DNA from: Symbiobacteriaceae bacterium
GTDB taxonomy: Bacteria; Bacillota; Sulfobacillia; Symbiobacteriales; Symbiobacteriaceae
Assembly (NCBI GenBank): GCA_029239785.1
Contig: JARBUG010000010.1
Coordinates: forward strand, 287-64,286
Length of the DNA: 64,000 bases
Direction: 5' to 3'
A program made the translations under genes and the position numbers. This document shows positions 1-64,000 of this stretch, in pieces. Below the pieces are notes generated by a model. The model saw only the letters and a program-made list of their open reading frames with translations, searched no databases and was not told where the DNA came from. How positions within the stretch are numbered: position 1 is the stretch's first letter; each line of letters starts with the position of its first letter.

Positions 1-595
1 CGTCACCCCTAGTGGGAGAGTTGATGGCGCCCTTGGGCGGGTTGATCCGCAGGGCGGGCATGGTCCGGTTCGGATTGGCGAGCCCACGGATCCAACGGGT
101 GCCGCCCTTCTCCTGCTCCAGCTTGTCGATTTCGCCGAAGCTGATCAACTGGAACGGGCAGGCGTCGACGCAGACCGGACGCTTCCCGTCGGCCAGGCGA
201 TCGGCGCAGAAGTCGCACTTGCCGACCTTGCCGCTTTCGGGGTTGTACTGGGGTGCGTCATACGGGCAGGCCCAGACGCAGCTCTGGCAACCGACGCAGC
301 GGTCCGGATCGACCATGACCACACCGTCCTCCGCCCGCTTGTGCATGGCACCGGTCGGGCAGACGTGAACGCAGGCCGGGTTCTCGCAGTGGTTGCAGGA
401 GACGGAGAGCCAGTAGGCGGTCACGTTGGTGACCCAGGCGTTGCCCTTCTTGACCCAGTCGCCCTCTTCATGCTTGACGACCTTGCGGTAGAGCTGGCCA
501 ACTTCCAGGTTGGCCCGGTCCTTGCAAGCGACCTGGCAGGTCTTGCACCCGGCACAGTTCGCTGAGTTGACGTAGAAACCCAACTGCTTGCTCAT
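1..595 (-). CDS. DmsB-type 4Fe-4S ferredoxin (electron-transfer subunit of the upstream Mo-oxidoreductase); 3' end runs off the window
   Basis: Absent from the ORF track because no stop lies in the window. ATG at 595 has GGAGGTG 11 nt upstream. Own translation MSKQLGFYVNSANCAGCKTCQVACKD..CNHCENPACVHVCPTGA..CVGCQSCVWACPYDAP..CDFCADR shows four Cys clusters and is clearly paralogous to 6511..7065. Confidence 0.85.
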   Translation of the reverse strand, partial: MSKQLGFYVNSANCAGCKTCQVACKDRANLEVGQLYRKVVKHEEGDWVKKGNAWVTNVTAYWLSVSCNHCENPACVHVCPTGAMHKRAEDGVVMVDPDRCVGCQSCVWACPYDAPQYNPESGKVGKCDFCADRLADGKRPVCVDACPFQLISFGEIDKLEQEKGGTRWIRGLANPNRTMPALRINPPKGAINSPTRGD

Positions 596-613
596 ATACC
601 TAACGCCACCTCC

Positions 614-2995
614 TTATAGCTTGGCCACCTGAACCAGATTGGTGTGCTGCGGGTTGCCCTTGGCGCCCGGGGTCGGGTGGTACTTGGTGATGGTGTTGAT
701 GCAGCCGCGAATATCGACGCCATCCTTGTCTGGGGTATGCCAGGCGCCCTGGGGCAGGTCGGCGACGCCGGGCATGATGCCCTTGCTGACCCGGCAGACC
801 ACATGAATGGTGCCGCGGTCGTTCCAGATCTTGACCATGTCGCCATCCTTGATCCCGCGCTCGGCGGCATCAATCTCATTCAGGGTAATCGCCTGCTGCT
901 CCACCTCTTCCATCCACGGGTTGTTGTCGTGGGTGGAATGGACGCGCCGCTTCACATGGTGGCCGATCAGCTGAAGCGGGTACTTCTCCTTGAGGGGCGA
1001 CTCAGGCCCTTCCCAGGCGGGCACGTACTTCGGAATGGGGGGCAGTTCGGCCGCCAGGCCCCAGTCCTGGCCCATTTTGGCCAGCTGCGGCGAGTAGATT
1101 TCGATCAGGCCGGACGGCGTCGCCAGCTTGTTCTTGACCGGATCAGCAATAAAGGTGGCCATGCCCACGGTGGGCGGGGTCTCCTTGGACTTGATGATCG
1201 GGTTCTTCTTCAGTTCTTCGAAGGTGGGGAAGGTCGGAGTCTTCTTGCGGGTCTCCTCCACCATCCACTGCTGCCACTGCTCCATGGTGCGGCCTTCGCT
1301 GAACTTGTCGGCCACGCCCAGCTTTTCGGCAAGGCGCAGGCAGACTTCGTAGACGTCGCGGGTGTCATAGAGCGGCTCGATGGCGCCCGGGGTGTAGAAG
1401 ATCCGGTCGCCCTGGCTGGTGGCGTCGCGGCCCATTTCGGTCCGCTCGAAGGAGGACCGGTCAGGCAGCAGAATGTCGGCGAACTTGGCGCTGGGCGTCA
1501 TGAAGATATCGTGGACGAGAATGAACTCGACCAGCGACTCGTCCGCCAGGATCTTCTTGGCGTGGTTGATGTCGCCGTGCTGGTTGATCAGGGTGTTGCC
1601 GGCGTAGTTCCAAATCATCTTGATGTTCGAGTCCAGCTTGTCAACGCCGCGCAGGCCGTCCTTCGCCCGCAGCTCGGTGCCATGGGTGATGGCGTCGGGC
1701 CACTGGAAGCAGGAGATGGAGGCCTTGACCGGGTTGGTGCCGAGCGGGAAGCCGGTCAGGCTGACCGACGACTTGCCGCCGGGGCGGGTGCCGTTGCCGC
1801 CGCCCTTCCGGCCGATGTTGCCGGTCATGGCAGCGAGCGTGGGCAGGGCGCGCACGGGCTGCTCGCCATAGGCGTGCCGCTGCCAGCCGAGGCCCTGAAT
1901 CAGGCAGGTCGGCTTGGTACCGGCGATTTCACGGGCGAGGCGGACGATGGTCTCGGCGGGCACGCCGGTGATGGACTCGGCCCAGGCCGGGGTCTTGGGC
2001 ACGCCGTCGGCAGCGCCGAGGACGTAGCTCTTGAAGGAGGAGTTGGCGGGGGCGCCGGCGGGCAGGTGACTCTCGTCAAAGCCGACGCAGTACTTGTCCA
2101 GGAAGGCCTGGTCGTGCAGGTTCTCGGTGATCATCACGTAGGCCAGGGCGTTGATCAGGGCGTTGTCGGTGGTCGGCCGAATGGGAATCCACTCGTCGGC
2201 AATCGCCTTCGCCGTGTCGGAGAGGCGCGGGTCGATGACGATCACCTTGGCGCCGGCCTGCTTCGCCTTGAGGTACCACTGGTACTGGCCGCCGCCGCCC
2301 AGGCGGGTCTCGGCGGGGTTGTCCGCGAAGAGGACGATCAACCGGGAGTTGACCATATCGTCAACGCTGTTGTTGGAGCCGCCGCCCAGAATGTAGGGCG
2401 CAGCAAAAGAATAGGCGGCGGAGCTATAGGTACCGTAGTAGTTCAGGTAGCCACCGATCTGGTTGAGCAGGCGGTTGACGATACCCGTGGGCCAGGACTT
2501 GAAAACGGGGCTCAGTACGCCGGAGGCGTAGTGGTAGAAGATCGCCTGGTTGCCGTACTTCTTGATGATACGGTCCAGATTCGCGGCGATGGTCGTGTAG
2601 GCTTCGTCCCAGGTGATGGGCTCGAACTTGCCTTCGCCGCGCTTGCCCACCCGCTTCATCGGCTGCTTCAGCCGGTCGGGATGGTAGAGCTGCTGGCGCA
2701 TGGAGCGGCCGCGCTGGCAGCCGCGCTGGGCCGGCGACCAGGCCAGGTCCTGCTGGTCGGTGTCGATGCGGGTGACGACGCCATCCTGCACCTCAAGGTT
2801 AAGTACACAGGAGCCGCCGCCGCAGTTCATCGCGCAAACGTGGGGCGTGACTGTGATCGGGGCCGCCGCCTTGTCGGCCGATGCCGTTGGCACCAGCAGA
2901 TCGTTGCTGCTGCCGGCCAGTACACCGGTTGCAGCACCTGCGCCAAGGACAGCCGACCACTTTAGAAAGCTCCTTCGTGACAGATCAGGCCGCAT
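614..2995 (-). CDS. Molybdopterin oxidoreductase catalytic subunit, DMSO-reductase family, Tat-exported
   Basis: 793-aa ORF with twin-arginine motif SRRSFLKW and N-terminal Cys cluster HVCAMNCGGGSC. GGAGGAGG lies 7 nt before ATG 2995. A DmsB-type gene follows directly. Confidence 0.9.
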   Translation of the reverse strand: MRPDLSRRSFLKWSAVLGAGAATGVLAGSSNDLLVPTASADKAAAPITVTPHVCAMNCGGGSCVLNLEVQDGVVTRIDTDQQDLAWSPAQRGCQRGRSMRQQLYHPDRLKQPMKRVGKRGEGKFEPITWDEAYTTIAANLDRIIKKYGNQAIFYHYASGVLSPVFKSWPTGIVNRLLNQIGGYLNYYGTYSSAAYSFAAPYILGGGSNNSVDDMVNSRLIVLFADNPAETRLGGGGQYQWYLKAKQAGAKVIVIDPRLSDTAKAIADEWIPIRPTTDNALINALAYVMITENLHDQAFLDKYCVGFDESHLPAGAPANSSFKSYVLGAADGVPKTPAWAESITGVPAETIVRLAREIAGTKPTCLIQGLGWQRHAYGEQPVRALPTLAAMTGNIGRKGGGNGTRPGGKSSVSLTGFPLGTNPVKASISCFQWPDAITHGTELRAKDGLRGVDKLDSNIKMIWNYAGNTLINQHGDINHAKKILADESLVEFILVHDIFMTPSAKFADILLPDRSSFERTEMGRDATSQGDRIFYTPGAIEPLYDTRDVYEVCLRLAEKLGVADKFSEGRTMEQWQQWMVEETRKKTPTFPTFEELKKNPIIKSKETPPTVGMATFIADPVKNKLATPSGLIEIYSPQLAKMGQDWGLAAELPPIPKYVPAWEGPESPLKEKYPLQLIGHHVKRRVHSTHDNNPWMEEVEQQAITLNEIDAAERGIKDGDMVKIWNDRGTIHVVCRVSKGIMPGVADLPQGAWHTPDKDGVDIRGCINTITKYHPTPGAKGNPQHTNLVQVAKL

Positions 2996-3231
2996 TGGGA
3001 AACCTCCTCCTGCATCAAATGAGCGATGGTTTTGGCATCGCTCATATCTTAATAATGTATTGCAGGGTTATTGATAAGATATGGCCCGATCGAGCCTCGT
3101 TGGCGCGAATTGGTTCTGGTATGGGAATAGCGGAAACGCTTCAGATGCATAAGCAGAGGGAAGAGCCGGTGCACCTCGGATTGGGTGTGCCACCGGCGCG
3201 CCGTACCAGACCTGGTGGTTGTCGCTGTGAC

Positions 3232-3270
3232 GTAAGGAGGCGAATCCCGCCGGGGGATTCGCCTCCTTCC
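3232..3270 (-). terminator. 15-bp-stem hairpin just after the small ORF (no clear U-tract)
   Basis: AAGGAGGCGAATCCC-ccggc-GGGATTCGCCTCCTT read on the minus strand. It could be a terminator or an RNA stabiliser. Confidence 0.35.
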
Positions 3271-3277
3271 TGCTGCC

Positions 3278-3382
3278 TTACCGCCAGCGGCGGCGACTTG
3301 ATTCCAATACGGCTCCGGCCGTGAAGATGGCCACCAGTACGCCCCCGAACCAGAACCCCGTCACGAACGCTGCGTCTTCCAT
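3278..3382 (-). CDS. 34-aa single-TM small protein (MEDAAFVTGFWFGGVLVAIFTAGAVLESSRRRWR)
   Basis: Below the ORF-track size cut-off. AAAGGAGG lies 8 nt before the ATG. Hydrophobic core with an Arg-rich tail, and a strong hairpin follows. Confidence 0.35.
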   Translation of the reverse strand: MEDAAFVTGFWFGGVLVAIFTAGAVLESSRRRWR

Positions 3383-3408
3383 GGCCCTGTCCTCCTTTAT
3401 TCGGGCCC

Positions 3409-3448
3409 AAAACAAAACGAAACTACAGCCCTAAACGGCGTAGTTTCG
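3409..3448 (-). terminator. Intrinsic terminator acting as a leader attenuator
   Basis: Minus strand CGAAACUAC-13 nt loop-GUAGUUUCG followed by UUUUGUUUU. It sits immediately 5' of the small-ORF RBS, and no upstream minus-strand gene exists for it to terminate. Confidence 0.55.
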
Positions 3449-3560
3449 CAGTTTGGGCCTTCGGCAACCCCGCTACCGTGGCCCGTGGCGGGCTGTAGGC
3501 CGGAGGCTTTGCGACCCCGACTTTCGCCGGGTGTGCCTTTTCGGTGACACCAAGGTCAGG
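3449..3560 (-). promoter_or_regulatory. Structured leader with antiterminator pairing (candidate riboswitch or sRNA, ligand unknown)
   Basis: CCUACAGCCC (3499..3490) can pair with GGGCUGUAG (3431..3423), which is the 3' arm of the terminator. GCCUCCGG (3507..3500) is complementary to the downstream SD. Confidence 0.3.
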
Positions 3561-3897
3561 ATACGCCAATGGGTCCTCGGCTGAAATCCGCACGAATGCC
3601 CAATGTGAGTGTCACTCTCACTGCGAGGTCCTGGGACCTTGGTCCTGATGGCCCGATCGGGCCTACTTGACAAATAAAGGCCCGGCTCCATGGGTTCTGC
3701 TCCGGACAATTCCGGCTCAAAAGCAGCTACTTCGATTGATTGACGATACGAACTATCCTACGATCAAGACAGTATCTTCACCAGATTGCCATCAGGAATC
3801 CGGTGGAGCATCTCGGAGGCGATGTGATAGCCCTACTTGTCGAGTCACCATGAACCGGATTGTGAAACCGGGAACGAAGACATGGAGGTGTAGGCTC

Positions 3898-6495
3898 TTG
3901 GATAACCCCATCAAGACTGCAGGCGAGCACAGACTGAGCCGGCGCAGCTTCCTCGGTTGGAGTGCAGCAGCCACCGGCACGGCGGTTTTGCTTGGCAGCC
4001 AGACCGGGCTGATTCAGCTCGGCGACGGCACTGCCTCGGCAGCAGCTCCCGCCCAAGAAGGCAAATGGGTCTCGGCAGCCTGCTGGCACAACTGCGGCGG
4101 CAAGTGTCTCAACAAGGCCCTGGTTCGTGAAGGCGTGGTCATCCGGCAGAAGACCGATGATACCCACCCCGACAGCCCCGACACCCCGCAGCAGCGCGGC
4201 TGCGCCCGCGGCCGCTCCCAGCGGCAGCAGGTCCTGGGCGCCGACCGGCTCAAGTATCCGATGAAGCGGAAGAACTGGGCGCCGGGCGGCGGCAAGAAGG
4301 AACTGCGCGGCATCGACGAATGGGAGCGCATCTCCTGGGATGAGGCGCTCGACCTCGTCGCCGGCGAGCTGAAGCGGATCAAGGGCGAAGTCGGCAACAA
4401 GGGCTTCGTGATGCCGCGCATTAACTCCAAGCTGATGAACGCCTACGGCGGCGCCATGACCACCTGGGGCGTCGGCTCCGACGGCTCCTGGCCGCAGGTC
4501 GAACAGCAGATGACCGGCGGCTCGCTGCAGCAGAACGACCGCCTTGACTGGCGCAACGCCCGGCTGATCGTGCTGTGGGGTTCCAACCCCGCCTGGTCCA
4601 GCGCCGGCTCGCCCGCCTACAACCTGCTCCAGGCCAAGAAGGCCGGCGCCAAGATCATCTGCGTCGACCCGATGTATGGTGCCACGCACCAGATGCTGGC
4701 CGATGAGTGGATCCCCGTCCGCCCCGGCACCGATGCCGCTCTGCTGCTCGGCATGGCCCACCACATGATCACCGAGGGCCTGTACGACAAGGAGTTCATC
4801 AAGAAGTACACCGTCGGTTTCGATTATCTCTCCATGCCGTCGGGCACCGACTTCAAGGAGAACTTCAAGGACTACGTCCTCGGCACGCACGACAAGATGC
4901 CCAAGACGCCTGAGTGGGCCTCGGAGATCTGCGGCACCGACCCCGATGTGATTCGGCACTTCGCCACCGAGATCTGCTCGGTCAAGCCGATGATCTGGAC
5001 CTCCACCCCCGCCCCTGCCCGTACCCACCGGGGCGAGCAGTTCTGCCAGGCCTTCCTCACGGTCGGCTGGATGACCGGCAACGTCGGCATTTCGGGCGGC
5101 GGTGTCTGGAAGGCGTACCACTCTAACCAGTCCTACGGCTCCCGGACGCTGGTCTCCGCCGGCGGCACCGGTGCGGCTGGCGTGGCCAACCCGGTCTTCC
5201 CCTACGCCGGCTACGGCTTTGCCGACCCGGACAAGGACAACTGGTGGAGCCCGGCCTACGAGGAGCTGTATGACGCAATCCTCAAGGGGCAGTACCACCG
5301 CGGCGTCCATGGCATGGAAAAGTGCGATATTCGCGCCATCTACTCCATCCGGACCAGCGGCGGCGGCAACTTCTTGAACCAGTCGGCCAATATCAACAAG
5401 GGCATCGAGGCGATTCGCAAGGTCGAGTTCTTCGTCACCAGCGATATCGTTCTCTCCACTGTCTCCAAGTACGCCGATATCGTGCTGCCTGAGACCACCT
5501 GGTGGGAGAAGGTCGGCACGGTGGCCAGCGGCAACCCCGAGGCGATCGTTGTCAACAAGCAGGTGATCGAACCCCGGTTCGAAGCCCGCGATGGCGAGTG
5601 GATCGAACGGGAGCTGGCCAAGCGGCTGGGCCTCGATCCGCTGAAGGTTCATTCGGTGGATATGCAGCAGCAGTTCTTCAACCAGATCGCCGGCGCCAAG
5701 GTGATGAAGAAGGACGGCTCGGGCATGGAGCCCCTGGTCACCATCACAGATGCGGATATCGCCGCCATGAAGGCGACGGGCAAGCCCCAGCAGGGCCGGA
5801 TCAGCATGGCGGAGCTGCTCGAGCAGGGCGTCTACCAGGTGGAGCGGCGCGAAGGGGACAACTTTGGCTTTATCGCCATGAAGGCCTTCCGCGACGATCC
5901 TGTCAAGAACCCGCTCAAGACGAAGTCCGGCAAGCTGGAGATTCACTGCCAGTCGCTGGCGAACAAGATCGCCCAGTACGGCTTCAGCAAGTGCGCCCCC
6001 ATCGCCCAGTACACGCCGCCCGAAGAGGGCTACGAGACGACCTTTGCCGATTTCAAGGCGAAGAAGAAGGGCGAGTTCCCGCTCCAGCTCTTCACCATCC
6101 ACTACCCGCGGCGCTCGCACTCGACGTTTGACAACATCCGTCAGCTGCGTGAGGCCTTCCCGCAGGAGTTCTACATGAACCCGGCTGACGCCGCCGAGCG
6201 CGGCATCAAGGAAGGCGACACCGTCAAGATTACCTCGCCGCACGGCGCCGTGATCCGGCCGGTCTATCTGACCGAGCGGATTATGCCTGGCGTGGTCACG
6301 CTGCCCCAGGGCGCCTGGGTGGAGCGGGACGAGAAGACCCTGATTTGCAAGGCCGGCGCGACCAACGTGCTGAGCGGCACCCACCTGACCGGCCAGGGCG
6401 AAGAGCCGTGGAACACGGTCAACGTGCAGGTTGAGAAGTGGACCGGCGAGACCCTGGCTCCGGACGTCACCTGGCCGCAGCGGATTATGCTCTAA
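3898..6495 (+). CDS. Molybdopterin oxidoreductase catalytic subunit, DMSO-reductase family, Tat-exported (second paralog)
   Basis: The track ORF starts at 3667. The likely start is TTG 3898 (GGAGGTG 7-9 nt upstream), or ATG 3850. Tat motif SRRSFLGW and Cys cluster CWHNCGGKC. Confidence 0.9.
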   Translation: MDNPIKTAGEHRLSRRSFLGWSAAATGTAVLLGSQTGLIQLGDGTASAAAPAQEGKWVSAACWHNCGGKCLNKALVREGVVIRQKTDDTHPDSPDTPQQRGCARGRSQRQQVLGADRLKYPMKRKNWAPGGGKKELRGIDEWERISWDEALDLVAGELKRIKGEVGNKGFVMPRINSKLMNAYGGAMTTWGVGSDGSWPQVEQQMTGGSLQQNDRLDWRNARLIVLWGSNPAWSSAGSPAYNLLQAKKAGAKIICVDPMYGATHQMLADEWIPVRPGTDAALLLGMAHHMITEGLYDKEFIKKYTVGFDYLSMPSGTDFKENFKDYVLGTHDKMPKTPEWASEICGTDPDVIRHFATEICSVKPMIWTSTPAPARTHRGEQFCQAFLTVGWMTGNVGISGGGVWKAYHSNQSYGSRTLVSAGGTGAAGVANPVFPYAGYGFADPDKDNWWSPAYEELYDAILKGQYHRGVHGMEKCDIRAIYSIRTSGGGNFLNQSANINKGIEAIRKVEFFVTSDIVLSTVSKYADIVLPETTWWEKVGTVASGNPEAIVVNKQVIEPRFEARDGEWIERELAKRLGLDPLKVHSVDMQQQFFNQIAGAKVMKKDGSGMEPLVTITDADIAAMKATGKPQQGRISMAELLEQGVYQVERREGDNFGFIAMKAFRDDPVKNPLKTKSGKLEIHCQSLANKIAQYGFSKCAPIAQYTPPEEGYETTFADFKAKKKGEFPLQLFTIHYPRRSHSTFDNIRQLREAFPQEFYMNPADAAERGIKEGDTVKITSPHGAVIRPVYLTERIMPGVVTLPQGAWVERDEKTLICKAGATNVLSGTHLTGQGEEPWNTVNVQVEKWTGETLAPDVTWPQRIML

Positions 6496-6510
6496 GGAGG
6501 TGAAGTAGAC

Positions 6511-7065
6511 GTGGCTCAGAAAGGCTTTTACTTTGACATGACCGCCTGTGTCGGTTGCAAAACCTGTCAGATCGCCTGTAAGGACAAGAACGACAACCCG
6601 ATCGGCGTCAACTTCCGGCAGGTCCACACCTTCGAGGGCGGCAAGTTCCCGAAGCCCTGGATCTACTTCCTCTCCGTCGCCTGCAACCACTGCGAAAATC
6701 CGCGGTGCGTCCAGAACTGCCCCACCGGTGCCACCACCAAGCGGGCGGAAGACGGTCTGGTTGTGATCGATCAGGATGCATGCATTGGCTGCCAGTACTG
6801 CGTCTGGTCCTGCCCTTACGGCGCCCGCCACTTCCTCGAGGAGAAGAACGTGGTTGGCAAGTGCAACGGCTGCGTGGATCTGACGGCTGCCGGCGGTATG
6901 CCCGCCTGCGTCGATGCCTGCGTCATGCGGGCGCTGGAGTTCGGCGATATCGAGGAACTGAAGGCGAAGCATCCGGGTGCGGTGCCGATGGTGGCCGGCC
7001 TGCCGGGCGCCGACCTGACCGGCCCGATGCTGCTGGTCACCCCCAAGCCGGAAGCCAAGAAGTAG
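6511..7065 (+). CDS. DmsB-type 4Fe-4S ferredoxin subunit
   Basis: GTG start after AAGGAGGTG. Four Cys clusters (CVGCKTCQIAC, CNHCENPRC, CIGCQYCVWSC, CNGC..CVDAC). Confidence 0.9.
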   Translation: MAQKGFYFDMTACVGCKTCQIACKDKNDNPIGVNFRQVHTFEGGKFPKPWIYFLSVACNHCENPRCVQNCPTGATTKRAEDGLVVIDQDACIGCQYCVWSCPYGARHFLEEKNVVGKCNGCVDLTAAGGMPACVDACVMRALEFGDIEELKAKHPGAVPMVAGLPGADLTGPMLLVTPKPEAKK

Positions 7066-7078
7066 GAAGGAGGCAGGC

Positions 7079-7936
7079 ATGATGGAACTGAAGGAGTTTG
7101 CCCTGATTCTGTTTACAGTCCTGAGTCAGGCGGCCATCGGGGCGTTTATCCTGCTGGCCTGGCTGCGGCTGCAGAGCAAGGATGCGGCGCTGGATGGCGT
7201 CTACCGCAAGTCGACGGTTGTGGTGCTGGGCGTGAGCGCCGTGGGCCTGCTGGCCTCGGTCTTCCACCTGGGCCGGCCGCTGCTGGCCATGACGGCCATG
7301 AAGCATCTGGCGACCTCGTGGCTTTCCCGGGAGATCTTCTTCTCGGGCGGATTCTTTGTGCTGCTGCTGGCGGTGGTGCTGCTTGAGAAGCAGGCTGCCG
7401 TGCGCAAGGTGCTGAGCGGTCTGGCTGCGCTGTCGGGCGTGCTGGCCGTGGTCAGCATGAGCGCTTCGTATGATGCGACGATCTACCCGGCCTGGCAGGG
7501 CTGGGGGACCTATGCGGCCTTCATTGGCACGGCTGTGCTGGTGGGCCTGGGCCTGGTGGCCGGACTGATCGCCGGCTTTGGCCGGAAGGTGGAGACGAAG
7601 GGCGCCGCCCTGCAGCGCCTGGTGGGCGCCACGGTGGTGGCGCTGGGCGTGGGCCTGGTGGCCTACCCCCTCTACCTCGCCACGCTGGGTGCCGGCGGCA
7701 TGGAGGCGCAGGCGACGCTGAAGCTGCTGGGCGGCGAGTTTGCCTGGGTGCTGGCCCTGCGCTGGGCGCTTACGCTGGTGGGCGGCCTGGTGCCCCTGGT
7801 GCTGACCTGGCGCCGGATGGCCTCGGGCAAGGCGACGAGCGGTCTGGTCTTCACAGCCGCCTGCTGCCTGCTGGCCGGTGAGCTGGCTGGCCGGTACCTC
7901 TTCTACGTGACCGGCGTGCCGATCTCCATCGGGTAA
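7079..7936 (+). CDS. DmsC/NrfD-like polytopic membrane anchor subunit
   Basis: 285 aa with about 8 hydrophobic segments. GGAAGGAGG RBS, positioned after the A and B subunits. The family call is by position and hydrophobicity only. Confidence 0.7.
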   Translation: MMELKEFALILFTVLSQAAIGAFILLAWLRLQSKDAALDGVYRKSTVVVLGVSAVGLLASVFHLGRPLLAMTAMKHLATSWLSREIFFSGGFFVLLLAVVLLEKQAAVRKVLSGLAALSGVLAVVSMSASYDATIYPAWQGWGTYAAFIGTAVLVGLGLVAGLIAGFGRKVETKGAALQRLVGATVVALGVGLVAYPLYLATLGAGGMEAQATLKLLGGEFAWVLALRWALTLVGGLVPLVLTWRRMASGKATSGLVFTAACCLLAGELAGRYLFYVTGVPISIG

Positions 7937-7942
7937 GGAGAC

Positions 7943-8090
7943 ATTTTTTACCGCGGATTACGCTGATTATGGGATTACGCAGATCACTTGGTTGGCATTC
8001 CTGGTCATTATGCCCCGATATTGACCCGGTTTACATTCCCGGTGAGTTCATCTGCGTAATCCCGAAATCCGCGAAATCCGCGGTAAAAAT
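7943..8090. repeat. 148-bp MITE-like palindromic element (CGCGGAT family) inside the operon
   Basis: Terminal inverted repeats ATTTTTTACCGCGGATT / AATCCGCGGTAAAAAT plus an inner inverted repeat GGGATTACGCAGAT / ATCTGCGTAATCCC. Related copies lie at 55651..55838 and 56304..56407. Confidence 0.65.
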
Positions 8091-8109
8091 GTTTGAAAAA
8101 GGAGCATCA

Positions 8110-8814
8110 ATGATGAACACAAACGCACAGGCCCTGGCAAGCAAGGGCGAGTTGGGCGCCGTGTTGGAGGACCGTGGTTTTGCCTACGGACTGCTCATGC
8201 AGGCCTTTTTGGCCGAGCCGCGGGCTGAGCAGGTGCGGTACCTGGCCGAGAGCGGGGCCGTTTCGCTCTTTCCGTTTGGGGAGCGATCGGACCTGATCCG
8301 GCAGGGGATGGAGCGGGTCGGGGCCTACCTCGCTGACCCCGAAAACCTGACCGACGAGGCCATGGGCCGCCTCCGCTGGGACTATACCCGGCTCTTCATC
8401 GGGCCGGACCGGCTGCCGGCGCCACCGTGGGAGTCGGCCTACCGGACCGAAGAGCACGTGCTTTTTGGCGAAGAGACCCTGGCCGTGCGGCGGGCGTTCC
8501 TTAGCTACGGCCTCGTGCCCAAGGCGATGGGCTCTGAACCGGATGACCACATTGGCCTGGAACTGAATTTCATGTTTGAGACCTGCCGGCTGGCCGCCGA
8601 GGCCGCCGAGGAGGGCGATGGCGCCCGGGCGGATCGCGTCCTTCGGGACCAGCAGACGTTTCTGACCGAGCATCTGCTAAGGTGGGCGCCCGAGTTTGGG
8701 GCCGACGTGGCCAAAGACGCACAGACCGGTTTCTATCAGGGAATGGCCCTTATGCTGACTGGCCTGCTGGCCGTTGACCGTGCTACGCTACAAGAACTGT
8801 TACAAGAAAACTAG
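8110..8814 (+). CDS. TorD/DmsD-family redox-enzyme maturation chaperone
   Basis: The track ORF from 7969 reads through the repeat. ATG 8110 follows AAAGGAG. Family-like motif SEPDDHIGLEL. Confidence 0.7.
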   Translation: MMNTNAQALASKGELGAVLEDRGFAYGLLMQAFLAEPRAEQVRYLAESGAVSLFPFGERSDLIRQGMERVGAYLADPENLTDEAMGRLRWDYTRLFIGPDRLPAPPWESAYRTEEHVLFGEETLAVRRAFLSYGLVPKAMGSEPDDHIGLELNFMFETCRLAAEAAEEGDGARADRVLRDQQTFLTEHLLRWAPEFGADVAKDAQTGFYQGMALMLTGLLAVDRATLQELLQEN

Positions 8815-8837
8815 ATATCGCTGGGGGGATCTGCCCT

Positions 8838-10157
8838 TTGATCGTAGAGATGAATCGTGAGCGGCTGGCCGCCGTGAAGAATGAACAACTGCGTGCCCAT
8901 GCGGAAACCTACGTGGAGATCTACGAAGAGTTCCTGGAGGCCGTGAAGGGGTATGGACTTGACTTTGATCCGGTCAGCTGCGAAGCCGAGGTTGCGGCAC
9001 GTCGGCAGTCTCTGCGCGCCAAGGGCGCCATCTTCCGCAACAACGACCACTCCATTTACACCGGTCGGATTTCGCCGGCCTGTGAGGCGTGCCAGAAAGG
9101 CGTTGGCAGCCTGACGTTTTATGTATCGCTGAAGTGCCACCGGAAGTGTTTTTACTGCTTCAACCATAACCAGGAAGACTACCAACTGCATACCGAGACG
9201 AAGCGGGATGTGGTTGCTGAGGTAGATGAATTTGCCGCCACGGGGCTGGGACTGAGCCACGTCGCGCTGACGGGCGGCGAGCCCCTGCTCTATCCGCAGG
9301 AGACGATGGATTTCTTCGCGGCGGCGGGTCAGCGGTTCCCGGGCGTCCATACGCGGCTCTATACGTCGGGCGACCAGATCGACCGGGAGATGCTGAGCCG
9401 GCTCAAGGAGTCGGGGCTGCAGGAGATTCGCTTCAGCGTGCGGGCCCACGACGGCGAGAAGGGCCGCCGGCATACGTACGAACGGATCGCCCTGGCCCGC
9501 GAGTACATCCCGCAGGTGATGGTCGAAATGCCGGTGCTGCCGGGCACGCAGGAGATCATGAAGGAAGTGCTGCGTGAGTTGGACCGGCTCGGGGTCTTTG
9601 GAATCAACCTGCTGGAGTTCTGCTACCCCCTATTTAACGCCGATGAGTACCAGGCGCGGGGATACCAGGTCAAGCAGCAGCCCTATGCGACGCTGTATGA
9701 TTATTGGTACGCCGGTGGCCTGCCGGTGTCGCGCAGCGAGCTGGAGTGCCTGGAACTGATGGAGTGGGCCCTGGATGAAGGGCTTTGCATCGGCATCCAT
9801 TACTGCTCGCTGGAGAATAAGCACACCGGCCAGATCTTTCAGCAGAACTACGGCCAGAAGCTCTCGCCGGTCGTGCACTTCTCAGAGCGGGATTACTTCT
9901 ACAAGACCGCCAAGGTCTTCGGCAAGGACGTAATGCCCGTGTACAAGGCCCTGTCCAAGGCCGGCCGGGGCGGGTATGTTGTGAGCGAAGGCTTCATCGA
10001 GTTCAACCCGCTGTTCATCGGGCGGCTCAAGGACCTGGATGTGGAGGTCGGCATTTGCACCCAGGTGGCCGAGCAGCGGGAAGACGGGCTGGTGCTCCGG
10101 GAGCTGAAGGTCGGGGTGACGACGCCCCGGACCTTTGAGCCGGACCGGGACCTGTAA
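8838..10157 (+). CDS. Radical SAM domain protein, function unknown
   Basis: CHRKCFYC (CxxxCxxC) and LTGGEPLL motifs. Start is TTG 8838 (or ATG 8850). It lies 23 nt after the chaperone gene. Confidence 0.8.
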   Translation: MIVEMNRERLAAVKNEQLRAHAETYVEIYEEFLEAVKGYGLDFDPVSCEAEVAARRQSLRAKGAIFRNNDHSIYTGRISPACEACQKGVGSLTFYVSLKCHRKCFYCFNHNQEDYQLHTETKRDVVAEVDEFAATGLGLSHVALTGGEPLLYPQETMDFFAAAGQRFPGVHTRLYTSGDQIDREMLSRLKESGLQEIRFSVRAHDGEKGRRHTYERIALAREYIPQVMVEMPVLPGTQEIMKEVLRELDRLGVFGINLLEFCYPLFNADEYQARGYQVKQQPYATLYDYWYAGGLPVSRSELECLELMEWALDEGLCIGIHYCSLENKHTGQIFQQNYGQKLSPVVHFSERDYFYKTAKVFGKDVMPVYKALSKAGRGGYVVSEGFIEFNPLFIGRLKDLDVEVGICTQVAEQREDGLVLRELKVGVTTPRTFEPDRDL

Positions 10158-10168
10158 GAGATAAGCGT

Positions 10169-10199
10169 AACCGGGAGGAGATTATCCTCCCGGTTTTAT
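10169..10199 (+). terminator. Intrinsic terminator of the Mo-enzyme operon
   Basis: AACCGGGAGG-agattat-CCTCCCGGTT followed by TTATC. Confidence 0.7.
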
Positions 10200-10213
10200 C
10201 ATAGTAAACTATC

Positions 10214-10242
10214 TTGATTTTATTATTATTAGTGACATAATA
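10214..10242 (+). promoter_or_regulatory. SigA-type promoter
   Basis: TTGATT, 16-17 nt spacer, CATAAT(A), in an AT-rich island upstream of the CPBP gene. Confidence 0.45.
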
Positions 10243-10290
10243 ATCGCAGGATGATACAAGTCCCTATCAAATGGAAAGAAGGCGCGTCCC

Positions 10291-11034
10291 GTGGAACAGA
10301 GGAAGGGTTCACACCCGGCCGCAGGCAGGCTGGCCCCGTTCATCGACCGGCGCCCCGTGGTTTCAGCCCTATTTGTGCTGATCGCATTCTTGATTGTTTC
10401 TTTCCTGTTCGGTATCGGTGCCGAGGCGCTGCTCCCCCAGTACCAACCTGAGTTTGTCGCCGTGATCGGGCTGACGGTGGTCGTGCTCGGGGCGCTGGCC
10501 GCCCTGCGCTGGTGGCGGGAGACCGGCTTCAACGCCCCCGCCCGTTGGCGAGACGCCCATCTCCTGTTGGTGCCCGCCATCATCGTGGCGGTCCTGCCCT
10601 TTCTCAGGGGCTTCAAAGGCCAGAACACCGGCATGTTCGTCTATCTGCTGGCTGCCTACGCACTGACCGGCATCATGGAAGAAGGACTCTTCCGGGGCAT
10701 TGTCATGCGAATCCTGCGCCCAACCGGCGTCGCGCGGTCCGTGTGGATTTCGGCTCTCCTCTTCAGCTTTGCGCATGTCGGCAATATGCTGTACCGTAAC
10801 CCGGTCATTGTGCTGTCGCAGATGGTCGGAGCGTTTGTGTTTGGCATCGGCGCGGCGGCCATCCGCCTGCGTACCAATACCATTTGGTTCATGGTCGTAC
10901 TTCACGCTGTTCATGACCTGGCGCTGCAGTACTCCAACTTCCCTCTGATTCCCCTGGATGTGGCGCAGGTAACGCTGCTGATGCTCTACGGGCTCTACCT
11001 GCTCAGGGCCAAGGAGCGCCTGACGACTGACTAA
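10291..11034 (+). CDS. CPBP (CAAX/Abi) family intramembrane metalloprotease
   Basis: Motifs EEGLFRG, FSFAHV and HAVHD in a polytopic protein. Confidence 0.8.
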   Translation: MEQRKGSHPAAGRLAPFIDRRPVVSALFVLIAFLIVSFLFGIGAEALLPQYQPEFVAVIGLTVVVLGALAALRWWRETGFNAPARWRDAHLLLVPAIIVAVLPFLRGFKGQNTGMFVYLLAAYALTGIMEEGLFRGIVMRILRPTGVARSVWISALLFSFAHVGNMLYRNPVIVLSQMVGAFVFGIGAAAIRLRTNTIWFMVVLHAVHDLALQYSNFPLIPLDVAQVTLLMLYGLYLLRAKERLTTD

Positions 11035-11041
11035 GATTTCG

Positions 11042-11080
11042 GGAGGGGCCACCGGTTTGGTGGCCCCTCCTGCCATCTTT
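11042..11080 (+). terminator. Intrinsic terminator
   Basis: 12-bp stem GGAGGGGCCACC / GGTGGCCCCTCC, then a T-containing tail. Confidence 0.6.
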
Positions 11081-11144
11081 ACATCCACCAGCAGGTTCAG
11101 TAGCATGAGAATTGTTTGACGGCCAACCACCGGAGGAACTCCAC

Positions 11145-11948
11145 ATGCGGCCCTACCTGACACTCTTCCGCATCCAACTGCTGGCGCTGCTCCAGTACCG
11201 GGCGGCGGCCCTGGCCAAACTGGGTCCCCCCCTCTTCGTCGGTCTGGTGCAGGTAATGTTCTTCACGGCCTTCTACCGCGGGCGCAGCGCCGGCCTGCCG
11301 ATGAGCTTATCGCAAACGATAACCTATTGCTGGATCGTCCAACTGCTGGTCTCCATCCAGCCGTGGACCGGCGATCCGGAGGTTTTGCGCGTCATTCGCA
11401 CGGGCCAGATCGCCTACGAACTCTGCCGGCCCATGGACCTCTATTTCCACTGGTTCAGCCGCCTGGCAGCCCGGCGGCTGGTGCCGCTGGTGACCAGTTC
11501 GATTCCGCTGGGGCTGATCGCCGCCTTCCTGACGCCGGCGGAGTACCGGCTGGGCGGTCCGGCATCGGTCGGGGCGGCCGTGGCCTGTGGCGTTGCCCTG
11601 GTCGGTGCGGTGCTGATGAGTGCAGCGCTTTCCAACATCCTCGGCATCATCACGGTCTGGACGATTTCGGGCGAGGGGATTTACTTCCTGGCACCGGTCA
11701 TCTTCGTGGTGCTGTCGGGGGCTGCGGTACCGCTGCCCCTTTTCCCACGGGCCCTGCAGGGGGTCATACAGTTCCTGCCCTTCCGGGGCCTGCTCGATAC
11801 GCCGGCCCAGGCCTACCTGGGGCTGGCAGCGCCGGGGCAGGTGGCGCTTCTGGTCGGTATCCAGTTGCTTTGGACGGTGGGGTTTGTACTGGTCGGGCGG
11901 TTGTTGCTGGCCCGGGCGCTGCGGTCGGCGACGATCCAGGGGGGCTGA
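11145..11948 (+). CDS. ABC-2-type transporter permease (putative)
   Basis: ATG 11145 after GGAGGAA. Polytopic protein resembling uncharacterised ABC-2 permease families; not verifiable here. Confidence 0.6.
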   Translation: MRPYLTLFRIQLLALLQYRAAALAKLGPPLFVGLVQVMFFTAFYRGRSAGLPMSLSQTITYCWIVQLLVSIQPWTGDPEVLRVIRTGQIAYELCRPMDLYFHWFSRLAARRLVPLVTSSIPLGLIAAFLTPAEYRLGGPASVGAAVACGVALVGAVLMSAALSNILGIITVWTISGEGIYFLAPVIFVVLSGAAVPLPLFPRALQGVIQFLPFRGLLDTPAQAYLGLAAPGQVALLVGIQLLWTVGFVLVGRLLLARALRSATIQGG

Positions 11949-11952
11949 TTAC

Positions 11953-12753
11953 ATGGATGATCTGCGGCTCTATCTGCGGTATGTGCGGGCCTATGCGGCG
12001 GGGCTGATGGCGTACCGGATCGCCCTGTTCGCCCGGCTGGCTGCGTATCTGGCAGGGGCCTTGCTCGAAGTGGTCGCCATTTGGGTGCTCTTCTCGCAGT
12101 TCGGCACGCTCGGCACCTGGACGATGACCGAAACGCTGCTCCTCTTTTCAGTGGCGAGCATGTCGTTTGGGCTGGCGGAGTGGTTCGCACGGGGCTTTGA
12201 TAAGTTCCCACCCTATGTGGCGTCCGGCGAGTTTGATGTGATGCTTTGCCGGCCCCGGTCGACGGTGCTTCAGGTGCTTGGCACCCGGTTCGAAATGGCC
12301 AAGGCCGGGCGGGTGGCCCAGGGCGCCCTGCTGGCCGCCTGGTGCCTGGGCGCACTCGGCGCCGTGATGACGCCGGCCAAGGCGATGCTGCTGGTGCTGG
12401 CCGTCATCGGGGGGGCATGTGTCTATGCGGGCGTCTTCATCATCTTTGCGGCGTTCTCGTTCTGGACGGTGCAGAGCGTGGAGTTAGCCTATGTGCTGAC
12501 CAACAACACGCTGGAGATGTTCCAATACCCGGTTGAGATCTACGGGAAGTGGCTGCGGCGCTTCTTTACGTTTGTGGTGCCGCTGGCGTGCATTACCTAC
12601 TACCCGATGGTGGCGATTCTGGAGAAGCCGGATTTGACCGGCATGCCGGGCTGGTTCCCCTGGGCGGCCCCGGGGGTGGGGCCGCTCTTCCTGGCAGGGG
12701 CGCTGGCGTTCTGGCACTACGGGGTGCGGCATTATCAGTCGACGGGGAGTTGA
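11953..12753 (+). CDS. ABC-2-type transporter permease (putative, second subunit)
   Basis: The ORF-track start (11620) overlaps the upstream gene. ATG 11953 (MDDLRLYLRYV) gives a polytopic protein. Confidence 0.6.
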   Translation: MDDLRLYLRYVRAYAAGLMAYRIALFARLAAYLAGALLEVVAIWVLFSQFGTLGTWTMTETLLLFSVASMSFGLAEWFARGFDKFPPYVASGEFDVMLCRPRSTVLQVLGTRFEMAKAGRVAQGALLAAWCLGALGAVMTPAKAMLLVLAVIGGACVYAGVFIIFAAFSFWTVQSVELAYVLTNNTLEMFQYPVEIYGKWLRRFFTFVVPLACITYYPMVAILEKPDLTGMPGWFPWAAPGVGPLFLAGALAFWHYGVRHYQSTGS

Positions 12754-12758
12754 GTGGC

Positions 12759-13274
12759 GTGGTGACGATTCGGGCGTTGGAGGCTGATGATGCCGCTGCC
12801 TACCTTGCCTGGCGAGGCGGGGATGTATATAAGAATGATGTCGTTGGCCGGGAGTTGGCGGAGCATACAGCGGGCAACCGTGTGATCTTCGTCGCCGTGG
12901 ATGACGGAGCGGCCGATGAAGTTCAGTTCGTGGGCACGGTGCAATTGGTTTTTGCGCACGCCGACCCTGAGTTAGGCGATGGGGCCGGTGTGGCCTATGT
13001 GATGGCCCTGTGGGTGCAGGAGAACCTCCGTGGGCGCGGCATTGGGGCCGGCCTGATGTCGGCGACCGAAACGGAGGCGGTCCGGCGGGGGTGCCGGCGG
13101 CTGACGTTGATGGTGGAGCCAGAGAACGCCGTGGCACTTGCGATGTATGAAAAGCTTGGGTACGTTGTTTTCAAGAAGTCGGTCTGGGTGTGGCGCGGGA
13201 AGGAGCGCCGGACGCTCTGCATGGGGAAACGAATTGGCGAAGCCAGACAGGTCCACCTAGCAAACCAACACTAA
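12759..13274 (+). CDS. GNAT family N-acetyltransferase
   Basis: GTG 12759 after GGGGAG. Motif A-like LRGRGIGAGLM and a C-terminal YEKLGY. Confidence 0.75.
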   Translation: MVTIRALEADDAAAYLAWRGGDVYKNDVVGRELAEHTAGNRVIFVAVDDGAADEVQFVGTVQLVFAHADPELGDGAGVAYVMALWVQENLRGRGIGAGLMSATETEAVRRGCRRLTLMVEPENAVALAMYEKLGYVVFKKSVWVWRGKERRTLCMGKRIGEARQVHLANQH

Positions 13275-13534
13275 AAGTTCGCTTAAACCACACTGTAACT
13301 GCATGTTATGCCGTTTACCAGCCCGGCCCCTGGGGTCAGTGAGTTCGGCGACCTGACTGCCAATTGGCAGGACAAGCTCGATCTGACGATCGGGGAGAAG
13401 ACGATCAAGGTTGCTGATTCTGGCGATGCGCTGTGGCTTGTGGCCCGCATTGTGGCCGAGGGCCAGGGTCGCCGGCGCTGGTCGTTCCCTGGGGCCCGGT
13501 GGCGCAGAACGCTTAGGAAAATAGTCAGGAGGAC

Positions 13535-13562
13535 CTCAGCGCCAACGCTGAGAACTTTTTTC
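13535..13562 (+). terminator. Intrinsic terminator
   Basis: CTCAGCG-ccaa-CGCTGAG followed by AACTTTTTT. Confidence 0.6.
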
Positions 13563-13623
13563 GGTTGGCCCACAGAAGGAGCATCCGGCCAGCCGGGCGA
13601 ATTCCCTTATATTTCCATTCGAG

Positions 13624-14613
13624 GTGAGCGACATAGATGTGAAGGTGCCCGGTGCGTTGCTCCTGGAACAGTCTCTGACTCCATCGGCCAAACTCCTCTG
13701 GATGGTGCTCCAAACCTCCCACCAGAAAGAACCGACCCGCCTGCTCTCACGATCCGGTCTGTCTCGCCAGTCGGTGCTGCGAGGGCTTGCGCAACTGAGG
13801 GCATCGGGCTGGGGCGGGCCGACTGGCGCCACCTATTCAGGATGTGCGGTGGTTCCGGTTGATCTCATTGGCGACCGGCGGGTACGTGCACAGGGAAAGT
13901 TGGTCTACGCCCATCTCGCGCTGGAGTCCGGGGGTGGCCCCGGGGAGTTCACCTACCCTGATCTTGCTCTCAGCACCGGACGCGGCCCAAACACCCTGAA
14001 GCGCGCGATCGGCGACTTGCGCGCTCATGGATGGATACAGACCGTGCAGACGCATCGGACCGGTCCCACCAGGTTTGCTCTGCGCAATCCGACGGCCGAG
14101 CGGCAAGCATCGGAGGTCGCAATGGTCAAACGCCGCGTTGAGAAAGCAGAGAATGTCGGCGAACAGATCATGCGCGAGTTCCTCTCGCTGCTGGTCGATA
14201 GTGATGAGTATGAGGACGAATCGGCCCCGGGGTTTCTGGTCAATCCGCTCAGCGGCGAGCTGTTGCGCTACGACCGCTACTACCCGCCTCGGGTTGGGGT
14301 GGAGTTCAACGGCCCGCAGCACTATGGCCCGACGGACCGCTATCCTGATCCGCAACAGGCCGCCCAGCAGCAAGCTCGTGACTATATGAAGATCGGCTTG
14401 AGCGTGCGCAAAGGCATGGCTGTCGTGGTTGTGCACGCCGAGGACTTGTCGCTGGCGGGTATGCGGGCGAAGGTGGAGGGCCTGCTCCCGCTGCGGAATC
14501 TGAAGAACCACGGGCAGCTGGCGGAGTACCTGGAGAAGGTCGGGCGCCGGTATCGGGCGAAGGTGGCCAGGGAAGGGCGGCTGGCGACCGAGAGACAGCA
14601 ACGGACCAGTTGA
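13624..14613 (+). CDS. wHTH protein with C-terminal Vsr/DUF559-like (PD-(D/E)XK-type) nuclease domain (putative)
   Basis: 329 aa. The C-terminal block NPLSGELLRYDRYYPPRVGVEFNGPQH resembles the D...ExDGxxH core of Vsr/DUF559 enzymes. A paralog lies at 61756..62711. Confidence 0.6.
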   Translation: MSDIDVKVPGALLLEQSLTPSAKLLWMVLQTSHQKEPTRLLSRSGLSRQSVLRGLAQLRASGWGGPTGATYSGCAVVPVDLIGDRRVRAQGKLVYAHLALESGGGPGEFTYPDLALSTGRGPNTLKRAIGDLRAHGWIQTVQTHRTGPTRFALRNPTAERQASEVAMVKRRVEKAENVGEQIMREFLSLLVDSDEYEDESAPGFLVNPLSGELLRYDRYYPPRVGVEFNGPQHYGPTDRYPDPQQAAQQQARDYMKIGLSVRKGMAVVVVHAEDLSLAGMRAKVEGLLPLRNLKNHGQLAEYLEKVGRRYRAKVAREGRLATERQQRTS

Positions 14614-14619
14614 GGTAAC

Positions 14620-14658
14620 GGGCATGCGTCCCAGGGGGATGCATGCCCGCTTTTGTTG
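14620..14658 (+). terminator. Intrinsic terminator
   Basis: GGGCATGC-13 nt-GCATGCCC followed by GCTTTTGTTG. Confidence 0.75.
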
Positions 14659-14663
14659 ACTCC

Positions 14664-14857
14664 GTCCGATTTGGAATGGTGGGGCGTCGGTGGAGGTTTC
14701 CAAATCAGACGCAAACGGGCCTTACGGACGCATCTATGGGGGTCATTGACCCAGGTTCGGCGGTTTTCGGGCCCGAGGCGGAGCAAAAACGCCGTCTCAC
14801 GAGACGTAGCGTCCGATATGGAATGGATCGGTCTCCCTGAGGTATTCCAAAGTGGAC
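14664..14857. repeat. Two related hairpins (GTCCGAT-TGGAA stems)
   Basis: GTCCGATTTGGAA / TTCCAAATCAGAC (14664..14710) and GTCCGATATGGAAT / ATTCCAAAGTGGAC (14811..14857). Confidence 0.6.
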
Positions 14858-14871
14858 GTAGCCCGTGGCGT

Positions 14872-14910
14872 CAGAAGACCGCCGGCCCCTGAGGTGGGTC
14901 CGGCGGTCTT
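14872..14910 (-). terminator. Hairpin downstream of pheT
   Basis: 11-bp stem AAGACCGCCGG / CCGGCGGTCTT with a weak U-tract. Confidence 0.45.
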
Positions 14911-14941
14911 GGCAGCGGGGGCCGGGGGCCACGGGGCCGGC

Positions 14942-17608
14942 CTACGACCTGAGCTCGGCGCCCAGCGCCTGGAGCGCTTCCCGCACCCGGCCGTGGGCCG
15001 CCTCGATATCGGCGTCGGTCAGGGTCCGCTCCAGCGACCGGTAGGTAATCCGGTAGGCCAACGACCGGTGCCCGGCCTTCACATGCTCGCCCTGGTACAG
15101 GTCGAAGAGCGCCACCGACTCGACCAGCGCCCCGCCCGCAGATGCGATCGTCTCCGCCACCCGGGCTGCCGGGAGCTCATCAGCCACGATCAGCGCCACG
15201 TCACGGGTGACCGCCGGGAACCGGGGCACGGGGCGGTAGGCCTTCTGGGCCCGGGCCGCGGCCACCAGGGGCTCGAAGTCAATCTCGGCCACGTAGGTCC
15301 GGTTCGGCAGGTCCCAGGCCGCCTGGGCGTTCGGATGGAGCTCTCCAAACACGCCCACGGAAACCCCGCCCACCAGCAACGCCGCCTGGCGCCCGGGGTG
15401 CAGGGCCGGGTGCGAGGAACGCGCCACCGACCAGCCCTCGACGGCCATGGCATCCAGCAGGCGCTCAACCACGCCTTTCAGTACGAAGTAATCGACCGGC
15501 TGCGCCTGCGCATTCCAGCCAGCGGGCGACCAGTTGCCCGCCATGGCAACGCCAAGGCGCAGGGGCTCGTCGGGCAGGGTCTGCCCCTCCCGGGGCAGGT
15601 AGACGTGGCCCAGTTCGAAGATGGCCAGATCCTTCATCTGCCGGTTGGCGTTGTGCGCCACCGCATCGAGCAGGGTGGGCAGCAGCGTCGTCCGCAGAAT
15701 CGACCGGTCCTCGTACAGGGGGTTGGCGATGGAGAGCGCCCGACTCTCCGGCGCGTCTTCAGGCAGGCCCAGCCGCTCGAAACCCTTGGGCGTGGTCAGC
15801 CCGTGCAGCATCACTTCATCCAGGCCGGCGCCGGCCAGGGTCCGGCGGGCTTCCAGCACCCGGCGGGCCAGGGGCGACCGCCCGCCCGGCGACGAAGGCA
15901 GCATGGCCAGTTCGGTGGGAATGGCATCGTAGCCTTCCGACCGGGCAATCTCCTCGATCAGGTCGACTTCAATGGCGATATCAAGCCGGCGGGTGGGCAC
16001 CACGACGACCAGGGCCTCCTCCTCGCCGACCTCCTCCAGCCGGGCGCCGGCCTTTTCGACCTCGGCCCAGGCCGCATCAGCCCAGCGGTCGTAGGCCAGC
16101 CCCTCCCCCGGCACCAGCCGGGCAAAGGCCGGGCCGCCCGGGCCCTCGTCGGCCAGCTTCTTGAGCGGCACCGGCGATACCTGGTGCATCGCCGTCCAGA
16201 CCCGACGCCCGCCCAGGTCGTCGCCTTCTTCCTCCTCGATCTCGGGGCGCCCGGCGGCCACGTCCGTCGCCAGGTCGACCGGGGCCAGCACGGCCATCCC
16301 CAGCCGCTCCAAATGTGCAGTCATATGGTCGGCCGAAAGGTTCATGCCCAGGTGCGCATTCACCTTCGCCGTCCGCAGTACGATCACAGCCGGCACATCG
16401 GGCCGGGGGTACTCGTCCACATGGCCCTGCATCACGCTGCCGCCGGCCAGAGCCGCAATCAGTTGCGCCGCCCGGTCGGCCGCCCGCACGGCACCGCTGG
16501 GATCCACACCCTTGGTGAAGCGCCGGGCAGCCTCGCTGGGCAGGTTGTAGCGCAGCGCCGTCCGCCGGTTGTTGATGTTGTCGAAGTGCGCCGACTCAAT
16601 CAGGATGTCGGTGGTGGCGTCTGTCACTTCCGACTCCAGCCCGCCCATGACGCCCGCCAGCGCCACCGGCCCTTCGCCGTCGGCGATGACCAGTACGTCC
16701 GGATCAAGCGTCCGCTTCTGTCCGTCGAGCGTGGTGAACTCCTCGCCCGGCGTCGCCCGCCGCACAATGACCTGCCGGCCGCGAATCTTGCTGTAGTCAA
16801 AGTGGTGAAGCGGCTGGCCCAACTCCATCATCACGAAATTCGAGATATCGACGATGTTACTGATGGGCCGCATGCCCGCAGCCCGCACCCGGGCCTGGAG
16901 CCAGAGCGGCGAGGGACCAACCTTGACGCCCCGCACGATGCGGGCCGCATACCGCGAGCAGAGCTCGGGGCTATCGATGCGGATGGAGATCATGTCGGCG
17001 GCGTTGGTGTTGACCTGATTTTCGGTGTAGTACTCAGGCAGGTTGACCGACGTGCCGAGAATGGCTGCGACCTCCTGCGCCACGCCGATCATCGACTGGG
17101 CGTGGGAGGCGTAGTTCGCCGTCAGGTCCAGCTCCAAAATCCAGTCGTTCATACCCAGCACTTCGGCCGCATCCATGCCCGGCTCCAAATCTTCAGGCGG
17201 CAGAATCATGATGCCGTCGCCGTCGTCGCCCAGCTTCAACTCGGTCTCCGAGCAGAGCATGCCGTTGGACTCCAGTCCACGGAGCTTCTTTACTTCCATC
17301 GTCATGCCAGGTATACGAGAACCCGCAATCGCGGCCGGCACAACAGCCCCTTCGAACACATTCTGGGCGCCCGTCAGAATCTGCAGGACCCGGCCCCCGC
17401 CCACATCCACCTGGCAGACCCAGAGGGTATCGGCATTCGGATGCTTCTCCATCGAAACAACCTTGCCGATGACGACACCTTCGACGCCGGGGTTCAGGTA
17501 CTCCATCGTCTCAACGACCACGCCCCGGGAGGTGAGCGCCTTGGCCAGCTCCTGCGGGGAGAGGTCGAAATCGACATAATCCTTGAGCCAGTTATAGGAT
17601 ACACGCAT
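14942..17608 (-). CDS. pheT: Phenylalanine--tRNA ligase beta subunit
   Basis: MRVSYNWLKDYVDFDLSPQELAKALT N-terminus. ATG 17608 follows GGAGGAGG; the track start at 17644 is an upstream extension. Confidence 0.95.
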   Translation of the reverse strand: MRVSYNWLKDYVDFDLSPQELAKALTSRGVVVETMEYLNPGVEGVVIGKVVSMEKHPNADTLWVCQVDVGGGRVLQILTGAQNVFEGAVVPAAIAGSRIPGMTMEVKKLRGLESNGMLCSETELKLGDDGDGIMILPPEDLEPGMDAAEVLGMNDWILELDLTANYASHAQSMIGVAQEVAAILGTSVNLPEYYTENQVNTNAADMISIRIDSPELCSRYAARIVRGVKVGPSPLWLQARVRAAGMRPISNIVDISNFVMMELGQPLHHFDYSKIRGRQVIVRRATPGEEFTTLDGQKRTLDPDVLVIADGEGPVALAGVMGGLESEVTDATTDILIESAHFDNINNRRTALRYNLPSEAARRFTKGVDPSGAVRAADRAAQLIAALAGGSVMQGHVDEYPRPDVPAVIVLRTAKVNAHLGMNLSADHMTAHLERLGMAVLAPVDLATDVAAGRPEIEEEEGDDLGGRRVWTAMHQVSPVPLKKLADEGPGGPAFARLVPGEGLAYDRWADAAWAEVEKAGARLEEVGEEEALVVVVPTRRLDIAIEVDLIEEIARSEGYDAIPTELAMLPSSPGGRSPLARRVLEARRTLAGAGLDEVMLHGLTTPKGFERLGLPEDAPESRALSIANPLYEDRSILRTTLLPTLLDAVAHNANRQMKDLAIFELGHVYLPREGQTLPDEPLRLGVAMAGNWSPAGWNAQAQPVDYFVLKGVVERLLDAMAVEGWSVARSSHPALHPGRQAALLVGGVSVGVFGELHPNAQAAWDLPNRTYVAEIDFEPLVAAARAQKAYRPVPRFPAVTRDVALIVADELPAARVAETIASAGGALVESVALFDLYQGEHVKAGHRSLAYRITYRSLERTLTDADIEAAHGRVREALQALGAELRS

Positions 17609-17628
17609 GATTGATTGCCTCCTCCGTT

Positions 17629-17772
17629 TAGACCCTCTCGGCATGGGCCGGTCAAGCTTTGGCCCACGCCTGCCGGGCTACGGCACCCATTGAGGGTGCC
17701 TAGACCCTCTCGGCATGGGCCGGTCAAGCTTTGGCCCACGCCTGCCGGGCTACGGCACCCATTGAGGGTGCC
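17629..17772. repeat. Perfect 72-bp tandem duplication (2 copies) in the pheS-pheT spacer
   Basis: 17629..17700 is identical to 17701..17772, and the next 4 nt (TAGA) begin a third unit. The unit contains the hairpin GGCACCC-tcaa-TGGGTGCC. Confidence 0.95.
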
Positions 17773-18803
17773 TAGAATTGCCGCAGGAACCGCACGTCGC
17801 CCGACGTGAAATGCCGCAGATCTTCGATCTGATAGGCCAGCATGGCCACCCGCTCGATGCCGTAGCCGAAGGCCCAGCCCGAGACCTGTTCGGGATCATA
17901 CCCGCCGGCCTTCAGGACGTTGGGATGGACCATGCCCGACCCGCCAATCTCCACCCAGCCCGACTGCTTGCAGATGCGGCAGCCGTTTCCGCCGCAGAAC
18001 GGGCAGGAGACGTCCATTTCAGCGCTGGGCTCGGTGAACGGGAAGTAGCTGGGGCGCAGCCGCACCCGGGCCTGGGGCCCGAAAATGCCCCGGAACATCT
18101 CGGTCAGGGCGCCCTTCAGGTGCGCCATGGTGATCCCCTTGTCGATCATCAGCCCTTCGACCTGGTGGAAGACCGACCCGTGGGTCGCATCTTCAAAGTC
18201 ACGCCGGAAGACCCGCCCCGGGCAGATGATCTTGACCGGCGTCCGGCCCTTGGCGACCTCCAGCATATAGCGAATCTGCGTGTTGGACGTGTGCGTCCGC
18301 AGCAGCACCTCATCGGTGATGAAGAAAGAGTCCTGCGCATCACGGGCGGGGTGGCCCTTCGGAATGTTGAGCGCTTCGAAGTTGTACCAGTCGGTCTCCA
18401 CAATGCGAGATTCCGCCACCTCGTAGCCCATGGCGATGAAGATCTCTTCGATCTTGGTCCGCACCTGGTTCATCAGGTGCAGGTGGCCGACCGGCGCCGG
18501 CGTGCCCGGCAGGGATACATCGATCGACTCCGCCGCCAGGCGGGCGGCCAGTTCGCCCTTGGCGAGCTCAGCCTCACGGGCGTCCAGCGCGCCCGAAATC
18601 GCCATCTTCACCTCGTTGCCAAGTGCGCCCATCGCCTTGCGCTCATCGATGGTGGGCAGCTTGCCCAGCCCGCCCAGCACGACCGAGAGGTCGGACTTCT
18701 TACCCAGGTACCGGACCCGCATCTCCTGAACTGTGGCGCTCTCCGTCGCCGTGGCGATGGTGGCCAGCGCCTCTTCCTGCACCCGCAGGAGTTGTTCCTT
18801 CAT
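17772..18803 (-). CDS. pheS: Phenylalanine--tRNA ligase alpha subunit
   Basis: ATG 18803 (MKEQLLRVQEEAL) after GGAGGTG. The longer track ORF reads into the T-box leader. Confidence 0.95.
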   Translation of the reverse strand: MKEQLLRVQEEALATIATATESATVQEMRVRYLGKKSDLSVVLGGLGKLPTIDERKAMGALGNEVKMAISGALDAREAELAKGELAARLAAESIDVSLPGTPAPVGHLHLMNQVRTKIEEIFIAMGYEVAESRIVETDWYNFEALNIPKGHPARDAQDSFFITDEVLLRTHTSNTQIRYMLEVAKGRTPVKIICPGRVFRRDFEDATHGSVFHQVEGLMIDKGITMAHLKGALTEMFRGIFGPQARVRLRPSYFPFTEPSAEMDVSCPFCGGNGCRICKQSGWVEIGGSGMVHPNVLKAGGYDPEQVSGWAFGYGIERVAMLAYQIEDLRHFTSGDVRFLRQF

Positions 18804-19146
18804 CTTTGCACACCTCCAGCAAAATAAAAAACGCCTTCGTGCCCGACACTTCCCCCTGGAAGTTCGGGACGAAAGCGCATGCTTCCGCGGTACCACCCGG
18901 ATTGAGCCCGCACCCATGGCCGGCTCCTCCTCAAACAAGGCGCTGACACGCCTGCCCCCTGTAACGGGAGGGACCCGTACTCGCCTACCGGCGCCGGCCT
19001 GCACGGCCCAACGCGTTCAGCCAGTCTGCTCCGGAGGGAACTTCACTCGGTTGGCGGAGAGCGGGGTTTCAGTCGCGCCCCAGCTTCCCTGGACACCGCC
19101 GCGGCCGGTTACTTTCCTCCATCGTCGCTGTTAGGTATTGGAATTG
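18804..19146 (-). promoter_or_regulatory. T-box leader (Phe)
   Basis: Minus strand shows stem I AGCGACGAUGGAGGAAAGUA, a UUC in the GAAGUUCC loop and the T-box AAUCCGGGUGGUACCGCGGAAG. A ~20-bp terminator stem (18831..18879) with UUUUUUAUUUU follows. Confidence 0.85.
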
Positions 19147-19152
19147 GGTTCG

Positions 19153-19181
19153 ATTATACCAAGCGGCTAATGAACTGTAAA
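19153..19181 (-). promoter_or_regulatory. SigA promoter of the pheST leader
   Basis: TTTACA, 17 nt spacer, TATAAT (with TGG just upstream). Confidence 0.6.
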
Positions 19182-19265
19182 GCGCCTGTAGAGCAGGTAG
19201 GCAAAGACGGACCCGGTGTTCGTAAAGATTGTCCAGAACACGTCAGCCGCAGTGGCGTTCGGCAT
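19167..19265 (-). CDS. 32-aa hydrophobic small protein (MPNATAADVFWTIFTNTGSVFAYLLYRRFTVH), YvrJ-like?
   Basis: GGGGGAG lies 7 nt before the ATG. Below the ORF-track cut-off. Its 3' end overlaps the pheST promoter. Confidence 0.3.
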   Translation of the reverse strand: MPNATAADVFWTIFTNTGSVFAYLLYRRFTVH

Positions 19266-19337
19266 GGGGACCACTCCCCCTACAGGTTTACCTGATTTGT
19301 CAGACACCTCGTATTATAGCACAGAGGGTCTTGCCAC

Positions 19338-20141
19338 TCAAGGAGTTGACTGTCGCCCCGCCCGCTGCCGCATGGCCTCGTAGATGAGCAGGCTGGCCGC
19401 CACCCCCGCGTTGAGCGATTCCGTCGGCCCTTCCATGGGGATGGAGACGATGCCATCAGCCGCTTGTCGAGCCGTGTCGGACGGGCCGTTTCCCTCATTG
19501 CCGATGACCAGGGCGACGTTGCCGGCCAGGCCCGCCGACCAGGGCGTCAATTCGCCCCCGGCGTCGGCGACCAGGACCCGCCGGCCCTGCCGCTTCAGGG
19601 CCGTGAGTACCGGCCCGATTTCGCCCTTGACGACGGGCAGCCGGAAAAGCGAACCCATGGCCGAACGGACAACCTTGGGGCTCATGTGATCAACGCCCCC
19701 GGCTATGACCAGGCCGGCGCCGCCCAGCGCCTCCAGCGACCGGATCACCGTGCCCAGGTTGCCCGGGTCCTGCAGGTTATCCAGCACAACCACCAGGCCC
19801 GGCGGAAGCTGCTCCAGCTGCCAGGCCCGGGGCCGGAAGACCGCCAGAATGCCCTGCGGCGCCTGGGTGTCGGCAGCCCGGGCCAGCGTGTCCGGGGCAA
19901 CTGCATACAAGGCAACGCCCGCCGCCGCCAAGGCGCCCAGCAGCGCCGCCCCCCGCTCCTTGCGGGCCAGCTCCTCGGTATAGAGCGCATACTCGACAGC
20001 CACGCCCGCGGCCACGGCCTCCTCGGCCAGGCGCACGCCTTCCAGCACGGCCAGGCCCAGCGAGTCCCGCAGGCTCCGGTCGCGGCCCAGCTCCCGGGCC
20101 TGTGCGACCTTGGGGTTCCGGGGGCTTAGCAGCTCACTCAT
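19338..20141 (-). CDS. TrmH/SpoU-family RNA 2'-O-methyltransferase
   Basis: Motifs LVIGNEGNG and IPMEGPTESLNAGVAASLLIYE. ATGA overlap with the upstream gene. Confidence 0.85.
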   Translation of the reverse strand: MSELLSPRNPKVAQARELGRDRSLRDSLGLAVLEGVRLAEEAVAAGVAVEYALYTEELARKERGAALLGALAAAGVALYAVAPDTLARAADTQAPQGILAVFRPRAWQLEQLPPGLVVVLDNLQDPGNLGTVIRSLEALGGAGLVIAGGVDHMSPKVVRSAMGSLFRLPVVKGEIGPVLTALKRQGRRVLVADAGGELTPWSAGLAGNVALVIGNEGNGPSDTARQAADGIVSIPMEGPTESLNAGVAASLLIYEAMRQRAGRQSTP

Positions 20142-20803
20142 GCTTCCTGCAACATCCTCTCCAGGCGATGGAGCCCTTCCGTGCTGCCCAGCAGCACCAT
20201 CGTTTCGCCCTGGTGAACCCGGTCGGTCGCCAGGGGCGCGGCGTTGATCATCTCGCCGGATTTGATCGCCATGACGTTAATGCCGTACAGCGCCCGCAGG
20301 TTCAGATCGCGCAGCGATTTGCCCACAAACCCGGGCGGCGCAACCAGCTCCATAATGGTGTACTCCGGCGACAGTTCGATGTAATCCATCACGCTGCCGG
20401 TCAGGAGGCTGTGGGCGATGCGGGCGCCCATATCGCGCTCGGGATAGACGACCTTGTCGGCGCCCACCTTCTCCAGCGTCCGTCCGTGCAGCTTGCCGGC
20501 GGCCTTGGCGACCACAAAGGGTACCCCGATCTCCTTGACCAGCACAGTCGCCAAAATGGAAGCCTGCACGTCGTGGCCGATGGCGATAACGGCGCAGTCA
20601 AAGTTGCGCAGGCCCAGGGCCCGCAAGCTATCTTCATCGGTCACGTCGCAGGCGACGGCGTGGGTCAGGTCGCGCGACAGCAAATCGACCAGGTCGGGGT
20701 TGCCGTCAACGCCCAGCACTTCGTGCCCGAGCGAAGCCAGTGTACGGGCCACGCTGGCGCCGAACCGGCCCAGCCCAAGTACGGCAATCTGCTTCTTGCT
20801 CAT
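20138..20803 (-). CDS. TrkA/KtrA-type RCK potassium-uptake regulatory protein
   Basis: GLGRFG Rossmann motif; 221 aa with TrkA-N plus TrkA-C layout. Confidence 0.85.
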   Translation of the reverse strand: MSKKQIAVLGLGRFGASVARTLASLGHEVLGVDGNPDLVDLLSRDLTHAVACDVTDEDSLRALGLRNFDCAVIAIGHDVQASILATVLVKEIGVPFVVAKAAGKLHGRTLEKVGADKVVYPERDMGARIAHSLLTGSVMDYIELSPEYTIMELVAPPGFVGKSLRDLNLRALYGINVMAIKSGEMINAAPLATDRVHQGETMVLLGSTEGLHRLERMLQEA

Positions 20804-22173
20804 CCGATCATCACCCTGTCTTCCGGGAAATGAATGGGCGACCGGGACAGGTTCCGCTTAGCTAAGGCCACGGCCGCGGTCAGGGGGCCGACCCGCCCAA
20901 TGAACATGGTCATGGTAATGAGCAGTTTGCCGGCCACGCTCAGCGAGGGCGTCAGGCCCGTGGTCAGGCCGACCGTGCCGAAGCCGGAGACCACTTCAAA
21001 GAAAACGTCGAGCGCCGAATGCTGCGAGCCAGGGGCCTCCATGATAGGGCGTTCCGTCAGGAGCAGAATCGCCGTTACGCCGACGACCAGGATTGCGGCG
21101 AGTGACATGATCACAAACGCCTTCTCGATCAGATCCCGCGGGATCTTCCGCCCCATGATGGTGACATCTTCCTTGCCGGTGCTGGTCGCCCCCAGCGACA
21201 TGATGATCATGGCGAAGGAGGTCGTTTTGATGCCGCCGCCCGTACCGCCGGGGCTGGCGCCGATGAACATCAAAATGATGGTGAGCAGCAGGGAAAACTC
21301 GCGCAACGCCCCGGTCATAATCGATTCCCAGCCCGCCGTGCGCGGCGTGACCGCCGCAAACCATGCGTTGGTGACTTTGTGGTACCACTCCAGGGGGCCA
21401 AATGTCTTGGGGTTCGTCCATTCGGCGGCCAGGAAGAGCACGGTGCCGATGAGAATCAGAATCCAGGTCATACGGATGCTGAGCCGTGTATGTAGAGTGA
21501 ACTTCTCCCAGCGGCGGTTGCGCCAGATATCTTCCAGCACGGGAAAGCCGATACCGCCGATAATGATCAGCATGCCGATGACGAACAGGACCCAGGGATC
21601 TCTGGCAAAGATTTTGGCCGACGCCGTGGTCACATCGAAACCGGCGTTGTTAAACGACGAAACGGAGTGGAACAGGCCCCAGTAAATCGCCTTGGGCCAG
21701 GGGTGCTGACCCAGAAAGCGGATGCTGAGCAGCGCCGCGCCGGTCAGTTCGATGGCGATGGTCGCGAAGATGATGTTTCGGGTCAGCCGCACGACGCCTG
21801 CGATGGAGAAAGAGCCGAGCGCCTCCTGCATGAGCAGCCGGTCCTTCAGGCCGACCCGCTTGCCCATGAGCAGCACCATAATGGCCGACAGCGTCATGAT
21901 ACCCAGGCCGCCGGCCTGAATCAGGCCGATGACGACCAGTTCGCCGAAGAGGCTGAACTGCGTGGCCGTGTCTGCGACGATCAAACCCGTCACACAGACG
22001 GCCGATGTGGCGGTAAAGAGCGCATCGACAAAGCTGAAGGTCTTGCCCGGCTCGTGAGAGATGGGCAGCCAGAGCAGAAAGGCGCCAACGAGAATGAGGG
22101 CGGCAAAGCCCAGCACCAGCACCTGTGGGGGCGTAAACTGGAACCGGGGCCGCCGTAAGGGGGTCTCCTGCAT
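20800..22173 (-). CDS. TrkH/KtrB-family cation transporter
   Basis: ATG 22173 after GGAGGGGA. About 10 TM segments with repeated pore-loop glycine motifs (NNAGFD, RTAGW, TVGLTTG). Confidence 0.9.
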   Translation of the reverse strand: MQETPLRRPRFQFTPPQVLVLGFAALILVGAFLLWLPISHEPGKTFSFVDALFTATSAVCVTGLIVADTATQFSLFGELVVIGLIQAGGLGIMTLSAIMVLLMGKRVGLKDRLLMQEALGSFSIAGVVRLTRNIIFATIAIELTGAALLSIRFLGQHPWPKAIYWGLFHSVSSFNNAGFDVTTASAKIFARDPWVLFVIGMLIIIGGIGFPVLEDIWRNRRWEKFTLHTRLSIRMTWILILIGTVLFLAAEWTNPKTFGPLEWYHKVTNAWFAAVTPRTAGWESIMTGALREFSLLLTIILMFIGASPGGTGGGIKTTSFAMIIMSLGATSTGKEDVTIMGRKIPRDLIEKAFVIMSLAAILVVGVTAILLLTERPIMEAPGSQHSALDVFFEVVSGFGTVGLTTGLTPSLSVAGKLLITMTMFIGRVGPLTAAVALAKRNLSRSPIHFPEDRVMIG

Positions 22174-22186
22174 AGCTGGTCCCCTC

Positions 22187-22843
22187 CTACTTTTGTTCGC
22201 CCTGAAGGCGTTCAATACCGCCGGCCTCGCCGATGACGACCATGACGTCAGCGGCCAGGAGCTGTTCGTCGGCACCCGGGGAGACGATGAGGCGGGCGCC
22301 CCGTTTGATCGCCATGACGTTCAGGCCAAAGCGGTTGCGCATCTCCAATTCGCCCAGGGTGTGACCGATCAGCGCTTCGGGCGTTTCGAGCTCGGCCATG
22401 CCGTAGTGCTCGGAGAGACGGATGAAGTCGATCAGGCCGCCGGCGGCGATATTGTGGGCAACTCGGGCGCCCATATCCCGCTGCGGGTAGACGATGCGGT
22501 TGACGCCGAGCCGTTCGAGAATGCGCCCGTGGGCGTCATCCTGCGCCTTGGCCACGATATTTTTGACACCCAAATCCTTCAGGTTCAGACAGGTGATCAC
22601 GCTCGCCTCGACATGGTCGCCCAGTGCGACCACCACGGTGTCATAGTCGGAGACACGCAGCGCCTTCAGCGCTTCCGGATCGGTGGTATCCGCCCGCACG
22701 ACGCGCTGAAGATAGGTAGCCAGTTCACTGACCGCCTCCGGGTCCGTGTCTACGGCGAGTACTTTCTGTCCCATGTCGGTCAGCGTCCGGGCGACGCTTG
22801 ACCCAAACCGCCCCAGACCGATTACCGCAAACCGCTTCTGCAC
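22187..22843 (-). CDS. TrkA/KtrA-type RCK potassium-uptake regulatory protein
   Basis: GTG start after GAGAGGAG. GLGRFG motif; 218 aa. Confidence 0.85.
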   Translation of the reverse strand: MQKRFAVIGLGRFGSSVARTLTDMGQKVLAVDTDPEAVSELATYLQRVVRADTTDPEALKALRVSDYDTVVVALGDHVEASVITCLNLKDLGVKNIVAKAQDDAHGRILERLGVNRIVYPQRDMGARVAHNIAAGGLIDFIRLSEHYGMAELETPEALIGHTLGELEMRNRFGLNVMAIKRGARLIVSPGADEQLLAADVMVVIGEAGGIERLQGEQK

Positions 22844-22900
22844 ACGATAGCTCCTCTCAACGGCTCGCTTTGCCGCCCTGCCGCGTGGGAATCTCGCTCC

Positions 22901-22929
22901 ATTATAGTGCGGACAAAGTGTTTCGTAAA
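22901..22929 (-). promoter_or_regulatory. SigA promoter of the ktr operon
   Basis: TTTACG, 17 nt spacer, TATAAT. Confidence 0.55.
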
Positions 22930-22949
22930 TGCGTCCCTGAACGTAACAC

Positions 22950-22982
22950 GGCCCGACACCCTTTGTACTCGGGTGTCGGGCC
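22950..22982 (-). terminator. Hairpin terminator after rplT
   Basis: 12-bp stem GGCCCGACACCC / GGGTGTCGGGCC. Confidence 0.55.
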
Positions 22983-23003
22983 GCTTGGATCTCCTGGATT
23001 GGC

Positions 23004-23357
23004 TTACAGGGCGCCCTTGACCTGGTCGACCAGAGCGGTGAAGCCGGCGGCGTCGTGGACGGCGATGTCGGCCAGAACCTTGCGGTTCAGGTTGATGCCG
23101 GCCTTGGTGAGGCCGTTGATAAAGACGCTGTAGCTCAGGCCGTTCATGCGGGCAGCCGCATTGATACGGGCGATCCAGAGGCGGCGGAAGTTGCGCTTCT
23201 TCTGCCGGCGGTCGCGACGAGCGTACCAGAGCGCCTTCATGACGGTTTCGTTGGCGGGACGGAACAGGCGGTGCTTGCCGCCCCAGAAGCCCTTCGCGAG
23301 CTTCAGGATCTTCTTATGACGAGCGCGGGAGGTCTTACCCGACTTGACACGTGCCAT
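23004..23357 (-). CDS. rplT: 50S ribosomal protein L20
   Basis: [26 protein letters not shown] is the canonical L20 N-terminus. Confidence 0.97.
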
Positions 23358-23415
23358 TTTTGTATCCTCCTCAAAGAACCCGGAGCCCGGCCCCGGAGAT
23401 AGTTTTGACTAAAGC

Positions 23416-23610
23416 CTAGTGGGGCAGGATCTCACGCAGGTTCTTCTGGAAAGCCTTGGACAGCACGGTTTCCTGCTTCAGCTTGCGGATGCGGCCGCCA
23501 CGCTTCTTAACGTTCTTGTGAACCTTGGCGGACGGGTAATGCATTACCAGACCGCTGCCGGTCACCTTAAAGCGCTTGGCAGCGCCCCGATGAGACTTCA
23601 TCTTAGGCAT
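23416..23610 (-). CDS. rpmI: 50S ribosomal protein L35
   Basis: MPKMKSHRGAAKRFKVTGSG. ATG 23610; the track start at 23667 is an extension. Confidence 0.95.
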   Translation of the reverse strand: MPKMKSHRGAAKRFKVTGSGLVMHYPSAKVHKNVKKRGGRIRKLKQETVLSKAFQKNLREILPH

Positions 23611-23629
23611 ATGGAGCCCCTCCTCTTGC

Positions 23630-24181
23630 TTATTCGCTGACCTGCTGCTGGGCCTTCGGCTGTTCAACGGTGGCAGCCTTGGGCGCCAGTATCATGATCA
23701 TGTTCTTGCCTTCGAGCTTGGCGGGGCGTTCGACGATGCAGAGGTCCTTGACGGTTTCCAGCAACCGGTCCAGAACTGCCTTCCCCAACTCGGAATGAAC
23801 GACCTCACGGCCGCGGAACATGATGGTCGCCTTGATCTTGTCGCCTTCCTTAAGGAACTGCTCGGTCTGCCGGCGACGTACGTCGAAGTCGTGGTCCTCG
23901 ATGTTGGGCCGCATTTTGACCTCTTTGATGGTGACGACCTTCTGCTTTTTGCGGGTTTCCCGGTCGCGCTTGGACTGCTCGTACTTGTACTTACCAAAGT
24001 CCATGATGCGGCAGACGGGGGGCCGTGCAGTGGGGGCTACTTCGACGAGGTCGAGCCCACGTTCCTGGGCTTCGCGCATCGCATCCCGCGGGGCCATGAC
24101 GCCAAGCTGTTCGCCAGCTTCTGTGACAACCCGGACCTCACGGGCCCGGATCATCTCGTTTACCCGGAGCTGTTCTTTGAT
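23630..24181 (-). CDS. infC: Translation initiation factor IF-3, probable non-AUG (AUC) start
   Basis: The conserved core starts at IKEQLRVNEMIRAREVRVV. UAGGAGGUG lies 7 nt before the in-frame AUC at 24181. No ATG, GTG or TTG lies between the RBS and Met at 24154. Confidence 0.85.
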   Translation of the reverse strand: MKEQLRVNEMIRAREVRVVTEAGEQLGVMAPRDAMREAQERGLDLVEVAPTARPPVCRIMDFGKYKYEQSKRDRETRKKQKVVTIKEVKMRPNIEDHDFDVRRRQTEQFLKEGDKIKATIMFRGREVVHSELGKAVLDRLLETVKDLCIVERPAKLEGKNMIMILAPKAATVEQPKAQQQVSE

Positions 24182-24210
24182 ACCCGGACACCTCCTAAAA
24201 ATGTGGCGAC

Positions 24211-24247
24211 GGAAACAACAAAAGCGGCCGGCATGTTTGCCGCCCGC
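24211..24247 (-). terminator. Attenuator-type terminator just upstream of the infC RBS (L20-leader-like)
   Basis: Minus strand GCGGGCGGCA-aaca-UGCCGGCCGC followed by UUUUGUUGUUU, 20 nt before the SD. Confidence 0.4.
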
Positions 24248-24704
24248 TAAAGAAGCTGATGAAGGTGCACCGTAAAGGTGCGGACTTCGATCAACCCTCG
24301 ACCGTACTAGCAACCGGCTGTACGGTGAGAAGCGGGGAGCTTCTGCTTGTGAGAGTTGGAACTGTTGTAGTTGACTTTGTGATAGTACCACGGGCGTGGG
24401 AGTGATGTCAAGCACTGGGCTTTGTGGGTTTTGCGGCAGAGGCTCCGAGCTGGCGGCTCCGGGCTGGCAGGGCAGCTTCCCGGGCATCGGTCCGGTTTTG
24501 TCCAAACTTCACACGCCAAGTTGAGAAAAACGGATTGATGGAGCCCTGGAACGGGGTTTTCCTCGTTCTCGAGGGGCTGCGGCACCCTTTCGCAGGCGAA
24601 AAAGCCCGTTTGCGGGTTCGTTGCGTCCGACTTTGTACACGACCCGTCAAGTGGGCTGGACAAATACAGACTGATGGCCCGGCCCCTCTTGTTTACCCCG
24701 GTGC

Positions 24705-25355
24705 CTACCTGAGCAGTGCAGCCGTGACCGACGGCGTCGCCCAGACCTGGATGGCCGTGGCAAGCGCCAGTAGCACCAGGGCCGGTCCCACGAGGCGCTT
24801 GATCTCTACCCAGGCCTCGAACGTGGCCCGCTGGAGGCTGGCGACCCGGACGCCCCGGAGGAGCCAGTAGAGCGGAGCGCTTAAGATGAAGGAGATGGCG
24901 GCCACCTCAATGAGTGCGTGGGGCAGGCCGCTGCTGAGGAGCCGAATGCCCAGGGGTTTGGCGATTTGGAGGCCAAGGGCGTGGGTCACCGTCGCAACGC
25001 CGGCGGCCCGGTGGTAGATGTGGACGATCAGCTGGGCGCCCACCGCCAGGACGGCGAGGTACTTGAGCGCCGCCAGCCACCACGGGGTGCGGCGGCCCGG
25101 GTGGAAGGCGGTGAACCAGGTCAGCCCCAGGCCGAGCAGCATGGGCACCAGGCCGGTCAGGAAGAAGGTGAAGGCCACCTTCAGGTCGCCAGCCGCGTTG
25201 GTCGGGAGCCACCTCACGGAGCGAGCATAGAAAGCCGCGATGGGCAGGCGGTCGCGCAGGTCCCAGGGGCCGCCGGCCAGGTAGGCCATGGCGACGGCCA
25301 GAGCCAGGAAGATCAGGACAGGCATCCAGACCAGCTTGCGGTACAACCGAGCCAC
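24705..25355 (-). CDS. Polytopic membrane protein, SpoIIM/DUF95-like
   Basis: 216 aa. GLPHALIEVAAISFILSAP resembles the PHGxxE core of the SpoIIM family, and the C-terminus is similar in style. Confidence 0.45.
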   Translation of the reverse strand: MARLYRKLVWMPVLIFLALAVAMAYLAGGPWDLRDRLPIAAFYARSVRWLPTNAAGDLKVAFTFFLTGLVPMLLGLGLTWFTAFHPGRRTPWWLAALKYLAVLAVGAQLIVHIYHRAAGVATVTHALGLQIAKPLGIRLLSSGLPHALIEVAAISFILSAPLYWLLRGVRVASLQRATFEAWVEIKRLVGPALVLLALATAIQVWATPSVTAALLR

Positions 25356-25385
25356 CTCCTCGGGGGGCGAGCGTGCCTTGGTGCC

Positions 25386-26231
25386 CTATGACGTGGCCAG
25401 CCGGGGCGCCGCCACCATCCGGCCCAGTTCCTGGGACCGCTGGGTGGCCCGGGCGACAGCCCTGACCATCGCCTCCCGGAACCCGGCCTCGTTCAGCACC
25501 TGCAGGCCGGCCATGGTCGTGCCGCCCGGCGAGGTCACTTTCTGCCGGAGCTCGGCCGGGTCCTCGCCGGTCTCCACCAGGGTCCGGGCGGCGCCCAGCA
25601 GCGTCTGGACGGCCAGTTCCCGGGCGACCTGCTCAGAGAGACCCACGCCACGGCCGGCTTCAACCATCGCCTCGATCATCAGGTAAATGTAGGCCGGACC
25701 GCTGCCCGACAGGCCGGTGACAGCGTCGAGCTGGGCCTCGGGCACCTCGACCACCCGGCCCACGGCGCCCAGAATCGCCCGTGCCACCAGGCGGGCCTCC
25801 TCGCCGGCGCCTTCGCCCAGGCAAATCGCCGTGGCCGACTCACCCACCTGGCATGAGGTATTCGGCATCGCCCGGACTACCCTGACGCCCGGGGCCACGC
25901 CATCGGCCAGAAGCGACGTGCTCACGCCCGCCGCCACCGAGAGCAGGACCTGCCCCCGGGAGGTGTAGGGCCGAATCTCAGCGAGCAGGTCGGCCACATC
26001 CTTCGGCTTGCAGAGCACCACCAGGACATCCGCCTCGGCCACCAGCGTCGCCTTGCTGGCGGCGGTCCGCACGCCATAGCGCATCTGAAGGGTCTCCAGG
26101 CGCTCCCGGTTGGAGCGGTTCGTGACGATCATCTGCTGAGGTCGCACAACACCGCCTTGAATCAGCCCGCGCATGAGCGCCTCGGCCATGGAGCCTGCCC
26201 CCAGGAAACCGATCGTCTTACCGTGAAGCAT
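25386..26231 (-). CDS. proC: Pyrroline-5-carboxylate reductase
   Basis: ATG 26231 after GGGAGGGAA. GFLGAGSMAEAL dinucleotide motif and VTSPGGTT. Confidence 0.9.
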   Translation of the reverse strand: MLHGKTIGFLGAGSMAEALMRGLIQGGVVRPQQMIVTNRSNRERLETLQMRYGVRTAASKATLVAEADVLVVLCKPKDVADLLAEIRPYTSRGQVLLSVAAGVSTSLLADGVAPGVRVVRAMPNTSCQVGESATAICLGEGAGEEARLVARAILGAVGRVVEVPEAQLDAVTGLSGSGPAYIYLMIEAMVEAGRGVGLSEQVARELAVQTLLGAARTLVETGEDPAELRQKVTSPGGTTMAGLQVLNEAGFREAMVRAVARATQRSQELGRMVAAPRLATS

Positions 26232-26562
26232 CCTGATTCCCTCCCTTATCTTCGATCGCTCAACACAAAAAACCCTTCGCGCTTCCCCAAAGGGAAGGGC
26301 GAAGGGCTTAGCCTCCGTGGTACCACCTTCATTGGTCTTTCGGGATATGCCGAAAAGACCCACTCAGTAACCGGGTCCAACAACCCGGAGCCGCTGGTAA
26401 CGGGTAGCTAACCCGGCCGGCTCGTCGCCGGCGGCTCAGGGGTGGGTTCGGGCGTCAGGTCCGTTCCGGGCTCACAGCGCCGTGCGGTTTGCACGGGCCC
26501 GGACTCTCTGGCGGCTCTGGTCTGCCTTACTGTTCCCCATCATCGCTGATGTGCTGGTATTG
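26232..26562 (-). promoter_or_regulatory. T-box leader (probably Pro, CCU specifier)
   Basis: Stem I CAGCGAUGAUGGGGAACAGUAAGGC, CCAGAGAG box, GAACGGACCUGA loop and T-box AAUGAAGGUGGUACCACGGAG. Terminator 26271..26309 with UUUUUUGUG. Confidence 0.8.
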
Positions 26563-26568
26563 ATATGC

Positions 26569-26597
26569 ATACTAGCACCGGATGGCGCACGGGTCAA
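26569..26597 (-). promoter_or_regulatory. SigA promoter of the proC leader
   Basis: TTGACC, 17 nt spacer, TAGTAT. Confidence 0.6.
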
Positions 26598-26698
26598 GAA
26601 CCATTTTGAAAACTTTCCCGTAGCAAAAGGTCGCGGTCGATCGACAGATCGATCCGCCGGAGCCGCCGGCAGGAGGTGTCTCTACCTCCGAGAGGCAA

Positions 26699-28369
26699 CT
26701 AATTGACCCGCAGCGCCCGAATCTGGCGGCTTAGCTCGACGAACTCGGCGTTCACCCGCTCCTTCTCCCCCTCGGGCGCCCGGGCCAGCTCATGCCCCAG
26801 GCAGGCCAGCCGCATTTCGAGCAAGATGCGCTGCGCCTGCCGATCCACGTCCCCCCCGCCCCGGGTGAACTCCTCGTACCCGCCCCCAAAGGCCGACAGC
26901 TTTCCGCCGTTCACGCTGATCACCCGGGTCGCCACCCGCCGCAGCAAATACCGGTCATGCGAAACCAACAGCAACGTGCCCGGGAAGGACTCCAGTGCCT
27001 CCTCCACCCGCTCGCGGGACGGCAAGTCCAGGCCGTTGGTCGGCTCATCGAGCACCAGCACGTCGGGCGCCGACAGCAGAATCTTCGCGAGCGCCAGCCG
27101 CACCCTCTCGCCGCCGCTCAGGACGGCGACCGGCTTCAGCACATCCTCACCCGAAAAGAGCAGGCACCCCAGAAGCGAGCGGGCATACGCCTGATCCATG
27201 GCCGAGTTGCCCGTGGCCTCGGTCAGCACGGAATTCGAAGGACCCAACGCCGAAAGCTCCTGCGCCAGATAGGCCACCCGCCGGGGCGAGCAGTAGAGCC
27301 GCCCCTCGGTAGGCGCCAGCTCCCCGAGCAGCAGTCGGAGCAGCGTCGTCTTGCCAGCGCCGTTCGGGCCGACGATCGCCACCTTCTCTCCGCGCTGCAC
27401 GTAGAAACCGGCGTGGCGGAAGAGCCAGCGGGCGCCGTCGTACGTGAAGCCCAGGTTCTCGGCCAGGACCAGATTCCGCCCACCGGCCTCGCCGCCGCCG
27501 TCAAGCCGCAGGTTAATCGATCGTGCCTCGCGCGGCCGATCAACCCGGAGCCGCTCAATTCGCTTCTCCATGTTCTTGACGCCCTTCCAGAGGTCGCGGG
27601 CAGCATCCTTGTTCATGCCGAGCTGCACCTTGCCTTCGGTACGGGGCGGCTTATCGTTATGCGCTTTCACCGCCCACTCCATCTGGCGGCGAATCGCCTC
27701 CTCCAGGCGTTTCTTCTCACGCACGTAGTTCCGGTACTCGCTTCTCGCCCGCTCCAGTTCCATCTGCTTTTGCCGGGCGTACGCCGAGTAATTGCCGGGA
27801 TACGCCCTGACCTGCCCCTGATCCATCTCTAAAATGCGGGTGGCAACCCGGTCCAGGAAGTAGCGGTCGTGGCTGACCACCAGTACCGTCCCCCGGTATG
27901 CGGAAAGGAGCGACTCCAGCCAGGCCAGACCGTCGGTGTCGAGGTGGTTGGTCGGTTCGTCGAGCAGGAGCAGATCGGCCCTTCCCGCCAGGGCCCGGGC
28001 CAGGGCGGCCCGGGTCTTCTGTCCGCCGCTCAGCCGCCCCGGCGTGCGGTTGAGCAGCGAACGGCTGATGCCGCACTTCGCCAGCAGCTCATCCGAAACA
28101 GCGCCCATCTGCTCGGCCAGCGGCACGTCGGGCGCCCAGGCACCGTCCTGGCTCAGGTAGGCCCGGGAAAGCCCGGGCGTCACCCAGGTCAAAGACCCGC
28201 CATCGGCGGTCATCTCGCCGGCGAGAATCTTCATGAACGTCGATTTGCCGCAGCCGTTGGCGCCGACGAGACCAACCCGCTCGCCACCGGCCAGGTGGAA
28301 CGTAACGCCGGTCAAGACCGGCATCCCCTGATACGCTTTGATCACTTGATTCGCTTGTAAGACCATCAT
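26699..28369 (-). CDS. ABC-F family ATPase (ribosome-protection/ARE-like)
   Basis: Two ABC cassettes (GANGCGKST/LSGGQKTR and GPNGAGKTT/LSGGERVR), a long charged inter-domain linker and no TMD. Confidence 0.9.
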   Translation of the reverse strand: MMVLQANQVIKAYQGMPVLTGVTFHLAGGERVGLVGANGCGKSTFMKILAGEMTADGGSLTWVTPGLSRAYLSQDGAWAPDVPLAEQMGAVSDELLAKCGISRSLLNRTPGRLSGGQKTRAALARALAGRADLLLLDEPTNHLDTDGLAWLESLLSAYRGTVLVVSHDRYFLDRVATRILEMDQGQVRAYPGNYSAYARQKQMELERARSEYRNYVREKKRLEEAIRRQMEWAVKAHNDKPPRTEGKVQLGMNKDAARDLWKGVKNMEKRIERLRVDRPREARSINLRLDGGGEAGGRNLVLAENLGFTYDGARWLFRHAGFYVQRGEKVAIVGPNGAGKTTLLRLLLGELAPTEGRLYCSPRRVAYLAQELSALGPSNSVLTEATGNSAMDQAYARSLLGCLLFSGEDVLKPVAVLSGGERVRLALAKILLSAPDVLVLDEPTNGLDLPSRERVEEALESFPGTLLLVSHDRYLLRRVATRVISVNGGKLSAFGGGYEEFTRGGGDVDRQAQRILLEMRLACLGHELARAPEGEKERVNAEFVELSRQIRALRVN

Positions 28370-28435
28370 AAAGGGCAGCAGCCTCCTCAGATTTCAAAAC
28401 GAGGTCGGCTGGCCCCGCCACCGGACGGGGGCACG

Positions 28436-28468
28436 CGAAAAGACCATGGGTCGGAATCCCCATGGTCT
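28436..28468 (-). terminator. Leader attenuator terminator of ABC-F gene 1
   Basis: AGACCAUGGGG-auuccg-ACCCAUGGUCU followed by UUUCG. The stem is conserved with 30441..30466. Confidence 0.6.
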
Positions 28469-28568
28469 GTCAGTGGCGTGCTTACAAATGCGCGCACCGC
28501 AGGCGGGACCGGCCTTTCTGGGGTGACGGGTACGCCAAAGAAACCGCGTACGGGTCACCGGTATCCAG

Positions 28569-28592
28569 TTAGAGCACGGTCGTCTTTTTCAT
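28569..28592 (-). CDS. 7-codon leader peptide MKKTTVL
   Basis: GGAGGU lies 9 nt before the ATG. Same length and position as the leader ORF of the paralog. Confidence 0.5.
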   Translation of the reverse strand: MKKTTVL

Positions 28593-28634
28593 TGCTGCGG
28601 TACCTCCGCCTTTGTGGCAACAATCTCTTTCATC

Positions 28635-28663
28635 ACTGTACGCAAATGGCCGGCTCCAGTCAA
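28635..28663 (-). promoter_or_regulatory. SigA-type promoter of ABC-F leader 1
   Basis: TTGACT, 17 nt spacer, TACAGT. Confidence 0.45.
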
Positions 28664-28686
28664 CCGGACGGAATGAGTTGATTCGT

Positions 28687-30387
28687 TCAATCCGATCGGC
28701 GGTTCTCTTTCAGTTGGCGCAGTTCACGGCTCACCGCGATGAACTCCTGGTCGAGCCGCTCCTTCTCCTCGGGCTTTGGCGCGATCAGCGCCGCCGACAA
28801 CTGGGCGAGGCGGTTCTCCAGCAGCAGCCGCCGCTCCTCGTCGGCCTGGCGGCCGGCATGCTGAGCGGCATCCGCCCGCCCGAGGAATGCTTCATACCCG
28901 CCGCTGAACGACGTGACCCGCGCGCCCTCCACATGCAGCACCTTCGAAGCCAGCTTCCGCAGCAAATACCGGTCGTGCGAGACCAGCAGCAGCGTGCCGG
29001 GGTAGCCTTCCAGCGCCTCTTCCACCCGCTCGCGGGACGCCAGGTCGAGGCCGTTGGTCGGCTCGTCGAGGACCAGCAGGTCGGGACCTGCCAGCAGAAT
29101 CTTCGCCAGCGTCAGCCGGATCTTCTCCCCGCCGCTAAGGACCGACACGGGCTTGAGCACCTGCTCCCGGGAAAAGAGCAGGCAGCCCAGCAGCGTGCGG
29201 ACGTAGGCCTGATCCATGGCCTTGTTGCCCCCCGTCACCTCGGTCAGGACGGTGTTTTCGGGGTTCAGGTGCTCCATCTCCTGGGCGAGATAGGCGACCC
29301 GCAGGGGCGAGCGGTAGAGCGTGCCTTCGGTCGGGGCCAGTTCGCCCAGAATCAGGCGGACCAGCGTCGACTTGCCGGAGCCGTTCGGCCCGATAATGGC
29401 CACCTTTTCGCCTCGCTGCACATAGAACCCGGCGTCACGGAAGATCCAGCGCTGGCCGTCATAGGTGAAGCCGAGGCGCTCGGCCAGGATCAGGTTGCGG
29501 GCGGCGCCGCCGGCATCATCCATGCGGATGTTGATCCGGGTCGCTTCCCGGGGCTTCTCGACCTTGATGCGCTCCAGGCGCTTCTCCATCGACTTGGCGA
29601 CCTGCATGTGCGCCTTGGCCAGGGCGCCCTGGTAGGGCCGCCAGTTGGGCGGCGCATCGTGCGGGGGCTTGAAGTTGACGTTAGCCTGCGCCCACGAAGT
29701 CTGGCGGCGAATCGCTTCTTCCAGGTGCTTCTTCTGCACCACGTACTGCCGGTACTCCTCCTGGGCCCGCTCCAGTTCCATCCGCTTCTGCTCGGCGTAG
29801 GCCGAGTAGTTGCCGGGGTACTCCTTCACCTTGCCGTTCTCCATCTCGATGATGCGGGTGGTGACACGGTCCAGGAAGTACCGGTCGTGGCTGACGACCA
29901 GCACGCTGCCCCGGTAGGAAGTGAGCAGTGACTCCAGCCAGGCCAGGCCCTCGGTGTCCAGGTGGTTGGTGGGCTCGTCGAGCAGGAGCACGTCCGGCGA
30001 GCGGTGGAGCGCACGGGCCAGGGCGGCCCGGGTCTTCTGGCCGCCGCTCAGGGCGCCGGGTTTGCGGGAGAGCATCTCCCGCGTGATGCCGCAGCGGGCG
30101 AGCAGGGCGTCGGGAATGGATTTGAGCTGCCGGCCCAGGGTCTGGCCCGGGTCGAAGGGCGCCTCCTGGCTCAGGTAGGCCCGGGAGAGGCCATCGGTCA
30201 CCCACCGGATGGACCCCGACCCGTGCGCCAGCTCGCCGGCGAGGATCTTCATGAGCGTTGATTTTCCGCACCCGTTGGTGCCCACGAGGCCGACCCGCTC
30301 ACCCCCGGCCACGTGAAACGTGACGCCGCCGAGCACGGGAGCGCCTTCATATTCCTTGATCAGATCACGTACTTGCAGAACCATCAT
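28687..30387 (-). CDS. ABC-F family ATPase (paralog, ARE-like)
   Basis: ATG 30387 (MMVLQVRDLIKEYEG). GTNGCGKST/LSGGQKTR and GPNGSGKST/LSGGEKIR. The track start at 30534 reads into the leader. Confidence 0.9.
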   Translation of the reverse strand: MMVLQVRDLIKEYEGAPVLGGVTFHVAGGERVGLVGTNGCGKSTLMKILAGELAHGSGSIRWVTDGLSRAYLSQEAPFDPGQTLGRQLKSIPDALLARCGITREMLSRKPGALSGGQKTRAALARALHRSPDVLLLDEPTNHLDTEGLAWLESLLTSYRGSVLVVSHDRYFLDRVTTRIIEMENGKVKEYPGNYSAYAEQKRMELERAQEEYRQYVVQKKHLEEAIRRQTSWAQANVNFKPPHDAPPNWRPYQGALAKAHMQVAKSMEKRLERIKVEKPREATRINIRMDDAGGAARNLILAERLGFTYDGQRWIFRDAGFYVQRGEKVAIIGPNGSGKSTLVRLILGELAPTEGTLYRSPLRVAYLAQEMEHLNPENTVLTEVTGGNKAMDQAYVRTLLGCLLFSREQVLKPVSVLSGGEKIRLTLAKILLAGPDLLVLDEPTNGLDLASRERVEEALEGYPGTLLLVSHDRYLLRKLASKVLHVEGARVTSFSGGYEAFLGRADAAQHAGRQADEERRLLLENRLAQLSAALIAPKPEEKERLDQEFIAVSRELRQLKENRRSD

Positions 30388-30435
30388 ACAGGGCAACGCC
30401 TCCGAGTTTGGGCTCTGCCCGCCTGCTTGACAGCA

Positions 30436-30466
30436 CAAAAAGACCATGGGCAAGTACCCATGGTCT
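30436..30466 (-). terminator. Leader attenuator terminator of ABC-F gene 2
   Basis: AGACCAUGGG-uacuug-CCCAUGGUCU followed by UUUUGUG. Confidence 0.65.
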
Positions 30467-30561
30467 GTTGGTTTGCGCGCTTGCAACCGTGCGCAACGCA
30501 GACGGGACCGGCCTAACTTGCGCGACGAACCCACTTCGGTAGGTGCCGTCGCCGTATACAG

Positions 30562-30585
30562 TTAGCGCGCGGTGTTGTTGATCAC
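30562..30585 (-). CDS. 7-codon leader peptide MINNTAR (GTG start)
   Basis: GGAGGU lies 8 nt before the GTG; 8 codons including the stop. Confidence 0.5.
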   Translation of the reverse strand: MINNTAR

Positions 30586-30608
30586 GTCTGCGTACCTCCG
30601 GCTTTGCC

Positions 30609-31253
30609 TCAAGATTTCACTTCATGATATGCCGCCGGGGCGTAGCCTGTCAACAGGGAGAGCGCCAGCACCAAGACCCAAAGCTCAAACCCGCCAATCG
30701 TCATCCGTTCGAAGATGCCGAAGTAGGGCGATTTCAGGGCCATGCCCGCCGTCGACATGCCGCCGGTGATGAAGACGAAGAGGGCGTTCCACACGGCGAA
30801 CCGGCGCAAATGCTGGAGCGGCAGGTAGCGCCGGGCGCCGGCCCCGGTCAGGAGCATCGTCAGGATGGTGAGAACGGCGGTGCCGAGGGCGAGGATCAGG
30901 TGAACGGTGCCGGCGGTGGTCGGGGCGCTGCCGATGGGGTCCTGCGGGAAGAAGTACATGAGCAGGCTCAGAATCGGTACGACGGTAAGCGCCAGGGCGG
31001 CCCCGACGAGGGTGCCGGGGCGGCGGGCGGCGGTGACCTCCCGGAGCAGGCCGGCGGCAAAGGCGAGGAGCAGGCAATTATAGAGGATGAAGCCGGGGTC
31101 GATCTTCCAGCGGAGCGGAGCGCCCGCCTCGACCAGTGAGCTGATGGCGTGGGCGACGTGGCTGTAGCCCGGGGTAATGGCGGCGCCATAGATGACGGTA
31201 ACGACGTAAGCGATGGGAGCCAGGATGCCGCAGGTCAGGTAAAGCTTGCGCAT
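30609..31253 (-). CDS. Polytopic membrane protein, DUF998-like
   Basis: 214 aa. AAAGGAGA RBS. The N-terminus ...AITPGYSHVAHAISSL resembles the DUF998 signature. Confidence 0.55.
   Translation of the reverse strand: MRKLYLTCGILAPIAYVVTVIYGAAITPGYSHVAHAISSLVEAGAPLRWKIDPGFILYNCLLLAFAAGLLREVTAARRPGTLVGAALALTVVPILSLLMYFFPQDPIGSAPTTAGTVHLILALGTAVLTILTMLLTGAGARRYLPLQHLRRFAVWNALFVFITGGMSTAGMALKSPYFGIFERMTIGGFELWVLVLALSLLTGYAPAAYHEVKS
30624..30653 (-). promoter_or_regulatory. SigA-type promoter of ABC-F leader 2
   Basis: TTGACA, 18 nt spacer, TATCAT, overlapping the 3' end of the upstream CDS. Confidence 0.45.
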
Positions 31254-31286
31254 GGTGATACGTCTCCTTTGATGTGGCGGCCCCGC

Positions 31287-31754
31287 TCAGCTCCGAGCGA
31301 ACCGCAGGCGAAGCTGCTGGGCCAGTGAAAGGTGGTGGGGCTTGGACAAGAGGTACTGCAGCGCCAGGGCGAGCACGGGGTTGGCGAGGGTGCTCATGCT
31401 GAACGGGCTGCTGCCCATGAGGAAGATGATGCCCATGATCAGGCCCACCTGGGTGCGGCGCCCACTTGCAAGGATGAGCAGGCCGACGGTGGTCTCGTAT
31501 GCGACAGCGATCACGCCGAAGAGGACCGGTGCGGCGCCAACGAGATCCGTGAAAATGGTGCGGTAGAACGGAATGAACGATCCGCTGCCCAGGCCTACGA
31601 AGGAAGGCGGGTCCATCAGTGTGATGGTGAAGTTGACGCCCCAGGCCATAAGCAGGAAGAAGATGCCGAGAAAGATGCGGCCGGCGTTGGGCTTCCAGAG
31701 TGCGAGTGCCAGGATGGTCGCGTAAACGAGCAGGGAGACGAGCAACTGTTCCAT
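31287..31754 (-). CDS. 4-TM membrane protein, unknown function
   Basis: 155 aa. A GGAGGA RBS is embedded in the end of the upstream gene. Confidence 0.6.
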   Translation of the reverse strand: MEQLLVSLLVYATILALALWKPNAGRIFLGIFFLLMAWGVNFTITLMDPPSFVGLGSGSFIPFYRTIFTDLVGAAPVLFGVIAVAYETTVGLLILASGRRTQVGLIMGIIFLMGSSPFSMSTLANPVLALALQYLLSKPHHLSLAQQLRLRFARS

Positions 31755-31760
31755 GGTGGG

Positions 31761-32168
31761 TTATCCTCCAATCAAATAGAGCGATCCGTCGGTCAGGCGA
31801 TAGATGGTGGAACCAAGGGCGGCGATCTCCGGGTCGGCGGTGGCGAGGATGACGGTTCGGGCCACCGGTACGCTTTGGGTCATGGCGTGGGTGGGTTCGT
31901 CAAGCAGCAGCAGATCGGGCTGCAGGTCGTTGGTGGTGAGGCCGGTGATCAGGCGGCCTTCGTAGTACAGGTCGCCGTGTGTGGGCGGCTCCTGAAGTCC
32001 CAGAATCCGGAGCAGGGTGCTCTTGCCGGCGCCCGGGGCGCCCAGAATGGTGATGAAGTCGCCGGCGTAGATGCGGAGGTCGATGTTGCGCAGTGCCCAG
32101 ACGGGGTCGGGGCCGTCGGGGCGGTGGACCTTTGCGATGCGGCAAGCCTGCATGAGCAGCTTCCGCAT
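31761..32168 (-). CDS. Internally deleted mini-ABC ATPase (Walker A and Walker B retained; Q-loop, signature and most of the H-loop region missing)
   Basis: GAPGAGKSTLLRILG and LLLLDEPT lie only ~35 aa apart. There is no LSGGQ. The start is uncertain (ATG 32168 or 32153; the track gives 32198). Confidence 0.55.
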   Translation of the reverse strand: MRKLLMQACRIAKVHRPDGPDPVWALRNIDLRIYAGDFITILGAPGAGKSTLLRILGLQEPPTHGDLYYEGRLITGLTTNDLQPDLLLLDEPTHAMTQSVPVARTVILATADPEIAALGSTIYRLTDGSLYLIGG

Positions 32169-32176
32169 GGGCGGTT

Positions 32177-32248
32177 TCACCGGGCTGCCGGCGCCCACCC
32201 GTAGATGGCGGCCGGCAGAGTGGCGAGGTTGCCGATGATTGCTTTCAT
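32177..32248 (-). CDS. 23-aa peptide ORF MKAIIGNLATLPAAIYGWAPAAR
   Basis: GGAGG lies 9 nt before the ATG. It is the first ORF after the repeat-containing promoter. Below the ORF-track cut-off. Confidence 0.4.
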   Translation of the reverse strand: MKAIIGNLATLPAAIYGWAPAAR

Positions 32249-32279
32249 GTGTTTGCGCCTCCGTGTGTGATCTGGGTTC

Positions 32280-32322
32280 AGATTAAGGGAGGGCGCTGAA
32301 CAAGTGCTGAAGGAGCGCTGAA
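32280..32322 (-). promoter_or_regulatory. Promoter with three direct TTCAGC(G/A)C repeats at 11-bp periodicity (SARP/OmpR-type activator site)
   Basis: Minus strand TTCAGCGC tcc TTCAGCAC ttg TTCAGCGC, starting at 32322, 32311 and 32300. The heptamer TTCAGCG ends 8 nt before TAATCT (32285..32280). Confidence 0.45.
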
Positions 32323-32357
32323 AAGAGAAAACCGCACCCATGTTCAGTGGGTGCGGT
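32320..32357 (-). terminator. Intrinsic terminator of the ABC-exporter operon
   Basis: ACCGCACCCA-cugaaca-UGGGUGCGGU followed by UUUCUCUUUUC. The stop codon lies in the loop. Confidence 0.75.
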
Positions 32358-34110
32358 CGCCCTCCAGGATGGCCCGGAACTCATCGGAAGCGGCCAGCAG
32401 CTGCGGGGCGGTACCGATCATCTCCACCCGCCCCTGGCTCATCAACAGAATCTGATCTGCCGCCTCCAGCACCGCCGGCCGGTGGGAGACCGCCAGGCAG
32501 GTTGTTTCTTTGCGCGCCCGCAGCCGCTCCCACAGTTTCTCCTCCGTCTCCTCATCCAGGGCACTGGAGAGATCATCAAAGACGAGCAGCTCCGGTTCCC
32601 GCACAAACATGCGGGCGGCGGCAGTTCGCTGCACCTGCCCGCCCGACAGCTTCACGCCCCGGGCGCCCACCTCGGTCTCCAGCCGTTTCTCCAGACCTGC
32701 CACATCCTGCTCCAGCACGGCGGCGTGCACGGCCCCGGCCAGATCAGCCTCCGCCTCGGGCAGCCCGAGCAGAATGTTCTCCTTCAGCGTGGCGCTGAAG
32801 AGCACAGGCACCTGCGGCGTGTAGCTGCTAATGGGCGGCTGGAAGAACGAACCCGGGTGGTCAACCACGCGGCCGTTCCAGTGCACCGCTCCACCCTGTG
32901 CGGGCAGCAGCCCCAGCAGCGCCCGCAGCAACGTGCTTTTCCCGGAGCCAACCCGGCCGGTGATCACCGTCAGCGTGCCGCGGGTGAGCGTGAACGTGGC
33001 CCCCCGGACGCCCCGCCCCGAGTCCGGGTACTCGTAGGTCAGGTCCTCCACCTCCAGCCGGTTCAGCCGCTCCTCCGGCTGAAGTGAGCGCCGGTGGCGC
33101 TCCGGCAGGGGAGTATCCAGATAGAGCGGGCTATGCGCCGCCAGGGCCACAGCCGGCGCATCCTCCAGCAACGCCTGCATCCGCCGTAAGGAGACACCCA
33201 TCTGCTTGTAACTGGCCAGCAGATCGCCTACGACGCCGGTAAACCCCGCCAGCCGCCCGACATAGGCCGCAAACAACGCAAAGTCGCCCACAGTAAAGGT
33301 GCCGGACCGCATCGATCCCGCCGCCAGCAACAGTACCAGGCCCGTGCCCAGGTTGGCGGTGTTCAGATAGACCGACCGGAGCAGCTCGGTGAACAGGCTG
33401 TCCTGCACGGCATGGGCCCGCCGCTGGTCTCCCAGACGGCGCAGGTGGCCGGCCACGTTCGCCTCGGCGCCGGCCAGCTTCAGCGCGGGCACCATGGTGA
33501 AAATCTCGCCGAGCATCCCCGTCACCCGGGCGGCGGCGGTCCGGCTCCGGTCGCGGTACCGGCCGATTCGCTGTCCCGCAGCCTTTGCCACAATCATCAC
33601 CCCGACGAGGGGCAGCACGGCCGCAACCGTCACAAACGCGTTGATATGTAGCATGAGCCCCAGCGTGACGCCTGCGCTCAAGGCCTCGGCGACGGCGCTG
33701 ATCACTGTGATCATCGAAGCGAACAGCGCTACGGCGTCGGCATCGTCGCGAAAGCGGCTGATCGCATCGCCGGTCGACCCGGGCAGGGCCCGGGCGCCGG
33801 GCCGGCGCAGGATCTGCTCCAGCATATTGGTAGTGAGCAGTGCGCTGACCGTAAAGCGCTGGAGCACACTGACGGGCACGCTGAGCCAGGTAACCAGCAG
33901 GCGCCCGCTCTGCACGGCGACGGGCAGCACGGCCAACAGCCAGAGGCTGTCTAGAGCCGGTGCGCTGCCCGACAGGGCATTGAAGAAGGACCGGGCCACC
34001 AGACCGAGCCCGGTCGGCGTCAGGGAGATCAGCACCCAACTGAGAAAGCAGGCGGCCACCAGCCAGGGCCGGTATGCCAGCAGGCGGAGCACAGTTCGCC
34101 ACGGTTTCAT
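32344..34110 (-). CDS. ABC exporter, fused TMD-NBD subunit
   Basis: 588 aa. GRVGSGKSTLL, LSGGQVQR and LLVFDDLSSALD, with an N-terminal 6-TM domain. Confidence 0.9.
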   Translation of the reverse strand: MKPWRTVLRLLAYRPWLVAACFLSWVLISLTPTGLGLVARSFFNALSGSAPALDSLWLLAVLPVAVQSGRLLVTWLSVPVSVLQRFTVSALLTTNMLEQILRRPGARALPGSTGDAISRFRDDADAVALFASMITVISAVAEALSAGVTLGLMLHINAFVTVAAVLPLVGVMIVAKAAGQRIGRYRDRSRTAAARVTGMLGEIFTMVPALKLAGAEANVAGHLRRLGDQRRAHAVQDSLFTELLRSVYLNTANLGTGLVLLLAAGSMRSGTFTVGDFALFAAYVGRLAGFTGVVGDLLASYKQMGVSLRRMQALLEDAPAVALAAHSPLYLDTPLPERHRRSLQPEERLNRLEVEDLTYEYPDSGRGVRGATFTLTRGTLTVITGRVGSGKSTLLRALLGLLPAQGGAVHWNGRVVDHPGSFFQPPISSYTPQVPVLFSATLKENILLGLPEAEADLAGAVHAAVLEQDVAGLEKRLETEVGARGVKLSGGQVQRTAAARMFVREPELLVFDDLSSALDEETEEKLWERLRARKETTCLAVSHRPAVLEAADQILLMSQGRVEMIGTAPQLLAASDEFRAILEGDRTH

Positions 34111-35777
34111 CCTGCCACCACCTCCTCCGGGCCGGACTGGAGCGACAGGACCTGCCCGGCACGCCGCAGTGTCGACAGCCTGTGGGCAATAAGGATCGCT
34201 GTCCGGCCCAGGAGGAGCCGGTCGATGGCCTGCTCCAGCCGCTGTTCGGTAACGGGGTCGAGCCGGGAGGAGGCCTCATCCAAAATGACGAGGCCCGGAT
34301 CTTTCAGGAAGACACGTGCGAAGGCGAGCAGCTGGGCCTCGCCCGCCGAGAGGCCGCCGCCAGATGCCAGCTCGGTATCGAGGCCGTTAGGAAGGGAGGC
34401 CGCCCACTCCCGCAGGCCCAGCTCATCGAGTGCCGCCCAGATGCGGCTGTCGGCGACGGTGGCATCGAACAGGGTCAGGTTGTCGCGCAGAGTGCCGCGG
34501 AAGATCTGCACTTCCTGGGTCACCACGCCCACCCGCCGGCGCAGGTCGGCGAGGCGGACCGAGCGCACATCGACGCCACCGAGGCGGATGCTGCCGCCGA
34601 CCGGGTCATAAAGGCGTGCCACCAGCCGGGCAAGGGTCGATTTGCCGATGCCGGTCCGCCCCCGCACGCCCAGCACCTCGCCGGGCTTCAGGGCAAAGGA
34701 GAGGTTCTCGAGCACGGGCACCCCGGGGATATATCCAAATGTCAGGCGGTCGACTGCGAGGGCCAGCGGCCCGTCGGGCAGCGGCGCCCCCTCCCCGTGC
34801 ACCGCCAGAGTGCTGCGCATGGCCAGCAGGTCGCCAATCCGGCTGATGCTGGCGCCGGCCCGGGCCAGGTCCTGCATCTGTTGGACGATCTGTTCGGTGG
34901 GACGCCGGAGTTGCTCCGTATAAAAGAAGATCATGTAAGCAGTGCCGACCGAAATGGCGCCCGCCCGTACCAGCGCAAGCCCGACGCCAAAGGCCGTGGA
35001 CGTGCCCACCGCCAGCAGCCCGAAGGAGACGACCAGCATGATGGCCATGCCGCGGCCGGCCTTCAGCTCGGCCTGCAGCCGGGTGCGAAGTGCCTGTACA
35101 AAGCCCAGTCGGACAGCGTGCTCGGCGCCGTTGGCCCGAATCTCCTCCAGCCCCGCCAGCCGTTCGCCCAAATAGCCGAAGAACTGGCTGCTGGCCTGCC
35201 GGGACGCCTGCCAGCCGGGCATGGCGCTGTGCCGGGTGCGCAGCAGCACCGTCAGGTGAAGCGCGGCGAAGCCCGACAGTGCCAGACCCGCCCGCCAGTC
35301 CACCGTGTAGAGAACTGCCAGGACGCCGGCCAGCAGGAGTGCGTTGGCGGCCACCTGCACCACGAAGGCGGAGAAGAAGTTGGCCAGCGGGGTCACGTCG
35401 CCATCGATGCGTTCGATCATTTCGCCGGCGGTGCGGTCCTTGTGATAGGAGAGATCGAGTCCCAGGAGATGCTCGGTCAGCTCGGCGCGCAGTTCGTTGG
35501 TCGCCCGCCAGCCGATCTCCTGACCGAGATACGTGGCCCACAGCGCCAGCAGTTGGTTGGCGATGGCCAGACCCAGGAAGAGCGCTGCCAGGGCGAGCAG
35601 GCGCAGGCCCGGCGTACCGGCCCCCGCCTGGTCAATAAACCGCTGGAGAACCGTGGGATAGTAAAGTTGCAGCCCGATGCCAGTCAGCAGCAAAATTCCC
35701 AGCAGCAGTACTTTCGGCCCCTGCGGCCGCAGGTATCGGCGCAGCAGGCGCCAGTATTGGGTCAGGGGGATCGACAT
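34107..35777 (-). CDS. ABC exporter, fused TMD-NBD subunit (heterodimer partner)
   Basis: 556 aa. GRTGIGKSTL, LSAGEAQL and LVILDEASSRLD. ATGA overlap with the downstream partner. Confidence 0.9.
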   Translation of the reverse strand: MSIPLTQYWRLLRRYLRPQGPKVLLLGILLLTGIGLQLYYPTVLQRFIDQAGAGTPGLRLLALAALFLGLAIANQLLALWATYLGQEIGWRATNELRAELTEHLLGLDLSYHKDRTAGEMIERIDGDVTPLANFFSAFVVQVAANALLLAGVLAVLYTVDWRAGLALSGFAALHLTVLLRTRHSAMPGWQASRQASSQFFGYLGERLAGLEEIRANGAEHAVRLGFVQALRTRLQAELKAGRGMAIMLVVSFGLLAVGTSTAFGVGLALVRAGAISVGTAYMIFFYTEQLRRPTEQIVQQMQDLARAGASISRIGDLLAMRSTLAVHGEGAPLPDGPLALAVDRLTFGYIPGVPVLENLSFALKPGEVLGVRGRTGIGKSTLARLVARLYDPVGGSIRLGGVDVRSVRLADLRRRVGVVTQEVQIFRGTLRDNLTLFDATVADSRIWAALDELGLREWAASLPNGLDTELASGGGLSAGEAQLLAFARVFLKDPGLVILDEASSRLDPVTEQRLEQAIDRLLLGRTAILIAHRLSTLRRAGQVLSLQSGPEEVVAG

Positions 35778-35789
35778 GGCCGGTTCCTC

Positions 35790-36821
35790 CTAACGGGCGG
35801 GGTGCGGTTCCTCGCCAGGGCCATCCAGAATGCGGCGGGCCGCTTCGATCCCATCGGCCGGGGCCACCCATTCGCCCGGCTGCCTGACCCATGGTTCAGT
35901 CACATAGAAGGGCTGCTTGAGAAAGGCCTCCAGGCGCTCGCCCCGCCGGTAGGTCAGCACTTCGGCGTCGGGAATGCGCTCGATGCCGCGCACCCGGGCC
36001 AGGGCGTGCAGTTCCCGGTACCGCCGGTAGAGCCTGCGGGCCCGCTGCTGGAGCGTCATGTGCGTCTGGTCGGCGTAGGCCCCTTCGAGGATGATCGATG
36101 TGGAGCCAACCGGGTCGATGGCCGGGAAGACGCTCCGGGCCGCCAGGTCGGCATCGAAACGCCAGAGTGTCTCCAGGGGGCCGTAGGGAACCTCTTCATC
36201 CGGCGACTCGCCGCGGGGGTCGACCAGTGCGAAGGTGACCGCATGGCCCGCCCCCCCGGCGAGGCGGGCACGGAGTTCGTCCAACTCCCCGGAAAGGACC
36301 ATCGCCCGGTCGGTCGCCACGAGGACTTCTCTGTCTTTCTGCCAGGCCTTGACCTGTTCTTCCGCCGCCGCCAGGGAATGGGCCACCACCTCTGCTTCGG
36401 GGAGGACGTCCTGAAGGTCAGGATGAAACTCGGCGGGCAGCCAGAGCACCGTGCCATACCCACGCTGGCGGAGCCGGTGGAGCAACTCGGAGAGCACGAC
36501 CATCTGGCCCATGCCTGTGCGGGCGACCAACCCGACGGTGCCCCCCCGCACCAGTGGTGCGAACAGGTCGATCACTTTGATGCCCGTCTCGACCATGGTG
36601 GAACCGGGCCCCCGTATCACCAGGTCGTCCAGCGTGCACCCGGCCAAATCGGCCAACGCGACCAGGGTTCGGACTTCGGCACGCCCGAGCGGAATCTTGC
36701 CGTTGCACAGGTCGGAGACGGTTGCGGAACGCAGGCCCACACTGCGGGCGGCCACCGTCAGGTTCGGGACCAGGCGCCGCAACAGTTGTACGTTGAGTTG
36801 CAGGTCATCAGCCAAGACCAA
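35790..36821 (-). CDS. XRE-type HTH fused to a degenerate F1-ATPase beta-subunit-like domain
   Basis: HTH: SVGLRSATVSDLCNGKIPLGRAEVRTLVALADLAG. Beta-like blocks: ETGIKVIDLFAPLVRGGTVGLVARTGMGQM (P-loop GGAGVGKT lost), SVFPAIDPVGSTS and FLKQPFYVTEPW. Start is probably TTG 36821 or 36815. Confidence 0.75.
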   Translation of the reverse strand: MVLADDLQLNVQLLRRLVPNLTVAARSVGLRSATVSDLCNGKIPLGRAEVRTLVALADLAGCTLDDLVIRGPGSTMVETGIKVIDLFAPLVRGGTVGLVARTGMGQMVVLSELLHRLRQRGYGTVLWLPAEFHPDLQDVLPEAEVVAHSLAAAEEQVKAWQKDREVLVATDRAMVLSGELDELRARLAGGAGHAVTFALVDPRGESPDEEVPYGPLETLWRFDADLAARSVFPAIDPVGSTSIILEGAYADQTHMTLQQRARRLYRRYRELHALARVRGIERIPDAEVLTYRRGERLEAFLKQPFYVTEPWVRQPGEWVAPADGIEAARRILDGPGEEPHPAR

Positions 36822-36848
36822 CCCCCCCTTTCCTCTGTAGCGTAACTC

Positions 36849-36858
36849 AACGTACGTT
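36849..36858. promoter_or_regulatory. Perfect 10-bp palindrome AACGTACGTT (candidate operator)
   Basis: It lies between TTGCAT (-35-like) and TACGCT (-10-like), upstream of the HTH-beta gene. Confidence 0.3.
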
Positions 36859-36897
36859 ACAATGCAATCCCATTGAAAGACATAGCTGCTATGCGCG

Positions 36898-36924
36898 AAA
36901 AAGACCGCCGGAATGCCGGCGGCC
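36898..36924 (-). terminator. Intrinsic terminator after the STAND-SARP gene
   Basis: GGCCGCCGG-cauu-CCGGCGGUC followed by UUUUU. Confidence 0.7.
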
Positions 36925-36938
36925 CTCGTCACGGCCTG

Positions 36939-39683
36939 CTAGTCCAGCAGCCGTCGGTAGAGTTCCTGGGTGCGGGGGCCGGGTTCGAGGCCCAGTTCAT
37001 CGTCGAGCAGGCGGGCGATGGTGCGGTATTGCTGGAGCGCCGCACTCCGATTGCCCAGGGCGGCGTAGGCGGTCATGAGGCCGAGGTGTGCTTCTTCATC
37101 CAACGGGTCGACTTGCAGCAGGAGTTGCAGCGCTTGGGCGGCGTCAGCGTGGCGGGCGGCGGCGGCGCAGTGGACAGCGATTTGGCGCAGGGTCTGCTGG
37201 TAGAGCAGGCGGGCGCGGGCACGGGGCGCCGCTGCCCATGGGTAGTCGAGTCCTTCGGCCAGGTCGCCGCGGTATAGGTCGGCCGCCTTTCGCCAGTCGG
37301 TTTCCGCTTCGGCAGCAGCGAGTTGTTCAAACTGCTCAATGTCAACCGTCAGGTTGGTGCGCTCCATGCGGTAGGCTCCGCCGGCGAAGGTGACCAGCCC
37401 CTCGCCCGGGGCGCCCAGGGTGGAGCGGAGGTTGTAAAGCGTGGTGTGGAGCAGGGTGCGGGCGGCGTCGAAGTCGAGGTCGGGCCAGAGGGCTTCGATC
37501 ACCTGGTCGCGGGGGATGGGGCGGCTGCCCTGCAGCACGAAGTAGGCGAGCAGGTCCCTTGCCTTGGTGGTGCGCCACCGGGGCAGGGGGCGCCCGCCGA
37601 TGGTGACGGTGATGGGGCCCAGCAGGGAGACGGTCAGGCGCGGGGTGGTGCTTTCAGCAGCAGATGCGGAGCCGGGGGCTGGGGTTGTGGCTGCGGCCCC
37701 GGCTCCGGCGGGCTCGGCGGTTGCTGCGGCGGGTGTTGCCCGCAGCAGGGCCTGATAGGCCAGGAGCGCAGCGTCCCTCACCGCAGGGTCATCATCATGC
37801 AACAGGCTGCGGACCGCCTCCGTCGCCGCTTCCCCTCCGGTTACGGACAACGGATAGAGTGCAGCCTGCCGAGCCCGGGGCTCTGGCTGACGGGTCATCT
37901 CCAGGAGCGCCGGCAGCGCCCGCCCACCCATCCGGATGAGTAACTCCTGGCAGAACGGTGCCTCCACGCCCCGAGCCAGGGCGTCCGCAATCAGCCCCGC
38001 CGCCGCCACACGGGGAGCGACCAGGTGCTGCAGATACCCTTCGGCCGCGGCGTATCCCAGCGCCCTGTCAAACGAGCGCCGGGCCTCATCCAACTTGCCT
38101 TCGGCCCAGGCCTTGCGGGCAAAGAGCGTCAGTAGATAATGCAGATAGAAGTTCGCTTCGATCGATGAATGATAGGCAAACGAGGCGACGAGCAGGCGCT
38201 CGGCCGCAGCGTGGTCGCCCCAGGCGACCAGCGCAGCCGCCAACACCATGCCGGTGCAGGCTTCCAGAAAGCGGAACCGGCCACGGGCGGTTCCATAGGC
38301 CGCTTCGGCCAGGCGCCGGAAGGTGGGCATATCGCCGCGGGTCGCCGCCACCAGCGCCCGCTGGCAGGTGGCGGTGATGCCGATGGGCAGGTTGGCCGAG
38401 AAAGTCTGGTGGAGACGCTCGGCCTCGCTTAGGTGCTCCTCTGCCTCCTCAAGGCGGCCCCGGTCCAGAGAGACCTCTCCATAGGTCAGGTGGGCCATGG
38501 CCAGGGCGGTCAGGTCGCCCCGGTTTGCCCGGGCCTCCAGGCAGCGGCGGGCCAGGGCCTCCGCCTCGTCGAGGCGTCCCTGATCGCGCAGGAGGATGAC
38601 TTTGCTGTGGGCGCCCGCCAGTTCGAGCATGGGGTCGATCTCAAACGCCTGCCGATACCACTCCGTAGCGAGCGCGTACTGCCCCAGCACGACGCTGATC
38701 TCCCCCAAGAGCATGGCGGCTGCGGCCATGACGGGCCGGTCGCCGCGGCCCCGGGCGGCGTCCCATACGACGGTGGCCCGCTCGCGGGCCGCGGGCGGGT
38801 GGTCGCAGTAGAGCATGTGAATCTCGCCCAACTCGGTCCAGAGTTGCTCGGCGCCAGGCTGTCCCACGGAGAACTGGTGGGCGAAGGCTGTGAGGCTGAG
38901 GTTGCCGGCGAGCCATTCGCCCACCAGGCTCTTGGCAATTTCGGTGGGGACGTGGCCGGGCAGTTCGGCCAGCATCCGGGAGGTGATAGCTGGCCGCCAG
39001 CCGGCGCCGTGCTGGCGCCAGAGGTCCAGGGCCAGGGGGAAGCCGCCCGTTTTGGTCCAGCACTCTTCCCAGTCGGACTGGGCGCCCAGGAGCGCCGACG
39101 CCTCCTGCCGCGTGAAGGCCAGGTCGGCTGCCAGCAGGGTGCGGCAGTCGGCGCCCGGGTCGACGGGAAGGGGCGCCCGGGTGCTGAGGAGAAGGTGGAG
39201 TTCAGGCGGGGCGTAGCGGAGGAGTAAGGTCAGGAAGTCGGCGAGCCAGGGCTGGCCGAAGGCGGCCTCCAGGCCGTCGAGGGCGAGGATGATGGGGGGG
39301 CGGACGGCGGCCTCGGCGACGAGGTCGGCGGCGAGGTCGGCCACCGGGGCCGGGGCCACCGGGGCCGGGGCCACCGGGGCCGGGGCGCCGACCTCGGGCA
39401 CTGCCCAGTCCGGCCAAACCCGTGCGAACGCCGCACCCAGATGCACGACCAGGGCGCCCCCGCCCTCCCTGTCCTGCGCATCCAGCCGGTAGTAAACGAA
39501 GGGCAGCCCAGTGGCAGGCAACCACTGGGCCAGGAATGCGGTCTTCCCTGCGCCGGCCGGCGCTTGCAGCAGCAGCGCCCGGGGCGGGGCGCCGACGGCA
39601 TCGAGCAGCCGCGGCCGAGGGAGATACCCTGCGCAAGATGGGAGCATCAGCTTGGTGCGAAAGATCCGCTGCACGACGTTCAC
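36939..39683 (-). CDS. MalT-like STAND ATPase - TPR - HEAT - C-terminal SARP (OmpR-type wHTH + BTAD) regulator
   Basis: N-terminus RTKLMLPS..PRPRLL..LLLQAPAGAGKTAFLAQW. HEAT-like LLHDDDPAVRDAALLAY. C-terminus LLGPITVTIGGRPLP..KARDLLAYFVL..LYRGDLAEGL..AHLGLMTAYAALGNRSAALQQY (SARP/BTAD hallmarks). Confidence 0.8.
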   Translation of the reverse strand: MNVVQRIFRTKLMLPSCAGYLPRPRLLDAVGAPPRALLLQAPAGAGKTAFLAQWLPATGLPFVYYRLDAQDREGGGALVVHLGAAFARVWPDWAVPEVGAPAPVAPAPVAPAPVADLAADLVAEAAVRPPIILALDGLEAAFGQPWLADFLTLLLRYAPPELHLLLSTRAPLPVDPGADCRTLLAADLAFTRQEASALLGAQSDWEECWTKTGGFPLALDLWRQHGAGWRPAITSRMLAELPGHVPTEIAKSLVGEWLAGNLSLTAFAHQFSVGQPGAEQLWTELGEIHMLYCDHPPAARERATVVWDAARGRGDRPVMAAAAMLLGEISVVLGQYALATEWYRQAFEIDPMLELAGAHSKVILLRDQGRLDEAEALARRCLEARANRGDLTALAMAHLTYGEVSLDRGRLEEAEEHLSEAERLHQTFSANLPIGITATCQRALVAATRGDMPTFRRLAEAAYGTARGRFRFLEACTGMVLAAALVAWGDHAAAERLLVASFAYHSSIEANFYLHYLLTLFARKAWAEGKLDEARRSFDRALGYAAAEGYLQHLVAPRVAAAGLIADALARGVEAPFCQELLIRMGGRALPALLEMTRQPEPRARQAALYPLSVTGGEAATEAVRSLLHDDDPAVRDAALLAYQALLRATPAAATAEPAGAGAAATTPAPGSASAAESTTPRLTVSLLGPITVTIGGRPLPRWRTTKARDLLAYFVLQGSRPIPRDQVIEALWPDLDFDAARTLLHTTLYNLRSTLGAPGEGLVTFAGGAYRMERTNLTVDIEQFEQLAAAEAETDWRKAADLYRGDLAEGLDYPWAAAPRARARLLYQQTLRQIAVHCAAAARHADAAQALQLLLQVDPLDEEAHLGLMTAYAALGNRSAALQQYRTIARLLDDELGLEPGPRTQELYRRLLD
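39341..39385. repeat. 3 x 15-bp in-frame tandem repeat (APAPV x3) inside the regulator gene
   Basis: CCACCGGGGCCGGGG repeated three times. Confidence 0.9.
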
Positions 39684-39744
39684 CTACCTGTTGTCGTGCA
39701 GATTCTCCTTTGGGCATCAAGTCCCTGCCGGTACCCGGAAAAAA

Positions 39745-39940
39745 GCTATCGGTCCGTTTTTGTACAGCTTGACGCACCAGATTTGCTCAGGTTCGGACTG
39801 ATGAAGGCCGCAGACGCAGCAATCGCCCTCACGGGGACGAGCTTTCACCTCATCGGAAGGGCAGTTATTGCGTCTGCGGCCTCGATCGATCCATTTGCGT
39901 CCAGATGCGTCAAGAGACGTGGACTCAAACGGACCGAAGC
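39745..39940. repeat. Long palindromic element, copy D of the ATCGGTCYGTTTTT family
   Basis: ~85-bp imperfect inverted arms (ATCGGTCCGTTTTTGTAC...GAAGGCCGCAGACGCA / TGCGTCTGCGGCCTC...CAAACGGACCGA) around a ~40-nt spacer. Confidence 0.75.
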
Positions 39941-39994
39941 ATACGCATCCCTACGGTGCAGTCGGCTGACAGCTTGTTTGGCGCCCTGCCGGGC

Positions 39995-40498
39995 CTACAT
40001 CTGCCCCGTCGTAATCTGGATCACCTGGGTCTGGGCCACCACAGCCTGCGCCACCGCATTCACGACCGATTGGATATCGGCCAAGAGCTGCTGTGCAGCC
40101 GCCAAGCCAACGGCGACGGCGCCGCCCATCGCCTGGGCTTGCGTCAGGAGTTGCTGCACGGCACGCAAGGTCGCATTCAGGCTGGCCCGCGCCTGCGCCA
40201 GCACGTTGGCAATTTGCATCTGCCGGGCCCGCACCCGAATATCGATGTCACCCCGGATGCGCACCATCGCCTGCTGCATCTGCCGGACCCGGGCCTGCAC
40301 CACGGCCTCCGCAGCCTGCTGGACCTGTAGGGAGATCGCCTGCAACTGCTGCGCTGAGAGCGCAACGTTGGACTGCCCCGCGGCCTGGGCAGCGGCAATC
40401 GCCTGCTGAAGGGCCTGGACGGTCAGGGAGAGGCTGCTCTGCGCCTGGGCGAGAAGCGCGACCACCTGCATCTGCGTGATGTTGATGTTGAGGTTCAT
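39995..40498 (-). CDS. 167-aa Gln/Ala-rich protein with an internal duplication, unknown function
   Basis: ATG 40498 after AAAGGAGG. MNLNINITQMQVVALLAQAQSSLSLTVQALQQ... Two ~55-aa repeats flank RVRQMQQAMVRIRGDIDIRVRARQMQ. No Lys, Cys, aromatic or Pro residues. Confidence 0.65.
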   Translation of the reverse strand: MNLNINITQMQVVALLAQAQSSLSLTVQALQQAIAAAQAAGQSNVALSAQQLQAISLQVQQAAEAVVQARVRQMQQAMVRIRGDIDIRVRARQMQIANVLAQARASLNATLRAVQQLLTQAQAMGGAVAVGLAAAQQLLADIQSVVNAVAQAVVAQTQVIQITTGQM

Positions 40499-40616
40499 GG
40501 CAGCCGGGCCTCCTTTCAAGGCATGATGGAGCCCGTCCGTATCAGCATATGTGCAACCTGAGGGTTCGGCCCCCATACAGAAAAGCGCCCACCTGCCTAA
40601 TGCAGGTGGACGCTTC

Positions 40617-40862
40617 GACGGTCCGTTTTTCTGTGGCGCTGGCGGAGGGCTCTCCGTCTGTCTTGATCGATTGCAGGAGGAATCGGTTGAAAGAAATGGA
40701 CGGAGACGGCGCATGGCAGACGGTCATCAGCAAGATTAGCCGATTTTCGACCCGTTTTTGGAGCGATTTCTACTCCACCAGTGCCCCGTCAGCCCGGGCG
40801 ACGCCGTGCTCCGTCTCTCTTTTTCGGTGAGCACCGGGGCCAGCCAAAAGAAACGGACGGAG
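40617..40862. repeat. Cluster of CCGTCYGT...ACGGACGG hairpins (same repeat family flavour)
   Basis: CTCCGTCTGTCTTGATCGATT / AATCGGTTGAAAGAAATGGACGGAG and CTCCGTCTCTCTTTTTCGG / CCAAAAGAAACGGACGGAG, plus GACGGTCCGTTTTTCTGT. Confidence 0.6.
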
Positions 40863-40942
40863 GCGGGGCGACACGGCGGCCCGGCGGCCCGGCGACCCTG
40901 GCCCGGCGGCCCCGGCCCCGGCCCGGTGGCGCCAGCGTCGCC

Positions 40943-41908
40943 CTACCCCCAGTAGGGCGCCCGGTCCGGGGCCACCGACGGCCCCGTCACCAGCCTGGCC
41001 CCCTCGGCGGCCAGACCCAACATCAGCGACCTCGCATCGCTGCCGGCCCACGCAAAGGCCCCCTCCATCGCCCTCGCCACCGGCTCGGCGTGCCCCGGCT
41101 CCACGAACGCAATCACACTCGGCCCGGCCCCGCTCAGCGCCACACCCTTGGCCCCGGCATCCAGGGCCGCCTCAAAGACCGCCCGCAGCCCCGGCACCAA
41201 CGACGCCCGGTACGGCTGATGCAGCCGGTCCTGCGTCGCAACACCCAGCAAATCCACCCGCCCCTGGGCCAGCGCCGCCACCAGCAGCGCCGTCCGGTTC
41301 AAGTTGTAGACCGCGTCCTTCAGCGACACCTCGGTCGGCAGCACGCCCCGGGACTTCTCGGTCTTCTTCCCGGTAATCGGCAACTCGGGCATCACCACCA
41401 CGGCCCGCAGGGCCCGGGGCGGGTCGAAGCGCACATGCAGCGGTCCCCGAACCTCATCCATACAAGATACCGTAAAGCCCCCGACCATCGCGGGCGTCAC
41501 ATTATCGGGATGCCCTTCAATCGCCACGGCCATCCGGAGCAGCTCCTCCCGGTCCAGGCCCGGGCGCCCGGTCATCTGCTCCACCAGGGCGTTGGCCGCC
41601 ACCAGGCCGCCCACGATGGCGGCAGCGCTGGAGCCCATGCCCCGGGCGACGGGAATGGCGACCTGCTCGGAAATCCGCAGCCCGTGCGGCTGATAGCCCA
41701 GCCGGTCGAAGACCCGCAGGGCTGCCTGATAGACCATGTTGCTCTCAGGTCGCAAAAGCGCCTCGTGCTGCTGGTCGACCTCAATCACCACATCGAGGAT
41801 GCCCGTCTCTTCCATCTCGATGACGTTCCGCAGTTCGAGCGCGACGCCCAGCGTGTCGAACCCCGGGCCCAGGTTAGCGCTGGTGGCAGGCACAGTTACC
41901 TTGACCAT
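40943..41908 (-). CDS. thrB: Homoserine kinase
   Basis: [18 protein letters not shown] and GMGSSAAAIVGG motifs. Confidence 0.9.
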   Translation of the reverse strand: MVKVTVPATSANLGPGFDTLGVALELRNVIEMEETGILDVVIEVDQQHEALLRPESNMVYQAALRVFDRLGYQPHGLRISEQVAIPVARGMGSSAAAIVGGLVAANALVEQMTGRPGLDREELLRMAVAIEGHPDNVTPAMVGGFTVSCMDEVRGPLHVRFDPPRALRAVVVMPELPITGKKTEKSRGVLPTEVSLKDAVYNLNRTALLVAALAQGRVDLLGVATQDRLHQPYRASLVPGLRAVFEAALDAGAKGVALSGAGPSVIAFVEPGHAEPVARAMEGAFAWAGSDARSLMLGLAAEGARLVTGPSVAPDRAPYWG

Positions 41909-43071
41909 CAGCCCAGCACCATCGCTTCCAGGGCGCCCAACTCCGCCTTCATGCGCAGCGGCGCTGCGGAGACCCGAATCGCCGTATCGGGATCCTTCAG
42001 GCCGTTGCCCGTCAGGACCGCCACCACCCGGGGCCGGCGCTGCCGTCCCGTAAAGGGCAGATAGCGGGGCGCCGGCGCCAAAGCGCCCTCAATGCGCCCG
42101 CCCGCGGCGTCGCCCTCGAAGTAGCCCGACTCGCTCAGCCGAATCAGCCCCGCAATCGAGGCACACGAAGCCGGTTCCGCAAAAACCCCTTCAGTAGCCG
42201 CCAGCCGCCGGTAAGCAGCCAGCATCTCCTCATCGGTGACGGCCCAGAAGGCGCCGCCCGACTCCCGGATGGCGTTCACCGCACCCTGCCGGGTCGCCGG
42301 CCGGCCAATCTTGATGGCGGTGCCCACCGTATGCGGATCATCCACCTCGCCACCGTTGACCAGCGGGGCGGCGCCCGCCGCCTGGAAGCCGAGCATCGTC
42401 GGCCCGGAGGCGAGCAGCCCGCCGCCGAAGGTGTGCTCCACGGCGCCGACGCCGAAGTCGGCGTACTCCTTGAAGCCCATCCAGTAGGCCGTTACGTTGC
42501 CGGCGTTGCCCACGGGAATCGCCAAAAAGTCCGGGTGGGCGCCCAGTGCGTCGACGATCTCGAAGGCCGCGGTCTTCTGGCCCTGGAGCCGGAACGGGTT
42601 GACCGAGTTGACCAGGGCGATTTCGGGGTGGGCGTCGGTCAGGGCCCGCACCAGCCGCAGGCCGTCGTCGAAGTTGCCTTCAATCTGGATGGTCCGGGCG
42701 CCGTACATGAGCGCCTGGGCCAGCTTGCCCATGGCCACCGCCCCATCGGGGATGACGACGAAGCAGGGAATGGACGCCCGGGCCGCATAGGCCGCCGCCG
42801 CGGCGCTGGTGTTGCCTGTGGAAGCGCAAATGACCGCCTTCGCCCCGGCTTCGGCCGCCTTGGACATCGCCATGGTCATGCCCCGGTCCTTGAAGGAGCC
42901 GGTGGGGTTGAGCCCTTCGTACTTGACATACAGGTCAATCCCCAGCTCCTCGCCCAGCCTGGGGCAGGGAATCAGGGGGGTGTTGCCCTCCAGCAGGGTC
43001 ACAACGGGAGTTCGATCCGTCACCGGAAGAAACCGACGATACTTCTGAATCAGACCTTGCCATGCGGGCAT
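41908..43071 (-). CDS. thrC: Threonine synthase
   Basis: PLP-lysine motif [10 protein letters not shown]. One-nt overlap with thrB. Confidence 0.92.
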
Positions 43072-43108
43072 ATCTCTACACCTTCCCCTTTATGAGAAAT
43101 ACATTTTA

Positions 43109-43203
43109 TTACCACAGAGCACACAGAGTACACTGAAAAATACGGATTGGAGCTGCCCAGGATCGAACTCCCAGTTTCAGTGTCCTCTGTGTACTCTGTG
43201 GTA
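43109..43203. repeat. Low-GC 95-bp element: 30-bp inverted repeats (28/30) around a tRNA-3'-end-like core
   Basis: TTACCACAGAGCACACAGAGTACACTGAAA ... TTTCAGTGTCCTCTGTGTACTCTGTGGTAA. On the minus strand the loop reads ..GTTCGATCCTGGGCAGCTCCA. Confidence 0.8.
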
Positions 43204-43221
43204 AATAAATGAAAGACCTAC

Positions 43222-43252
43222 AGGGAGAGGCCAGGTCAAAGACCCAGCCTCC
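43222..43252 (-). terminator. Intrinsic terminator after thrS
   Basis: 13-bp stem (GGGAGGCUGGGUC-uuu-GACCUGGCCUCUCCC) followed by a U-rich tract. Confidence 0.6.
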
Positions 43253-43265
43253 CACCACAAAAACG

Positions 43266-45218
43266 CTACTCCTTCTTCCCCGAAGCCGCCTTGCGCGCAG
43301 CCTCATCCATCACCTTCTCGCGAATCTCACCCAAGGCCAGCGCAACAAAATCCCCAAAAGGCATGGCACCCAGGTCGACCTGCCCACGCCGGCGGACCGC
43401 CACGGCGCCCGCCTCGGCCTCCTTGTCGCCGCAGACCAGAATGAACGGCACCCGGCTCAGCTCCGCCTCGCGAATCTTCTTGCCGATCTTCTCATTTCGC
43501 TCATCCATCTCCACCCGGATGCCCGCAGCCTTCAACTGCTCCACCACACTCCGGGCGTACTCCATATGACGATCCGTAATCGGCAGCACCTTCGCCTGCA
43601 CCGGCGAGAGCCAGGCCGGGAAAACGCCGGCAAAATGCTCCGTCAAAATGCCGATGAACCGCTCCAGCGAGCCCATAATCGCCCGGTGAATCATCACCGG
43701 CCGGTGCTCCTTGCCATCCTCACCCACGTAGGTCAGGCCGAACTGGTTCGGCATCTGGAAGTCAAGCTGCACCGTGGCGCACTGCCACTTGCGGCCCAGG
43801 GCGTCCGTCACATCAAAGTCCAGCTTCGGGCCGTAGAAAGCGCCGTCGCCGGGGTTCAGCTTGTAGGTCCGGCCCATACCCTCCAGGGCCCGGGAGAGCG
43901 AAGCCTCGGCCTGGTTCCAGGTCTCAATTTCGCCCATGAAATCATCCGGCCGGGTCGAGAGCTTGATCTCATACGGCAGGCCCAGCGGCTTGTAGATGGT
44001 GTCCACAAGGCCGATCACCTCACGGATCATCTCCTCGATCTGATCCTGGCGCACATAGAGGTGGGCGTCATCCTGGTGCAGACCCCGGACCCGCATCAAC
44101 CCATGCAGCGTGCCGGACGACTCGTACCGGGAGAGCGGGCCGTACTCGGCCATCTTGATCGGCAGATCGCGATACGAGCGCAGCTCGCTGCGGAAGACCA
44201 CGCAGTGGCCCGGGCAGTTCATCGGCTTGGTGGCAAAGTCCTGATCCTCGGAGCGGATCTGGAACATATTCTCACGATAGTGGCCCCAGTGGCCGGAGGT
44301 CTCGTAGAGCTTCGATGAGAAGATCCACGGCGTGCGGACTTCCTGGTAGCCCAGGGCGCCCTGCAGGTTCCGGCTCCACATCTCCAGCTCCCGGTAAATC
44401 TTATAGCCCTTATCGAGCCAGAAGGCGAAACCGGGGGCCAGGTCTTCGAACCGGAAGAGCCCCAGTTCGGGACCGATCTTGCGGTGGTCACGCCGCTTCG
44501 CCTCTTCGAGGATGAACAGGTACTGCTCCAGGTCCTGCTTCGACTCGAAGGAGGTGCCGTAGACCCGCTGGAGCATTTTGTTGGCCTGGTTGGCCTCCCA
44601 GTAAGCGCCGGCGACGCTCAGCAGCTTGAACGCCTTGATCTTGCCCGTCGACGGCACGTGCGGGCCGGCGCACAGGTCGGTCCACTCGCCCTGGGTGTAC
44701 ATCGAAATCTCTTCGCCCTCGGGCACCTTGTCGACCAGCAGAATCTTATACTCCTCGTTCTTCTCGGCGAAGAACTGCTTGGCATGCTCCCGGCTGACCT
44801 CCGACCGGACGATCGGATAGTCGGCGTCGATGATCTTCTGCATCTCCTTCTCAATGGCGACCAGGTCCTCCGGCGTAAACGGCCGGGGCATGTCGATGTC
44901 GTAGTAGAAGGTATCTTGCAGGGCCGGGCCGACCGTCAGCTTGCAGTCCGGGAAGAGCCGCTTGATGGCCTGGGCCATAATGTGCGTGCTGGTATGGCGG
45001 AAGACCTCGCGGCCCTCCTCATCCTTAAAAGTGAGCACCGCCAGCTTGCAGTCGCCCTCCAGCCGGGTCGACAGGTCGACTACCTGGTCATCGACCTTGG
45101 CGGCCAGGGCGGCCTTGGCCAGCCCCTTGCCAATCTGGGCGACAGCATCGGCGACGCTGATCCCCTGCTCGTACTCACGAATCGAACCATCCGGTAACGT
45201 AACCTTGACCATGGACAT
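43266..45218 (-). CDS. thrS: Threonine--tRNA ligase
   Basis: TGS-domain N-terminus M(S)MVKVTLPDGSIREYE and a class II core. ATG 45218 after GGGGGA. The longer track ORF enters the T-box. Confidence 0.95.
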   Translation of the reverse strand: MSMVKVTLPDGSIREYEQGISVADAVAQIGKGLAKAALAAKVDDQVVDLSTRLEGDCKLAVLTFKDEEGREVFRHTSTHIMAQAIKRLFPDCKLTVGPALQDTFYYDIDMPRPFTPEDLVAIEKEMQKIIDADYPIVRSEVSREHAKQFFAEKNEEYKILLVDKVPEGEEISMYTQGEWTDLCAGPHVPSTGKIKAFKLLSVAGAYWEANQANKMLQRVYGTSFESKQDLEQYLFILEEAKRRDHRKIGPELGLFRFEDLAPGFAFWLDKGYKIYRELEMWSRNLQGALGYQEVRTPWIFSSKLYETSGHWGHYRENMFQIRSEDQDFATKPMNCPGHCVVFRSELRSYRDLPIKMAEYGPLSRYESSGTLHGLMRVRGLHQDDAHLYVRQDQIEEMIREVIGLVDTIYKPLGLPYEIKLSTRPDDFMGEIETWNQAEASLSRALEGMGRTYKLNPGDGAFYGPKLDFDVTDALGRKWQCATVQLDFQMPNQFGLTYVGEDGKEHRPVMIHRAIMGSLERFIGILTEHFAGVFPAWLSPVQAKVLPITDRHMEYARSVVEQLKAAGIRVEMDERNEKIGKKIREAELSRVPFILVCGDKEAEAGAVAVRRRGQVDLGAMPFGDFVALALGEIREKVMDEAARKAASGKKE

Positions 45219-45526
45219 GTGGAAAATCCCCCTTCTGTCGGTTAAAGTTTGCCCAATGACAAAAGCCTCCCGTCCCTGTGAAGGGACGAGAGGCAACTCT
45301 CGCGGTTCCACCCTACTTTCCGGGCGCCCCAAAAGGCCGACCGGCTCGTATGCGCTGTAGAGGGCGCTCCCTCCTTCCTTATCTGCACTGGATTCGCGCA
45401 GTTTCGGAAGACGGCTGTGGGGTGGTTTCCCGCCGGCATGGACCCAGAAGCGCTTGCACCCGGTGGCGCTTCCTCTCTGGAGAGTGTGCTGGCGGTATTG
45501 TCCCCGGTCATTGCCGGTGGAATATT
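45219..45526 (-). promoter_or_regulatory. T-box leader (Thr, ACC specifier)
   Basis: CCAGAGAGG box, GGGAAACCACCCC loop and T-box AGUAGGGUGGAACCGCGAG. Terminator CCUCUCGUCCC-uucaca-GGGACGGGAGG followed by CUUUUGU. Confidence 0.85.
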
Positions 45527-45532
45527 GAACTC

Positions 45533-45561
45533 ACTATAGACCTTGCGCCGCTGCCTGTCAA
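45533..45561 (-). promoter_or_regulatory. SigA promoter of the thrS leader
   Basis: TTGACA, 17 nt spacer, TATAGT. Confidence 0.65.
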
Positions 45562-45592
45562 CCCTATTTGCCAGATACGATTGAAATGAAGC

Positions 45593-46057
45593 CTACTTCC
45601 CGGGCTCCTTATCGAGGAACTTGGCCACCTTTTCTTCATCGAGCGGGGCGTAGATACCACGGGACCAGGCGACCTGGTTGCCCTCGCTGTCGCGGGCCTC
45701 CGCCCGGGCGGCGATGATGCGGGAATTCTGCTTGACGATGCGGGCCGAGAACAGGTAGGTCTGCCCGACGCGCATGGGCCGGCGGTATGTAACCTCAATC
45801 TTGCGGGTGACGGCGAGCTGCAGCTGCGAGTAGATGAGCTGGCTCATCACTTCGTCGAGTGCGGCCGCGACGACGCCGGAGTGGGTGACACCCGGGGCGC
45901 CCTGGAACTCAGCGATGGGGGTGAACTCGGCCTCGGTCCGGTCGCCAACCAGGCGCACGTTCAGGCGCATGCCCAGCCGGTTCTCATCACCGCAGCCAAA
46001 GCAGTGCCAGTGGAGGCCCTGCAGGTGGTTCCGCTCAACGGTATTGGGTTCAGACAT
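45593..46057 (-). CDS. PaaI/hotdog-fold thioesterase (putative)
   Basis: ATG 46057 (MSEPNT). HCFGCG..., GVTHSGVVAAALDE and a size of ~154 aa. Confidence 0.7.
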   Translation of the reverse strand: MSEPNTVERNHLQGLHWHCFGCGDENRLGMRLNVRLVGDRTEAEFTPIAEFQGAPGVTHSGVVAAALDEVMSQLIYSQLQLAVTRKIEVTYRRPMRVGQTYLFSARIVKQNSRIIAARAEARDSEGNQVAWSRGIYAPLDEEKVAKFLDKEPGK

Positions 46058-46104
46058 AGAAAATCGGCTCCTTTCGGCGGGGAGACCCCTCACACAGTAT
46101 TTTA

Positions 46105-48540
46105 CTATAAGGGAAGTCCCACTGCATCATTCTTCGCGGCCACGGCGTGATCCTGCTCCCAGCTTTCGGCCAGGCGCCGGCCAATTTGCTCGGCGGTGCC
46201 GGGCCGGCTGAACCAGTAGCCCTGCCCCAGGGCGCAGCCCAATCCTTCCAGTTCGGCGGCCTGATCCGGCCGCTCAATCCCCTCGGCAACGGCGACCAGC
46301 CCCAGCGCACGCGACAGGTCGACAATGCCCCGCAGGAGGGCGGTCTCCCGCCTGCCCCGTCCAACGCTATCGATGAACGAACGGTCAATTTTGACTGTGT
46401 CGATGGGGAAGCCGCGCAGGTAGCTGAGCGATGAGTAGCCGGTGCCAAAGTCGTCAATGGCCAGGCGGACGCCCAGATCTTTGAGACCATTCAAAGTATC
46501 GGCGGTGGCGGCACCGCTGTGCATCAACACGCTTTCGGTGATCTCCAGCGAGAGGCTCCCGGGAGCCAGGCCCGTCTCGGCCAGGGCCCGGGCCACATCG
46601 GCCACCAGTTCCGGTCCGAGCATGAGCTGCCGGGCCGACAGGTTCACGCTCAGCGTAATCGGCGCCGCACACGCATACAACTGTTGCCACCGGGCGGCCT
46701 GGGCGCAGGCCTCATAGAGCACAAACCGCCCCAGGGGCAGAATCAGGCCGGTCTCCTCCGTCAGCGGAATGAAGTCGGCCGGCGGAACCACGCCGCGCCC
46801 GGGATGCTGCCAGCGGACCAGCGCTTCCACCCCGGCGATCTGGCCCGTCGCCAGTTGCACCACGGGCTGATAGTGCAGGAAGAACTGCTTCTGCTCCAGC
46901 GCAACCCGCAGGTCGGCCTCCATTTCGAGGCGGGCCATGGCCGCCTGGTGCATGCTGTCGCGGAAGATGGCGTGCTGCCCCTGCCCCATGCCTTTGGCCG
47001 TGTACATGGCCACGTCGGCGTTGCGGAGCAGTTCTTCGGCTTCAATGCCGGCGCCCGGATGTGCGATGGCGATGCCGGTGCTGCCAAATACGTAGACGTC
47101 ACGGTGTGCCAGCGAGAAAGGCTTGGCCACGGCCGCAGCGACCCCCTCGGCGACCCGGATGGCGGCCTGTTCGTCGGCCCCGGGCAGGAGCAGGGCAAAC
47201 TCATCGCCGCCCAGCCTGGCCACGGTATCGTCGGGGCCCACACAGGTAAGCAGCCGGGCGGCCACCGCCTGGAGCAGGCGGTCGCCGGCCTGGTGGCCCA
47301 GCGAATCGTTGACGGTCTTGAAGCCGTCCAGGTCGATGAAGAGCAGGGCGACGGGCCGGGCGAACGTCTCCCTTGAGGCCAGTTCCTCCTCCACCCGCGT
47401 CCGCAGCTGCGCCCGGTTGGCCAAGTTGGTCAGCGAGTCGTGAAAAGCCATGTGGCGCAGGTCGTCCAGCAGCTGGGCCCGGCTCGCCAGGAGCCGGCTG
47501 TTCTCGCGCAGGACCAGCACCTGCCGGACCATCACCGTCAGCGTCACCGCCACGGCGCCAAAGAGCAGGCCGCCGGTGGTGGCGTCAACCTGTATGCCGC
47601 CGATGAGCAGGCCAAAGGTGAATACGACAGCCACGTACGGCATAGCCAGCATGACCCAGCCTTGCAGCAGGGCGGCCATGGGGCTGGCGTCCTGGCGCCG
47701 GGGCACCCGGAAGAACCGGTGCTGACCCGCCACCAGCATGACATAGATGCCCGCCAGCCAGAAGCTGTCTGGCCAGTCGCCGCCTTCGTACTGCCCGGCG
47801 AGCGACTGCCGCCCATAGGCGAGATCACCAACGTATAACAGCACCACGCCCAGGGCCAGCAACACCCGTGGTCCGACCGAACTGGTGTCGCGCCGCCGGA
47901 AGAGGACCACCACCAGGCCAAAGAAGAGCAGCAAATCGGCCACTGGGTAGGCGACCGAGAGCATCTTGGCCAGTTGTCCGGCCTGCGATCCGGCTGCGGT
48001 CGGACCAATCACCAGGTACCAAGTGGCGACCCAGCCGGAGATCAGGACCGTGAGGGCATCAAGCCAGAACCGCGTGTGATCGGCACGCTCGGACGGCATG
48101 GACAGTATGCCCCACAGGAGCAGGGGGAACTGCATCAGATAGAACAAATCGGCGACGGAAGGAAAGGGCGCCGTCTGCCGGATGATCTCAAAGTAAAACC
48201 AAGCCAGGTCGCCGGCGAAATAACAGAGCAAGGAGTAGCCAACCAGCCGCCAGCCCCGCCGTCCGGCCGGCGTCAGGCCCGGCCTGCCCGCCGCCCGCAG
48301 CACCAGCGCGCCTGCAGCCAGGGAGACCGGCAGGCCCGCCAGGTCCGAAATCAGCACCCGGTAGGCCGGGCCGCCCCAGCCGCATATCTGCCAGATGAAA
48401 AAGAGCATCAGGTAAACGCCCAGGGCGAGCATGAGGCGGCCGCCCCAGTCACGCAGGGAGTGTTTGAAAAAGGCACGGGCTTCGGCCGTCAGGGTGGCGA
48501 TGAGCTGCTGCATATGACGGAGCACCCACTTTTGATCCAA
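46105..48540 (-). CDS. Membrane sensor with GGDEF diguanylate cyclase and EAL phosphodiesterase domains
   Basis: About 9 N-terminal TM segments. RLGGDEFALLL, EALVRW and DDFGTGYSS. Confidence 0.9.
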   Translation of the reverse strand: MDQKWVLRHMQQLIATLTAEARAFFKHSLRDWGGRLMLALGVYLMLFFIWQICGWGGPAYRVLISDLAGLPVSLAAGALVLRAAGRPGLTPAGRRGWRLVGYSLLCYFAGDLAWFYFEIIRQTAPFPSVADLFYLMQFPLLLWGILSMPSERADHTRFWLDALTVLISGWVATWYLVIGPTAAGSQAGQLAKMLSVAYPVADLLLFFGLVVVLFRRRDTSSVGPRVLLALGVVLLYVGDLAYGRQSLAGQYEGGDWPDSFWLAGIYVMLVAGQHRFFRVPRRQDASPMAALLQGWVMLAMPYVAVVFTFGLLIGGIQVDATTGGLLFGAVAVTLTVMVRQVLVLRENSRLLASRAQLLDDLRHMAFHDSLTNLANRAQLRTRVEEELASRETFARPVALLFIDLDGFKTVNDSLGHQAGDRLLQAVAARLLTCVGPDDTVARLGGDEFALLLPGADEQAAIRVAEGVAAAVAKPFSLAHRDVYVFGSTGIAIAHPGAGIEAEELLRNADVAMYTAKGMGQGQHAIFRDSMHQAAMARLEMEADLRVALEQKQFFLHYQPVVQLATGQIAGVEALVRWQHPGRGVVPPADFIPLTEETGLILPLGRFVLYEACAQAARWQQLYACAAPITLSVNLSARQLMLGPELVADVARALAETGLAPGSLSLEITESVLMHSGAATADTLNGLKDLGVRLAIDDFGTGYSSLSYLRGFPIDTVKIDRSFIDSVGRGRRETALLRGIVDLSRALGLVAVAEGIERPDQAAELEGLGCALGQGYWFSRPGTAEQIGRRLAESWEQDHAVAAKNDAVGLPL

Positions 48541-48607
48541 TCGAATGTAGGCATAGTCAGTTCGTGAACGTGTTGGGAATCTCCTGCGAGTGGCGAAAAG
48601 GCGGCAA

Positions 48608-48640
48608 GTGCAAACAACTCCCCGGCAAAGGGGGAGTTGT
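48608..48640 (-). terminator. Hairpin terminator after the YtxC-like gene
   Basis: CAACUCCCC-7 nt-GGGGAGUUG followed by UUUG. Confidence 0.5.
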
Positions 48641-48653
48641 CGTCAGGGGAGCT

Positions 48654-49580
48654 TTAGTGGCCCAGCGTCATCTGGCTGCTGTCGCTCGAGAGCGGCAGCG
48701 GCAGGGAACATGATTCGCAGCCGTAGCACATGGTAACCCGCTCATCGAAAACGCCGAGAATCGTTTCGATCGACTCGTCGCGCTCCACCGAAGGCACCGC
48801 ATGAACGGTGACCGCCCGTGGCGCCAACGTAATGAGGGCGGAGATCAACAGATCCTCGTAGTTGACTTCGCTCTCGACCATTTCGACCACAAACTCTTCG
48901 AGGTACTCGCTGCGAATGGCGCAGCCCTGGTCATCGACCAGTTTGAACGAGCCTTCGGGTCGGATCAGCACATGGACATGATCCATGCGCGGCTCCTGCA
49001 CGTCGACGAAATACTTGAGGAGCCGGACAAACTCCTTGTACTCCCGTTCCATAAGGAAGTCATCCACCGCACGGTCCACGGCGTCTTCCACTTCCTCGAT
49101 GTAATCCCGCAGCCGGAAGGTAACAAAGCCCTCCAGCACGAGTTCGTCGGCGTTTTCCAGGTAATCGCGCAGCCGGTGCAGGATCTGCGCCTTACGCGTC
49201 ACCTTATAGAGTTGGTCCGTTTCCACCGGCCCTGCGCCAGCGGAAAGCAGCCTGCCGGTCTGCTCAGCGATCTGGCCCTGCTCATCGTGGGAGAAGTAGT
49301 AGTAGCTGCCCCTGATGGTCCGGCGAATCAGCTCCTGCTCCCATTTTTCCACAATGACATCGGAAAGTGCGCTGGCCACGTAATGGCGCAGTAAGTTGCC
49401 TGCTTGGCTCGGGGTGCCCGGATCGCTGTCTACGCAACAGTCGAGAAAAGTGAAGCTCCCACGGTTCGATTGGCCGATGCGAATATTGACGCCTTCTCCC
49501 TGGAGAAACCGAAACTCGTCATCCAGACGCTGGCGGATGTCTTCGATCCCTTCGGCGGTCCCTATCGTGATCGCTTGCAC
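48654..49580 (-). CDS. YtxC-like sporulation protein (putative)
   Basis: 308 aa. GTG start after AGAGGGGTGA. Blocks such as EGFVTFRLRDYIEE and LKYFVDVQEP resemble the YtxC family from memory. Confidence 0.45.
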   Translation of the reverse strand: MQAITIGTAEGIEDIRQRLDDEFRFLQGEGVNIRIGQSNRGSFTFLDCCVDSDPGTPSQAGNLLRHYVASALSDVIVEKWEQELIRRTIRGSYYYFSHDEQGQIAEQTGRLLSAGAGPVETDQLYKVTRKAQILHRLRDYLENADELVLEGFVTFRLRDYIEEVEDAVDRAVDDFLMEREYKEFVRLLKYFVDVQEPRMDHVHVLIRPEGSFKLVDDQGCAIRSEYLEEFVVEMVESEVNYEDLLISALITLAPRAVTVHAVPSVERDESIETILGVFDERVTMCYGCESCSLPLPLSSDSSQMTLGH

Positions 49581-49720
49581 GGCCGTTTCACCCCTCTTTG
49601 CAGGAAATCGGCTCCGAGATCCGCCGGCATGGAGCCGCGCCCGCGAATCAGTCTCGAAGCCGAGGGTATCTGCCGTACTAGTATATGACCCGCCGAAAAA
49701 GAGTTATACGAAGGGGCCAT

Positions 49721-50413
49721 CTACGGCGAGCCATGTTTCAGCCATTTTTGGTAAATGGCGGCACTGCCAGAGGAGAGCGCCTGGGCGAGGCGTTCGCGGT
49801 AGGCGTTGTCGGCCAGGAGCTGCCGGTCCTGGTCGTTGCTGATGAAGCCAAGTTCGACCAGCAGGGCCGGCGCTTTTGTTTTGAGGACGGCGAAGTCTTT
49901 GCGCGGATGGGGTTGTTCCGGGCGGGAGTGGAGCGGCCAGCGCCGCAGGATATCGTCAAAGAGGTAGGCGGCGTCGCGGCCGGTGCGGGAGGGTTGGTAG
50001 AAGATCATCATGCCCCGTTCGCTGGCGTTGCGGGTGTGGTTGACGTGGAGACTGAGCATGAGGCCGGCCCGGCAGTGGTTGGCAATGCGGATGCGCTGGT
50101 TCAGGTCACGGCGCAGGTGGCCGCTGTCCCAGTTGCCGCCCAGGGCGGTGTCGGTGTCGCGGGTGAGGACGACAGGGACTTTGTAGCGGTCGAGGTACTT
50201 TTTGGTGCGGAGGGCGATGTCGAGGACGACCTCTTTTTCGAGCATGCCGGGGACGTTGGTGCCGCCGTCAATGCCGCCGTGGCCCGGGTCGATGACGATG
50301 GGTGGGGTGTCGGGGCACTGGGGCAGGGCTTGTGCAGTGCGGCTGTCTCGGAGCGTCCATAGCGTGGATGCTATGGTTGCCAGTATGAGTGTGGTGATGA
50401 GGGTCTTCTTCAT
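49721..50413 (-). CDS. N-acetylmuramoyl-L-alanine amidase, CwlD-like
   Basis: ATG 50413 after GGGAGG, followed by a signal-like N-terminus. DPGHGGIDGG, SLHVN and ELGFISN motifs. Confidence 0.8.
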   Translation of the reverse strand: MKKTLITTLILATIASTLWTLRDSRTAQALPQCPDTPPIVIDPGHGGIDGGTNVPGMLEKEVVLDIALRTKKYLDRYKVPVVLTRDTDTALGGNWDSGHLRRDLNQRIRIANHCRAGLMLSLHVNHTRNASERGMMIFYQPSRTGRDAAYLFDDILRRWPLHSRPEQPHPRKDFAVLKTKAPALLVELGFISNDQDRQLLADNAYRERLAQALSSGSAAIYQKWLKHGSP

Positions 50414-50744
50414 GGTGACCGCCTCCCGGTGGACATGTATATGTCCGCTTCCCGGGGGTATGCCGCCGTTGGGGGTGGGGCCGCTGGTCGTGTCACCGGG
50501 AACGTCCCTTCGCTGCCCCGGCGGCGCCACTAGCGGCAGTAAGCCCTCCGGTCGGGCGCCGCCGCCTATACCGGGCTTGTCGCCGGCGGCGGCTGAGCAG
50601 TCGGGTCACGGGGCCAACTGCCGCTACGTGTCGCCACCGAACGGCGCTTCAGGAACGCCCCCGGCGCCCCGCCCAGCGACCGGGTTTCATAGGCACAAAC
50701 TCAGTCTCCACCCCGGGTATCTCCGGCCAGATATCCCTGACTTC

Positions 50745-50815
50745 TGCGTTTGCGGTTCTCATCGGTCCGTTTTACGCGGCAACATAGCTTGGACGCCGTA
50801 CAGAAACAGACCGAT
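50745..50815. repeat. Partial (one-arm) copy of the ATCGGTCYGTTTT palindromic family
   Basis: GCGTTTGCGGTTCTCATCGGTCCGTTTTACGCGG ... CAGAAACAGACCGAT. Confidence 0.6.
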
Positions 50816-50877
50816 AGCGCATCGCCGGATTCTGTGCACCTCAGCGCCTCATACTAAGGGCAAAGGAGGCGACCACA

Positions 50878-51072
50878 ATGAGCGACCATCAGCACACCGG
50901 CAAGCGCCACGAAGAAGGCCAGGGACCTGCCAGCCTACATCAGCCCGGTCCCGCGGCGGGGCACAGCCTGGAGGAACTGGGCCAGCCTACCCGCTCCCAG
51001 AACGCCCAGGAAGTCATGGAGGCGCATTTCGACCATCCCAAGCGGCACACGCCGGGCTCCCCGCCCAGGTAG
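50878..51072 (+). CDS. 64-aa hydrophilic His/Pro/Gln-rich protein (minor SASP-like?)
   Basis: AAAGGAGG RBS. A CATACTA (sigG/sigK-like -10) lies at 50850..50856. A strong terminator follows. Confidence 0.55.
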   Translation: MSDHQHTGKRHEEGQGPASLHQPGPAAGHSLEELGQPTRSQNAQEVMEAHFDHPKRHTPGSPPR

Positions 51073-51077
51073 TCCAC

Positions 51078-51128
51078 ACAAAAAACCGGGTGCATGCGAT
51101 TGTCAGCATGCACCCGGTTTCCGTTTTG
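51078..51128. terminator. Bidirectional intrinsic terminator between convergent genes
   Basis: AACCGGGTGCATGC-8 nt-GCATGCACCCGGTT flanked by an A-run and a T-rich tail. Confidence 0.8.
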
Positions 51129-51168
51129 TCCGAAAGAAACAGCCAGGGGCGGCGGTGCCTCCGAGGCC

Positions 51169-51600
51169 CTACTCCTCCTGCCCCGCCCGATACGCCACCA
51201 GGCTCAGCCCGAAGGCGCCAACCATCACCACCGCCGATGCGATACACCAGCGGCACACGGCATGAATCACAAAGAACTCCACGTAGGTCAGCCAGCCCGA
51301 AAAGAGCACGCCCACCAGCGTGGCCCCGAACAGGCCCAGCAACCAGACCTCCCGGCGGGCCTCAAGCCTCAACCCGAGCACCGCCAGGGCCAGAACACCC
51401 GTGTAGCCCACGGCGCCCAGCATGGGCACCGGAATGCCCATGAAATTGGCGTACGGGCTGTGCTGCACAGTCTCGCAGCCGCCGCTGGCGCCGCAAATTG
51501 GCGCCACATCGACCGCATAGGCCCAGGTCAGGTAGAAGGAGATCCCCAGACCGATCAGAGCGAGCAGAATCACGCCCTGAAGGCTCCGCTTCAAGCTCAC
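51169..51600 (-). CDS. VKOR (vitamin K epoxide reductase) family thiol oxidoreductase
   Basis: Loop cysteines CGASGGC and active-site CRWC. 4-TM layout. The start lies 1 nt after the DsbA-like stop. Confidence 0.85.
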   Translation of the reverse strand: MSLKRSLQGVILLALIGLGISFYLTWAYAVDVAPICGASGGCETVQHSPYANFMGIPVPMLGAVGYTGVLALAVLGLRLEARREVWLLGLFGATLVGVLFSGWLTYVEFFVIHAVCRWCIASAVVMVGAFGLSLVAYRAGQEE

Positions 51601-51601
51601 G

Positions 51602-52249
51602 CTACTTCACCGCCTGCTTTACCGCAGTAATGACCTCGCTATAATCCTTCACCTTGAGAACCTTCCCGTTCAGAACAAAGGTCGGGGTGGACTGGATGGC
51701 CAGCGAACGGGCATCCGCCTTCATGCTGTCGATGGTTGCAACGTGCGTCTTCTTGTCGAAGCACTGGTTGAACGACTCCGTTTGCAGACCCAGGTCCTTC
51801 GCCCACTGCTTCAGGTTATCGGTGGTGAAGTTGACCTTGCCCGACTTCTCAAAGAGCATGCTGTTATATGCCCAGAACATGTCCTGGTCACCGGCGCACT
51901 CGTTGGCTTCCGCCGCCCACTGGGACCGGGCGCCGAGCACGACCAGATGCTTGTACTCAAACGATACGTCTCCGGTTTCAATCAGAGCCGCCAACTGCGG
52001 CTCGACGACCTTGTGGGCCGTCACACAGCCGCCTCAGAGGAAGTCGCTGTATTTGACCAGTTTGACCTTGGCATTTGCATTGCCCCATACGTTACGAACG
52101 GCGTTTAGCTCCGTATCGGTCTTGATGACGGACTCTTTGCCGCCGAACTGGTTGATTGCGATCAGGGCTCCGACCAGTACCACGGCACCGCCGACAACCC
52201 ACCAGAGACCCTGGTTGCCGCGTCTATTCACCGGCTTCTTCTTCGGCAT
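51602..52249 (-). CDS. BdbD/DsbA-like thiol-disulfide oxidoreductase with an in-frame TGA at the CxxC position (candidate selenoprotein, U-G-G-C)
   Basis: The track splits it into 52034..52438 and 51602..52024, which are in the same frame. Joined, it reads ..VKLVKYSDFL-TGA-GGCVTAHKVVEPQ.. and is colinear with BdbD (..YKCPSCKVF..). ATG 52249 after AAAGGAG. The C-terminus STPTFVLNGKVL is typical. Confidence 0.6.
51997..52032 (-). promoter_or_regulatory. SECIS-like hairpin starting 1 nt after the UGA
   Basis: GCGGCU-gugu-GACGGCC-cacaa-GGUCGUC-g-AGCCGC (6 bp + 7 bp stems, 5-nt apical loop). Confidence 0.45.
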
Positions 52250-52423
52250 GTGATCGCTCCTTTGGTAAACATGGCTCATCTCATCGTAAAATGTGATGGC
52301 CATAGAAGACAAGAGCCTTTTGGGCCAATCCCTGGCCCCTCTTGGCAGGAATGGATGTACTACTACCAGAACCTTAGGAGGTTGAGAATTACCGCTTCCT
52401 ATTTGACAACGAGCGAGGTTGAG

Positions 52424-54664
52424 TTGCAGTTGGCACACGCAGCAAAGCTACTTCGGTTCACGGGCCTGGCCCTGGTGCTGGCCGTGCTTGCGGTGGGTCC
52501 GTTCTTCCGGGGCCTGTTCTTCTGGACGGAGTTACTGGCGGCCATCGCAGCGGTGGCGGCCGGATTTGGGCTGTGGCTGGCCGGGCGCGGGCTGGGGGCT
52601 GCGGGCCGGTCCAGCGGCACCATCCCCGGGGGCTGGACGACCCTTGCCCTGGTCGCACTCCTGGCCCTCTACCTCCTTCAGTTCCCCTGGGCCGTCTACG
52701 GGCGGGGCAACCTCGACGCGGTCCTGCGGGTCCTGGCCGCCATCTTCGCGTATGTCATGCTCCGGGCGGAAGCCGGCCCCGGGCTCCGGCGCTGGCTCGG
52801 CTGGGCCTTCGCCCTCAGCGCAGCCGCCATCGGCCTCTTCGGCTTCCTTGAATTCTCGGGCTACCTGCTCAAGGACCCCGACCTGGCCCAAATGCTCTCC
52901 GTGGTCGGCCTGAACACCCGCATGTTCACTACCTTCCAGTATCCCAACACCGCCGCCGCCTATTTCCTGGCGGCCATGCTGGCAGCCGCCGGCCTCGGCC
53001 TGGATGACCTGAAGCCCTGGAAGCTAAGCGCCGTCGGCGGGCTCATGACCTTTCTGCTCCTCTCCTTCTTCTTTACGATCTCCCGGGGCGCCCTGGTGGT
53101 GCTGCCCTTCGGCCTCCTCTTCTTCTTCGCCGGGCTGGATAACCGCCGCCGCTGGGCCGGACTGCTTCTCCTCGTCGCAGCAGCGGCGCCCATGATCATC
53201 GCCCTGAAGCCGGTCGGCGTCTTCGCGGATGCCCGCAACTACGTGTCGGCCTTCAAATGGATCGCCGCCGCCACCGCCGGCGGCATGGCCACCAGCCTGG
53301 CGCTCGCCTTCTTTCTGCAGCTAAAGGGCAAGCTACAGGCGGGCATCGCCGGAGCTGCCCTGGTCCTGGCCGTGGCGGCCATCCTCGTTCTGCGCCCGGC
53401 CGGCGGGCTGCTGCCCAAGCAGGCGAGCCGTCTGTTCGACATCAACTTCAAGACCGTCAACGTCGTGATGCGCCTCATTTATGATGAAGACGCCCTGAAA
53501 ATGGCGGCCGACCGGCCCCTGGGCCGGGGCGGCTGGGGCTGGGACCGCGGCTACCGCCAGTATCAGACGTTCAACTATACCGCCCGCGAAACCCACGACC
53601 ACTACGCCCAGACCGCCGTTGAAGTGGGATGGGCCGGGCTGGCCGTTCTGCTGGCCGCACTTGGCACCGCTCTCTGGTCGGCATGGATGCACCGGCGCGA
53701 CAACCCCCTGGGCTGGACCCTGGCCGCCGGCGCCGGGCTGATCGCCGCCCACAGCGCCATCGACTTCAACCTATCGTTCGGCGTGATGTGGCTCCTGCTC
53801 TGGAGCCTGCTGGGCGCCGCTGGCGGACCGACCGCCACCCCCGCCACGGCCCCGCGCTGGCGCCGGGCCATCACCATCGGTGCGGGCACAACGGCAGCGC
53901 TGACCGCGGCCCTTGCCCTCGTTCTGTTTGCGGGTTCCCGTTGGACGGACCAGGCGACCGCCCTCACCGACCTGGCGGCAACCCAGGCGGGCGCCCAGGC
54001 CGAAGCCACCCGCGCAGCCGCCCAAACCGCCGCCCGCCAGGCCCTCCGGTACGACCCCTGGCATTCGGAACCGCTGCTGCTCATCGGCGACCGTGAGTCG
54101 CTGGAGCGGGCAGCCAAACTGGACCCCTACCACTCGGGCATCCGCTTCCAGCTCGCCATCGCCCGGGAGCTGGCAAAAGAGTACGAAGGCGCCCTGACCG
54201 AGGCGAAGGCCGCTCTGGCCAATCAGCCGATGGTCTCTGCCTACTACAGCAAGGTTGCCTCCCTGGAAGGCACGCTGCTCAACGGCGCCCTCCACGACGG
54301 GCGCCAGGATGACGTCGCCCGCCATAAGGAGAGCCTGCTTGCGCTCGGCGCCGATTTCCTGCGGCGCAAGGCGACTGCCGACCCCCTCAAACACTTGTGG
54401 AAGACCGGCGCCAAACTGGAGATGTCCCCCGAATTCAAGCTCCGCTACGGCCAGGCGCTCTTTTTGAGCGGCGACGCCGCCGGCGCCGAACCGCTCCTGA
54501 AAGATGCCGCCAAAGTCGGCCTGCTCGGCTCCGAGGCCGAACTCTGGCTCTACGTGATCGCGGAGAAGCGGGGCGACTCCGCCACCATGAAGGCGCTGGA
54601 GGCGAAGCCCTGGATTCGGTTCCGGAACGCCAACCCCATCTACAAACTGCTCCGCAACATCTAA
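52424..54664 (+). CDS. O-antigen-ligase-like polytopic membrane protein with a C-terminal TPR-like region
   Basis: At least 10 TM segments, then an Ala-rich helical repeat region. The start is uncertain (TTG 52424 or 52430; the track gives 52250). Confidence 0.6.
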   Translation: MQLAHAAKLLRFTGLALVLAVLAVGPFFRGLFFWTELLAAIAAVAAGFGLWLAGRGLGAAGRSSGTIPGGWTTLALVALLALYLLQFPWAVYGRGNLDAVLRVLAAIFAYVMLRAEAGPGLRRWLGWAFALSAAAIGLFGFLEFSGYLLKDPDLAQMLSVVGLNTRMFTTFQYPNTAAAYFLAAMLAAAGLGLDDLKPWKLSAVGGLMTFLLLSFFFTISRGALVVLPFGLLFFFAGLDNRRRWAGLLLLVAAAAPMIIALKPVGVFADARNYVSAFKWIAAATAGGMATSLALAFFLQLKGKLQAGIAGAALVLAVAAILVLRPAGGLLPKQASRLFDINFKTVNVVMRLIYDEDALKMAADRPLGRGGWGWDRGYRQYQTFNYTARETHDHYAQTAVEVGWAGLAVLLAALGTALWSAWMHRRDNPLGWTLAAGAGLIAAHSAIDFNLSFGVMWLLLWSLLGAAGGPTATPATAPRWRRAITIGAGTTAALTAALALVLFAGSRWTDQATALTDLAATQAGAQAEATRAAAQTAARQALRYDPWHSEPLLLIGDRESLERAAKLDPYHSGIRFQLAIARELAKEYEGALTEAKAALANQPMVSAYYSKVASLEGTLLNGALHDGRQDDVARHKESLLALGADFLRRKATADPLKHLWKTGAKLEMSPEFKLRYGQALFLSGDAAGAEPLLKDAAKVGLLGSEAELWLYVIAEKRGDSATMKALEAKPWIRFRNANPIYKLLRNI

Positions 54665-54685
54665 ATCAAGGAGGCAGCCACTGCC

Positions 54686-55651
54686 ATGACCGCACTCTAC
54701 CCCCTCTTCCTCAAACCGATCTTCAAAGAACGCATCTGGGGCGGCCGGAACCTGACGCCCTACTATGGCAACGGACTGCCGGAAGGCGCCATCGGCGAGG
54801 CCTGGGCGCTGGGCGACCACGACCAGGGCACCAGCGTGGTGACCCGCGGCCCCCTGGCGGGCCAGTCGCTGGCCGACCTGCGCCTTGCTTTCGGCGCCCG
54901 CCTGCTGGGCGCCCGGGGTATGGCATCGCCCAGCGGCCGCTGCCCGCTGCTGATCAAGCTGCTGGATGCGCAAGATGACCTGAGCGTGCAGGTCCACCCC
55001 GCCGACGGTTACGAAGGCCTGCCGCCCGGGGAGCTTGGCAAGGCCGAGATGTGGTACATCCTGGCCGCCGAGCCGGAGGCAAAGATTGTGTACGGCCTGG
55101 CCGACGGGGTGGATGCAGCCGCCTTCGCGGCGGCGGTGCGCTCGGGGCAGGTGGAGGCGGCGCTGCGGTACATCCCCGTACAGGCGGGCGATGTGTTCTA
55201 TGTGCCCGCCGGCACCATTCACGCGCTGGGCCGGGGCACGGTGGTGGCCGAAGTGCAGCAAAGCTCAGATACGGTCTACCGGGTGTACGACTACAACCGC
55301 CCCGGGCTGGACGGCAAGCCCCGTGAACTGCACGTGGAGCACGCCCTGCGGGTGGCCCGGTACGATACGCCGGCGCATCCCTTCCGTCCGGCGCGGCCGC
55401 TGTCCAACCAGTGGCAGCGGCTGGTGGAGAGCGAGTTTTTCACGGTAGACCGGGCGGCAGTAGCCGGGCGCTGGCCCCAGGCGACCAGCGATGATTCCTT
55501 CGATGCCCTGCTCGTGCTGGAGGGCGAAGGCTCCATCCACTGGGCCGGTGGCCGCGAGCCCCTGGGCCCGGGCCAGGCCGTGCTGGTGCCCGCCGAACTC
55601 GGGGCGTATGAGTTGACCGGTGACCTTTCCGTGATGCGGTCGCGCGTGTAG
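54686..55651 (+). CDS. manA: Mannose-6-phosphate isomerase, class I
   Basis: LFLKPIFKERIWGG, LSVQVHP and YVPAGTIHALG motifs. Confidence 0.88.
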   Translation: MTALYPLFLKPIFKERIWGGRNLTPYYGNGLPEGAIGEAWALGDHDQGTSVVTRGPLAGQSLADLRLAFGARLLGARGMASPSGRCPLLIKLLDAQDDLSVQVHPADGYEGLPPGELGKAEMWYILAAEPEAKIVYGLADGVDAAAFAAAVRSGQVEAALRYIPVQAGDVFYVPAGTIHALGRGTVVAEVQQSSDTVYRVYDYNRPGLDGKPRELHVEHALRVARYDTPAHPFRPARPLSNQWQRLVESEFFTVDRAAVAGRWPQATSDDSFDALLVLEGEGSIHWAGGREPLGPGQAVLVPAELGAYELTGDLSVMRSRV

Positions 55652-55838
55652 GGCTTTTTGAGGCAGTTATTTCGCCGCGGATTTCGCGGATTACGCTGAT
55701 TTCGGGACAGACGCGGATTTTTACCGAGTACATCATTCCAGGTCATATACTATTTATATTTACCTGGAGCGACTTGCCTGGCAAAAACCCGCGTTTGGCT
55801 TTGAAATCAGCGAAATCAGCGAAATCCGCGGCGAAAAA
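55651..55838. repeat. CGCGGAT-family MITE-like element, long copy (A end + 93 nt + B end)
   Basis: A end GGGCTTTTTGAGGCAGTTATTTCGCCGCGGATTTCGCGGATTAC (55651..55694). B end CCGCGTTTGGCTTTGAAATCAGCGAAATCAGCGAAATCCGCGGCGAAAAAT (55788..55838). Confidence 0.7.
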
Positions 55839-55922
55839 TTTCCCAGACGCCCCCAATAACCCCGAACATTTTTTCGCCCCACTCCGTGTTCTGGGTAGTG
55901 ACACCGAACAGGAGGTCGGGAG

Positions 55923-56315
55923 ATGGGGAAGTTGCTTCATGCCGATATCACCGAGCAGGTATTGGGGGCTGCCTTTGCGGTTCACAGTACGCTGGGTCCG
56001 GGATTTCTCGAATCGATCTACGAAGAGGCTCTCTGCCATGAGTTGCAACTGCGGGGGATGGGCTATGAGCGCCAGGTTACAGTACCCATTACCTACAAGG
56101 GCGCCAAGGTAGGCATACACGTACTGGACTTGATTGTGAACGGTAAGGTAGTCATTGAACTGAAGGCCATCACCGAAGTAGCGGATATTCACCGGGCGAT
56201 TGTCCTGTCTTACCTCGCCGCCTCGAAGTTGTCGGTCGCCATACTCATCAACTTTGGTCAGCAAAGTCTCACTTCCAAACGTGTCGTGCGAGAGGTAAGA
56301 AGTGGGCCTTTTTGA
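55923..56315 (+). CDS. GxxExxY protein (PD-(D/E)XK-like, PDDEXK_3 family)
   Basis: GFLESIYEEAL matches the family signature. 130 aa. GGAGG RBS. Confidence 0.85.
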   Translation: MGKLLHADITEQVLGAAFAVHSTLGPGFLESIYEEALCHELQLRGMGYERQVTVPITYKGAKVGIHVLDLIVNGKVVIELKAITEVADIHRAIVLSYLAASKLSVAILINFGQQSLTSKRVVREVRSGPF

Positions 56316-56407
56316 GGCAGTTATTTCGCCGCGGATTTCGCGGATTACAGTAGAATCCGCGTTTGGCTTTAAAATCCGCGAAATCAGCGAAATCCGCGGC
56401 TAAATAT
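56304..56407. repeat. CGCGGAT-family element, short copy (A end + 8 nt + B end)
   Basis: A 44-45-nt A end (one C indel aside, identical to 55651..55694) and a B end (56357..56407). It overlaps the last codons of the GxxExxY gene. Confidence 0.7.
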
Positions 56408-56427
56408 TTGTCCGGATGAGCCCCACC

Positions 56428-57672
56428 TCACTCGCCAGGCTGAATCTGCTTGATCTGCTCCGTCCCCGTCACCAGGCCGAAGCGGCGGACGCGCATCTTC
56501 GCGGTCACCCTGATCTCCATCTGCCCGATGTGCCTGGCCCAGCCGAAGGCCTCCCAGTCCGACCAGGTCCGGAAGGTCCGGCGCACCTTCAGCCCGTACC
56601 CGACCGGGTCTGCCTCCCATCTCTTCAGCTTCCGGAGCACCCCGGTCGCCGTCTCCACCATAAACTCGGCTGCGGCCTTCTCCAAGGCCTGACGCTTGGC
56701 CGCATCCTGGTAATCCTCATCGCCGGAGAGCACCTCCCCCTCGAAGAGGAGGTTCACATTGCCCCTGGGGCCGGCGGGCGTCAGGCGCACCCGGGTCATT
56801 GGCTTGTTCTCCTGCTGAAACCGGACCAACACCCGCTTCGCCTGATCCTTCGGATGGGGAAACGTCATGTACGCCTTCCCCATCTCGCCGCGCAGGGCCA
56901 GCAGCGCCTGGGTCTCATCCACCGTCAGCAGCCCGACCATCCGCCGTCCCCGAAAGACCGCCGTCCCGGCCACCTCCACCGGGTTGCCGTCAAAACGATC
57001 CAGTTCGCCGGCCAGCGCCGTCTCCGACTCGAGCCCCTCCTCCGGCGGCTCGCCGCCCACCTTCTGGTTGATGGCGACCACGGGTGCGAACGCATCGACC
57101 CCCACGCCGGCAGACCTGTTGATCATGTGGTGCAGTCGGATGGGCGGCGCCAGATGCAGATACTTCGCGACAATCAGCATCCCTTCCGGCACTTTGGCCG
57201 GGTTCGACTCGCCCGTATACCGCGAGGCTTTGATGACATCGACGCAGCGCCCCCGGCAGACCAGAAAGGCCACTGTCTGGCGAACCTCACTGCTGCGCAT
57301 CAGCTCGGCAAACAGATCATGCATACCCGTCCGGGCCACATCTTCGCCAATCAGCAGCGTCCGCATGTGCCGCATGGTGAGCCGTCTGGCCACCGATGCG
57401 TTGATGATCAGCACCGCCTGGGCCACGCTGTCCGACTCAGCGGAAAGAATGCCTCCCGTGGCGCCGGTCTTACCCGCCTGCCCACCCAGCATGCCCGACC
57501 GGACCTCGCCGGGAATCGGCACCCGCAGGGTCACCCGATACCGGCGGCTGGTACCGGCATCAACCGCCACCGTCACCGGAAAGAGCTGGTCCTCCACCTC
57601 GGCCCGGTCCCAGCAGCCCCCCAACAGGGCGGTCAGCAGCAGCGTCACCACCACCTGCCTGACGCGCCTCAT
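56428..57672 (-). CDS. Ger(x)C-family spore germination lipoprotein
   Basis: Lipobox LLGGC followed by WDRAEVEDQLF. 414 aa. Third gene of a gerA-type operon. Confidence 0.85.
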   Translation of the reverse strand: MRRVRQVVVTLLLTALLGGCWDRAEVEDQLFPVTVAVDAGTSRRYRVTLRVPIPGEVRSGMLGGQAGKTGATGGILSAESDSVAQAVLIINASVARRLTMRHMRTLLIGEDVARTGMHDLFAELMRSSEVRQTVAFLVCRGRCVDVIKASRYTGESNPAKVPEGMLIVAKYLHLAPPIRLHHMINRSAGVGVDAFAPVVAINQKVGGEPPEEGLESETALAGELDRFDGNPVEVAGTAVFRGRRMVGLLTVDETQALLALRGEMGKAYMTFPHPKDQAKRVLVRFQQENKPMTRVRLTPAGPRGNVNLLFEGEVLSGDEDYQDAAKRQALEKAAAEFMVETATGVLRKLKRWEADPVGYGLKVRRTFRTWSDWEAFGWARHIGQMEIRVTAKMRVRRFGLVTGTEQIKQIQPGE

Positions 57673-58754
57673 TTGAGCTTCCCCCGCAGCGCCGCTACCG
57701 CCGCACAGAGCGCCGGAAGGGCGAGTGTGACGGTGCCCACCGGCAGCGCCATCGCTTCATTCAGCAAAATGGTCTGCGCCTGATCGACCGGAAAGTAGGC
57801 GAGCGATAGGACCACCGCCGCCATGGGCAGCAGCGACGTCCGAAAGGTGCGCAGCTTATAGGCCCGGGCCATGCACAGGGCGCTGGCGTGCAGCAGCGCC
57901 GACATAAAGGCGATGGTGCTCATCACCCAAATAAAGAGCCAGAGCCCCTCAATGCGCTCGAAAAAGCGACCGCCGATGACCAGCCGGGCCGCCTGATGCA
58001 TGGGAAAGGCCATGGAGAGGCCGGTCGGAAAGGCATAGATCATCACGAGATTCGCTTTGATGATGGCAAAGATGATGCTGCCGATGACCGGTACCATGAG
58101 CAAGGTCTGCACGAGCTGCCTGCGGTCGGAGACGCCGCCCGCCATGGTATAGAGCACGCAGACCGGCCCAAAGTGGAACGCGGCCAGCGGGGCCCGCTGC
58201 AGCAGTGCCACCGGGCCAGGTCCGAGGTATGGCGCGAGAAACCCCGGCGTGGCCCAGCCGATCGTTCCCGCTAAAATCACCAGCAGGCCCACCATCACGG
58301 GGGCGATGGTCAAATGGGCCGCCCAGATCAGCGCGGTCTTGTCGGTCGCCGCCGTCAAAACGGCCGGGGTGAGCAGGGTGATGACCGCCACCGTCTGCGG
58401 GGTGTGGGGGAAGTTGGCCGTCAGGGCCATCTCTGAGGTTTCCCGCAGCACGATCGCACACACAAAGAGCAGGGTGGCCGCCAGCAGCGGCGCGTGGATC
58501 ACCGCTCCCCACTTTCCGAACGCGGCGCAGACCAGATCATGCAGGTTGCCACCAGGCAGGCGGCGCAGGGCCGCCGCTGCCGGCCAGACCATCAGGGTGA
58601 CCATGGCGCCAGCTATCAAAATGAGCAGCCAGGCCGCCGTCTCGCCAAGCTGAAGCATCTGCAGCATGCCTGGGTAGTACTCCTGCGTCGCCAGAAGCAG
58701 CACGCCGAAGATCGCCAGCGAGCGGCTACCGTATTGGAGTCTGCTTTGCGCCAC
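57669..58754 (-). CDS. Spore germination protein, GerAB-type permease
   Basis: 361 aa with ~10 TM segments, between the A and C subunits. Confidence 0.8.
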   Translation of the reverse strand: MAQSRLQYGSRSLAIFGVLLLATQEYYPGMLQMLQLGETAAWLLILIAGAMVTLMVWPAAAALRRLPGGNLHDLVCAAFGKWGAVIHAPLLAATLLFVCAIVLRETSEMALTANFPHTPQTVAVITLLTPAVLTAATDKTALIWAAHLTIAPVMVGLLVILAGTIGWATPGFLAPYLGPGPVALLQRAPLAAFHFGPVCVLYTMAGGVSDRRQLVQTLLMVPVIGSIIFAIIKANLVMIYAFPTGLSMAFPMHQAARLVIGGRFFERIEGLWLFIWVMSTIAFMSALLHASALCMARAYKLRTFRTSLLPMAAVVLSLAYFPVDQAQTILLNEAMALPVGTVTLALPALCAAVAALRGKLK

Positions 58755-60249
58755 GCTGCTTCCCCCCCAATCGATTGGACCGGTTGCTTGCCGCTGCCTC
58801 GGGCGAGGTCAGATGGAAGCCCGAGGGTCCCAGGTAAGGCACTCCCCAGGAACGGCGGTGGGTGAGCACCACAAAGAGCAGTTGGAGCAGGGCTGCCATC
58901 CCGAAAAAGCCAAAGAGCATCGCGGCGATCAGCAGGTAATACCGCCAGGTTCTGGCCATGTACGCACCAACATACCCTGGCAGCGCCAGCGAGGCGACGG
59001 CGCCTATGGTGGCGGCCACGGCCGGGAGCGGGCCGGTAAAGCCCGCGTGCACAGCGAGTGTGAAAATGAGGATGACGACAATGGATGCCGGGCCGATGGG
59101 AATGGCCACTTCCAACCGGAACGAAGCCTCCCGGACCATATCGACCACGAACTCAAGCAAGGCGACTTCGAAGAAGACCCCGAAGGGCGCATTCTCCCGC
59201 GCCGACGCCAGGGCGATCAGGAAGGTGGTCGGAATCATCTCCTGATGATAGTTCATCAGGGCGACCACGCTGCCGGGCAGCATCAGCACCAGAAAGTAAA
59301 GGGCGAGGCGGAACCGGACGAGGAAGCGCCGCAACGGATAGGAGAGACCCGGGTCGCTCGCTGAGAACATATGCGCGCTGGCGACGGTGACGGGCGCCAC
59401 GTAGGCGGTGGCCACACGGTCGATCAGGACGACCACGTACCCGGCCGTGAGGAGGGCTGCGGCCTTGTCCGGCCAGGGGACCGGGTCGAAGCGGGGCGGC
59501 AGGCCGAGGACGCCCCACCGGCCGGGCATCAGGCCGCGTTGGGCGGCCTCTTCGCCCGCGTGGCTGTAGAGCCAGCGGCGGACGGCCCGCAGGACCTTGG
59601 GGTCGGCCCTCCCTTCCTGGTGCAGGAGGGCGACGAGGCCGGCCCGGGGGCGCTTGAGGGTGACCTGCCGGGCAATGAACCCCGGGTCTCGGACCCGCTT
59701 GCGCAGGAGGGCGAGGTTGTAGCGGGCGTCGCGGCCCCAGACGTCGTCCTGCGGGGATGGGGACTTAGCCATGGCCCAGTGGTTGGGCAGGTCGATGAGG
59801 TCGAGCAGCAGGGCCTGGTCCCAGCCGTCGGCGAGGAAGGCGACGGAGCCGGAGAGGCTGGCGTTCGCAATGTCGCCTGGGTCGGCGGAGAGGCGGGGCC
59901 GGTGGGCGGTGAGTGCCTCGGCGACGGCGCCGGGGCCGGGGCTGGGCGCTGCGCCGGGGCCGGGGCCGGGCGCTGCGCCGGGGCCCGGGCTGGGCGCTGC
60001 GCCGGGGCCGGGGCTGGGCGCTGCGCCGGGGCCGGGGCTGGGCGCTGCGCCGGGCGCGGCGCCGAAGGCCTGCCGGAGCGCCGGCAGTATGCTTTGGTCC
60101 AGTTCGTGTACGCTGATCAGGCCGTCGACCCAAATGAGAAGCCCGCGGACGGGGCCGAGGTCAATGTCGCGCATCTCAATGCCCAGGTTGTGGGGCCAGT
60201 GGAGCAACTGGGCCAGCTTCTTCCGGTTGGTCAGCAGGTCTCTTTCCAT
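58726..60249 (-). CDS. Spore germination protein, GerAA-type
   Basis: 507 aa. A soluble N-domain, then a C-terminal TM bundle (..PFGVFFEVALLEFVVDMVREA..). Confidence 0.85.
   Translation of the reverse strand: MERDLLTNRKKLAQLLHWPHNLGIEMRDIDLGPVRGLLIWVDGLISVHELDQSILPALRQAFGAAPGAAPSPGPGAAPSPGPGAAPSPGPGAAPGPGPGAAPSPGPGAVAEALTAHRPRLSADPGDIANASLSGSVAFLADGWDQALLLDLIDLPNHWAMAKSPSPQDDVWGRDARYNLALLRKRVRDPGFIARQVTLKRPRAGLVALLHQEGRADPKVLRAVRRWLYSHAGEEAAQRGLMPGRWGVLGLPPRFDPVPWPDKAAALLTAGYVVVLIDRVATAYVAPVTVASAHMFSASDPGLSYPLRRFLVRFRLALYFLVLMLPGSVVALMNYHQEMIPTTFLIALASARENAPFGVFFEVALLEFVVDMVREASFRLEVAIPIGPASIVVILIFTLAVHAGFTGPLPAVAATIGAVASLALPGYVGAYMARTWRYYLLIAAMLFGFFGMAALLQLLFVVLTHRRSWGVPYLGPSGFHLTSPEAAASNRSNRLGGKQRGAKQTPIR
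59927..60055. repeat. 5.3 x 24-bp in-frame tandem repeat (PSPGPGAA) inside the GerAA-type gene
   Basis: GCGCCGGGGCCGGGGCTGGGCGCT units at 59927, 59951, 59975, 59999 and 60023. Confidence 0.9.
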
Positions 60250-60267
60250 ACAAAGGGTAGGATGCCC

Positions 60268-60310
60268 AAAAAGACCCTGCGCTGATATGCGGTCAGCGCA
60301 GGGTCTTTTT
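60268..60310. terminator. Bidirectional intrinsic terminator
   Basis: AGACCCTGCGCTGA-7 nt-TCAGCGCAGGGTCT flanked by AAAA and TTTT. Confidence 0.8.
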
Positions 60311-60318
60311 CGCGGGTG

Positions 60319-61026
60319 CTATGCTGGCTGGTGCGCGATCAGGGCCAGGAGGTCCGCTTCGGCGGTCTGGTCGGCTTTGCCCAGGGCCCGGGCAGCGGCG
60401 AGGCCTTCAGGCAGGTGGGGCGCCCGGCCCTTCAGGTCATGCGCATCGCTGACGATGTAGGGCGCCACCCCTTCGGCCACAAACTCCTCGGCCAGCGCCT
60501 GTGCCTCCGACCCGAAGCGCCCAATCAGGCTTGATGCCGTGACCATGGCGAGCACGCCCTTGTCGGCCAGGCGGTACATCAGCGCGGGGCGCCGCCGGAT
60601 TTCGTGGTTGCGCTCGGGATGGTTGAGAATCGGGCGGAAGCCGGCGATCATGGCTTCGAAGAGCGCCCGTTCCGTGTACATGGGGAACTCCCGGTGCGGC
60701 AGTTCGACCAGGATGTGGCGGGAGTTGTTCAGGCCGACCGCTTCGCCCGAGCGGAGGGCACGCAGGAGGTCGAAGGTGAGGTAGAGTTCCATGCCGGGCA
60801 GGACCTGGATGCGGCGCCCGATACGGCGCAGTTCGGCGTTGACCATGTCGGTGGCGGCAAGGACCGCGGCCCGGGTGGCGTTGTATTTGCCGTCCAGGGC
60901 ATGGGCCGCAGCTACCACGGTGCTGACCCCCTGCTCGTCCATGGCCTGGAGCAGGGCAAGGGATTCCGCCAGCGTGGCCGGGCCGTCGTCGATGCCCGGC
61001 AGCACGTGGGCGTGCAGATCGATCAT
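60319..61026 (-). CDS. CpsB/YwqE-type PHP-domain protein-tyrosine phosphatase
   Basis: MIDLHAHVLPGIDDGP N-terminus and the later HPERN and SDAHD motifs. Confidence 0.85.
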   Translation of the reverse strand: MIDLHAHVLPGIDDGPATLAESLALLQAMDEQGVSTVVAAAHALDGKYNATRAAVLAATDMVNAELRRIGRRIQVLPGMELYLTFDLLRALRSGEAVGLNNSRHILVELPHREFPMYTERALFEAMIAGFRPILNHPERNHEIRRRPALMYRLADKGVLAMVTASSLIGRFGSEAQALAEEFVAEGVAPYIVSDAHDLKGRAPHLPEGLAAARALGKADQTAEADLLALIAHQPA

Positions 61027-61090
61027 GCCGGCCGCCTCCCCTTAGTAGAATTACGCTTTGAAGTGTAGTCTACATAGTTTAGGTGTGTCA

Positions 61091-61420
61091 ACGCCCGCCC
61101 GGCGGCCGGCGCCCGTAGGGCGCCAAACTAGACGATTCCCTGGGTTAGCGGCCATCGGTCTGTTTTTATCCAGCGGATTCGCAGTGCACCGTGCGAAACG
61201 GACCGATGAAGGCCGCTAACGCCGAAGGCGTGCCTGTGGGACCGGGGGGAGTCCGGTCAGGAAGGAGGTTCAGTGCGTTTGCGGCGTTGATAAGTCCGTT
61301 CTTGTACAGGGTCGGTTGATCGGCCGGACTAAATCGGACTTGGGCGCCCTGCGGGCGCCGACCTCCTGGCTACCCTTCCCGGCGCCAGGCCCAAGGCACC
61401 CGGCCCAGCGGGGCGAATCG
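61091..61420. repeat. ~330-bp long-palindrome unit, copy A
   Basis: Tandem with copy B. It contains ATCGGTCTGTTTTTATCC...AAACGGACCGATGAAGGCCGCTAACGC and the inverted partner GCGTTTGCGGCG...AGTCCGTTCTTGTAC. Confidence 0.8.
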
Positions 61421-61745
61421 TGCCTGGCGGCCGGCGCCGTAGGGCGCCAAAGTAGACGATTCCCTGGGTTAGCGGCCATCGGTCTGTTTTTGTCCAGCCG
61501 ATTCGCAGTGCACCGTGCGAAACGGACCGATGAAGGCCGCAAACGCCGAAGGCGGGCCCGGGGGACCGGGGGGAACGTGGCCCCGAAGGGCACTTAATAC
61601 GTTTGCGGCCTCGATCAGTCCGTTCTTGTACGGTGGGAGCTGCGTCGGCTGGACAATAACGGACTGTGGCGGGGGGCAACACCAGTCGGGCGTTGGGAGA
61701 AGTCTACTTTGGCGCCCTGCGGGCGTCGGCCCCCCGCCCCCTCTT
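61421..61745. repeat. ~325-bp long-palindrome unit, copy B
   Basis: The first ~135 nt are near-identical to copy A. Arms of ~115 bp run from GTAGGGCGCCAAAGTAGAC to GTCTACTTTGGCGCCCTGC. Confidence 0.8.
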
Positions 61746-61755
61746 CATACCCCGT

Positions 61756-62711
61756 TCAGGCCCGGTAGCTCTTACCCACACCCTCCAAATACCTGACCAC
61801 TTTCTCAAGTCCAGTCAGGTCCCGCAAGGTCAGGAGCGTCCCAACCTTCTGCTTCATCACGCTCAGAGATAGCTCCTCGCGGCGGACCTCGACCAGGGCA
61901 ATACCTTCCTTGGCACAGATTCCCCGCTTCATCAGGTCGCGCGCCTCCTGGCTGCGGACCTCCTTCTCAGTGAACTGGTCTGTGTTGCCATCGTGATGCG
62001 GTCCCTGAAACTCAAAAGCCGCCACATGCGGGTAGTAGCGGTCAAACTCCATGCGCTCTCCCGTCCACGGATTGATGAGCACGCCTACCTTCACATTATC
62101 CTGGTACTCCATCGAGTCGATCAACAGGGTCAAATACTCCTGCATGATCGCCTCACCTTTGTGCTTGGCACGCTTGATCCGCCACTGGGCTTTCTTAACC
62201 CACGCGTCTGCCGCTACGGCCTGTGGGTTGACCAAGACAAATTCGATGGGGGCACGCTTATGGCGCTGACAGATTCGCAGCCACTCCGCTGCCGCTAACT
62301 CCAAAAGCGACCGCTTCACCGTATTGATACCGGCTCCCGCCAACCTACTCAGGACCATGTGGGTGAACCGGCCAGTCTGGTCTTCGGCACAGAACTTCGG
62401 CAGCGCCTGGAGCATTCCGTATAAGACCCTCGCCCGGGCGCCGATCCGGCGGTCGAGGAGTAGGTACACCGGCATGGAAGCTGCCTTGGCAGCCCAGGCG
62501 GGCCCCACCGGTGGTGCCCAGCCCGTTGCAACCAGCTGCCGGCATGCTGTTCGCACGGTATGGCGAAACAGACCTGAGTCAGAGGCAGGATCGATGGTTC
62601 TGGTGTGATGCTGCGTGCGGCCGCCTGCAGCATCCAGATTAGTTTGGCAGATGCAGTAAGGTCAGGATGGAGCAGCAAAGCAAACGGTACCCTGATGATG
62701 CTGGTCTCCAT
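61756..62711 (-). pseudogene. Frameshifted paralog of the wHTH/Vsr-like nuclease gene (8-nt insertion)
   Basis: ATG 62711 (GGAGGTG RBS) gives METSIIRVPFALLLHPDLTASAKLIWMLQ, then the frame is lost. Homology resumes in another frame (TQHHTRTIDPASDSGLFRHTVRTACRQLVATGW...). Removing GCGGCCGC (62617..62624) restores a 316-codon ORF colinear with 13624..14613. Confidence 0.7.
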
Positions 62712-62746
62712 GAAGCACCTCCGGTTCGAACAAGCCAGTTTACCAT

Positions 62747-62755
62747 ATTATACCA
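62747..62755 (-). promoter_or_regulatory. Extended -10 (TGGTATAAT) upstream of the paralog
   Basis: It lies in the loop of the inverted repeat TCGAACAAGCCAG / CTGGTGCTTGTTCGA. Confidence 0.4.
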
Positions 62756-62821
62756 AACAGCCGTTCCGTTCCGGAACTGGTGCTTGTTCGACGAGATTCG
62801 ACTCCGTCAGCGACGAAGGGT

Positions 62822-63030
62822 GCAAAGTCGGGCATCGATCTGTTTTTGTCCACGGTTCTGATGATGCACCGTGCTAGACGGACCGATGAAGGCCGCAGAC
62901 GCTGAAGTTGGCTCCGCAGAACCGGAGAAATCTGCGTCCGGAAGGGAGTTAGTGCGTTTGCGACTTCCATAAGTCCGCCATTGTACAGGTAGTTTGACTG
63001 GGCTGGACAAAAACGGACCGATGCCGGGGG
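62822..63030. repeat. Long palindromic element, copy C
   Basis: ATCGATCTGTTTTTGTCC...GACGGACCGATGAAGGCCGCAGACGC / GCGTTTGCGAC...GGACAAAAACGGACCGAT. Confidence 0.75.
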
Positions 63031-63032
63031 CA

Positions 63033-63180
63033 GCGCCGGCAGGGCGCCGGCCCAGGGGCGCCGGCCCTGCGGGCGCCGGCCCAGGGGCGCCGGCCCTGCG
63101 GGCGCCGGCCCTGCGGGCGCCGGCCCAGGGGCGCCGGCCCAGGGGCGCCGGCCCAGGGGCGCCGGCCCAGGGGCGCCGGC
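63033..63180. repeat. Array of nine 15-bp GC-rich tandem units (two variants)
   Basis: GCGCCGGCCCAGGGG (A) and GCGCCGGCCCTGCGG (B) in the order A B A B B A A A A. No spacers. Confidence 0.9.
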
Positions 63181-63203
63181 CACTGAGAACCCCCAACACC
63201 AGC

Positions 63204-63233
63204 AAAAAACCCGGCCCCCCAAAGGGCCGGGTT
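63204..63233 (-). terminator. Intrinsic terminator of the partial gene
   Basis: AACCCGGCCC-uuuggg-GGGCCGGGUU followed by UUUUUG. Confidence 0.8.
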
Positions 63234-63237
63234 CTTC

Positions 63238-64000
63238 CTACCTCCGCCGATACTCATTCAACGCCTGCCCTACCTCCGCCCTGGGTCTGGGCCCCGGCCC
63301 CGGCGCCCCGGCGGGCGCCGAACTCCTGGCCGTGGCCACGCCCTGCGCACTCTCGCCCACCGCTTCCCGGGCCGGCCTGGGCAGCGGCTCGGGCCGGCCG
63401 GCTGGCTCCTCCCGCCCCTCGCCTCCGGTCCGGACCAACCGGAGCCGCAGGCGCCGCAGCTCATCGGAAAGGTCCACGCCCGGGGCCGGCGCAGGCCGCT
63501 CGCGGCCGCCCGGCTCCTGATCCTCCACCCGCAGGGAAGGGCCGCCGGCGGCAGCCGCGGCCACCTCGCGGAACTGGGGAAGCACCTGGGAGACAACCAG
63601 CGCCGCGTCCTGCACCACCTCGCGGCCGGTCGCCCCCGCCGCCACCGTCCGGCGGGAGCGGAACCGCTCGCGCCAGGTGGCGATCTCACGGACCAGGCCG
63701 GGCGAGCCCGACTCACGGCCCCAGCGGAGCCAGGCGAAGCGATACCGGCACAGGGCCGCGACACAGAGCGTAACCAGCAGGCCCTGCGTCAGCCAGCCCA
63801 GGGGCGCGCCCAGGCTGAGCAGCGGCCCGGTCAGGCCGAGGGCCAGCGCCAGCACAGCCAGCAGCACCACCTGCGAAATCAGCGCACCCGCCGCCTTGAC
63901 CAGGGCGCCCCGGGCAACCCGCAGCCCCGACGGATGCCACAGCCCCAGCACCGCCCACAGCGGCGCCAGCGCCAGCATGCCCAGCAGCACAAACTGGTAG
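63238..64000 (-). CDS. Membrane protein with a Pro/Arg/Gly-rich C-terminal tail, unknown function; 5' end may run off the window
   Basis: The frame is open to the window edge, with a possible GVG-type start (GTG) at 63990. The N-terminal half is hydrophobic. A terminator follows immediately. Confidence 0.5.
   Translation of the reverse strand, partial: YQFVLLGMLALAPLWAVLGLWHPSGLRVARGALVKAAGALISQVVLLAVLALALGLTGPLLSLGAPLGWLTQGLLVTLCVAALCRYRFAWLRWGRESGSPGLVREIATWRERFRSRRTVAAGATGREVVQDAALVVSQVLPQFREVAAAAAGGPSLRVEDQEPGGRERPAPAPGVDLSDELRRLRLRLVRTGGEGREEPAGRPEPLPRPAREAVGESAQGVATARSSAPAGAPGPGPRPRAEVGQALNEYRRR

What the first reader, a model, noticed from the sequence alone, without database searches (positions are those of the whole stretch)
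13624..14613. Paralogous family of wHTH plus Vsr/DUF559-like nuclease genes embedded in repeat-rich DNA
This 329-aa ORF and the gene at 61756..62711 are about 40-45% identical by eye. Both have an N-terminal winged-helix-like region (..LTPSAKLLWMVLQ..). Both share a C-terminal block NP.sGe...fDRYYP....fEFnGPqH...ARD.mK, which looks like the D/ExDGxxH core of very-short-patch-repair/DUF559 endonucleases. Both copies have their own promoter and terminator signals and lie beside the window's hairpin and palindrome repeats. That is reminiscent of selfish homing-endonuclease-like genes or of a repeat-processing enzyme (by analogy with REP/RAYT systems). No recognised transposase or integrase is nearby.
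Basis: partly seen in the sequence, partly recalled or inferred. Interest (0 to 1): 0.6.

Follow-up and report, generated by a model that had tools for sequence, protein, structure and literature searches.

The report
Mobile winged-helix plus Vsr-like nuclease gene
The 329-aa gene belongs to an undescribed family found in Symbiobacterium relatives that joins two DNA-binding winged-helix domains to a Vsr/homing-endonuclease-type nuclease, and in a related genome this gene is the only one inside a true transposon.

Summary
ORF 13624..14613 (329 aa) and the locus 61756..62711 are paralogues (40% identity over 261 aa, E 8e-65). The second copy is a pseudogene, split by an 8-nt GCGGCCGC insertion at 62617..62624.

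The domain reading is right. There are two winged-helix domains and a C-terminal alpha-beta-beta-beta-alpha-beta nuclease. An AlphaFold model (pLDDT 94-95) matches phage "VSR/homing endonuclease", DUF559 and DUF2726 proteins (Foldseek, 66 hits at E<=1e-3). All catalytic positions of the Vsr/I-Bth0305I "EDxHD" site are conserved: E180, D217, E227, N229, H233, D253. No Pfam model covers this domain.

The family is restricted to Symbiobacteriaceae, Limnochordia and Thermaerobacter, with 1-14 copies per genome. This genome has about 5 intact and 5 decayed copies, in non-syntenic sites among housekeeping genes.

In one Limnochordia genome it is the only ORF of a 2.5-4 kb element. That element has imperfect terminal inverted repeats and exact 9-bp target duplications. 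It has at least 14 copies under purifying selection (dN/dS 0.16) and inserts just upstream of promoters.

The REP/RAYT-like link to the window's palindromes is not supported: only the broken copy lies among them. The most likely reading is a selfish, mobile, site-specific endonuclease gene. The window copies are old, and the intact one may be domesticated.

The parts
13624..14613 (+). Copy 1: intact 329-aa gene with two winged-helix domains and a Vsr-like nuclease domain (P0001)
   Evidence: ORF and translation. 80 homologues at 35-52% identity. AlphaFold model with pLDDT 94.5.
13636..13803 (+). Winged-helix domain 1 (residues ~5-60)
   Evidence: Pfam HTH_36 match, E 1.1e-6, residues 18-63. 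Secondary structure of the model.
13843..14082 (+). Winged-helix domain 2 (residues ~74-153)
   Evidence: Pfam HTH_Crp_2 / HVO_A0261_N matches, E ~1e-4, residues 109-142. Model. The two-domain module aligns with iteron-binding initiators: RepE54 7sgc_C (E 0.063, TM 0.31 over 218 columns) and Rep 8ac8_A (E 0.092).
14149..14493 (+). Vsr/EDxHD-type PD-(D/E)XK nuclease core (residues ~176-290). Predicted catalytic residues are E180 (14161), D217 (14272), E227 (14302), N229 (14308), H233 (14320) and D253 (14380).
   Evidence: Domain model with pLDDT 94.8. Foldseek against BFVD and PDB. PHROG 9084. hhalign against DUF559. Invariant columns. Residue mapping from PMC3239194.
14619..14649 (+). Intrinsic terminator of copy 1 (14-bp stem followed by a T-run)
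13535..13552 (+). Terminator-like hairpin upstream. It leaves a ~70-bp promoter/leader region before the start codon.
14663..14711 (+). Locus-specific hairpin H1 downstream of copy 1
   Evidence: Inverted repeat I6. The 17-mer CGTCCGATWTGGAATGG occurs only at 14663 and 14810 in the whole genome.
14810..14858 (+). Locus-specific hairpin H2, a direct repeat of H1 147 bp further downstream
61756..62711 (-). Copy 2: pseudogene paralogue, split into ORFs 62349..62711 and 61756..62556
62617..62624 (-). 8-nt GCGGCCGC insertion that breaks the frame of copy 2
   Evidence: Frame comparison. Position of the octamer.
61113..61330 (.). Palindromic repeat R1, downstream of copy 2
61437..61680 (.). Palindromic repeat R2. 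Folded as DNA it gives a z-score of -7.4.
62815..63030 (.). Palindromic repeat R3, upstream of copy 2

Best explanation
The gene encodes a bipartite, sequence-specific DNA endonuclease.

**What the protein is.** Two tandem winged-helix domains, arranged like those of iteron-binding Rep initiators, recognise DNA. A C-terminal Vsr/I-Bth0305I-type ('EDxHD') PD-(D/E)XK domain nicks or cuts it in a metal-dependent way. The predicted catalytic residues are E180, D217, E227, N229, H233 and D253.

**How the family behaves.** It behaves as a selfish mobile gene of the Symbiobacteriaceae-Limnochordia lineage.
- It occurs in 1-14 diverged copies per genome.
- Copies sit at non-syntenic intergenic sites among housekeeping genes, and many are decaying.
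- In one Limnochordia genome it is the only ORF of a 2.5-4 kb element with imperfect terminal inverted repeats, internal iteron-like tandem repeats and 9-bp target-site duplications.
- That element has multiplied to at least 14 copies while the protein stayed under purifying selection.

**The window copies.** They are old members of this family. Copy 1 is intact and has its own terminator, but no recognisable element ends. It is either still active on an unknown site or domesticated. Copy 2 is dead, killed by an 8-nt insertion.

**Shown versus inferred.**
- Shown: the fold, the conserved catalytic set, the distribution, the decay, and the transposon features of relatives.
- Inferred: that the protein cuts DNA, that it is the enzyme that moves the element, and how.
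For: **Fold and active site**
- AlphaFold models have pLDDT 94.5 (full length) and 94.8 (nuclease domain).
- Foldseek against BFVD gave 66 hits at E<=1e-3 and probability 1.0. They include 'VSR endonuclease', three 'Homing endonuclease' proteins, DUF559 and DUF2726.
- The best compact PDB matches are the I-Bth0305I catalytic domain and Vsr.
- phrog_9084 'homing endonuclease' matches at E 1.6e-8, 4.6e-5 and 4e-3 in three family members.
- hhalign against a DUF559 alignment puts D217, E227xN229GxxH233 and D253 on vD, ExDGxxH and D.
- These positions correspond to Vsr E25/D51/F62/H64/H69/D97 and I-Bth0305I E170/D196/acidic/N208/H213/D222 (PMC3239194). E180, D217, E227, H233 and D253 are invariant in 52 homologues; N229 varies only between N and Q.

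**Selfish behaviour**
- This genome has 13 tblastn pieces, which make about 5 intact and 5 broken copies.
- Genomes of the same taxonomic family carry 1-14 copies, many of them fragments.
- Only one locus is syntenic with the same-genus genome. There the neighbouring gene is 81% identical but the nuclease only 45%.
- In the tree, paralogues of different genomes are interleaved and sit on long branches.
- Related pairs share DNA only over the gene itself.

**Transposon features in a Limnochordia genome**
- More than 20 copies fall into 3 bursts.
- Five elements have exact or 8/9 9-bp target duplications, and the ends are terminal inverted repeats complementary at 19 of 31 positions.
- The nuclease gene is the only credible ORF inside.
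- The end consensus occurs only at these element ends in that genome.
- 20 of 22 copies are intact, and dN/dS is 0.16-0.17.
Against: - No nuclease or DNA-binding activity has been measured.
- Foldseek against PDB gave no hit below E 0.1, and the hhalign probability is only 18%.
- No known transposon uses a PD-(D/E)XK nuclease as its only enzyme. A 9-bp target duplication is the usual mark of a DDE transposase, so the gene could be cargo of a non-autonomous element.
- Two of seven complete group-B elements lack a target duplication.
- Groups A and C of the same genome, and all copies in the window's genome, show no terminal inverted repeats or target duplications.
- Copy 1 has no close relative (at most 52% identity) and may have a host function.
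- The genomes are MAGs, so copy numbers and breaks may partly reflect assembly.
Confidence: 0.6

Rival explanations
1. Passenger gene. The Limnochordia elements are non-autonomous cassettes, like the mobile insertion cassettes of Bacillus cereus. An unidentified transposase that recognises the inverted-repeat ends moves them in trans. The winged-helix nuclease is cargo, for example an addiction, exclusion or defence nuclease, not the mobility enzyme.
For: - 9-bp target duplications with terminal inverted repeats are typical of DDE transposases.
- A 1.88-kb derivative that has lost most of the gene still carries both ends and a target duplication.
- No PD-(D/E)XK-only transposase is known (general knowledge).
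Against: - The degenerate end consensus hits only these element ends in the 3.6-Mb genome, so no partner insertion sequence was seen.
- Twelve of the 13 group-B copies whose reading frame was examined keep an intact gene, with dN/dS 0.16.
- In other genomes the gene disperses on its own, without shared flanks.
- There is no match in the PADLOC defence library.
Confidence: 0.2
2. Host protein. The family is a set of lineage-specific DNA-binding regulators, or repair/recombination nucleases, kept for the cell's own use. The multi-copy state would come from ordinary gene duplication.
For: - Copy 1 is intact, has its own terminator and sits among housekeeping genes.
- Winged-helix domains of the MarR/GntR/Crp type are typical of regulators.
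- Old subfamilies are shared between genomes.
Against: - About half of the copies in this genome are broken.
- Copy number ranges from 0 to 14 among relatives.
- There is almost no synteny.
- One genome shows bursts of near-identical copies with target duplications.
- An invariant catalytic set argues for an enzyme rather than a plain regulator.
Confidence: 0.12
3. One reading: a repeat-processing enzyme that acts on the window's palindromic repeats, analogous to RAYT and REP.
For: - Copy 2 has one palindromic R repeat upstream and two downstream.
- In Limnochordia group A the gene is bounded by a hairpin motif on the left and by 3-5 tandem 94-bp units carrying the same hairpin on the right.
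Against: - The R family has only about 8 loci in the genome, and only the pseudogene lies among them.
- Other paralogues have no shared flank repeats.
- The syntenic copy in the same-genus genome has none.
- The 94-bp units of group A occur only inside the elements and are not dispersed.
- The protein is not an HUH/Y1 enzyme.
Confidence: 0.04

Closest known systems
I-Bth0305I and the 'EDxHD' (Vsr-like) homing endonucleases of phages
   Same: Both are bipartite, with an N-terminal helix-turn-helix-type DNA-binding region and a C-terminal Vsr-like nuclease. The catalytic positions match (E, D, acidic residue, N, H, D), including Asn where Vsr has His64. It is the best compact structural match in PDB (3r3p), and phage 'homing endonuclease' proteins are hit in BFVD and PHROGs.
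   Different: The DNA-binding module here is two winged-helix domains, not NUMOD motifs. The genes are free-standing in bacterial chromosomes, not in introns or inteins. They occur in many copies per genome and, in one genome, inside elements with inverted-repeat ends and 9-bp target duplications. Sequence similarity is marginal.
DUF559 (PF04480) / Vsr (PF03852) / DUF2726 (PF10881) endonuclease-like domains
   Same: The core fold is the same, and the motif D...ExDGxxH...D/RD reads here as D217...E227xN229GxxH233...R252 D253. A winged-helix domain plus DUF559 is, from my own knowledge, a common architecture in Actinobacteria.
   Different: No family member reaches the Pfam cut-off for DUF559 or Vsr. 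DUF2726 is hit only weakly, in 8 of 52 members. Asn/Gln replaces the Asp of ExDG. There is an extra N-terminal helix carrying an invariant Glu and a long C-terminal helix.
Iteron-binding replication initiators (RepE, RepA, pi; two winged-helix domains)
   Same: A tandem winged-helix module with a similar arrangement (Foldseek hits 7sgc_C and 8ac8_A). There are weak PHROG 'replication initiation protein' hits. Tandem direct repeats lie next to the gene in the Limnochordia elements.
   Different: There is no Rep_3 Pfam match. A nuclease domain is attached. The genes are chromosomal, multi-copy and not on plasmids. The repeat units are 94-410 bp long, not ~20-bp iterons.
Tn7 TnsA (PD-(D/E)XK nuclease that works as part of a transposase)
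   Same: It is a restriction-endonuclease-fold protein that acts in transposition. TnsA appears among the weak structural matches (1t0f).
   Different: TnsA works together with the DDE protein TnsB. Here no second protein is encoded in the element.
REP / RAYT systems
   Same: A single gene lies next to hairpin-forming repeats, but only in copy 2 and in Limnochordia group A.
   Different: The protein is not an HUH/Y1 enzyme. The repeats are not dispersed through the genome. Most family members have no such repeats.

Membership tests
Vsr / EDxHD-type PD-(D/E)XK nuclease superfamily | Restriction-endonuclease-like alpha-beta-beta-beta-alpha-beta core fold | tested here: met
   The model has H178-190, E197-200, E216-220, E224-228, H243-262 and E266-270, with pLDDT 94-95. 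Foldseek against BFVD gave 66 hits at E<=1e-3 to VSR/homing endonuclease, DUF559 and DUF2726 proteins.
Vsr / EDxHD-type PD-(D/E)XK nuclease superfamily | Catalytic set equivalent to Vsr E25, D51, (F62), H64, H69, D97 and I-Bth0305I E170, D196, acidic residue, N208, H213, D222 | tested here: met
   E180, D217, E227, H233 and D253 are invariant and N229 is N or Q in 52 homologues. The register comes from hhalign against DUF559 and the mapping from PMC3239194. No 3-D superposition was done.
Vsr / EDxHD-type PD-(D/E)XK nuclease superfamily | Match to the curated sequence models (Pfam PF03852 Vsr, PF04480 DUF559) | tested here: not met
   Neither model is hit, even at E<=10 for the isolated domain. 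PF04480 finds nothing in this genome. Only DUF2726 matches, below its cut-off.
Vsr / EDxHD-type PD-(D/E)XK nuclease superfamily | Metal-dependent DNA nicking or cleavage | not testable with these tools
   Needs biochemistry.
Homing endonuclease genes | Residence in a self-splicing intron or intein, or free-standing next to the cognate cleavage site, with alleles that have or lack the gene | tested here: inconclusive
   The genes are free-standing and intergenic. No empty allele could be found because synteny breaks at pheT in four relatives.
Insertion sequence / transposon | Defined ends (terminal inverted repeats) and target-site duplication | tested here: met
   Met for relatives only. Limnochordia group B has ~30-bp imperfect inverted-repeat ends and 9-bp duplications in 5 of 7 complete elements. 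It is not met for window copy 1 or for the own-genome pair C293/C221.
Insertion sequence / transposon | Transposase of a known catalytic class (DDE, HUH, serine, tyrosine, DEDD, Cas1) | tested here: not met
   The only ORF in the element is the winged-helix plus Vsr-like nuclease. Pfam finds no transposase domain.
REP / RAYT | HUH/Y1 transposase-like protein flanked by cognate REP hairpins that are dispersed in many copies | tested here: not met
   The fold is different. The palindrome family has about 8 loci, and only 1 of about 10 paralogue loci lies among them.
Iteron-type Rep initiators (Rep_3) | Two winged-helix domains and a match to Rep family models, with the gene next to ~20-bp iterons at an origin | tested here: inconclusive
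   The two-domain arrangement resembles RepE54 and Rep (TM 0.27-0.31, E 0.06-0.09). There is no Rep Pfam hit. The NCBIfam STY4528 replication-protein hit is far below its cut-off.
Known anti-phage defence systems (PADLOC) | Match to a defence-system protein model | tested here: not met
   There are no hits apart from a weak Csa3 winged-helix match in one homologue.

The most novel reading that the evidence does not exclude
The winged-helix plus Vsr-like (EDxHD) nuclease may itself be the transposase of a new class of bacterial transposon. It would be a single PD-(D/E)XK protein that recognises ~30-bp inverted-repeat ends and internal iteron-like repeats. The element makes 9-bp target duplications and inserts 11-20 nt upstream of promoter -35 boxes, often those of tRNA operons. 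The window's genes would be old or domesticated members of that family.
Probability: 0.3. Interest if true: 0.85.

Novelty: new variant of a known kind. Interest (0 to 1): 0.62.

Why it matters
Every transposase class known so far is DDE/RNase-H-like, HUH, serine, tyrosine, DEDD or Cas1. PD-(D/E)XK nucleases are known only as helpers (TnsA) or as homing endonucleases. Here a Vsr-like nuclease fused to a Rep-like double winged-helix module is the only gene of an element with inverted-repeat ends and 9-bp target duplications.

If that protein alone moves the element, it would add a new catalytic class to transposition. It would also link homing endonucleases with transposons.

Even under the cautious reading, the work defines an unannotated domain family. 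About 289 clusters at 50% identity match at E<=1e-30, and public records call the proteins 'helix-turn-helix domain-containing protein'. It supplies a fold and predicted catalytic residues. It also gives a ready test system, because the element ends, the target duplications and the promoter-proximal target preference are now known.

A compact nuclease with a modular DNA-binding head is the kind of scaffold that has been proposed for targeted nucleases (PMC3239194).

Tried and rejected
1. Pfam and NCBIfam on the proteins and on the isolated C-terminal domain found only HTH models, weak DUF2726, and nothing for the domain alone.
2. An HMM search of PDB sequences with the domain alignment found nothing.
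3. Foldseek with the full-length model is dominated by winged-helix hits, so the domain was modelled separately.
4. Rfam on the whole window found only a c-di-GMP-I riboswitch. Nothing matched the repeats.
5. I tested the idea that the R palindromes are the gene's partner. It is rejected by the genome census and by the syntenic locus of the same-genus genome.
6. I tested for direct repeats shared between upstream and downstream flanks as a family trait. They are absent except in Limnochordia group A. Repeats within a single flank are only mildly enriched.
7. I looked for an empty site for copy 1. Synteny ends at the pheT stop codon in four relatives, so no empty site could be defined.
8. I looked for inverted-repeat ends or target duplications around copy 1 and between own-genome paralogues C293 and C221. 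None were found.
9. I looked for target duplications in Limnochordia groups A and C. None were seen.
11. Literature searches found no description of this family.
12. The PADLOC defence library gave no match.
Full report
**1. The observation**

The window holds a 329-aa ORF at 13624..14613 on the + strand. A paralogous locus lies at 61756..62711 on the - strand. BLASTP gives 40% identity over 261 residues, E 8e-65. The N-terminal ..VP.ALLL...LT.SAKL.WM.. block is also shared.

The second locus is not an intact gene. Its 956 nt are not a multiple of three. Homology to copy 1 follows the ATG-62711 frame up to ..KLIWMLQ. It resumes in the frame of ORF 61756..62556 at TQHH..SDSGLF.., which is colinear with LQTSHQ..SRSGLS.. 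of copy 1. Exactly the octamer GCGGCCGC (62617..62624) lies between the two frames. This agrees with an earlier first-reader note (e1-3034461).

Copy 1 is followed at once by a strong intrinsic terminator (14619..14649) and preceded by another terminator-like hairpin (13535..13552). The consensus scan found no sigma-70 promoter.

The neighbours of both copies are housekeeping genes: a radical SAM protein, a CAAX protease, two ABC-2 permeases and a GNAT acetyltransferase, then the gene, then pheT; and the gerA operon and CpsB, then the pseudogene. No transposase or integrase is present.

**2. What the protein is**

- *Sequence models.* Pfam sees only the two helix-turn-helix regions: HTH_36 at residues 18-63 and HTH_Crp_2 / HVO_A0261_N at residues 109-142. 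It finds nothing significant in the C-terminal 150 residues except a sub-threshold DUF2726 match in the paralogue.
- *Conserved residues.* An alignment of 52 full-length homologues shows invariant E180, D217, R218, E227, G230, H233, T237, R252, D253 and K256.
- *Structure model.* AlphaFold2 with this alignment gives a confident model (pLDDT 94.5, pTM 0.87). It has two winged-helix domains (residues 5-60 and 74-153), a long linker helix, and an alpha-beta-beta-beta-alpha-beta domain followed by a long C-terminal helix.
- *N-terminal module.* The full model hits only winged-helix proteins in PDB. Among them, the iteron-binding initiators RepE54 and Rep cover both domains.
- *Nuclease domain against solved structures.* Modelled alone (pLDDT 94.8), the domain has no PDB hit below E 0.1. 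Its best compact matches are the I-Bth0305I homing-endonuclease catalytic domain (3r3p_B: probability 0.80, TM 0.57 normalised on the target, rmsd 3.9 Å over 98 columns) and E. coli Vsr (1cw0, 1vsr). TnsA appears further down the list.
- *Nuclease domain against viral models.* Against predicted viral structures it has 66 hits at E<=1e-3, all with probability 1.0. Named hits include 'VSR endonuclease' (Enterococcus phage iF6), 'Homing endonuclease' (phages EFP01, Bobb, Eldridge), DUF2726 and DUF559 proteins, and giant-virus 'restriction endonucleases'.
- *Profile matches.* PHROGs gives phrog_9084 'homing endonuclease' at E 1.6e-8 (P0020), 4.6e-5 (copy 2) and 4e-3 (copy 1). A profile-profile comparison with a DUF559 alignment that I built from 11 genomes of the same class aligns D217 with the vDF Asp, E227-x-N229-G-x-x-H233 with ExDGxxH, and R252-D253 with the downstream Asp. 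The E-value is 1.4e-3 but the probability is only 18%.
- *Catalytic mapping.* The I-Bth0305I paper maps the catalytic residues as Vsr E25/D51/F62/H64/H69/D97 = I-Bth0305I E170/D196/acidic/N208/H213/D222 (PMC3239194). By the register above these correspond to E180/D217/E227/N229/H233/D253. All are conserved here, including the Asn that I-Bth0305I has in place of Vsr His64.

The domain is a divergent member of the Vsr/DUF559/EDxHD branch of the PD-(D/E)XK superfamily that no curated model covers. A profile of the domain finds 289 cluster representatives at E<=1e-30 (the family proper) and 11,197 at E<=1e-3 among 1.84 billion proteins.

**3. Distribution and behaviour**

- *Copies in this genome.* The genome is a 5.5-Mb MAG of 302 contigs. 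It has 13 tblastn pieces. By eye these resolve into about five intact copies (C247a, which is the finding, plus C61, C293, C221 and C64) and five broken ones. The broken ones are C247b with the 8-nt insertion, C17 and C191 with internal deletions or frameshifts, and the truncated C133 and C200.
- *Taxonomic range.* Homologues carry the names Symbiobacteriaceae, Symbiobacterium, Thermaerobacter, Limnochordia and 'Bacillota/Clostridia bacterium'.
- *Copy number in relatives.* All 14 other genomes sampled from the same taxonomic family have 1-14 matches, many of them fragments. In the rest of the class the family is patchy.
- *Synteny.* Of the nine loci of the same-genus genome, only one is syntenic with a locus here, namely the pseudogene's. 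At that site the neighbouring cpsB is 81% identical in protein, but the nuclease only about 45%. Downstream of pheT, four relatives have unrelated DNA.
- *Tree.* Paralogues of different Symbiobacteriaceae genomes are interleaved on long branches. The window's copy 1 has no relative above about 50% identity.
- *Unit of dispersal.* Pairs that are close in the tree, whether within or between genomes, share DNA only across the gene plus at most about 350 bp. The unit that disperses is therefore essentially the gene.

**4. Relatives that are demonstrably mobile**

One long-read Limnochordia MAG (JBMNJG01, 3.6 Mb) has more than 20 copies in three groups. They are 90-96% identical in DNA, flanks included, and form a single clade with three bursts.

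Group B (at least 14 copies):
- It has a conserved left end GGGGCCACGCAAAAAACTGCGG.. and a right end ..CCGCGATTTCACGTGTGCACCC. The two ends are complementary at 19 of 31 positions.
- Exact 9-bp direct duplications of unrelated sequence sit at the two boundaries in four elements: CTTCGCGAA, AGCTGCTTG, CACGCCCGA and ACCATACGG.
- A 1.88-kb derivative that has lost most of the gene has an 8/9 duplication.
- Two of seven complete elements have no duplication.
- Between the ends lie 2-7 tandem ~410-bp units, the gene, and about 330 bp more. The winged-helix nuclease is the only credible ORF.
- A degenerate consensus of the two ends hits 23 sites in that genome and none in the reversed control. All but one of them are group-B ends or copies just inside them, so no partner insertion sequence with these ends was seen.
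- Twenty of 22 copies across the three groups are intact. Pairwise dN/dS is 0.17 for group A and 0.16 for group B.
- Right ends lie 11-20 nt upstream of a TTGAC[AG] hexamer in 5 of 10 cases, against 1.7% of random 40-nt windows. A -10-like hexamer follows about 17 nt further on.
- Five of 23 copies are within 1 kb upstream of tRNA genes.

Group A (7 copies):
- It is bounded on the left by a hairpin motif (GCATCGNCC..GGGYGATGTAACCG).
- On the right it has 3-5 tandem 94-bp units carrying the same hairpin.
- These units occur nowhere else in that genome.
- I saw no target duplication in groups A or C.

**5. The repeats in the window**

The ~200-nt R elements fold as long imperfect palindromes (z-score -7.4). 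One lies upstream of the pseudogene and two lie downstream. The family is small. The motif ATCGGTCYGTTTTT has 6 exact hits and 15 with at most one mismatch in 5.5 Mb. The hits away from copy 2 (window 24486, 39748 and 50761/50802; contigs C66, C200, C105, C51, C85) are not next to paralogues.

No other paralogue of this genome shares flank repeats. The syntenic paralogue of the same-genus genome has none.

Across 27 non-Limnochordia loci, direct repeats shared between the two flanks are absent. Repeats within one flank are only mildly enriched: 6 of 54 flanks against 7 of 216 control windows.

Copy 1 has its own pair of hairpins 147 bp apart. Their 17-mer arm is unique to this locus. The REP/RAYT analogy therefore fails as a general rule. 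Repeat arrays next to the gene are a recurrent but not obligatory feature.

**6. Most likely mechanism**

- *Shown.* The architecture is a DNA-binding head plus a Vsr-type nuclease, like that of I-Bth0305I. The catalytic set is complete. The family has the population behaviour of a selfish element: patchy distribution, variable copy number, non-syntenic sites, decay and bursts. At least one lineage moves as a discrete element that leaves 9-bp target duplications.
- *Inferred.* The two winged-helix domains bind a specific site, with the element ends or the internal repeats as candidates. The nuclease nicks or cuts DNA. This activity is what propagates the gene.
- *Open.* I cannot decide whether the protein is a true transposase, which would be a new catalytic class, or a homing-type nuclease whose breaks the host repairs, or cargo of an element moved by an unseen DDE enzyme. 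The absence of a partner with matching ends and the purifying selection on nearly all copies favour a direct role. The 9-bp duplication and the lack of any precedent favour caution.
- *The window copies.* Copy 1 is an old, intact, solitary member without recognisable ends. It may be active on an unknown site or domesticated. Copy 2 is dead.

**7. Comparison with known systems, and novelty**

The closest known relatives are the EDxHD homing endonucleases (I-Bth0305I) and the DUF559/Vsr/DUF2726 domains. The N-terminal module resembles iteron-binding Rep proteins. It is not a member of any curated family at threshold. It is not in the PADLOC defence library. I found no paper that describes it, and public records call it 'helix-turn-helix domain-containing protein' or 'hypothetical protein'.

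I rate it a new variant of a known kind. The nuclease fold and the bipartite logic are known. The double winged-helix head, the chromosomal multi-copy lifestyle and the transposon-like elements are new.

**8. Limits**

- All genomes involved are MAGs.
- No activity has been measured.
- The catalytic mapping rests on sequence register, not on a 3-D superposition.
- The transposon evidence comes from a relative at about 34-38% protein identity, not from the window's own genome.

Noticed in passing
L060-L073 (Limnochordia MAG JBMNJG01), right ends of the group-B elements: The elements insert 11-20 nt upstream of TTGAC[AG] -35 hexamers that are followed by a -10-like box. This holds for 5 of 10 right ends, against 1.7% of random windows. 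Five of 23 copies lie within 1 kb upstream of tRNA genes or operons. This suggests promoter-proximal target choice.
   Followed up: partly
L049-L092: repeat units of the three Limnochordia groups: The repeat units of groups A, B and C share a short motif around TAACCG: GATGTAACCGACC, TACATAACCGAAC and ATATAACCGGACA. It may be the binding site of the winged-helix domains. I saw it by eye only.
   Followed up: no
G000 contig C88:41107-41334 (own genome, outside the window): A 342-aa ORF shares only the nuclease core (..LELDLYLPERRAALEYQGQQHF...ARDSRK..) with the family, at E 9.5e-11 to the family profile. Its N-terminal part is different and it has no Pfam match. Similar ORFs exist in three relatives. 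It is a second, more distant family with the same domain.
   Followed up: partly
window 62617-62624: The frame-breaking insert in copy 2 is the palindromic octamer GCGGCCGC, set inside a near-palindrome GCTGCAG|GCGGCCGC|ACGCAGC. How it arose is unexplained.
   Followed up: partly
window 63013-63200, and the end of contig C221 with contig C43 of the own genome: Arrays of 14-15-bp G+C-rich tandem repeats (GGCGCCGGCCCAGGG / ..CTGCGG) lie next to R3 and upstream of copy 2. A similar 15-bp array lies about 370 bp downstream of paralogue C221.
   Followed up: no
window 17629-17772: A perfect 72-bp tandem duplication (2 copies, 100% identical) overlaps the start of pheT (ATG at 17644, - strand). It could be an assembly artefact or a real duplication of the pheS-pheT junction.
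   Followed up: no
window 3460-3547 (-): A c-di-GMP-I riboswitch aptamer (Rfam RF01051, 79.9 bits), the only Rfam match in the window.
   Followed up: no
window 61756-62711 versus L106 (same-genus genome, G001:C49): Both genomes carry a paralogue next to cpsB. The cpsB products are 81% identical, but the nucleases only about 45%. The site is either a recurrent insertion hot spot or the gene evolves very fast.
   Followed up: partly
own-genome contig C200, about 0.5 kb upstream of the paralogue fragment at 32572-32991: An unrelated repeat family of ~200 bp has many copies across more than 20 contigs (for example C135, C255, C7, C239, C256). It looks like a MITE-like element of this genome.
   Followed up: no

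Follow-up and report, generated by a model that had tools for sequence, protein, structure and literature searches.

Two adjacent genes on the minus strand of this 64,000-nt stretch of Symbiobacteriaceae DNA (the window, meaning the whole stretch that was analysed) encode ABC-F proteins, and each is preceded by a leader with a short open reading frame. The question they raise is whether the pair protects ribosomes against antibiotics and whether each copy is controlled by a switch of its own. No paper on ABC-Fs or on such switches in Symbiobacteriaceae was found. The answer favoured here, with good confidence, is that the genes are tandem paralogues of a Symbiobacteriaceae-centred ARE-type ABC-F clade (of the VmlR/Vga/Msr/Lsa kind), and that each is probably switched by its own ribosome-sensing leader. 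Switches of this kind are known, and the novelty would lie in their occurrence in Symbiobacteriaceae. The two genes are:

26699-28369, minus strand: ABC-F gene A, 556 aa; two NBDs and ABC_tran_Xtn, with linker tip residues at ~232-266
28687-30387, minus strand: ABC-F gene B, 566 aa, starting MMVLQVRD; two NBDs and a long linker

The products of this adjacent tandem pair are 66% identical. A domain profile search found PF00005 twice in each protein, as well as PF12848 (ABC_tran_Xtn, the P-site tRNA interaction motif region; 45 and 56 bits against a cut-off of 25.9), and found no membrane domain in either. Walker A, signature, Walker B-Glu and H-loop, as read from the sequence, are intact in both halves of both proteins: gene A has GANGCGKST, LSGGQ, LLLLDEPTNHLD and VSHDR in its first half and GPNGAGKTT, LSGGE, VLVLDEPTNGLD and VSHDR in its second, and gene B has equivalents of them all. 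The domain search and alignment bear out the sequence-only reading, which had described tandem ABC-F paralogs with two cassettes, no TMD and a long linker. A 615-aa GTG ORF listed for gene B is an artefact that crosses the terminator, the conserved start being ATGATG (MMVLQ...).

Three lines of evidence bear on the choice between an ARE-type and a housekeeping role. In a ranking of solved structures (PDB), the best relative is VmlR2 (8BUU, deposited as ExpZ; 302 bits, residues 8-554), followed by VmlR (6HA8; 289 bits, with the proteins only ~35% identical) and VgaA-LC (7NHL), all ahead of Uup, YbiT and EttA. In alignment, the linkers of A and B are about as long as those of Vga(C) and Msr(E), ~35 residues longer than that of EttA, and also longer than that of a VgaL-like protein. 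Phylogenetic placement, which had been proposed earlier as a check, put A and B in a 15-member clade (support 100/100) of a maximum-likelihood tree, joined with moderate support (96/72) by Vga(C), Msr(A/E), Lsa(E) and the pBMB171 abc-f, in a reference set that lacked B. subtilis VmlR and Sal. EttA and the source genome's own housekeeping-like ABC-Fs fall outside this group. Tree, structural ranking and long linker together support the earlier proposal that A and B are ARE-type (ribosome-protection) ABC-Fs and not housekeeping-type ones, a class assignment that remains predictive.

Curated protein families are less specific. Behind the generic NCBIfam model, the next-best families are Vga, Msr and CplR, and neither A nor B reaches the cut-off of any named ARE family (Vga_all, 388 and 398 against 725; Msr, 358 and 330 against 680; CplR, 329 and 335 against 780), all other named families scoring below these. 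The generic model NF000355 is passed (471 and 487 against 380), which proves little because housekeeping-like paralogues of the same genome pass as well, and it was dropped as a test of ARE type. If the ARE assignment is right, environmental genomes would carry inducible genes for ribosome protection that go unnamed by curated resistance models. The absence of a named match also suits a rather improbable alternative, in which A and B are non-resistance ABC-F translation factors whose leaders sense slowed translation of any cause and not specific antibiotics. Paralogues with physiological roles are common (PMC12421871), (p)ppGpp and general defects in translation induce VmlR as well (PMC9226507), and within the family the gene is core and syntenic, adjoining T-box-proC and infC and not lying on a mobile element. 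This alternative is countered by the housekeeping-like ABC-Fs that the source genome already has (C10, Uup/EttA-like; C207, PRK15064-like; and C34), by the grouping of the clade with long-linker AREs, and by the leader design, which has so far been shown for drug-induced AREs (PMC9226507, PMC10201436, PMC12421871).

The neighbourhood also bears on the suggestion that the ABC-Fs are LmrC-like, acting as signal-transducing or self-protection parts of an adjacent secondary-metabolite or regulator module. Roles of the LmrC type are known from lincomycin producers (PMC8546547, PMC12421871), but no genes for the biosynthesis of an antibiotic that targets ribosomes were seen beside the A/B pair, and among relatives the downstream T-box region is conserved whereas the upstream neighbours differ, which makes such a role very unlikely.

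The regulatory side of the favoured reading depends on the two leaders, of which the parts, in order of transcription, are as follows for leader B:

30653-30624, minus strand: promoter B, TTGACA-18-TATCAT, sigma-70-like, 11/12 matches
30562-30607, minus strand: SD GGAGG (30599-30595) and uORF; segment 1, the 5' strand of helix P1
30585-30562, minus strand: uORF B, GTG ATC AAC AAC ACC GCG CGC TAA, encoding MINNTAR
30522-30553, minus strand: local hairpin P2, enclosed by P1
30517-30494, minus strand: conserved block GTTAGGCCGGTCCCGTCTGCGTTG, segment 2
30466-30437, minus strand: predicted intrinsic terminator, AGACCATGGGT / GCCCATGGTCT then TTTT
30411-30426, minus strand: post-terminator element GCAGGCGGGCAGAGCC, segment 3
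30388-30403, minus strand: main SD GGAGG (30403-30399) through to ATG, segment 4

and for leader A:

28663-28635, minus strand: promoter A, TTGACT-17-TACAGT, sigma-70-like
28569-28610, minus strand: SD GGAGG (28607-28603) and uORF; segment 1
28592-28569, minus strand: uORF A, ATG AAA AAG ACG ACC GTG CTC TAA, encoding MKKTTVL
28522-28559, minus strand: local hairpin P2, GGTGACCCGTACGC...GCGTACCCGTCACC
28515-28495, minus strand: conserved block AGGCCGGTCCCGCCTGCGGTG, segment 2
28468-28438, minus strand: predicted intrinsic terminator, AGACCATGGGG / CCCATGGTCT then TTT
28407-28419, minus strand: post-terminator element GGCGGGGCCAGCC, segment 3
28370-28390, minus strand: main SD GGAGG (28386-28382) through to ATG at 28369, segment 4

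Promoter B sits within the 3' end of the upstream DUF998 gene, and the -35 of promoter A begins 24 nt past the gene B stop; no terminator was found between gene B and promoter A, and transcription of gene B may therefore continue into leader A. In alignment, leaders A and B agree in 78% of columns, more than chance would give; the conserved blocks and the terminator that had been noted in both 5' regions are confirmed. Two details of the earlier description need correction. The short ORFs, which it had given as both seven and eight codons long, have seven sense codons, the eighth being the stop, and the terminator, which it had placed just before the SD, lies ~50-35 nt upstream of the main SD, with a further conserved element in between that pairs with the SD. 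In leader B this post-terminator element is complementary both to the block and to the main SD region, and the block, which pairs with the uORF region in P1, has the element as its alternative partner. In leader A, 12/13 bases of the element are complementary to the block, its CAGCC pairs with GGCTG at the main SD (compensatory with respect to the CCGCC/GGCGG of relatives), and the main SD is paired in the minimum-free-energy fold.

The same architecture stands before every member of this ABC-F clade, in 17/17 copies from 12/15 Symbiobacteriaceae genomes, each of the 17 with a promoter, GGAGGTA, a TAA-terminated 7-codon ORF, the block, the terminator and the anti-SD element. Searched on its own, the uORF pattern gave 17 matches in the 15 family genomes, each before this ABC-F and none elsewhere there, and the reversed control gave 0. 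Among 400 other genomes of the phylum there was a single match, which precedes a 57%-identical ABC-F and is a true homologous module from another family. If the leaders work as proposed, attenuation in the style of vmlR and cplR would extend to high-GC, deep-branching Bacillota, in Symbiobacteriaceae and at least one other family. A scan of genome contigs for the 18-nt block motif was less useful, returning mostly chance matches in GC-rich genomes, with L119, L184 and L199 as the only real relatives.

The conservation of the short ORF also weighs against a highly improbable alternative, in which the ORF is untranslated and the leader is a structured RNA responding to a metabolite, a protein or a tRNA. 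Base pairing constrains much of the uORF sequence, and the codon-position entropy of the uORF gave no third-position excess, hence no sign of selection on the peptide by that measure. Within the pattern M-x-x-x-T-x-x, the ACC codon of Thr5 is invariant; it sits in the helix, and its conservation may therefore be at the RNA level only. Yet all 18 copies keep a strong SD at a constant spacing, the start codon, exactly seven codons and the TAA, with no indel and despite ~40% protein divergence, and the design is that of proven uORF attenuators (PMC9226507, PMC10201436). Nor does any Rfam family match the leaders (26000-31500, E<=1), the only match in that interval being a T-box at 26292-26552, which lies outside them. 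Translation of the uORF is the probable case.

Folding adds a second kind of evidence. Leaders A and B form more stable folds than their shuffles do (z -5.0 and -3.4). Across the 17 leaders, 86% of the repressed structure is paired, whereas slid registers reach 28-45%. Eight of its pairs show double changes, and its covariation score was reached by 0/500 shuffles, statistics that rest on 17 related sequences, few for such tests. Three pairings have support from pair counts as well as from duplex energies. The uORF with the block (1:2) has a median duplex energy of -28 kcal/mol (z -4), and P1 shows compensatory differences between leader types I and II, identified partly by eye. The block with the post-terminator element (2:3) has a median of -33 (z -3.1) and is 88% paired. 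The post-terminator element with the SD (3:4) has a median of -19 (z -2), with 83% of cells paired, and includes the double change from CCGCC/GGCGG to CAGCC/GGCTG in leader A. The terminator itself has a GC-rich stem of 10-11 bp followed by a U run, and in the 17 leaders it is 98% paired, with compensatory changes at 3 pairs. The 18 leaders, with two pairing registers, offer a natural set for asking how one hub sequence serves three partners.

Two candidates for a dedicated antiterminator fared less well. In folds in which the ribosome footprint is barred from pairing, most of the 17 leaders pair positions of the block with the terminator's 5' arm; this register is 81% paired, without covariation, and because shuffled partners do equally well in energy (z +0.2), it was not accepted as a proven antiterminator. 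The hairpin P2 varies in sequence and length among relatives, as seen for that of leader B, and its mimicry of the terminator 3' arm, which is strong in L211, L225, L213 and L226, is absent from leaders A and B.

These pairings suggest the following course of events. In the absence of drug, a ribosome would translate the 7-codon uORF and depart, after which segment 1 would pair with the block, the terminator hairpin would form and most transcripts would stop, and in those that read through, segment 3 would mask the main SD. A ribosome stalled by drug on the uORF would cover segment 1 and free the block, whose first partner, in a candidate antiterminator, may be the terminator 5' arm; the block would then capture segment 3, exposing the SD so that the ABC-F is made and, presumably, resistance follows.

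The scheme recalls ermC-type translational attenuation, in which four segments switch from 1:2 and 3:4 to 2:3 and the leader peptide has 19 residues. The best-supported pairings here are exactly 1:2, 2:3 and 3:4; in contrast to ermC, a terminator hairpin occupies the loop between segments 2 and 3, the target is an ABC-F and not a methyltransferase, and the peptide has 7 residues and not 19. An unlikely variant of the favoured reading takes this resemblance further. The leader would be mainly an ermC-style translational switch, its 2:3 helix formed around a terminator that only trims basal transcription, with no dedicated antiterminator, and the tandem copies would act against different antibiotic classes. 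In this variant the 7-codon, ANN-rich uORF with its invariant Thr5 might sense a stall caused by elongation inhibitors, unlike the 3-codon uORFs of VmlR and CplR, which sense a stall at initiation.

The favoured reading, a combined device with a conserved uORF, a terminator and an anti-SD element, has its closest precedents in the vmlR leader of B. subtilis (Takada et al. 2022, PMC9226507) and the cplR leader of Clostridioides difficile (Obana et al. 2023, PMC10201436), for both of which the same four-part logic was demonstrated by experiment. The leaders share with that of vmlR a length of ~220 nt, an SD and uORF embedded in a first helix (an anti-antiterminator in vmlR and perhaps here), an intrinsic terminator, and sequestration of the main SD by a hairpin of its own. 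Under the model proposed for vmlR, a ribosome stalled on the uORF releases the 3' strand of this helix, which relieves both blocks (PMC9226507). The leaders have no detectable sequence similarity to that of vmlR, and the uORF has seven codons here and three (MIN) there. In cplR, transcriptional and translational attenuation act together and translation of the uORF is essential (PMC10201436), but its terminator hairpin hides the SD, whereas the present leaders mask the SD with a helix distinct from the terminator, and their block pairs with a partner on the far side of that terminator. Known uORFs of MK[L/Q] and MR[I/M] likewise have three codons each, and the 7-codon uORF could usefully be compared with known uORFs of 3-4 codons. 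Conservation, pairing and these precedents support the earlier claim of a uORF/terminator leader like those of ARE ABC-F attenuators, and a device of the vmlR/cplR kind is the predicted function.

The presence of two copies had been taken to indicate responses to two drug classes, on account of the two different leader peptides. That idea is unsupported by the leaders, since both peptides fall within family variation: both leaders are of type I, uORF variants beginning MKK and MIN alternate among single-copy orthologues, and 6/17 family copies begin MIN. The uORF before the homologue of the cultivable Symbiobacterium thermophilum encodes MKRTTAF. It is only the proteins that hint at a difference in drug range, which probably exists because their drug-facing linker tips have diverged. 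A precedent for diverged roles comes from the ARE5 paralogues TiaA and Are5sc of S. coelicolor, which have their own uORF attenuators (MVGDDDISG and MLV) and drug spectra and induction that overlap but are distinct (PMC12421871). In both cases one genome has two ARE paralogues, each with its own uORF attenuator. TiaA and Are5sc belong to another ARE subfamily and another phylum and are not adjacent; A and B, by contrast, are in tandem behind leaders of one type, and the linker tip is where they mainly differ. The linker (ARD) tips of A and B are 23% identical, against 67% for the remainder, and the tip of gene B resembles those of other type I family members, with that of gene A distinct. A recent tandem duplication that rewrote essentially nothing but the drug-facing tip would be a natural experiment on the evolution of ARE specificity. 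The tip of A is 94% identical to that of its same-genus orthologue, compared with 76% for the remainder.

Genes A and B, the two tandem ABC-F genes of the window (contig C247 of a 5.5-Mb source assembly in 302 contigs), encode proteins of 66% identity, each with two ABC_tran domains and an ABC_tran_Xtn linker domain. Domain searches found no membrane domain in either protein, and intact Walker A, signature, Walker B-Glu, and H-loop motifs can be read in both halves of each. Judged from sequence, this is a real and well-conserved system, ordinary in kind, of inducible ABC-F genes of the antibiotic-resistance (ARE, ribosome-protecting) type behind attenuators built on a short upstream ORF (uORF), with induction predicted. 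No description of this leader family or of its ABC-Fs in Symbiobacteriaceae was found in the literature or Rfam. Modest interest attaches to the 7-codon uORF, to a conserved block that would act as a hub with three partners, and to a tandem pair differing mainly at the drug-facing tip.

Features of the ABC-F locus in order of transcription
30653-30624, minus strand, promoter B, sigma-70-like, TTGACA-18-TATCAT
30585-30562, minus strand, uORF B, GGAGG then 7 codons and TAA, MINNTAR
30517-30494, minus strand, block B
30466-30437, minus strand, terminator B, 10-11-bp GC-rich hairpin and U run
30426-30411, minus strand, post-terminator conserved element B
28687-30387, minus strand, gene B, ABC-F, 566 aa, conserved start ATGATG (MMVLQ...)
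28663-28635, minus strand, promoter A, sigma-70-like, TTGACT-17-TACAGT
28592-28569, minus strand, uORF A, GGAGG then 7 codons and TAA, MKKTTVL
28515-28495, minus strand, block A
28468-28438, minus strand, terminator A, 10-11-bp GC-rich hairpin and U run
28419-28407, minus strand, post-terminator conserved element A
26699-28369, minus strand, gene A, ABC-F, 556 aa
Between uORF and block, minus strand, local hairpin of leaders A and B
After the post-terminator element, minus strand, main Shine-Dalgarno (SD) site, last part of leaders A and B
26597-26569, minus strand, T-box promoter-like site
26292-26552, minus strand, T-box leader
26294-26273, minus strand, T-box terminator
25386-26363, minus strand, pyrroline-5-carboxylate reductase (proC-like) ORF, preceded by the T-box leader

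The 615-aa GTG-started ORF assigned to B in a mechanical ORF list is an artefact that extends back across the leader terminator. A DUF998 membrane-protein gene (30609-31253) holds promoter B within its final codons, at the 3′ end. The -35 of promoter A begins 24 nt past the gene B stop, and since no terminator was found in the gap (28664-28686), B transcripts can enter leader A. Transcription might also run from DUF998 through B and A, with each leader acting as a gate.

The two leaders align with 78% column identity and fold more stably than shuffled sequences (z -5.0 and -3.4), and no Rfam family matches either. A sequence-only reading had described two ABC-F genes each behind a uORF leader with a conserved block and a terminator, and this arrangement is seen in both copies. 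Its short leader ORF is likewise present in both, with seven sense codons before the stop, where it had given both seven and eight, and its placement of the terminator directly before the SD has to be corrected, as a conserved post-terminator element intervenes.

Pairing was tested on an alignment of 17 family leaders. The putative repressed structure, in which the uORF region pairs with the block, the terminator forms, and the post-terminator element pairs with the SD region, has standard pairs in 86% of cells, versus 28-45% in slid registers, and shows double changes at eight pairs, with a covariation score reached by none of 500 shuffles. The terminator alone (fold energy about -19 kcal/mol, with no shuffle comparison) has three compensatory pairs, including a C-G to U-A change that marks both window copies. 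Median duplex energies are -28 kcal/mol for uORF:block (z -4 versus shuffled partners) and -19 kcal/mol for post-terminator element:SD (z -2). The post-terminator element offers the block a second complementary partner, with 88% of cells paired and a median of -33 kcal/mol (z -3.1). Numbered from uORF region (1) through block (2) and post-terminator element (3) to SD (4), these segments would follow a four-segment logic of translational attenuation in which 1:2 and 3:4 switch to 2:3; the intrinsic terminator would sit in the loop that joins 2 and 3. The vmlR leader is a close parallel in its layout of uORF helix, terminator, and SD masking: it has been experimentally dissected into an anti-antiterminator that holds the uORF (SL-1), a terminator (SL-3), and an SD-sequestering hairpin (SL-4), all lost in the induced conformation (PMC9226507). 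A further parallel is cplR, which combines attenuation at the transcriptional level with attenuation at the translational level (PMC10201436).

An antiterminator was sought by folding each of the 17 leaders as a nascent transcript whose ribosome footprint was kept from pairing. The block in most of them pairs with part of the terminator 5′ arm region (CCC/GGG, GUCU/AGAC, and GGUG/CACC), and 81% of this register is paired, with no covariation across the 17 leaders and an energy (-12.7 kcal/mol, z +0.2) no better than that of shuffled partners. The other candidate, in which the local hairpin mimics the terminator 3′ arm, was rejected: certain relatives have a strong version, both window leaders none. 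By analogy, we infer that read-through of the terminator is regulated; the main regulated step may be translational control.

The uORF is invariant in length, frame, start, and TAA in all copies, with no indels. Nearly all of codons 2-5 have A first, and the invariant ACC-G (Thr5) forms one strand of a helix whose partner is the block. Because mean entropy by codon position (0.41, 1.02, and 0.85) shows no third-position excess in the family copies, and because the Thr5 codon lies in a helix, selection on the peptide sequence cannot be claimed. Six of the 17 peptides start MIN, as does the vmlR uORF (PMC9226507), and others start MKK, MRK, or MKN; these starts resemble known 3-codon ARE uORF variants (PMC9226507, PMC10201436). 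As a resemblance only, they would fit peptidyl-transferase-centre drugs that stall ribosomes at initiation or right after it.

Every one of the 17 family copies has the promoter, GGAGGTA, a uORF of the form M-x-x-x-T-x-x, block, terminator, and anti-SD element. The ABC-F occurs in 12 of 15 family genomes, in one or two copies each. A pattern of SD plus uORF gave 17 matches in these 15 genomes, all 5′ of this ABC-F and none in the three genomes without it, and a reversed control pattern gave none in the 15. A version with a narrower spacer (5-7 nt), run on 400 further genomes of the phylum, gave a single match, at L237 (G361:C72, around 6846-6883), 5′ of a 57%-identical ABC-F with a CCGGTCCCG block and the uORF MRMVTGN, in a lower-GC genome of another family. 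About 570 nt separate that match from its gene, with extra leader sequence apparently inserted. From this distribution, leader and ABC-F form one evolutionary unit that is rare outside the family. Block sequence and pairing register divide the leaders into two types, to which the protein groups of a quick tree correspond; in a careful tree, the type II genes fall into two groups without a resolved node joining them. Three genomes of one genus carry one type I and one type II gene on separate contigs.

Among solved relatives, the best are VmlR2 (8BUU, 302 bits, full length), VmlR (6HA8), and VgaA-LC (7NHL), with Uup, YbiT, MsrE, and EttA ranking below, and linker length in the alignment equals that of Vga and Msr and clearly exceeds that of EttA. 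A maximum-likelihood tree whose named references came from plasmid records, VmlR and Sal themselves being left out, places a 15-member clade (100/100) with moderate support (96/72) alongside Vga(C), Msr(A), Msr(E), Lsa(E), and the B. thuringiensis pBMB171 abc-f; EttA and the source genome's C10, C207, C34, and C273 paralogues lie outside the ARE grouping. The earlier ARE assignment is thereby favoured over a housekeeping one, with no named ARE family among NCBIfam models matched by the window proteins: Vga, Msr, and CplR, the next-best models, all scored under their cut-offs. The generic NF000355 (ribo_prot_ABC_F, "ribosomal protection-like ABC-F family protein") did match (471 and 487 bits, cut-off 380), but it was set aside as ARE evidence, since housekeeping-like paralogues on C34, C10, and C273 (479, 430, and 383 bits) and 8 of 14 control genomes in six-frame searches also pass, leaving this annotation alone without power to split ARE from non-ARE.

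A third ARE-like ABC-F of the source genome (L202, G000:C234:55914-57461, minus strand, 649 aa) groups with a Listeria VgaL/Lmo0919-like protein (100/96). Its leader is different and short: TATAAT, a 13-codon ORF (MRRRYPLGRAPPL) overlapping a GC-rich hairpin, then TCTTT, about 30 nt 5′ of the SD.

The suggestion that two differently led copies respond to two drug classes gains no support from the leaders: both are type I, and MKK and MIN starts alternate among single-copy orthologues. The proteins differ most at the linker tip, a 35-residue stretch (gene A residues 232-266): A and B are 23% identical there versus 67% elsewhere, A and its same-genus orthologue 94% versus 76%, and B and other type I proteins 43-57% versus 60-67%. 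These identities point to one copy having gained a new, now conserved tip, and the tips hint at divergent drug specificity. The nearest precedent for such diverged copies is a pair of S. coelicolor ARE5 paralogues, each behind its own uORF, whose spectra differ within one drug group (PMC12421871). The same tandem occurs in the same-genus relative G001, so the duplication is at least genus-old. Gene A is intact there, and copy B (L239, G001:C20, 3289-4147) keeps an intact leader (uORF MINTTAH, terminator) before an internal deletion that fuses NBD1 residues 1-168 to about 364-563, which looks like recombination between its two ABC cassettes.

Gene A is followed 3′ by the T-box leader and the pyrroline-5-carboxylate reductase gene, then infC. 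The T-box, the sole Rfam match nearby, scores 67.9 bits (E 1e-13), under the gathering score of 93. Translation of the proC-like ORF probably begins downstream of its listed GTG start (26363), since that start overlaps the terminator of the T-box. Three relatives (L218, L219, and L221) likewise have T-box-like sequence 3′ of the ABC-F, and the synteny is therefore conserved.

Follow-up and report, generated by a model that had tools for sequence, protein, structure and literature searches.

A STAND-SARP regulator and its candidate target operon in Symbiobacteriaceae, probably two parts of one unit separated by an inserted ABC exporter operon

Detoxification modules built around MacB/FtsX-type ABC transporters are found linked to dedicated regulators, examples being the Bce-like, YknXYZ and MacAB types, and heterodimeric type IV ABC exporters in which one ATP site is degenerate are represented by the BmrCD / TM287-288 type. 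Among large transcriptional regulators, both the MalT/LAL-type STAND proteins and AfsR with the other large SARPs combine a nucleotide-binding domain with a TPR sensor. In all described SARP classes, the SARP domain is N-terminal (PMC10972967). Here, we describe a region of Symbiobacteriaceae DNA, contained in an analysed stretch of 64,000 nucleotides (the window), that shares features with each of these systems and departs from each of them.

All described features lie on the minus strand, where re-reading of the sequence gave nine co-directional genes and two strong terminators (Table 1). An earlier note on this DNA had arranged these genes into three transcription units, all of which are present with coordinates right to within a few bases, and it had correctly recognized the STAND/TPR regulator with a SARP output, the HTH/pseudo-ATPase followed by a heterodimeric ABC exporter, the direct-repeat promoter, and the gutted ABC ATPase with two membrane proteins of the third unit. 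The single module that it proposed for the nine genes is not borne out as a whole: the regulator and the third unit are co-conserved in 14 loci, but the second unit is inserted and has no counterpart in the orthologous cassettes. We consider it likely that two independent units make up the region. Unit A would pair the regulator with its target operon (30609..32322), and Unit B would be an inserted operon, placed between the regulator stop codon and the old regulator terminator.

Table 1. Positions of the described features in the window, with strand and basis of assignment.
Feature	Position	Strand	Basis
One-component regulator, 914 aa	36939..39683	-	Pfam, NCBIfam
Inserted segment, 4.6 kb (terminator, promoter, operator, HTH-F1beta, ABC_A, ABC_B)	32357..36931	-	blastn
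Intrinsic terminator now ending the regulator transcript	36898..36924	-	fold -28.8 kcal/mol, z -4.7
Promoter-like TTGCAT-17 nt-TACGCT of the HTH-F1beta operon	36839..36867	-	sequence
HTH-F1beta, Xre-type HTH and degenerate F1-ATPase beta-like domain	35790..36821	-	Pfam, AlphaFold2/Foldseek
ABC_A, half-transporter of heterodimeric type IV ABC exporter	34107..35777	-	Pfam
ABC_B, partner half-transporter	32344..34110	-	Pfam
Ancestral regulator-gene terminator	32330..32358	-	fold -24.6 kcal/mol, z -5.0
SARP box, three exact TTCAGC direct repeats with 11-bp period	32295..32322	-	sequence
-10 element TAATCT (TAnnnT type), 8 nt past the last heptamer	32280..32285	-	sequence
23-codon relic ORF	32177..32248	-	nucleotide alignment, regulator tree, intact gene in L177
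Mini-ABC, MacB/LolD-type ATPase core	31761..32168	-	Pfam, alignment
TM155, 155-aa helical membrane protein	31287..31754	-	about four predicted membrane spans
DUF998 membrane protein, last gene of the target operon	30609..31253	-	Pfam
Terminator-like hairpin closing the target operon	30441..30466	.	scored on both strands

The regulator begins with a MalT-like STAND NTPase (residues 18-199, matching NCBIfam MalT) with the Walker A motif GAGKT, continues through TPR_MalT (299-555) and HEAT (588-642) repeats, and ends in a SARP output formed from Trans_reg_C, an OmpR-type winged helix (705-773), and BTAD (789-913). In a comparison with PDB sequences, residues 670-913 match EmbR (E 1.5e-18) and the SARP domain of AfsR (E 5e-12). 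About 24 full-length orthologues were found, and all those with an organism name belong to the Symbiobacteriaceae; the gene evolves with a dN/dS of 0.18-0.22.

The three TTCAGC repeats are followed by an 8-nt gap, TAATCT, GGAGG and the 23-codon open reading frame (ORF). This array is unique in the window, with about 0.04 matches expected by chance even when three mismatches are allowed. In all 13 loci with a promoter region read, the repeats are spaced by 11 or 22-23 bp, with the exception of one 12-bp interval each in L088 and L092, and the last heptamer is followed after 8 nt by a TAnnnT-like hexamer. The -10 elements are weak. The repeat sequence itself co-varies with the regulator clade, being TTCAGC, TTTAGC/TTGAG or GTnAAGAG. 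This layout of repeats and -10 agrees with the published geometry of SARP sites (PMC10936776), and together these observations support the assignment of the element as a putative SARP-type promoter and candidate target of the regulator. By analogy with AfsR, activation of the regulator would depend on a signal and on ATP, and activated SARP protomers would bind side by side on the three repeats and recruit RNA polymerase.

Between regulator and promoter lies a segment whose break-points, placed by blastn against the empty site of L086, are window positions 36932 and 32356. It is absent from L177, L086, L081, L082 and L176, and related sequence is found in other genomic contexts in L001 (80% nucleotide identity) and L002 (77%). 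In the uninterrupted loci L086, L177 (the sister locus) and L081, a hairpin homologous to the ancestral terminator directly follows the regulator stop codon, and L176 likewise has a hairpin there. In the window, the last codons of ABC_B run into this terminator, with the stop codon in its loop. The terminator at which the regulator transcript now stops is homologous to a hairpin upstream of HTH-F1beta in L002, and it came with the insertion. Judged from these alignments, the segment is an insertion that separates the regulator from its target promoter and lies outside the regulator cassette, and we rejected the second unit as a part of the system. The history of insertion is not a single simple event, since the right-hand junction of L087 differs from that of the window, with another hairpin and an additional ORF of 192 aa.

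The first gene of the inserted operon was listed as a 380-aa ORF, which is over-extended; the real start is a TTG at 36821 or 36815. HTH-F1beta matches HTH_26, ATP-synt_ab and ATP-synt_VA_C in Pfam, and its AlphaFold2 model resembles F1 beta subunits (Foldseek E 2e-15, TM ~0.59). As in these subunits, both the nucleotide-binding domain and the C-terminal domain adopt the F1-beta fold and a PAVDPxxSTS-type motif is conserved, but the N-terminal beta-barrel is replaced by an Xre-type HTH, and an invariant glutamine occupies the position of the Walker A lysine (GMGQ). By eye, no counterpart of the catalytic-glutamate motif GERTREG is seen in the family alignment. HTH-F1beta is predicted to be a catalytically degenerate pseudo-ATPase. 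A further difference from F1-ATPase beta lies in the genetic context: the gene is preceded by a conserved palindromic operator, and most of the 80 loci inspected have no conserved neighbor gene. Of the 80 HTH-F1beta genes, 58 have GTAA-N6-TTAC, with a spacer of 6 only, within the 130 nt upstream; the 73 copies amount to a density of 7.0 per kb against a background of 0.019 per kb. A one-mismatch copy in the window (36842..36855) overlaps the promoter-like element, and HTH-F1beta probably represses its own promoter through these sites. The family is widespread and uncharacterized, and GTAA-N6-TTAC is a conserved operator ahead of the gene that encodes it.

Both ABC_A and ABC_B are full half-transporters, and Pfam finds no C39 peptidase domain in either. 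Like described heterodimeric type IV exporters, they are encoded by adjacent, overlapping genes and have a degenerate signature motif in one partner (LSAGE in ABC_A) and a non-canonical Walker B in the other (FDD instead of DE in ABC_B). They differ in that the pair in Symbiobacteriaceae lies downstream of HTH-F1beta in the same orientation, 12 nt away in the window. The pair is kept beside HTH-F1beta in only 2 of the 80 loci, and none of the 80 has the regulator or any gene of the third unit nearby. In the metagenome-assembled genome (MAG) GCA_041690255.1, the regulator cassette is on one contig and HTH-F1beta on another.

By contrast with this lack of association, a regulator followed by an ABC-derived membrane operon recurs in 14 distinct loci. 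In seven of these (the window, L177, L086, L087, L081, L082 and L176), the relic ORF or a 130-aa gene precedes the mini-ABC, with TM155 and/or DUF998 or CPBP following where the contig extends that far. A 114/133-aa membrane protein and mini-ABC are present in L084 and L094, mini-ABC and a 105/133-aa membrane protein in L089 and L091, and an FtsX permease with a full ATPase in L088, L090 and L092. Among the comparison loci, all of which are MAG or metagenome contigs, the Unit A cassette has so far been seen in Symbiobacteriaceae only.

The mini-ABC retains Walker A and Walker B, and its match to the ABC_tran profile is confined to positions 1-50. From sequence and alignment, the Q-loop, helical subdomain, signature motif and H-loop histidine are missing. 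When it is aligned with the full ATPases adjoining paralogous regulators, it covers their residues 1-82 and 165-230, with 40-46% identity in the N-terminal part. TM155 has no Pfam family; it carries a conserved KPNAGRIFLG motif, and its confident structural model bears a weak, not significant resemblance to DoxX-type folds. The DUF998 gene is kept in L086, L087 and L176. The origin of the operon is shown by paralogous cassettes: more distant regulator paralogues drive intact MacB-type transporters, with FtsX permease and full ATPase, and the window clade has a reduced derivative that has lost the permease and the permease-contacting ATPase subdomain, its first gene, for a 130-aa membrane protein, having been whittled to a stump. 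This descent, and the fact that TM155 homologues are associated with membrane proteins of the CPBP type, are the only grounds on which we infer that the target operon may serve in cell-envelope protection or detoxification.

The stump is the 23-codon ORF. The sister locus L177 keeps an intact gene of 393 nt (130 aa), and nucleotide alignment reveals different in-frame deletions of 321 nt in the window, 309 in L086, 270 in L082 and 294 in L081. In L087, the first gene is wholly lost, and its ribosome-binding site and ATG are fused precisely to the mini-ABC gene. On this alignment, the 23-aa ORF is the remnant of a 130-aa membrane-protein gene, and we rejected it as a conserved signaling or bacteriocin peptide. 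The relic differs in size in every lineage (20-40 aa) and has a dN/dS of ~0.6-2. Its C-terminus, WAPAAR/K, is kept in four lineages, and this is simply the end of the 130-aa protein, beside the mini-ABC start codon. The relic ends 10 nt ahead of that start codon and is probably retained to bring ribosomes to it.

These losses raise the question of whether the target operon is a decaying, non-functional MacB-type remnant whose arrangement reflects nothing but recent common ancestry. The missing permease and helical subdomain and the reduced or removed first gene would fit such decay, as would the insertions that three lineages tolerate between the regulator gene and the operon. Some of the operon may indeed be decaying, because the mini-ABC is under relaxed constraint (dN/dS 0.27-0.55) and its paralogue in L089 has lost Walker A (GPPEAAHLK). 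We nevertheless regard decay of the operon as a whole as unlikely. The dN/dS values of the regulator, TM155 (0.19-0.30, close pairs) and DUF998 (0.10-0.23) are clearly below 1, reading frames stay open even though protein identity between the loci is just 50-75%, and the promoter geometry is held in every locus read while the repeats co-evolve with the regulator. All four first-gene deletions are in frame, which would occur in about 1 in 81 cases by chance if frame were irrelevant, and in L081 the whole cassette has been relocated together to another context.

That new context, an element bounded by large serine recombinases and carrying Mrr-like and CoiA nucleases, could point to an anti-phage (abortive-infection) system in which a STAND sensor switches on small membrane-damaging proteins; the STAND/NLR-type architecture and the small membrane proteins of the operon would be in keeping with this. 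We judge it very improbable, given that there are no specific PADLOC hits, that the cassettes of the window, L082 and L086 share a conserved chromosomal context (ThrRS, threonine-pathway genes and ABC-F), that paralogous cassettes drive ordinary MacB-type transporters, and that the output is a transcription-factor domain instead of an effector enzyme.

Least credible is the circuit suggested by the earlier note, in which all nine genes would act together and a short hydrophobic 23-aa peptide would leave the cell through the ABC pair and be perceived by the TPR regulator, for quorum sensing or as a bacteriocin with immunity: the ORF comes first in an operon apparently activated by the regulator, suiting positive feedback, has a conserved C-terminus and lies close to a TPR sensor and exporters, but it is a deletion relic dispensable in L087, its hydropathy in the window is too low for a transmembrane helix or signal segment, and the nine-gene region contains no double-glycine leader, C39 peptidase domain, processing enzyme or RRNPP-type receptor architecture. 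The peptide logic fails because the nine-gene block is not co-conserved, an outcome that the note itself had named as speaking against it.

The composite reading, with Unit A as a regulator and its own target operon, can be compared with known systems as follows. The locus resembles RRNPP/short-hydrophobic-peptide quorum sensing in that a cytoplasmic TPR regulator adjoins a short ORF, starting with MK and then hydrophobic, at the head of an activated operon; it differs in that the regulator has neither the RRNPP fold nor the RRNPP domain order, the ORF is a lineage-specific stump, and it is not accompanied by any conserved, dedicated exporter or importer. In L088, L090 and L092, a dedicated regulator stands beside an FtsX-family permease and a LolD/MacB-type ATPase, as in MacB/FtsX-type detoxification modules, and the window mini-ABC descends from that ATPase; however, the window has no permease, its ATPase is truncated as described above, and regulation falls to a one-component STAND-SARP protein instead of a two-component system. 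With MalT/LAL-type regulators, the protein shares the order of N-terminal NTPase, TPR_MalT sensor and C-terminal DNA-binding output, but this output is a SARP instead of an LuxR/GerE-type HTH, and the promoter geometry at the target is of the SARP type. With AfsR and other large SARPs, it shares the winged helix and BTAD, a nucleotide-binding oligomerisation domain with a TPR sensor, and target promoters in which direct repeats every 11 bp, the last 8 bp before the -10, take the place of a -35 element; the TTCAGC core is identical to the -35-like hexamer of the afsS promoter, which lies inside the upstream AfsR repeat there. Unlike these proteins, it carries its SARP domain at the C-terminus, its NTPase and sensor are MalT-like (TPR_MalT, HEAT) rather than NB-ARC, its hosts are Symbiobacteriaceae rather than Actinobacteria, and its candidate target is a membrane-protein/ABC operon beside its own gene rather than an antibiotic biosynthetic cluster.

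The nine genes that the earlier note had joined into one regulator-exporter-peptide module fall into two parts of different origin. The features described in the sequence were borne out, with all nine ORFs of the window found on the minus strand, and the STAND-SARP regulator, its SARP-box promoter and unit 3 (a 23-codon ORF, the ABC fragment mini-ABC, the 155-aa protein TM155 and a DUF998 protein) form a real conserved cassette. Unit 2, made up of the HTH-F1beta gene and the exporter genes ABC_A and ABC_B, is an unrelated insertion, and the supposed 23-aa peptide is a gene stump. The proposed module does not exist as such, and the quorum-sensing or bacteriocin reading placed on it is unsupported.

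We searched the neighborhoods of the best 80 of 404 HTH-F1beta loci, with 10-kb flanks each, using all window proteins as queries. The ABC pair lies directly downstream of HTH-F1beta in only two of the 80, the closest loci (L001 and L002, both Symbiobacteriaceae), and there the exporter pair is present without peptide or unit 3. The regulator, short ORF, mini-ABC, 155-aa protein and DUF998 protein occur near HTH-F1beta in 0 of the 80 loci, and outside L001 and L002 no neighbor of HTH-F1beta is shared by more than closely related genera. As a block, therefore, the nine genes are not conserved, and one metagenome-assembled genome (GCA_041690255.1) carries HTH-F1beta on one contig and the regulator cassette on another.

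Coordinates of features in the window and in the comparison loci (L-numbers; all MAG or metagenome contigs)
Feature	Locus	Coordinates	Strand	Detail
ORF upstream of regulator	window	39995..40714		239 aa as called
STAND-SARP regulator	window	36939..39683	-	914 aa
Hairpin after regulator gene	window	36924..36898		-28.8 kcal/mol, z -4.7
HTH-F1beta gene with upstream operator region	window	35790..36867	-
HTH-F1beta gene start	window	36821 or 36815	-	TTG
Inserted segment	window	32357..36931		blastn break-points against L086: 36932 and 32356
Second hairpin	window	32358..32330		-24.6 kcal/mol, z -5.0
Target operon (unit 3)	window	30609..32322	-
Mini-ABC	window	31761..32168	-	135 aa
Two adjacent ABC-F genes	window	26699..30534		556 aa and ~560-615 aa
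MgtE-like gene with leader	L002	14510..16322
Recombinase-flanked stretch	L081	7412..22595
Two paralogous regulators	L084	1378..4044 and 10001..12658
Counterpart of window ORF 39995..40714	L086	6107..6613		168 aa
Extra ORF	L087	3307..3885	opposite	192 aa
Mini-ABC paralogue	L089	8690..9163		157 aa
Insertion with hydrolase gene	L091	8750..10940
Insertion with IS110 transposase	L176	8775..11855

Reading instead from the regulator, we found an ABC-derived operon 3' of it in all the contigs of orthologues and close relatives retrieved by the metagenome scan. In the window and in L177, L086, L087, L081, L082 and L176, a short ORF or 130-aa gene precedes mini-ABC, and these seven loci also carry, where the contig permits, the 155-aa protein and/or a DUF998 or CPBP (Rce1-like) protein. 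A 114/133-aa membrane protein with mini-ABC takes this place in L084 and L094, mini-ABC with a 105/133-aa membrane protein in L089 and L091, and an intact FtsX/MacB_PCD permease with a full 236-237-aa ATPase in L088, L090 and L092. More distant full-length relatives of the regulator (29-34% identity; L095-L106 and L112) have no module proteins nearby, and only regulators of the family with about 46% identity or more are accompanied by the cassette in its present definition.

Full-length orthologues of the regulator number about 24, at 46-100% identity, and all the named ones come from Symbiobacteriaceae. The protein opens with a MalT-like NTPase (residues 18-199; NCBIfam MalT, E 3e-11), followed in profile matches by TPR_MalT (residues 299-555) and HEAT repeats, and closes in Pfam with an OmpR-type winged helix (Trans_reg_C, residues 705-773) and a BTAD domain (residues 789-913, E 4e-23). 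Over residues 670-913, phmmer against the PDB matched EmbR (E 1.5e-18) and the SARP domain of AfsR (E 5e-12). The Walker residues G44, G46 and K47 are invariant among 23 orthologues, and D136 is at least 90% conserved. No literature on SARP/STAND regulators in Symbiobacterium was found.

The family is also found in several copies. L084 carries two paralogous regulators, 57% identical and less than 10 kb apart, the second with a CPBP gene convergent to it; the same metagenome contains several further paralogues, and the family is therefore multi-copy per genome. In L081, the regulator cassette sits inside a stretch flanked by two large serine recombinase genes, which also holds Mrr-like and CoiA nuclease genes and interrupts prkA, leaving PrkA fragments on either side; the stretch resembles a mobile element that has intervened in a gene associated with sporulation. 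Just upstream of the window regulator lies a low-complexity, Q/A-rich ORF without a Pfam family, whose counterpart in L086 is 80% identical in nucleotide sequence and shorter; the call in the window is probably over-extended.

The origin of unit 2 as an insertion is apparent from comparison with L086, which has both flanks in common with the window at 76-87% nucleotide identity (ThrRS, a PALP enzyme and a GHMP kinase on one side, DUF998 on the other) and in which hairpin, repeats and operon begin within 11 nt of the regulator stop codon. The 4,575 bp between the two break-points match L001 at 80% and L002 at 77% identity; in both loci the same three-gene operon has other surroundings. The window's sister in the regulator tree, L177, is uninterrupted. 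Because of the comparison with L086, L177 and L081, the predicted hairpin 3' of ABC_B is identified as the ancestral terminator of the regulator; the ABC_B stop codon lies inside its loop, and L176 has a hairpin at the same position too. At the insertion ends, a search for target-site duplications or inverted repeats returned only a 6-nt GAGGGC microhomology, and no transposase was found.

Unrelated insertions have entered at the same place in L091 (an alpha/beta-hydrolase gene) and in L176 (an IS110 transposase and a saccharopine-dehydrogenase-like gene). Among the three independent lineages, two inserts lie between regulator and promoter and one just after the promoter; in L176, the -10 and a 5'-UTR motif (TAGACTGA..CAGAC) stand on both sides of the insert. 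L087 also carries the exporter pair. An extra ORF with a weak FG-GAP match lies there on the opposite strand, and the hairpin that separates ABC_B from the SARP box is a different one; the right-hand junction of L087 therefore differs from that of the window. Two further observations concern neighboring genes: the two adjacent ABC-F genes of the window align to a single ABC-F in the syntenic locus L082, which suggests a tandem duplication in the window's lineage, and downstream of the ABC pair in L002 a long, structured-looking leader, which may be a magnesium riboswitch, precedes an MgtE-like gene (N-terminus MRLTNHELETKLTELL...).

Downstream of the second hairpin, the window reads TTCAGCgctccTTCAGCacttgTTCAGCg-ccctccct-TAATCT, followed by GGAGG and ATG, such that three TTCAGC repeats spaced at 11 bp are separated from the TAATCT hexamer by an 8-nt gap. 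The three copies are exact, and the array occurs nowhere else in the 64-kb window; about 0.04 chance matches are expected even when three mismatches are allowed. SARP targets are defined by direct repeats that recur every 11 or 22 bp and of which the 3' one is 8 bp away from the -10 element (PMC10936776), and by sequence the putative promoters of the window and 12 related loci share this geometry. All 13 promoter regions that were read contain three or four direct repeats 11 bp apart, save for a spacing of 22-23 bp in L084 and L094 and one 12-bp interval in L088 and L092, with 8 nt between the end of the last heptamer and a TAnnnT-like hexamer. The repeat sequence varies with the regulator clade, being TTCAGC, TTTAGC/TTGAG or GTnAAGAG. 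In published SARP work, neighboring protomers occupy the -35 region and make contacts with both sigma region 4 and the core of RNA polymerase. A search of the window for TTCAGC repeats found no second SARP box, so there is no sign that the regulator controls itself or unit 2. Likewise, neither an Rfam search of 28000..42000 (E up to 0.1) nor a search for tRNAs gave a match, and so no riboswitch or attenuator RNA is present.

The 23-codon ORF, MKAIIGNLATLPAAIYGWAPAAR, stops 10 nt ahead of the ATG of mini-ABC, and its hydrophobicity is too low for a membrane helix. In L177, the corresponding interval between promoter and mini-ABC holds an intact 393-nt gene for a 130-aa membrane protein (MKALIGILLLAHGLVH...LLAAIYGWAPAAR), homologous to the first-gene products of L176, L084, L094 and L091. 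Nucleotide alignment shows the ORFs of the window, L086, L082 and L081 to be four different internal in-frame deletions of this gene, of 321, 309, 270 and 294 nt, respectively, leaving relics of 20-40 aa with differing break-points. In L087 the ORF is absent, and the ribosome-binding site and ATG are joined directly to the mini-ABC gene. Most simply, the deletions occurred independently across lineages, because L177 is nested among the deleted lineages in the regulator tree. Shuffle-controlled local alignments between the short ORFs and the 105-133-aa membrane proteins from other clades had given no consistent signal; the intact L177 gene settles the relic origin at the nucleotide level.

All four deletions are in frame, which has a chance of about 1 in 81, and the stop codon always falls about 10 nt before the mini-ABC start codon, which has no Shine-Dalgarno of its own. 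From these features of the sequence, we infer that the stump is probably kept for translational coupling; its dN/dS is uninformative. RRNPP quorum sensing involves a conserved adjacent propeptide gene with an exported and processed product, whereas the window ORF is what a deletion left of a 130-aa gene. That it encodes an autoinducing peptide sensed by the STAND-SARP regulator is very unlikely.

Mini-ABC has likewise lost much of an ancestral protein. Its counterparts in the full ATPases beside paralogous regulators are residues 1-82, with 40-46% identity, and residues 165-230. Walker A (GAPGAGKST) and Walker B (LLLLDEPT) are present; the Q-loop, helical subdomain, LSGGQ signature motif and H-loop histidine are not. 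The gap between residues 82 and 165 accounts for the missing Q-loop and signature stretch, and the H-loop VTHNPE of the full ATPase reads ATADPE in mini-ABC. The helical subdomain is the part of ABC transporters that contacts a permease. In the MacB-type (type VII) cassettes of L088, L090 and L092, an FtsX permease with a MacB-like extracytoplasmic domain stands beside the ATPase, whereas the window and its clade lack this permease. Among 1.8 billion cluster representatives, mini-ABC has only about 20 short relatives, the named ones again from Symbiobacteriaceae, and dN/dS values of 0.27-0.55 mean that constraint is relaxed but present. The mini-ABC paralogue of L089, whose ORF is intact behind a canonical four-repeat SARP box, has lost Walker A (GPPEAAHLK versus GPPGAGKS) and is an even more degenerate stage of mini-ABC.

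The remaining products of the operon are maintained, as judged from dN/dS of 0.19-0.30 for TM155 and 0.10-0.23 for DUF998. TM155 has no Pfam family but about 190 homologues, a KPNAGRIFLG motif and a confident, helical predicted model (pLDDT 92) with about four predicted membrane spans; distant homologues, as in L081, lie beside CPBP/Rce1-like genes. A Pfam scan of 24 homologues at E up to 1 matched DoxX in one and DUF417 in two, all with weak E-values, and the best PDB fold match of the model was the DoxX-type NACHO/TMEM35A (probability 0.91, TM 0.51-0.59, with a nonsignificant E of 0.7). We took these as weak hints and did not assign TM155 to the DoxX, DUF417 or NACHO families. Judging only by its ancestry, the target operon could serve in envelope protection or detoxification.

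The HTH-F1beta protein of the insertion belongs to a family in its own right, with hundreds of homologues (55-84% identity) in Symbiobacteriaceae, Paenibacillus, Bacillaceae and Alicyclobacillus; the 404 encoding stretches come from a scan of one genome per species, and those examined were all from Bacillota. Homologues start at MADDLQ, so the ORF list over-calls the window gene, which is followed by two overlapping ABC half-transporter genes. An HTH_26-type domain is joined to an F1-ATPase beta-like domain, and nearly all of the top 50 Foldseek matches to the AlphaFold2 model (pLDDT 73) are F1 beta subunits or F1-like ATPases (E down to 2e-15, TM ~0.59). The model thus predicts the nucleotide-binding and C-terminal domain fold of F1-ATPase beta, although the catalytic P-loop GxxxxGKT is replaced by G(M/x)GQ, with Q106 invariant in 27 of 27 aligned sequences, and the N-terminal beta-barrel by the HTH_26-type domain.

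For 58 of the 80 family genes, the 130 nt preceding the gene contain a 14-bp inverted repeat, GTAA-N6-TTAC, with a spacer of 6 only. Its 73 copies amount to 7.0 per kb, compared with 0.019 per kb for the remaining sequence of these loci (~370-fold enrichment), and a gene usually has two of them, near -45 and -90 relative to its start codon. In the window, a copy with one mismatch upstream of the HTH-F1beta gene overlaps the -10 of a TTGCAT-17-TACGCT promoter; apart from this copy, similar sites in the window are not above chance. We infer that HTH-F1beta is an autoregulated DNA-binding pseudo-ATPase; no literature on such a regulator was found. Tentatively, and with somewhat more doubt than conviction, it could represent an undescribed class of bacterial transcription factor that combines an Xre-type HTH with an F1-ATPase beta domain devoid of catalytic activity and would act on its own promoter by way of two GTAA-N6-TTAC operators. 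The F1-beta scaffold would then act as an oligomerization or ligand-sensing module, possibly for adenine nucleotides, and in Symbiobacteriaceae the controlled exporter would be the heterodimeric ABC pair.

Three subjects of interest remain: an inverted SARP-STAND regulator family beyond the Actinobacteria, an ABC cassette reduced step by step, and the uncharacterized HTH-F1beta family, which is widespread, unstudied and, having a clear candidate operator, directly testable. The locus records how an ABC transporter cassette was reduced from an intact MacB-type pump to a mini-ABC without the permease-coupling subdomain, its first gene being shortened to an in-frame stump four separate times. It also cautions that short ORFs leading an operon can be relics kept for translational coupling, not signaling peptides. 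The 13 regulator-promoter pairs with co-varying repeats, in turn, provide a data set for DNA recognition by SARPs.

Class II bacteriocin loci conserve peptide, exporter and immunity genes together, whereas the orthologous cassettes lack the exporter pair; the exporters of such loci carry an N-terminal C39 peptidase, absent from ABC_A and ABC_B (ABC_membrane starts at residues 24-30), and their peptides a double-glycine leader, absent from the 23-codon ORF. PADLOC defense models gave generic ABC or P-loop matches only. RRNPP receptors combine an N-terminal HTH (or phosphatase) with TPRs and have no NTPase, whereas the window regulator consists of an NTPase, TPR_MalT and HEAT repeats with a C-terminal SARP domain. 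As in STAND/MalT-like regulators, a P-loop NTPase bearing Walker A and B stands at its N-terminus, ahead of a TPR-type sensor, but it does not share their LuxR/GerE-type HTH output, the C-terminus giving no GerE match. With the SARP family it shares the winged helix followed by BTAD. In every described SARP class (small, medium, large and SARP-LAL), the SARP domain is N-terminal (PMC10972967), whereas here it occupies residues ~670-913 of 914, on a MalT-like scaffold. We therefore treat the regulator as SARP-like but as an architectural variant outside the described classes, one that points to SARP-type activation with textbook promoter geometry outside Actinobacteria, from an output domain at the opposite end of the protein.
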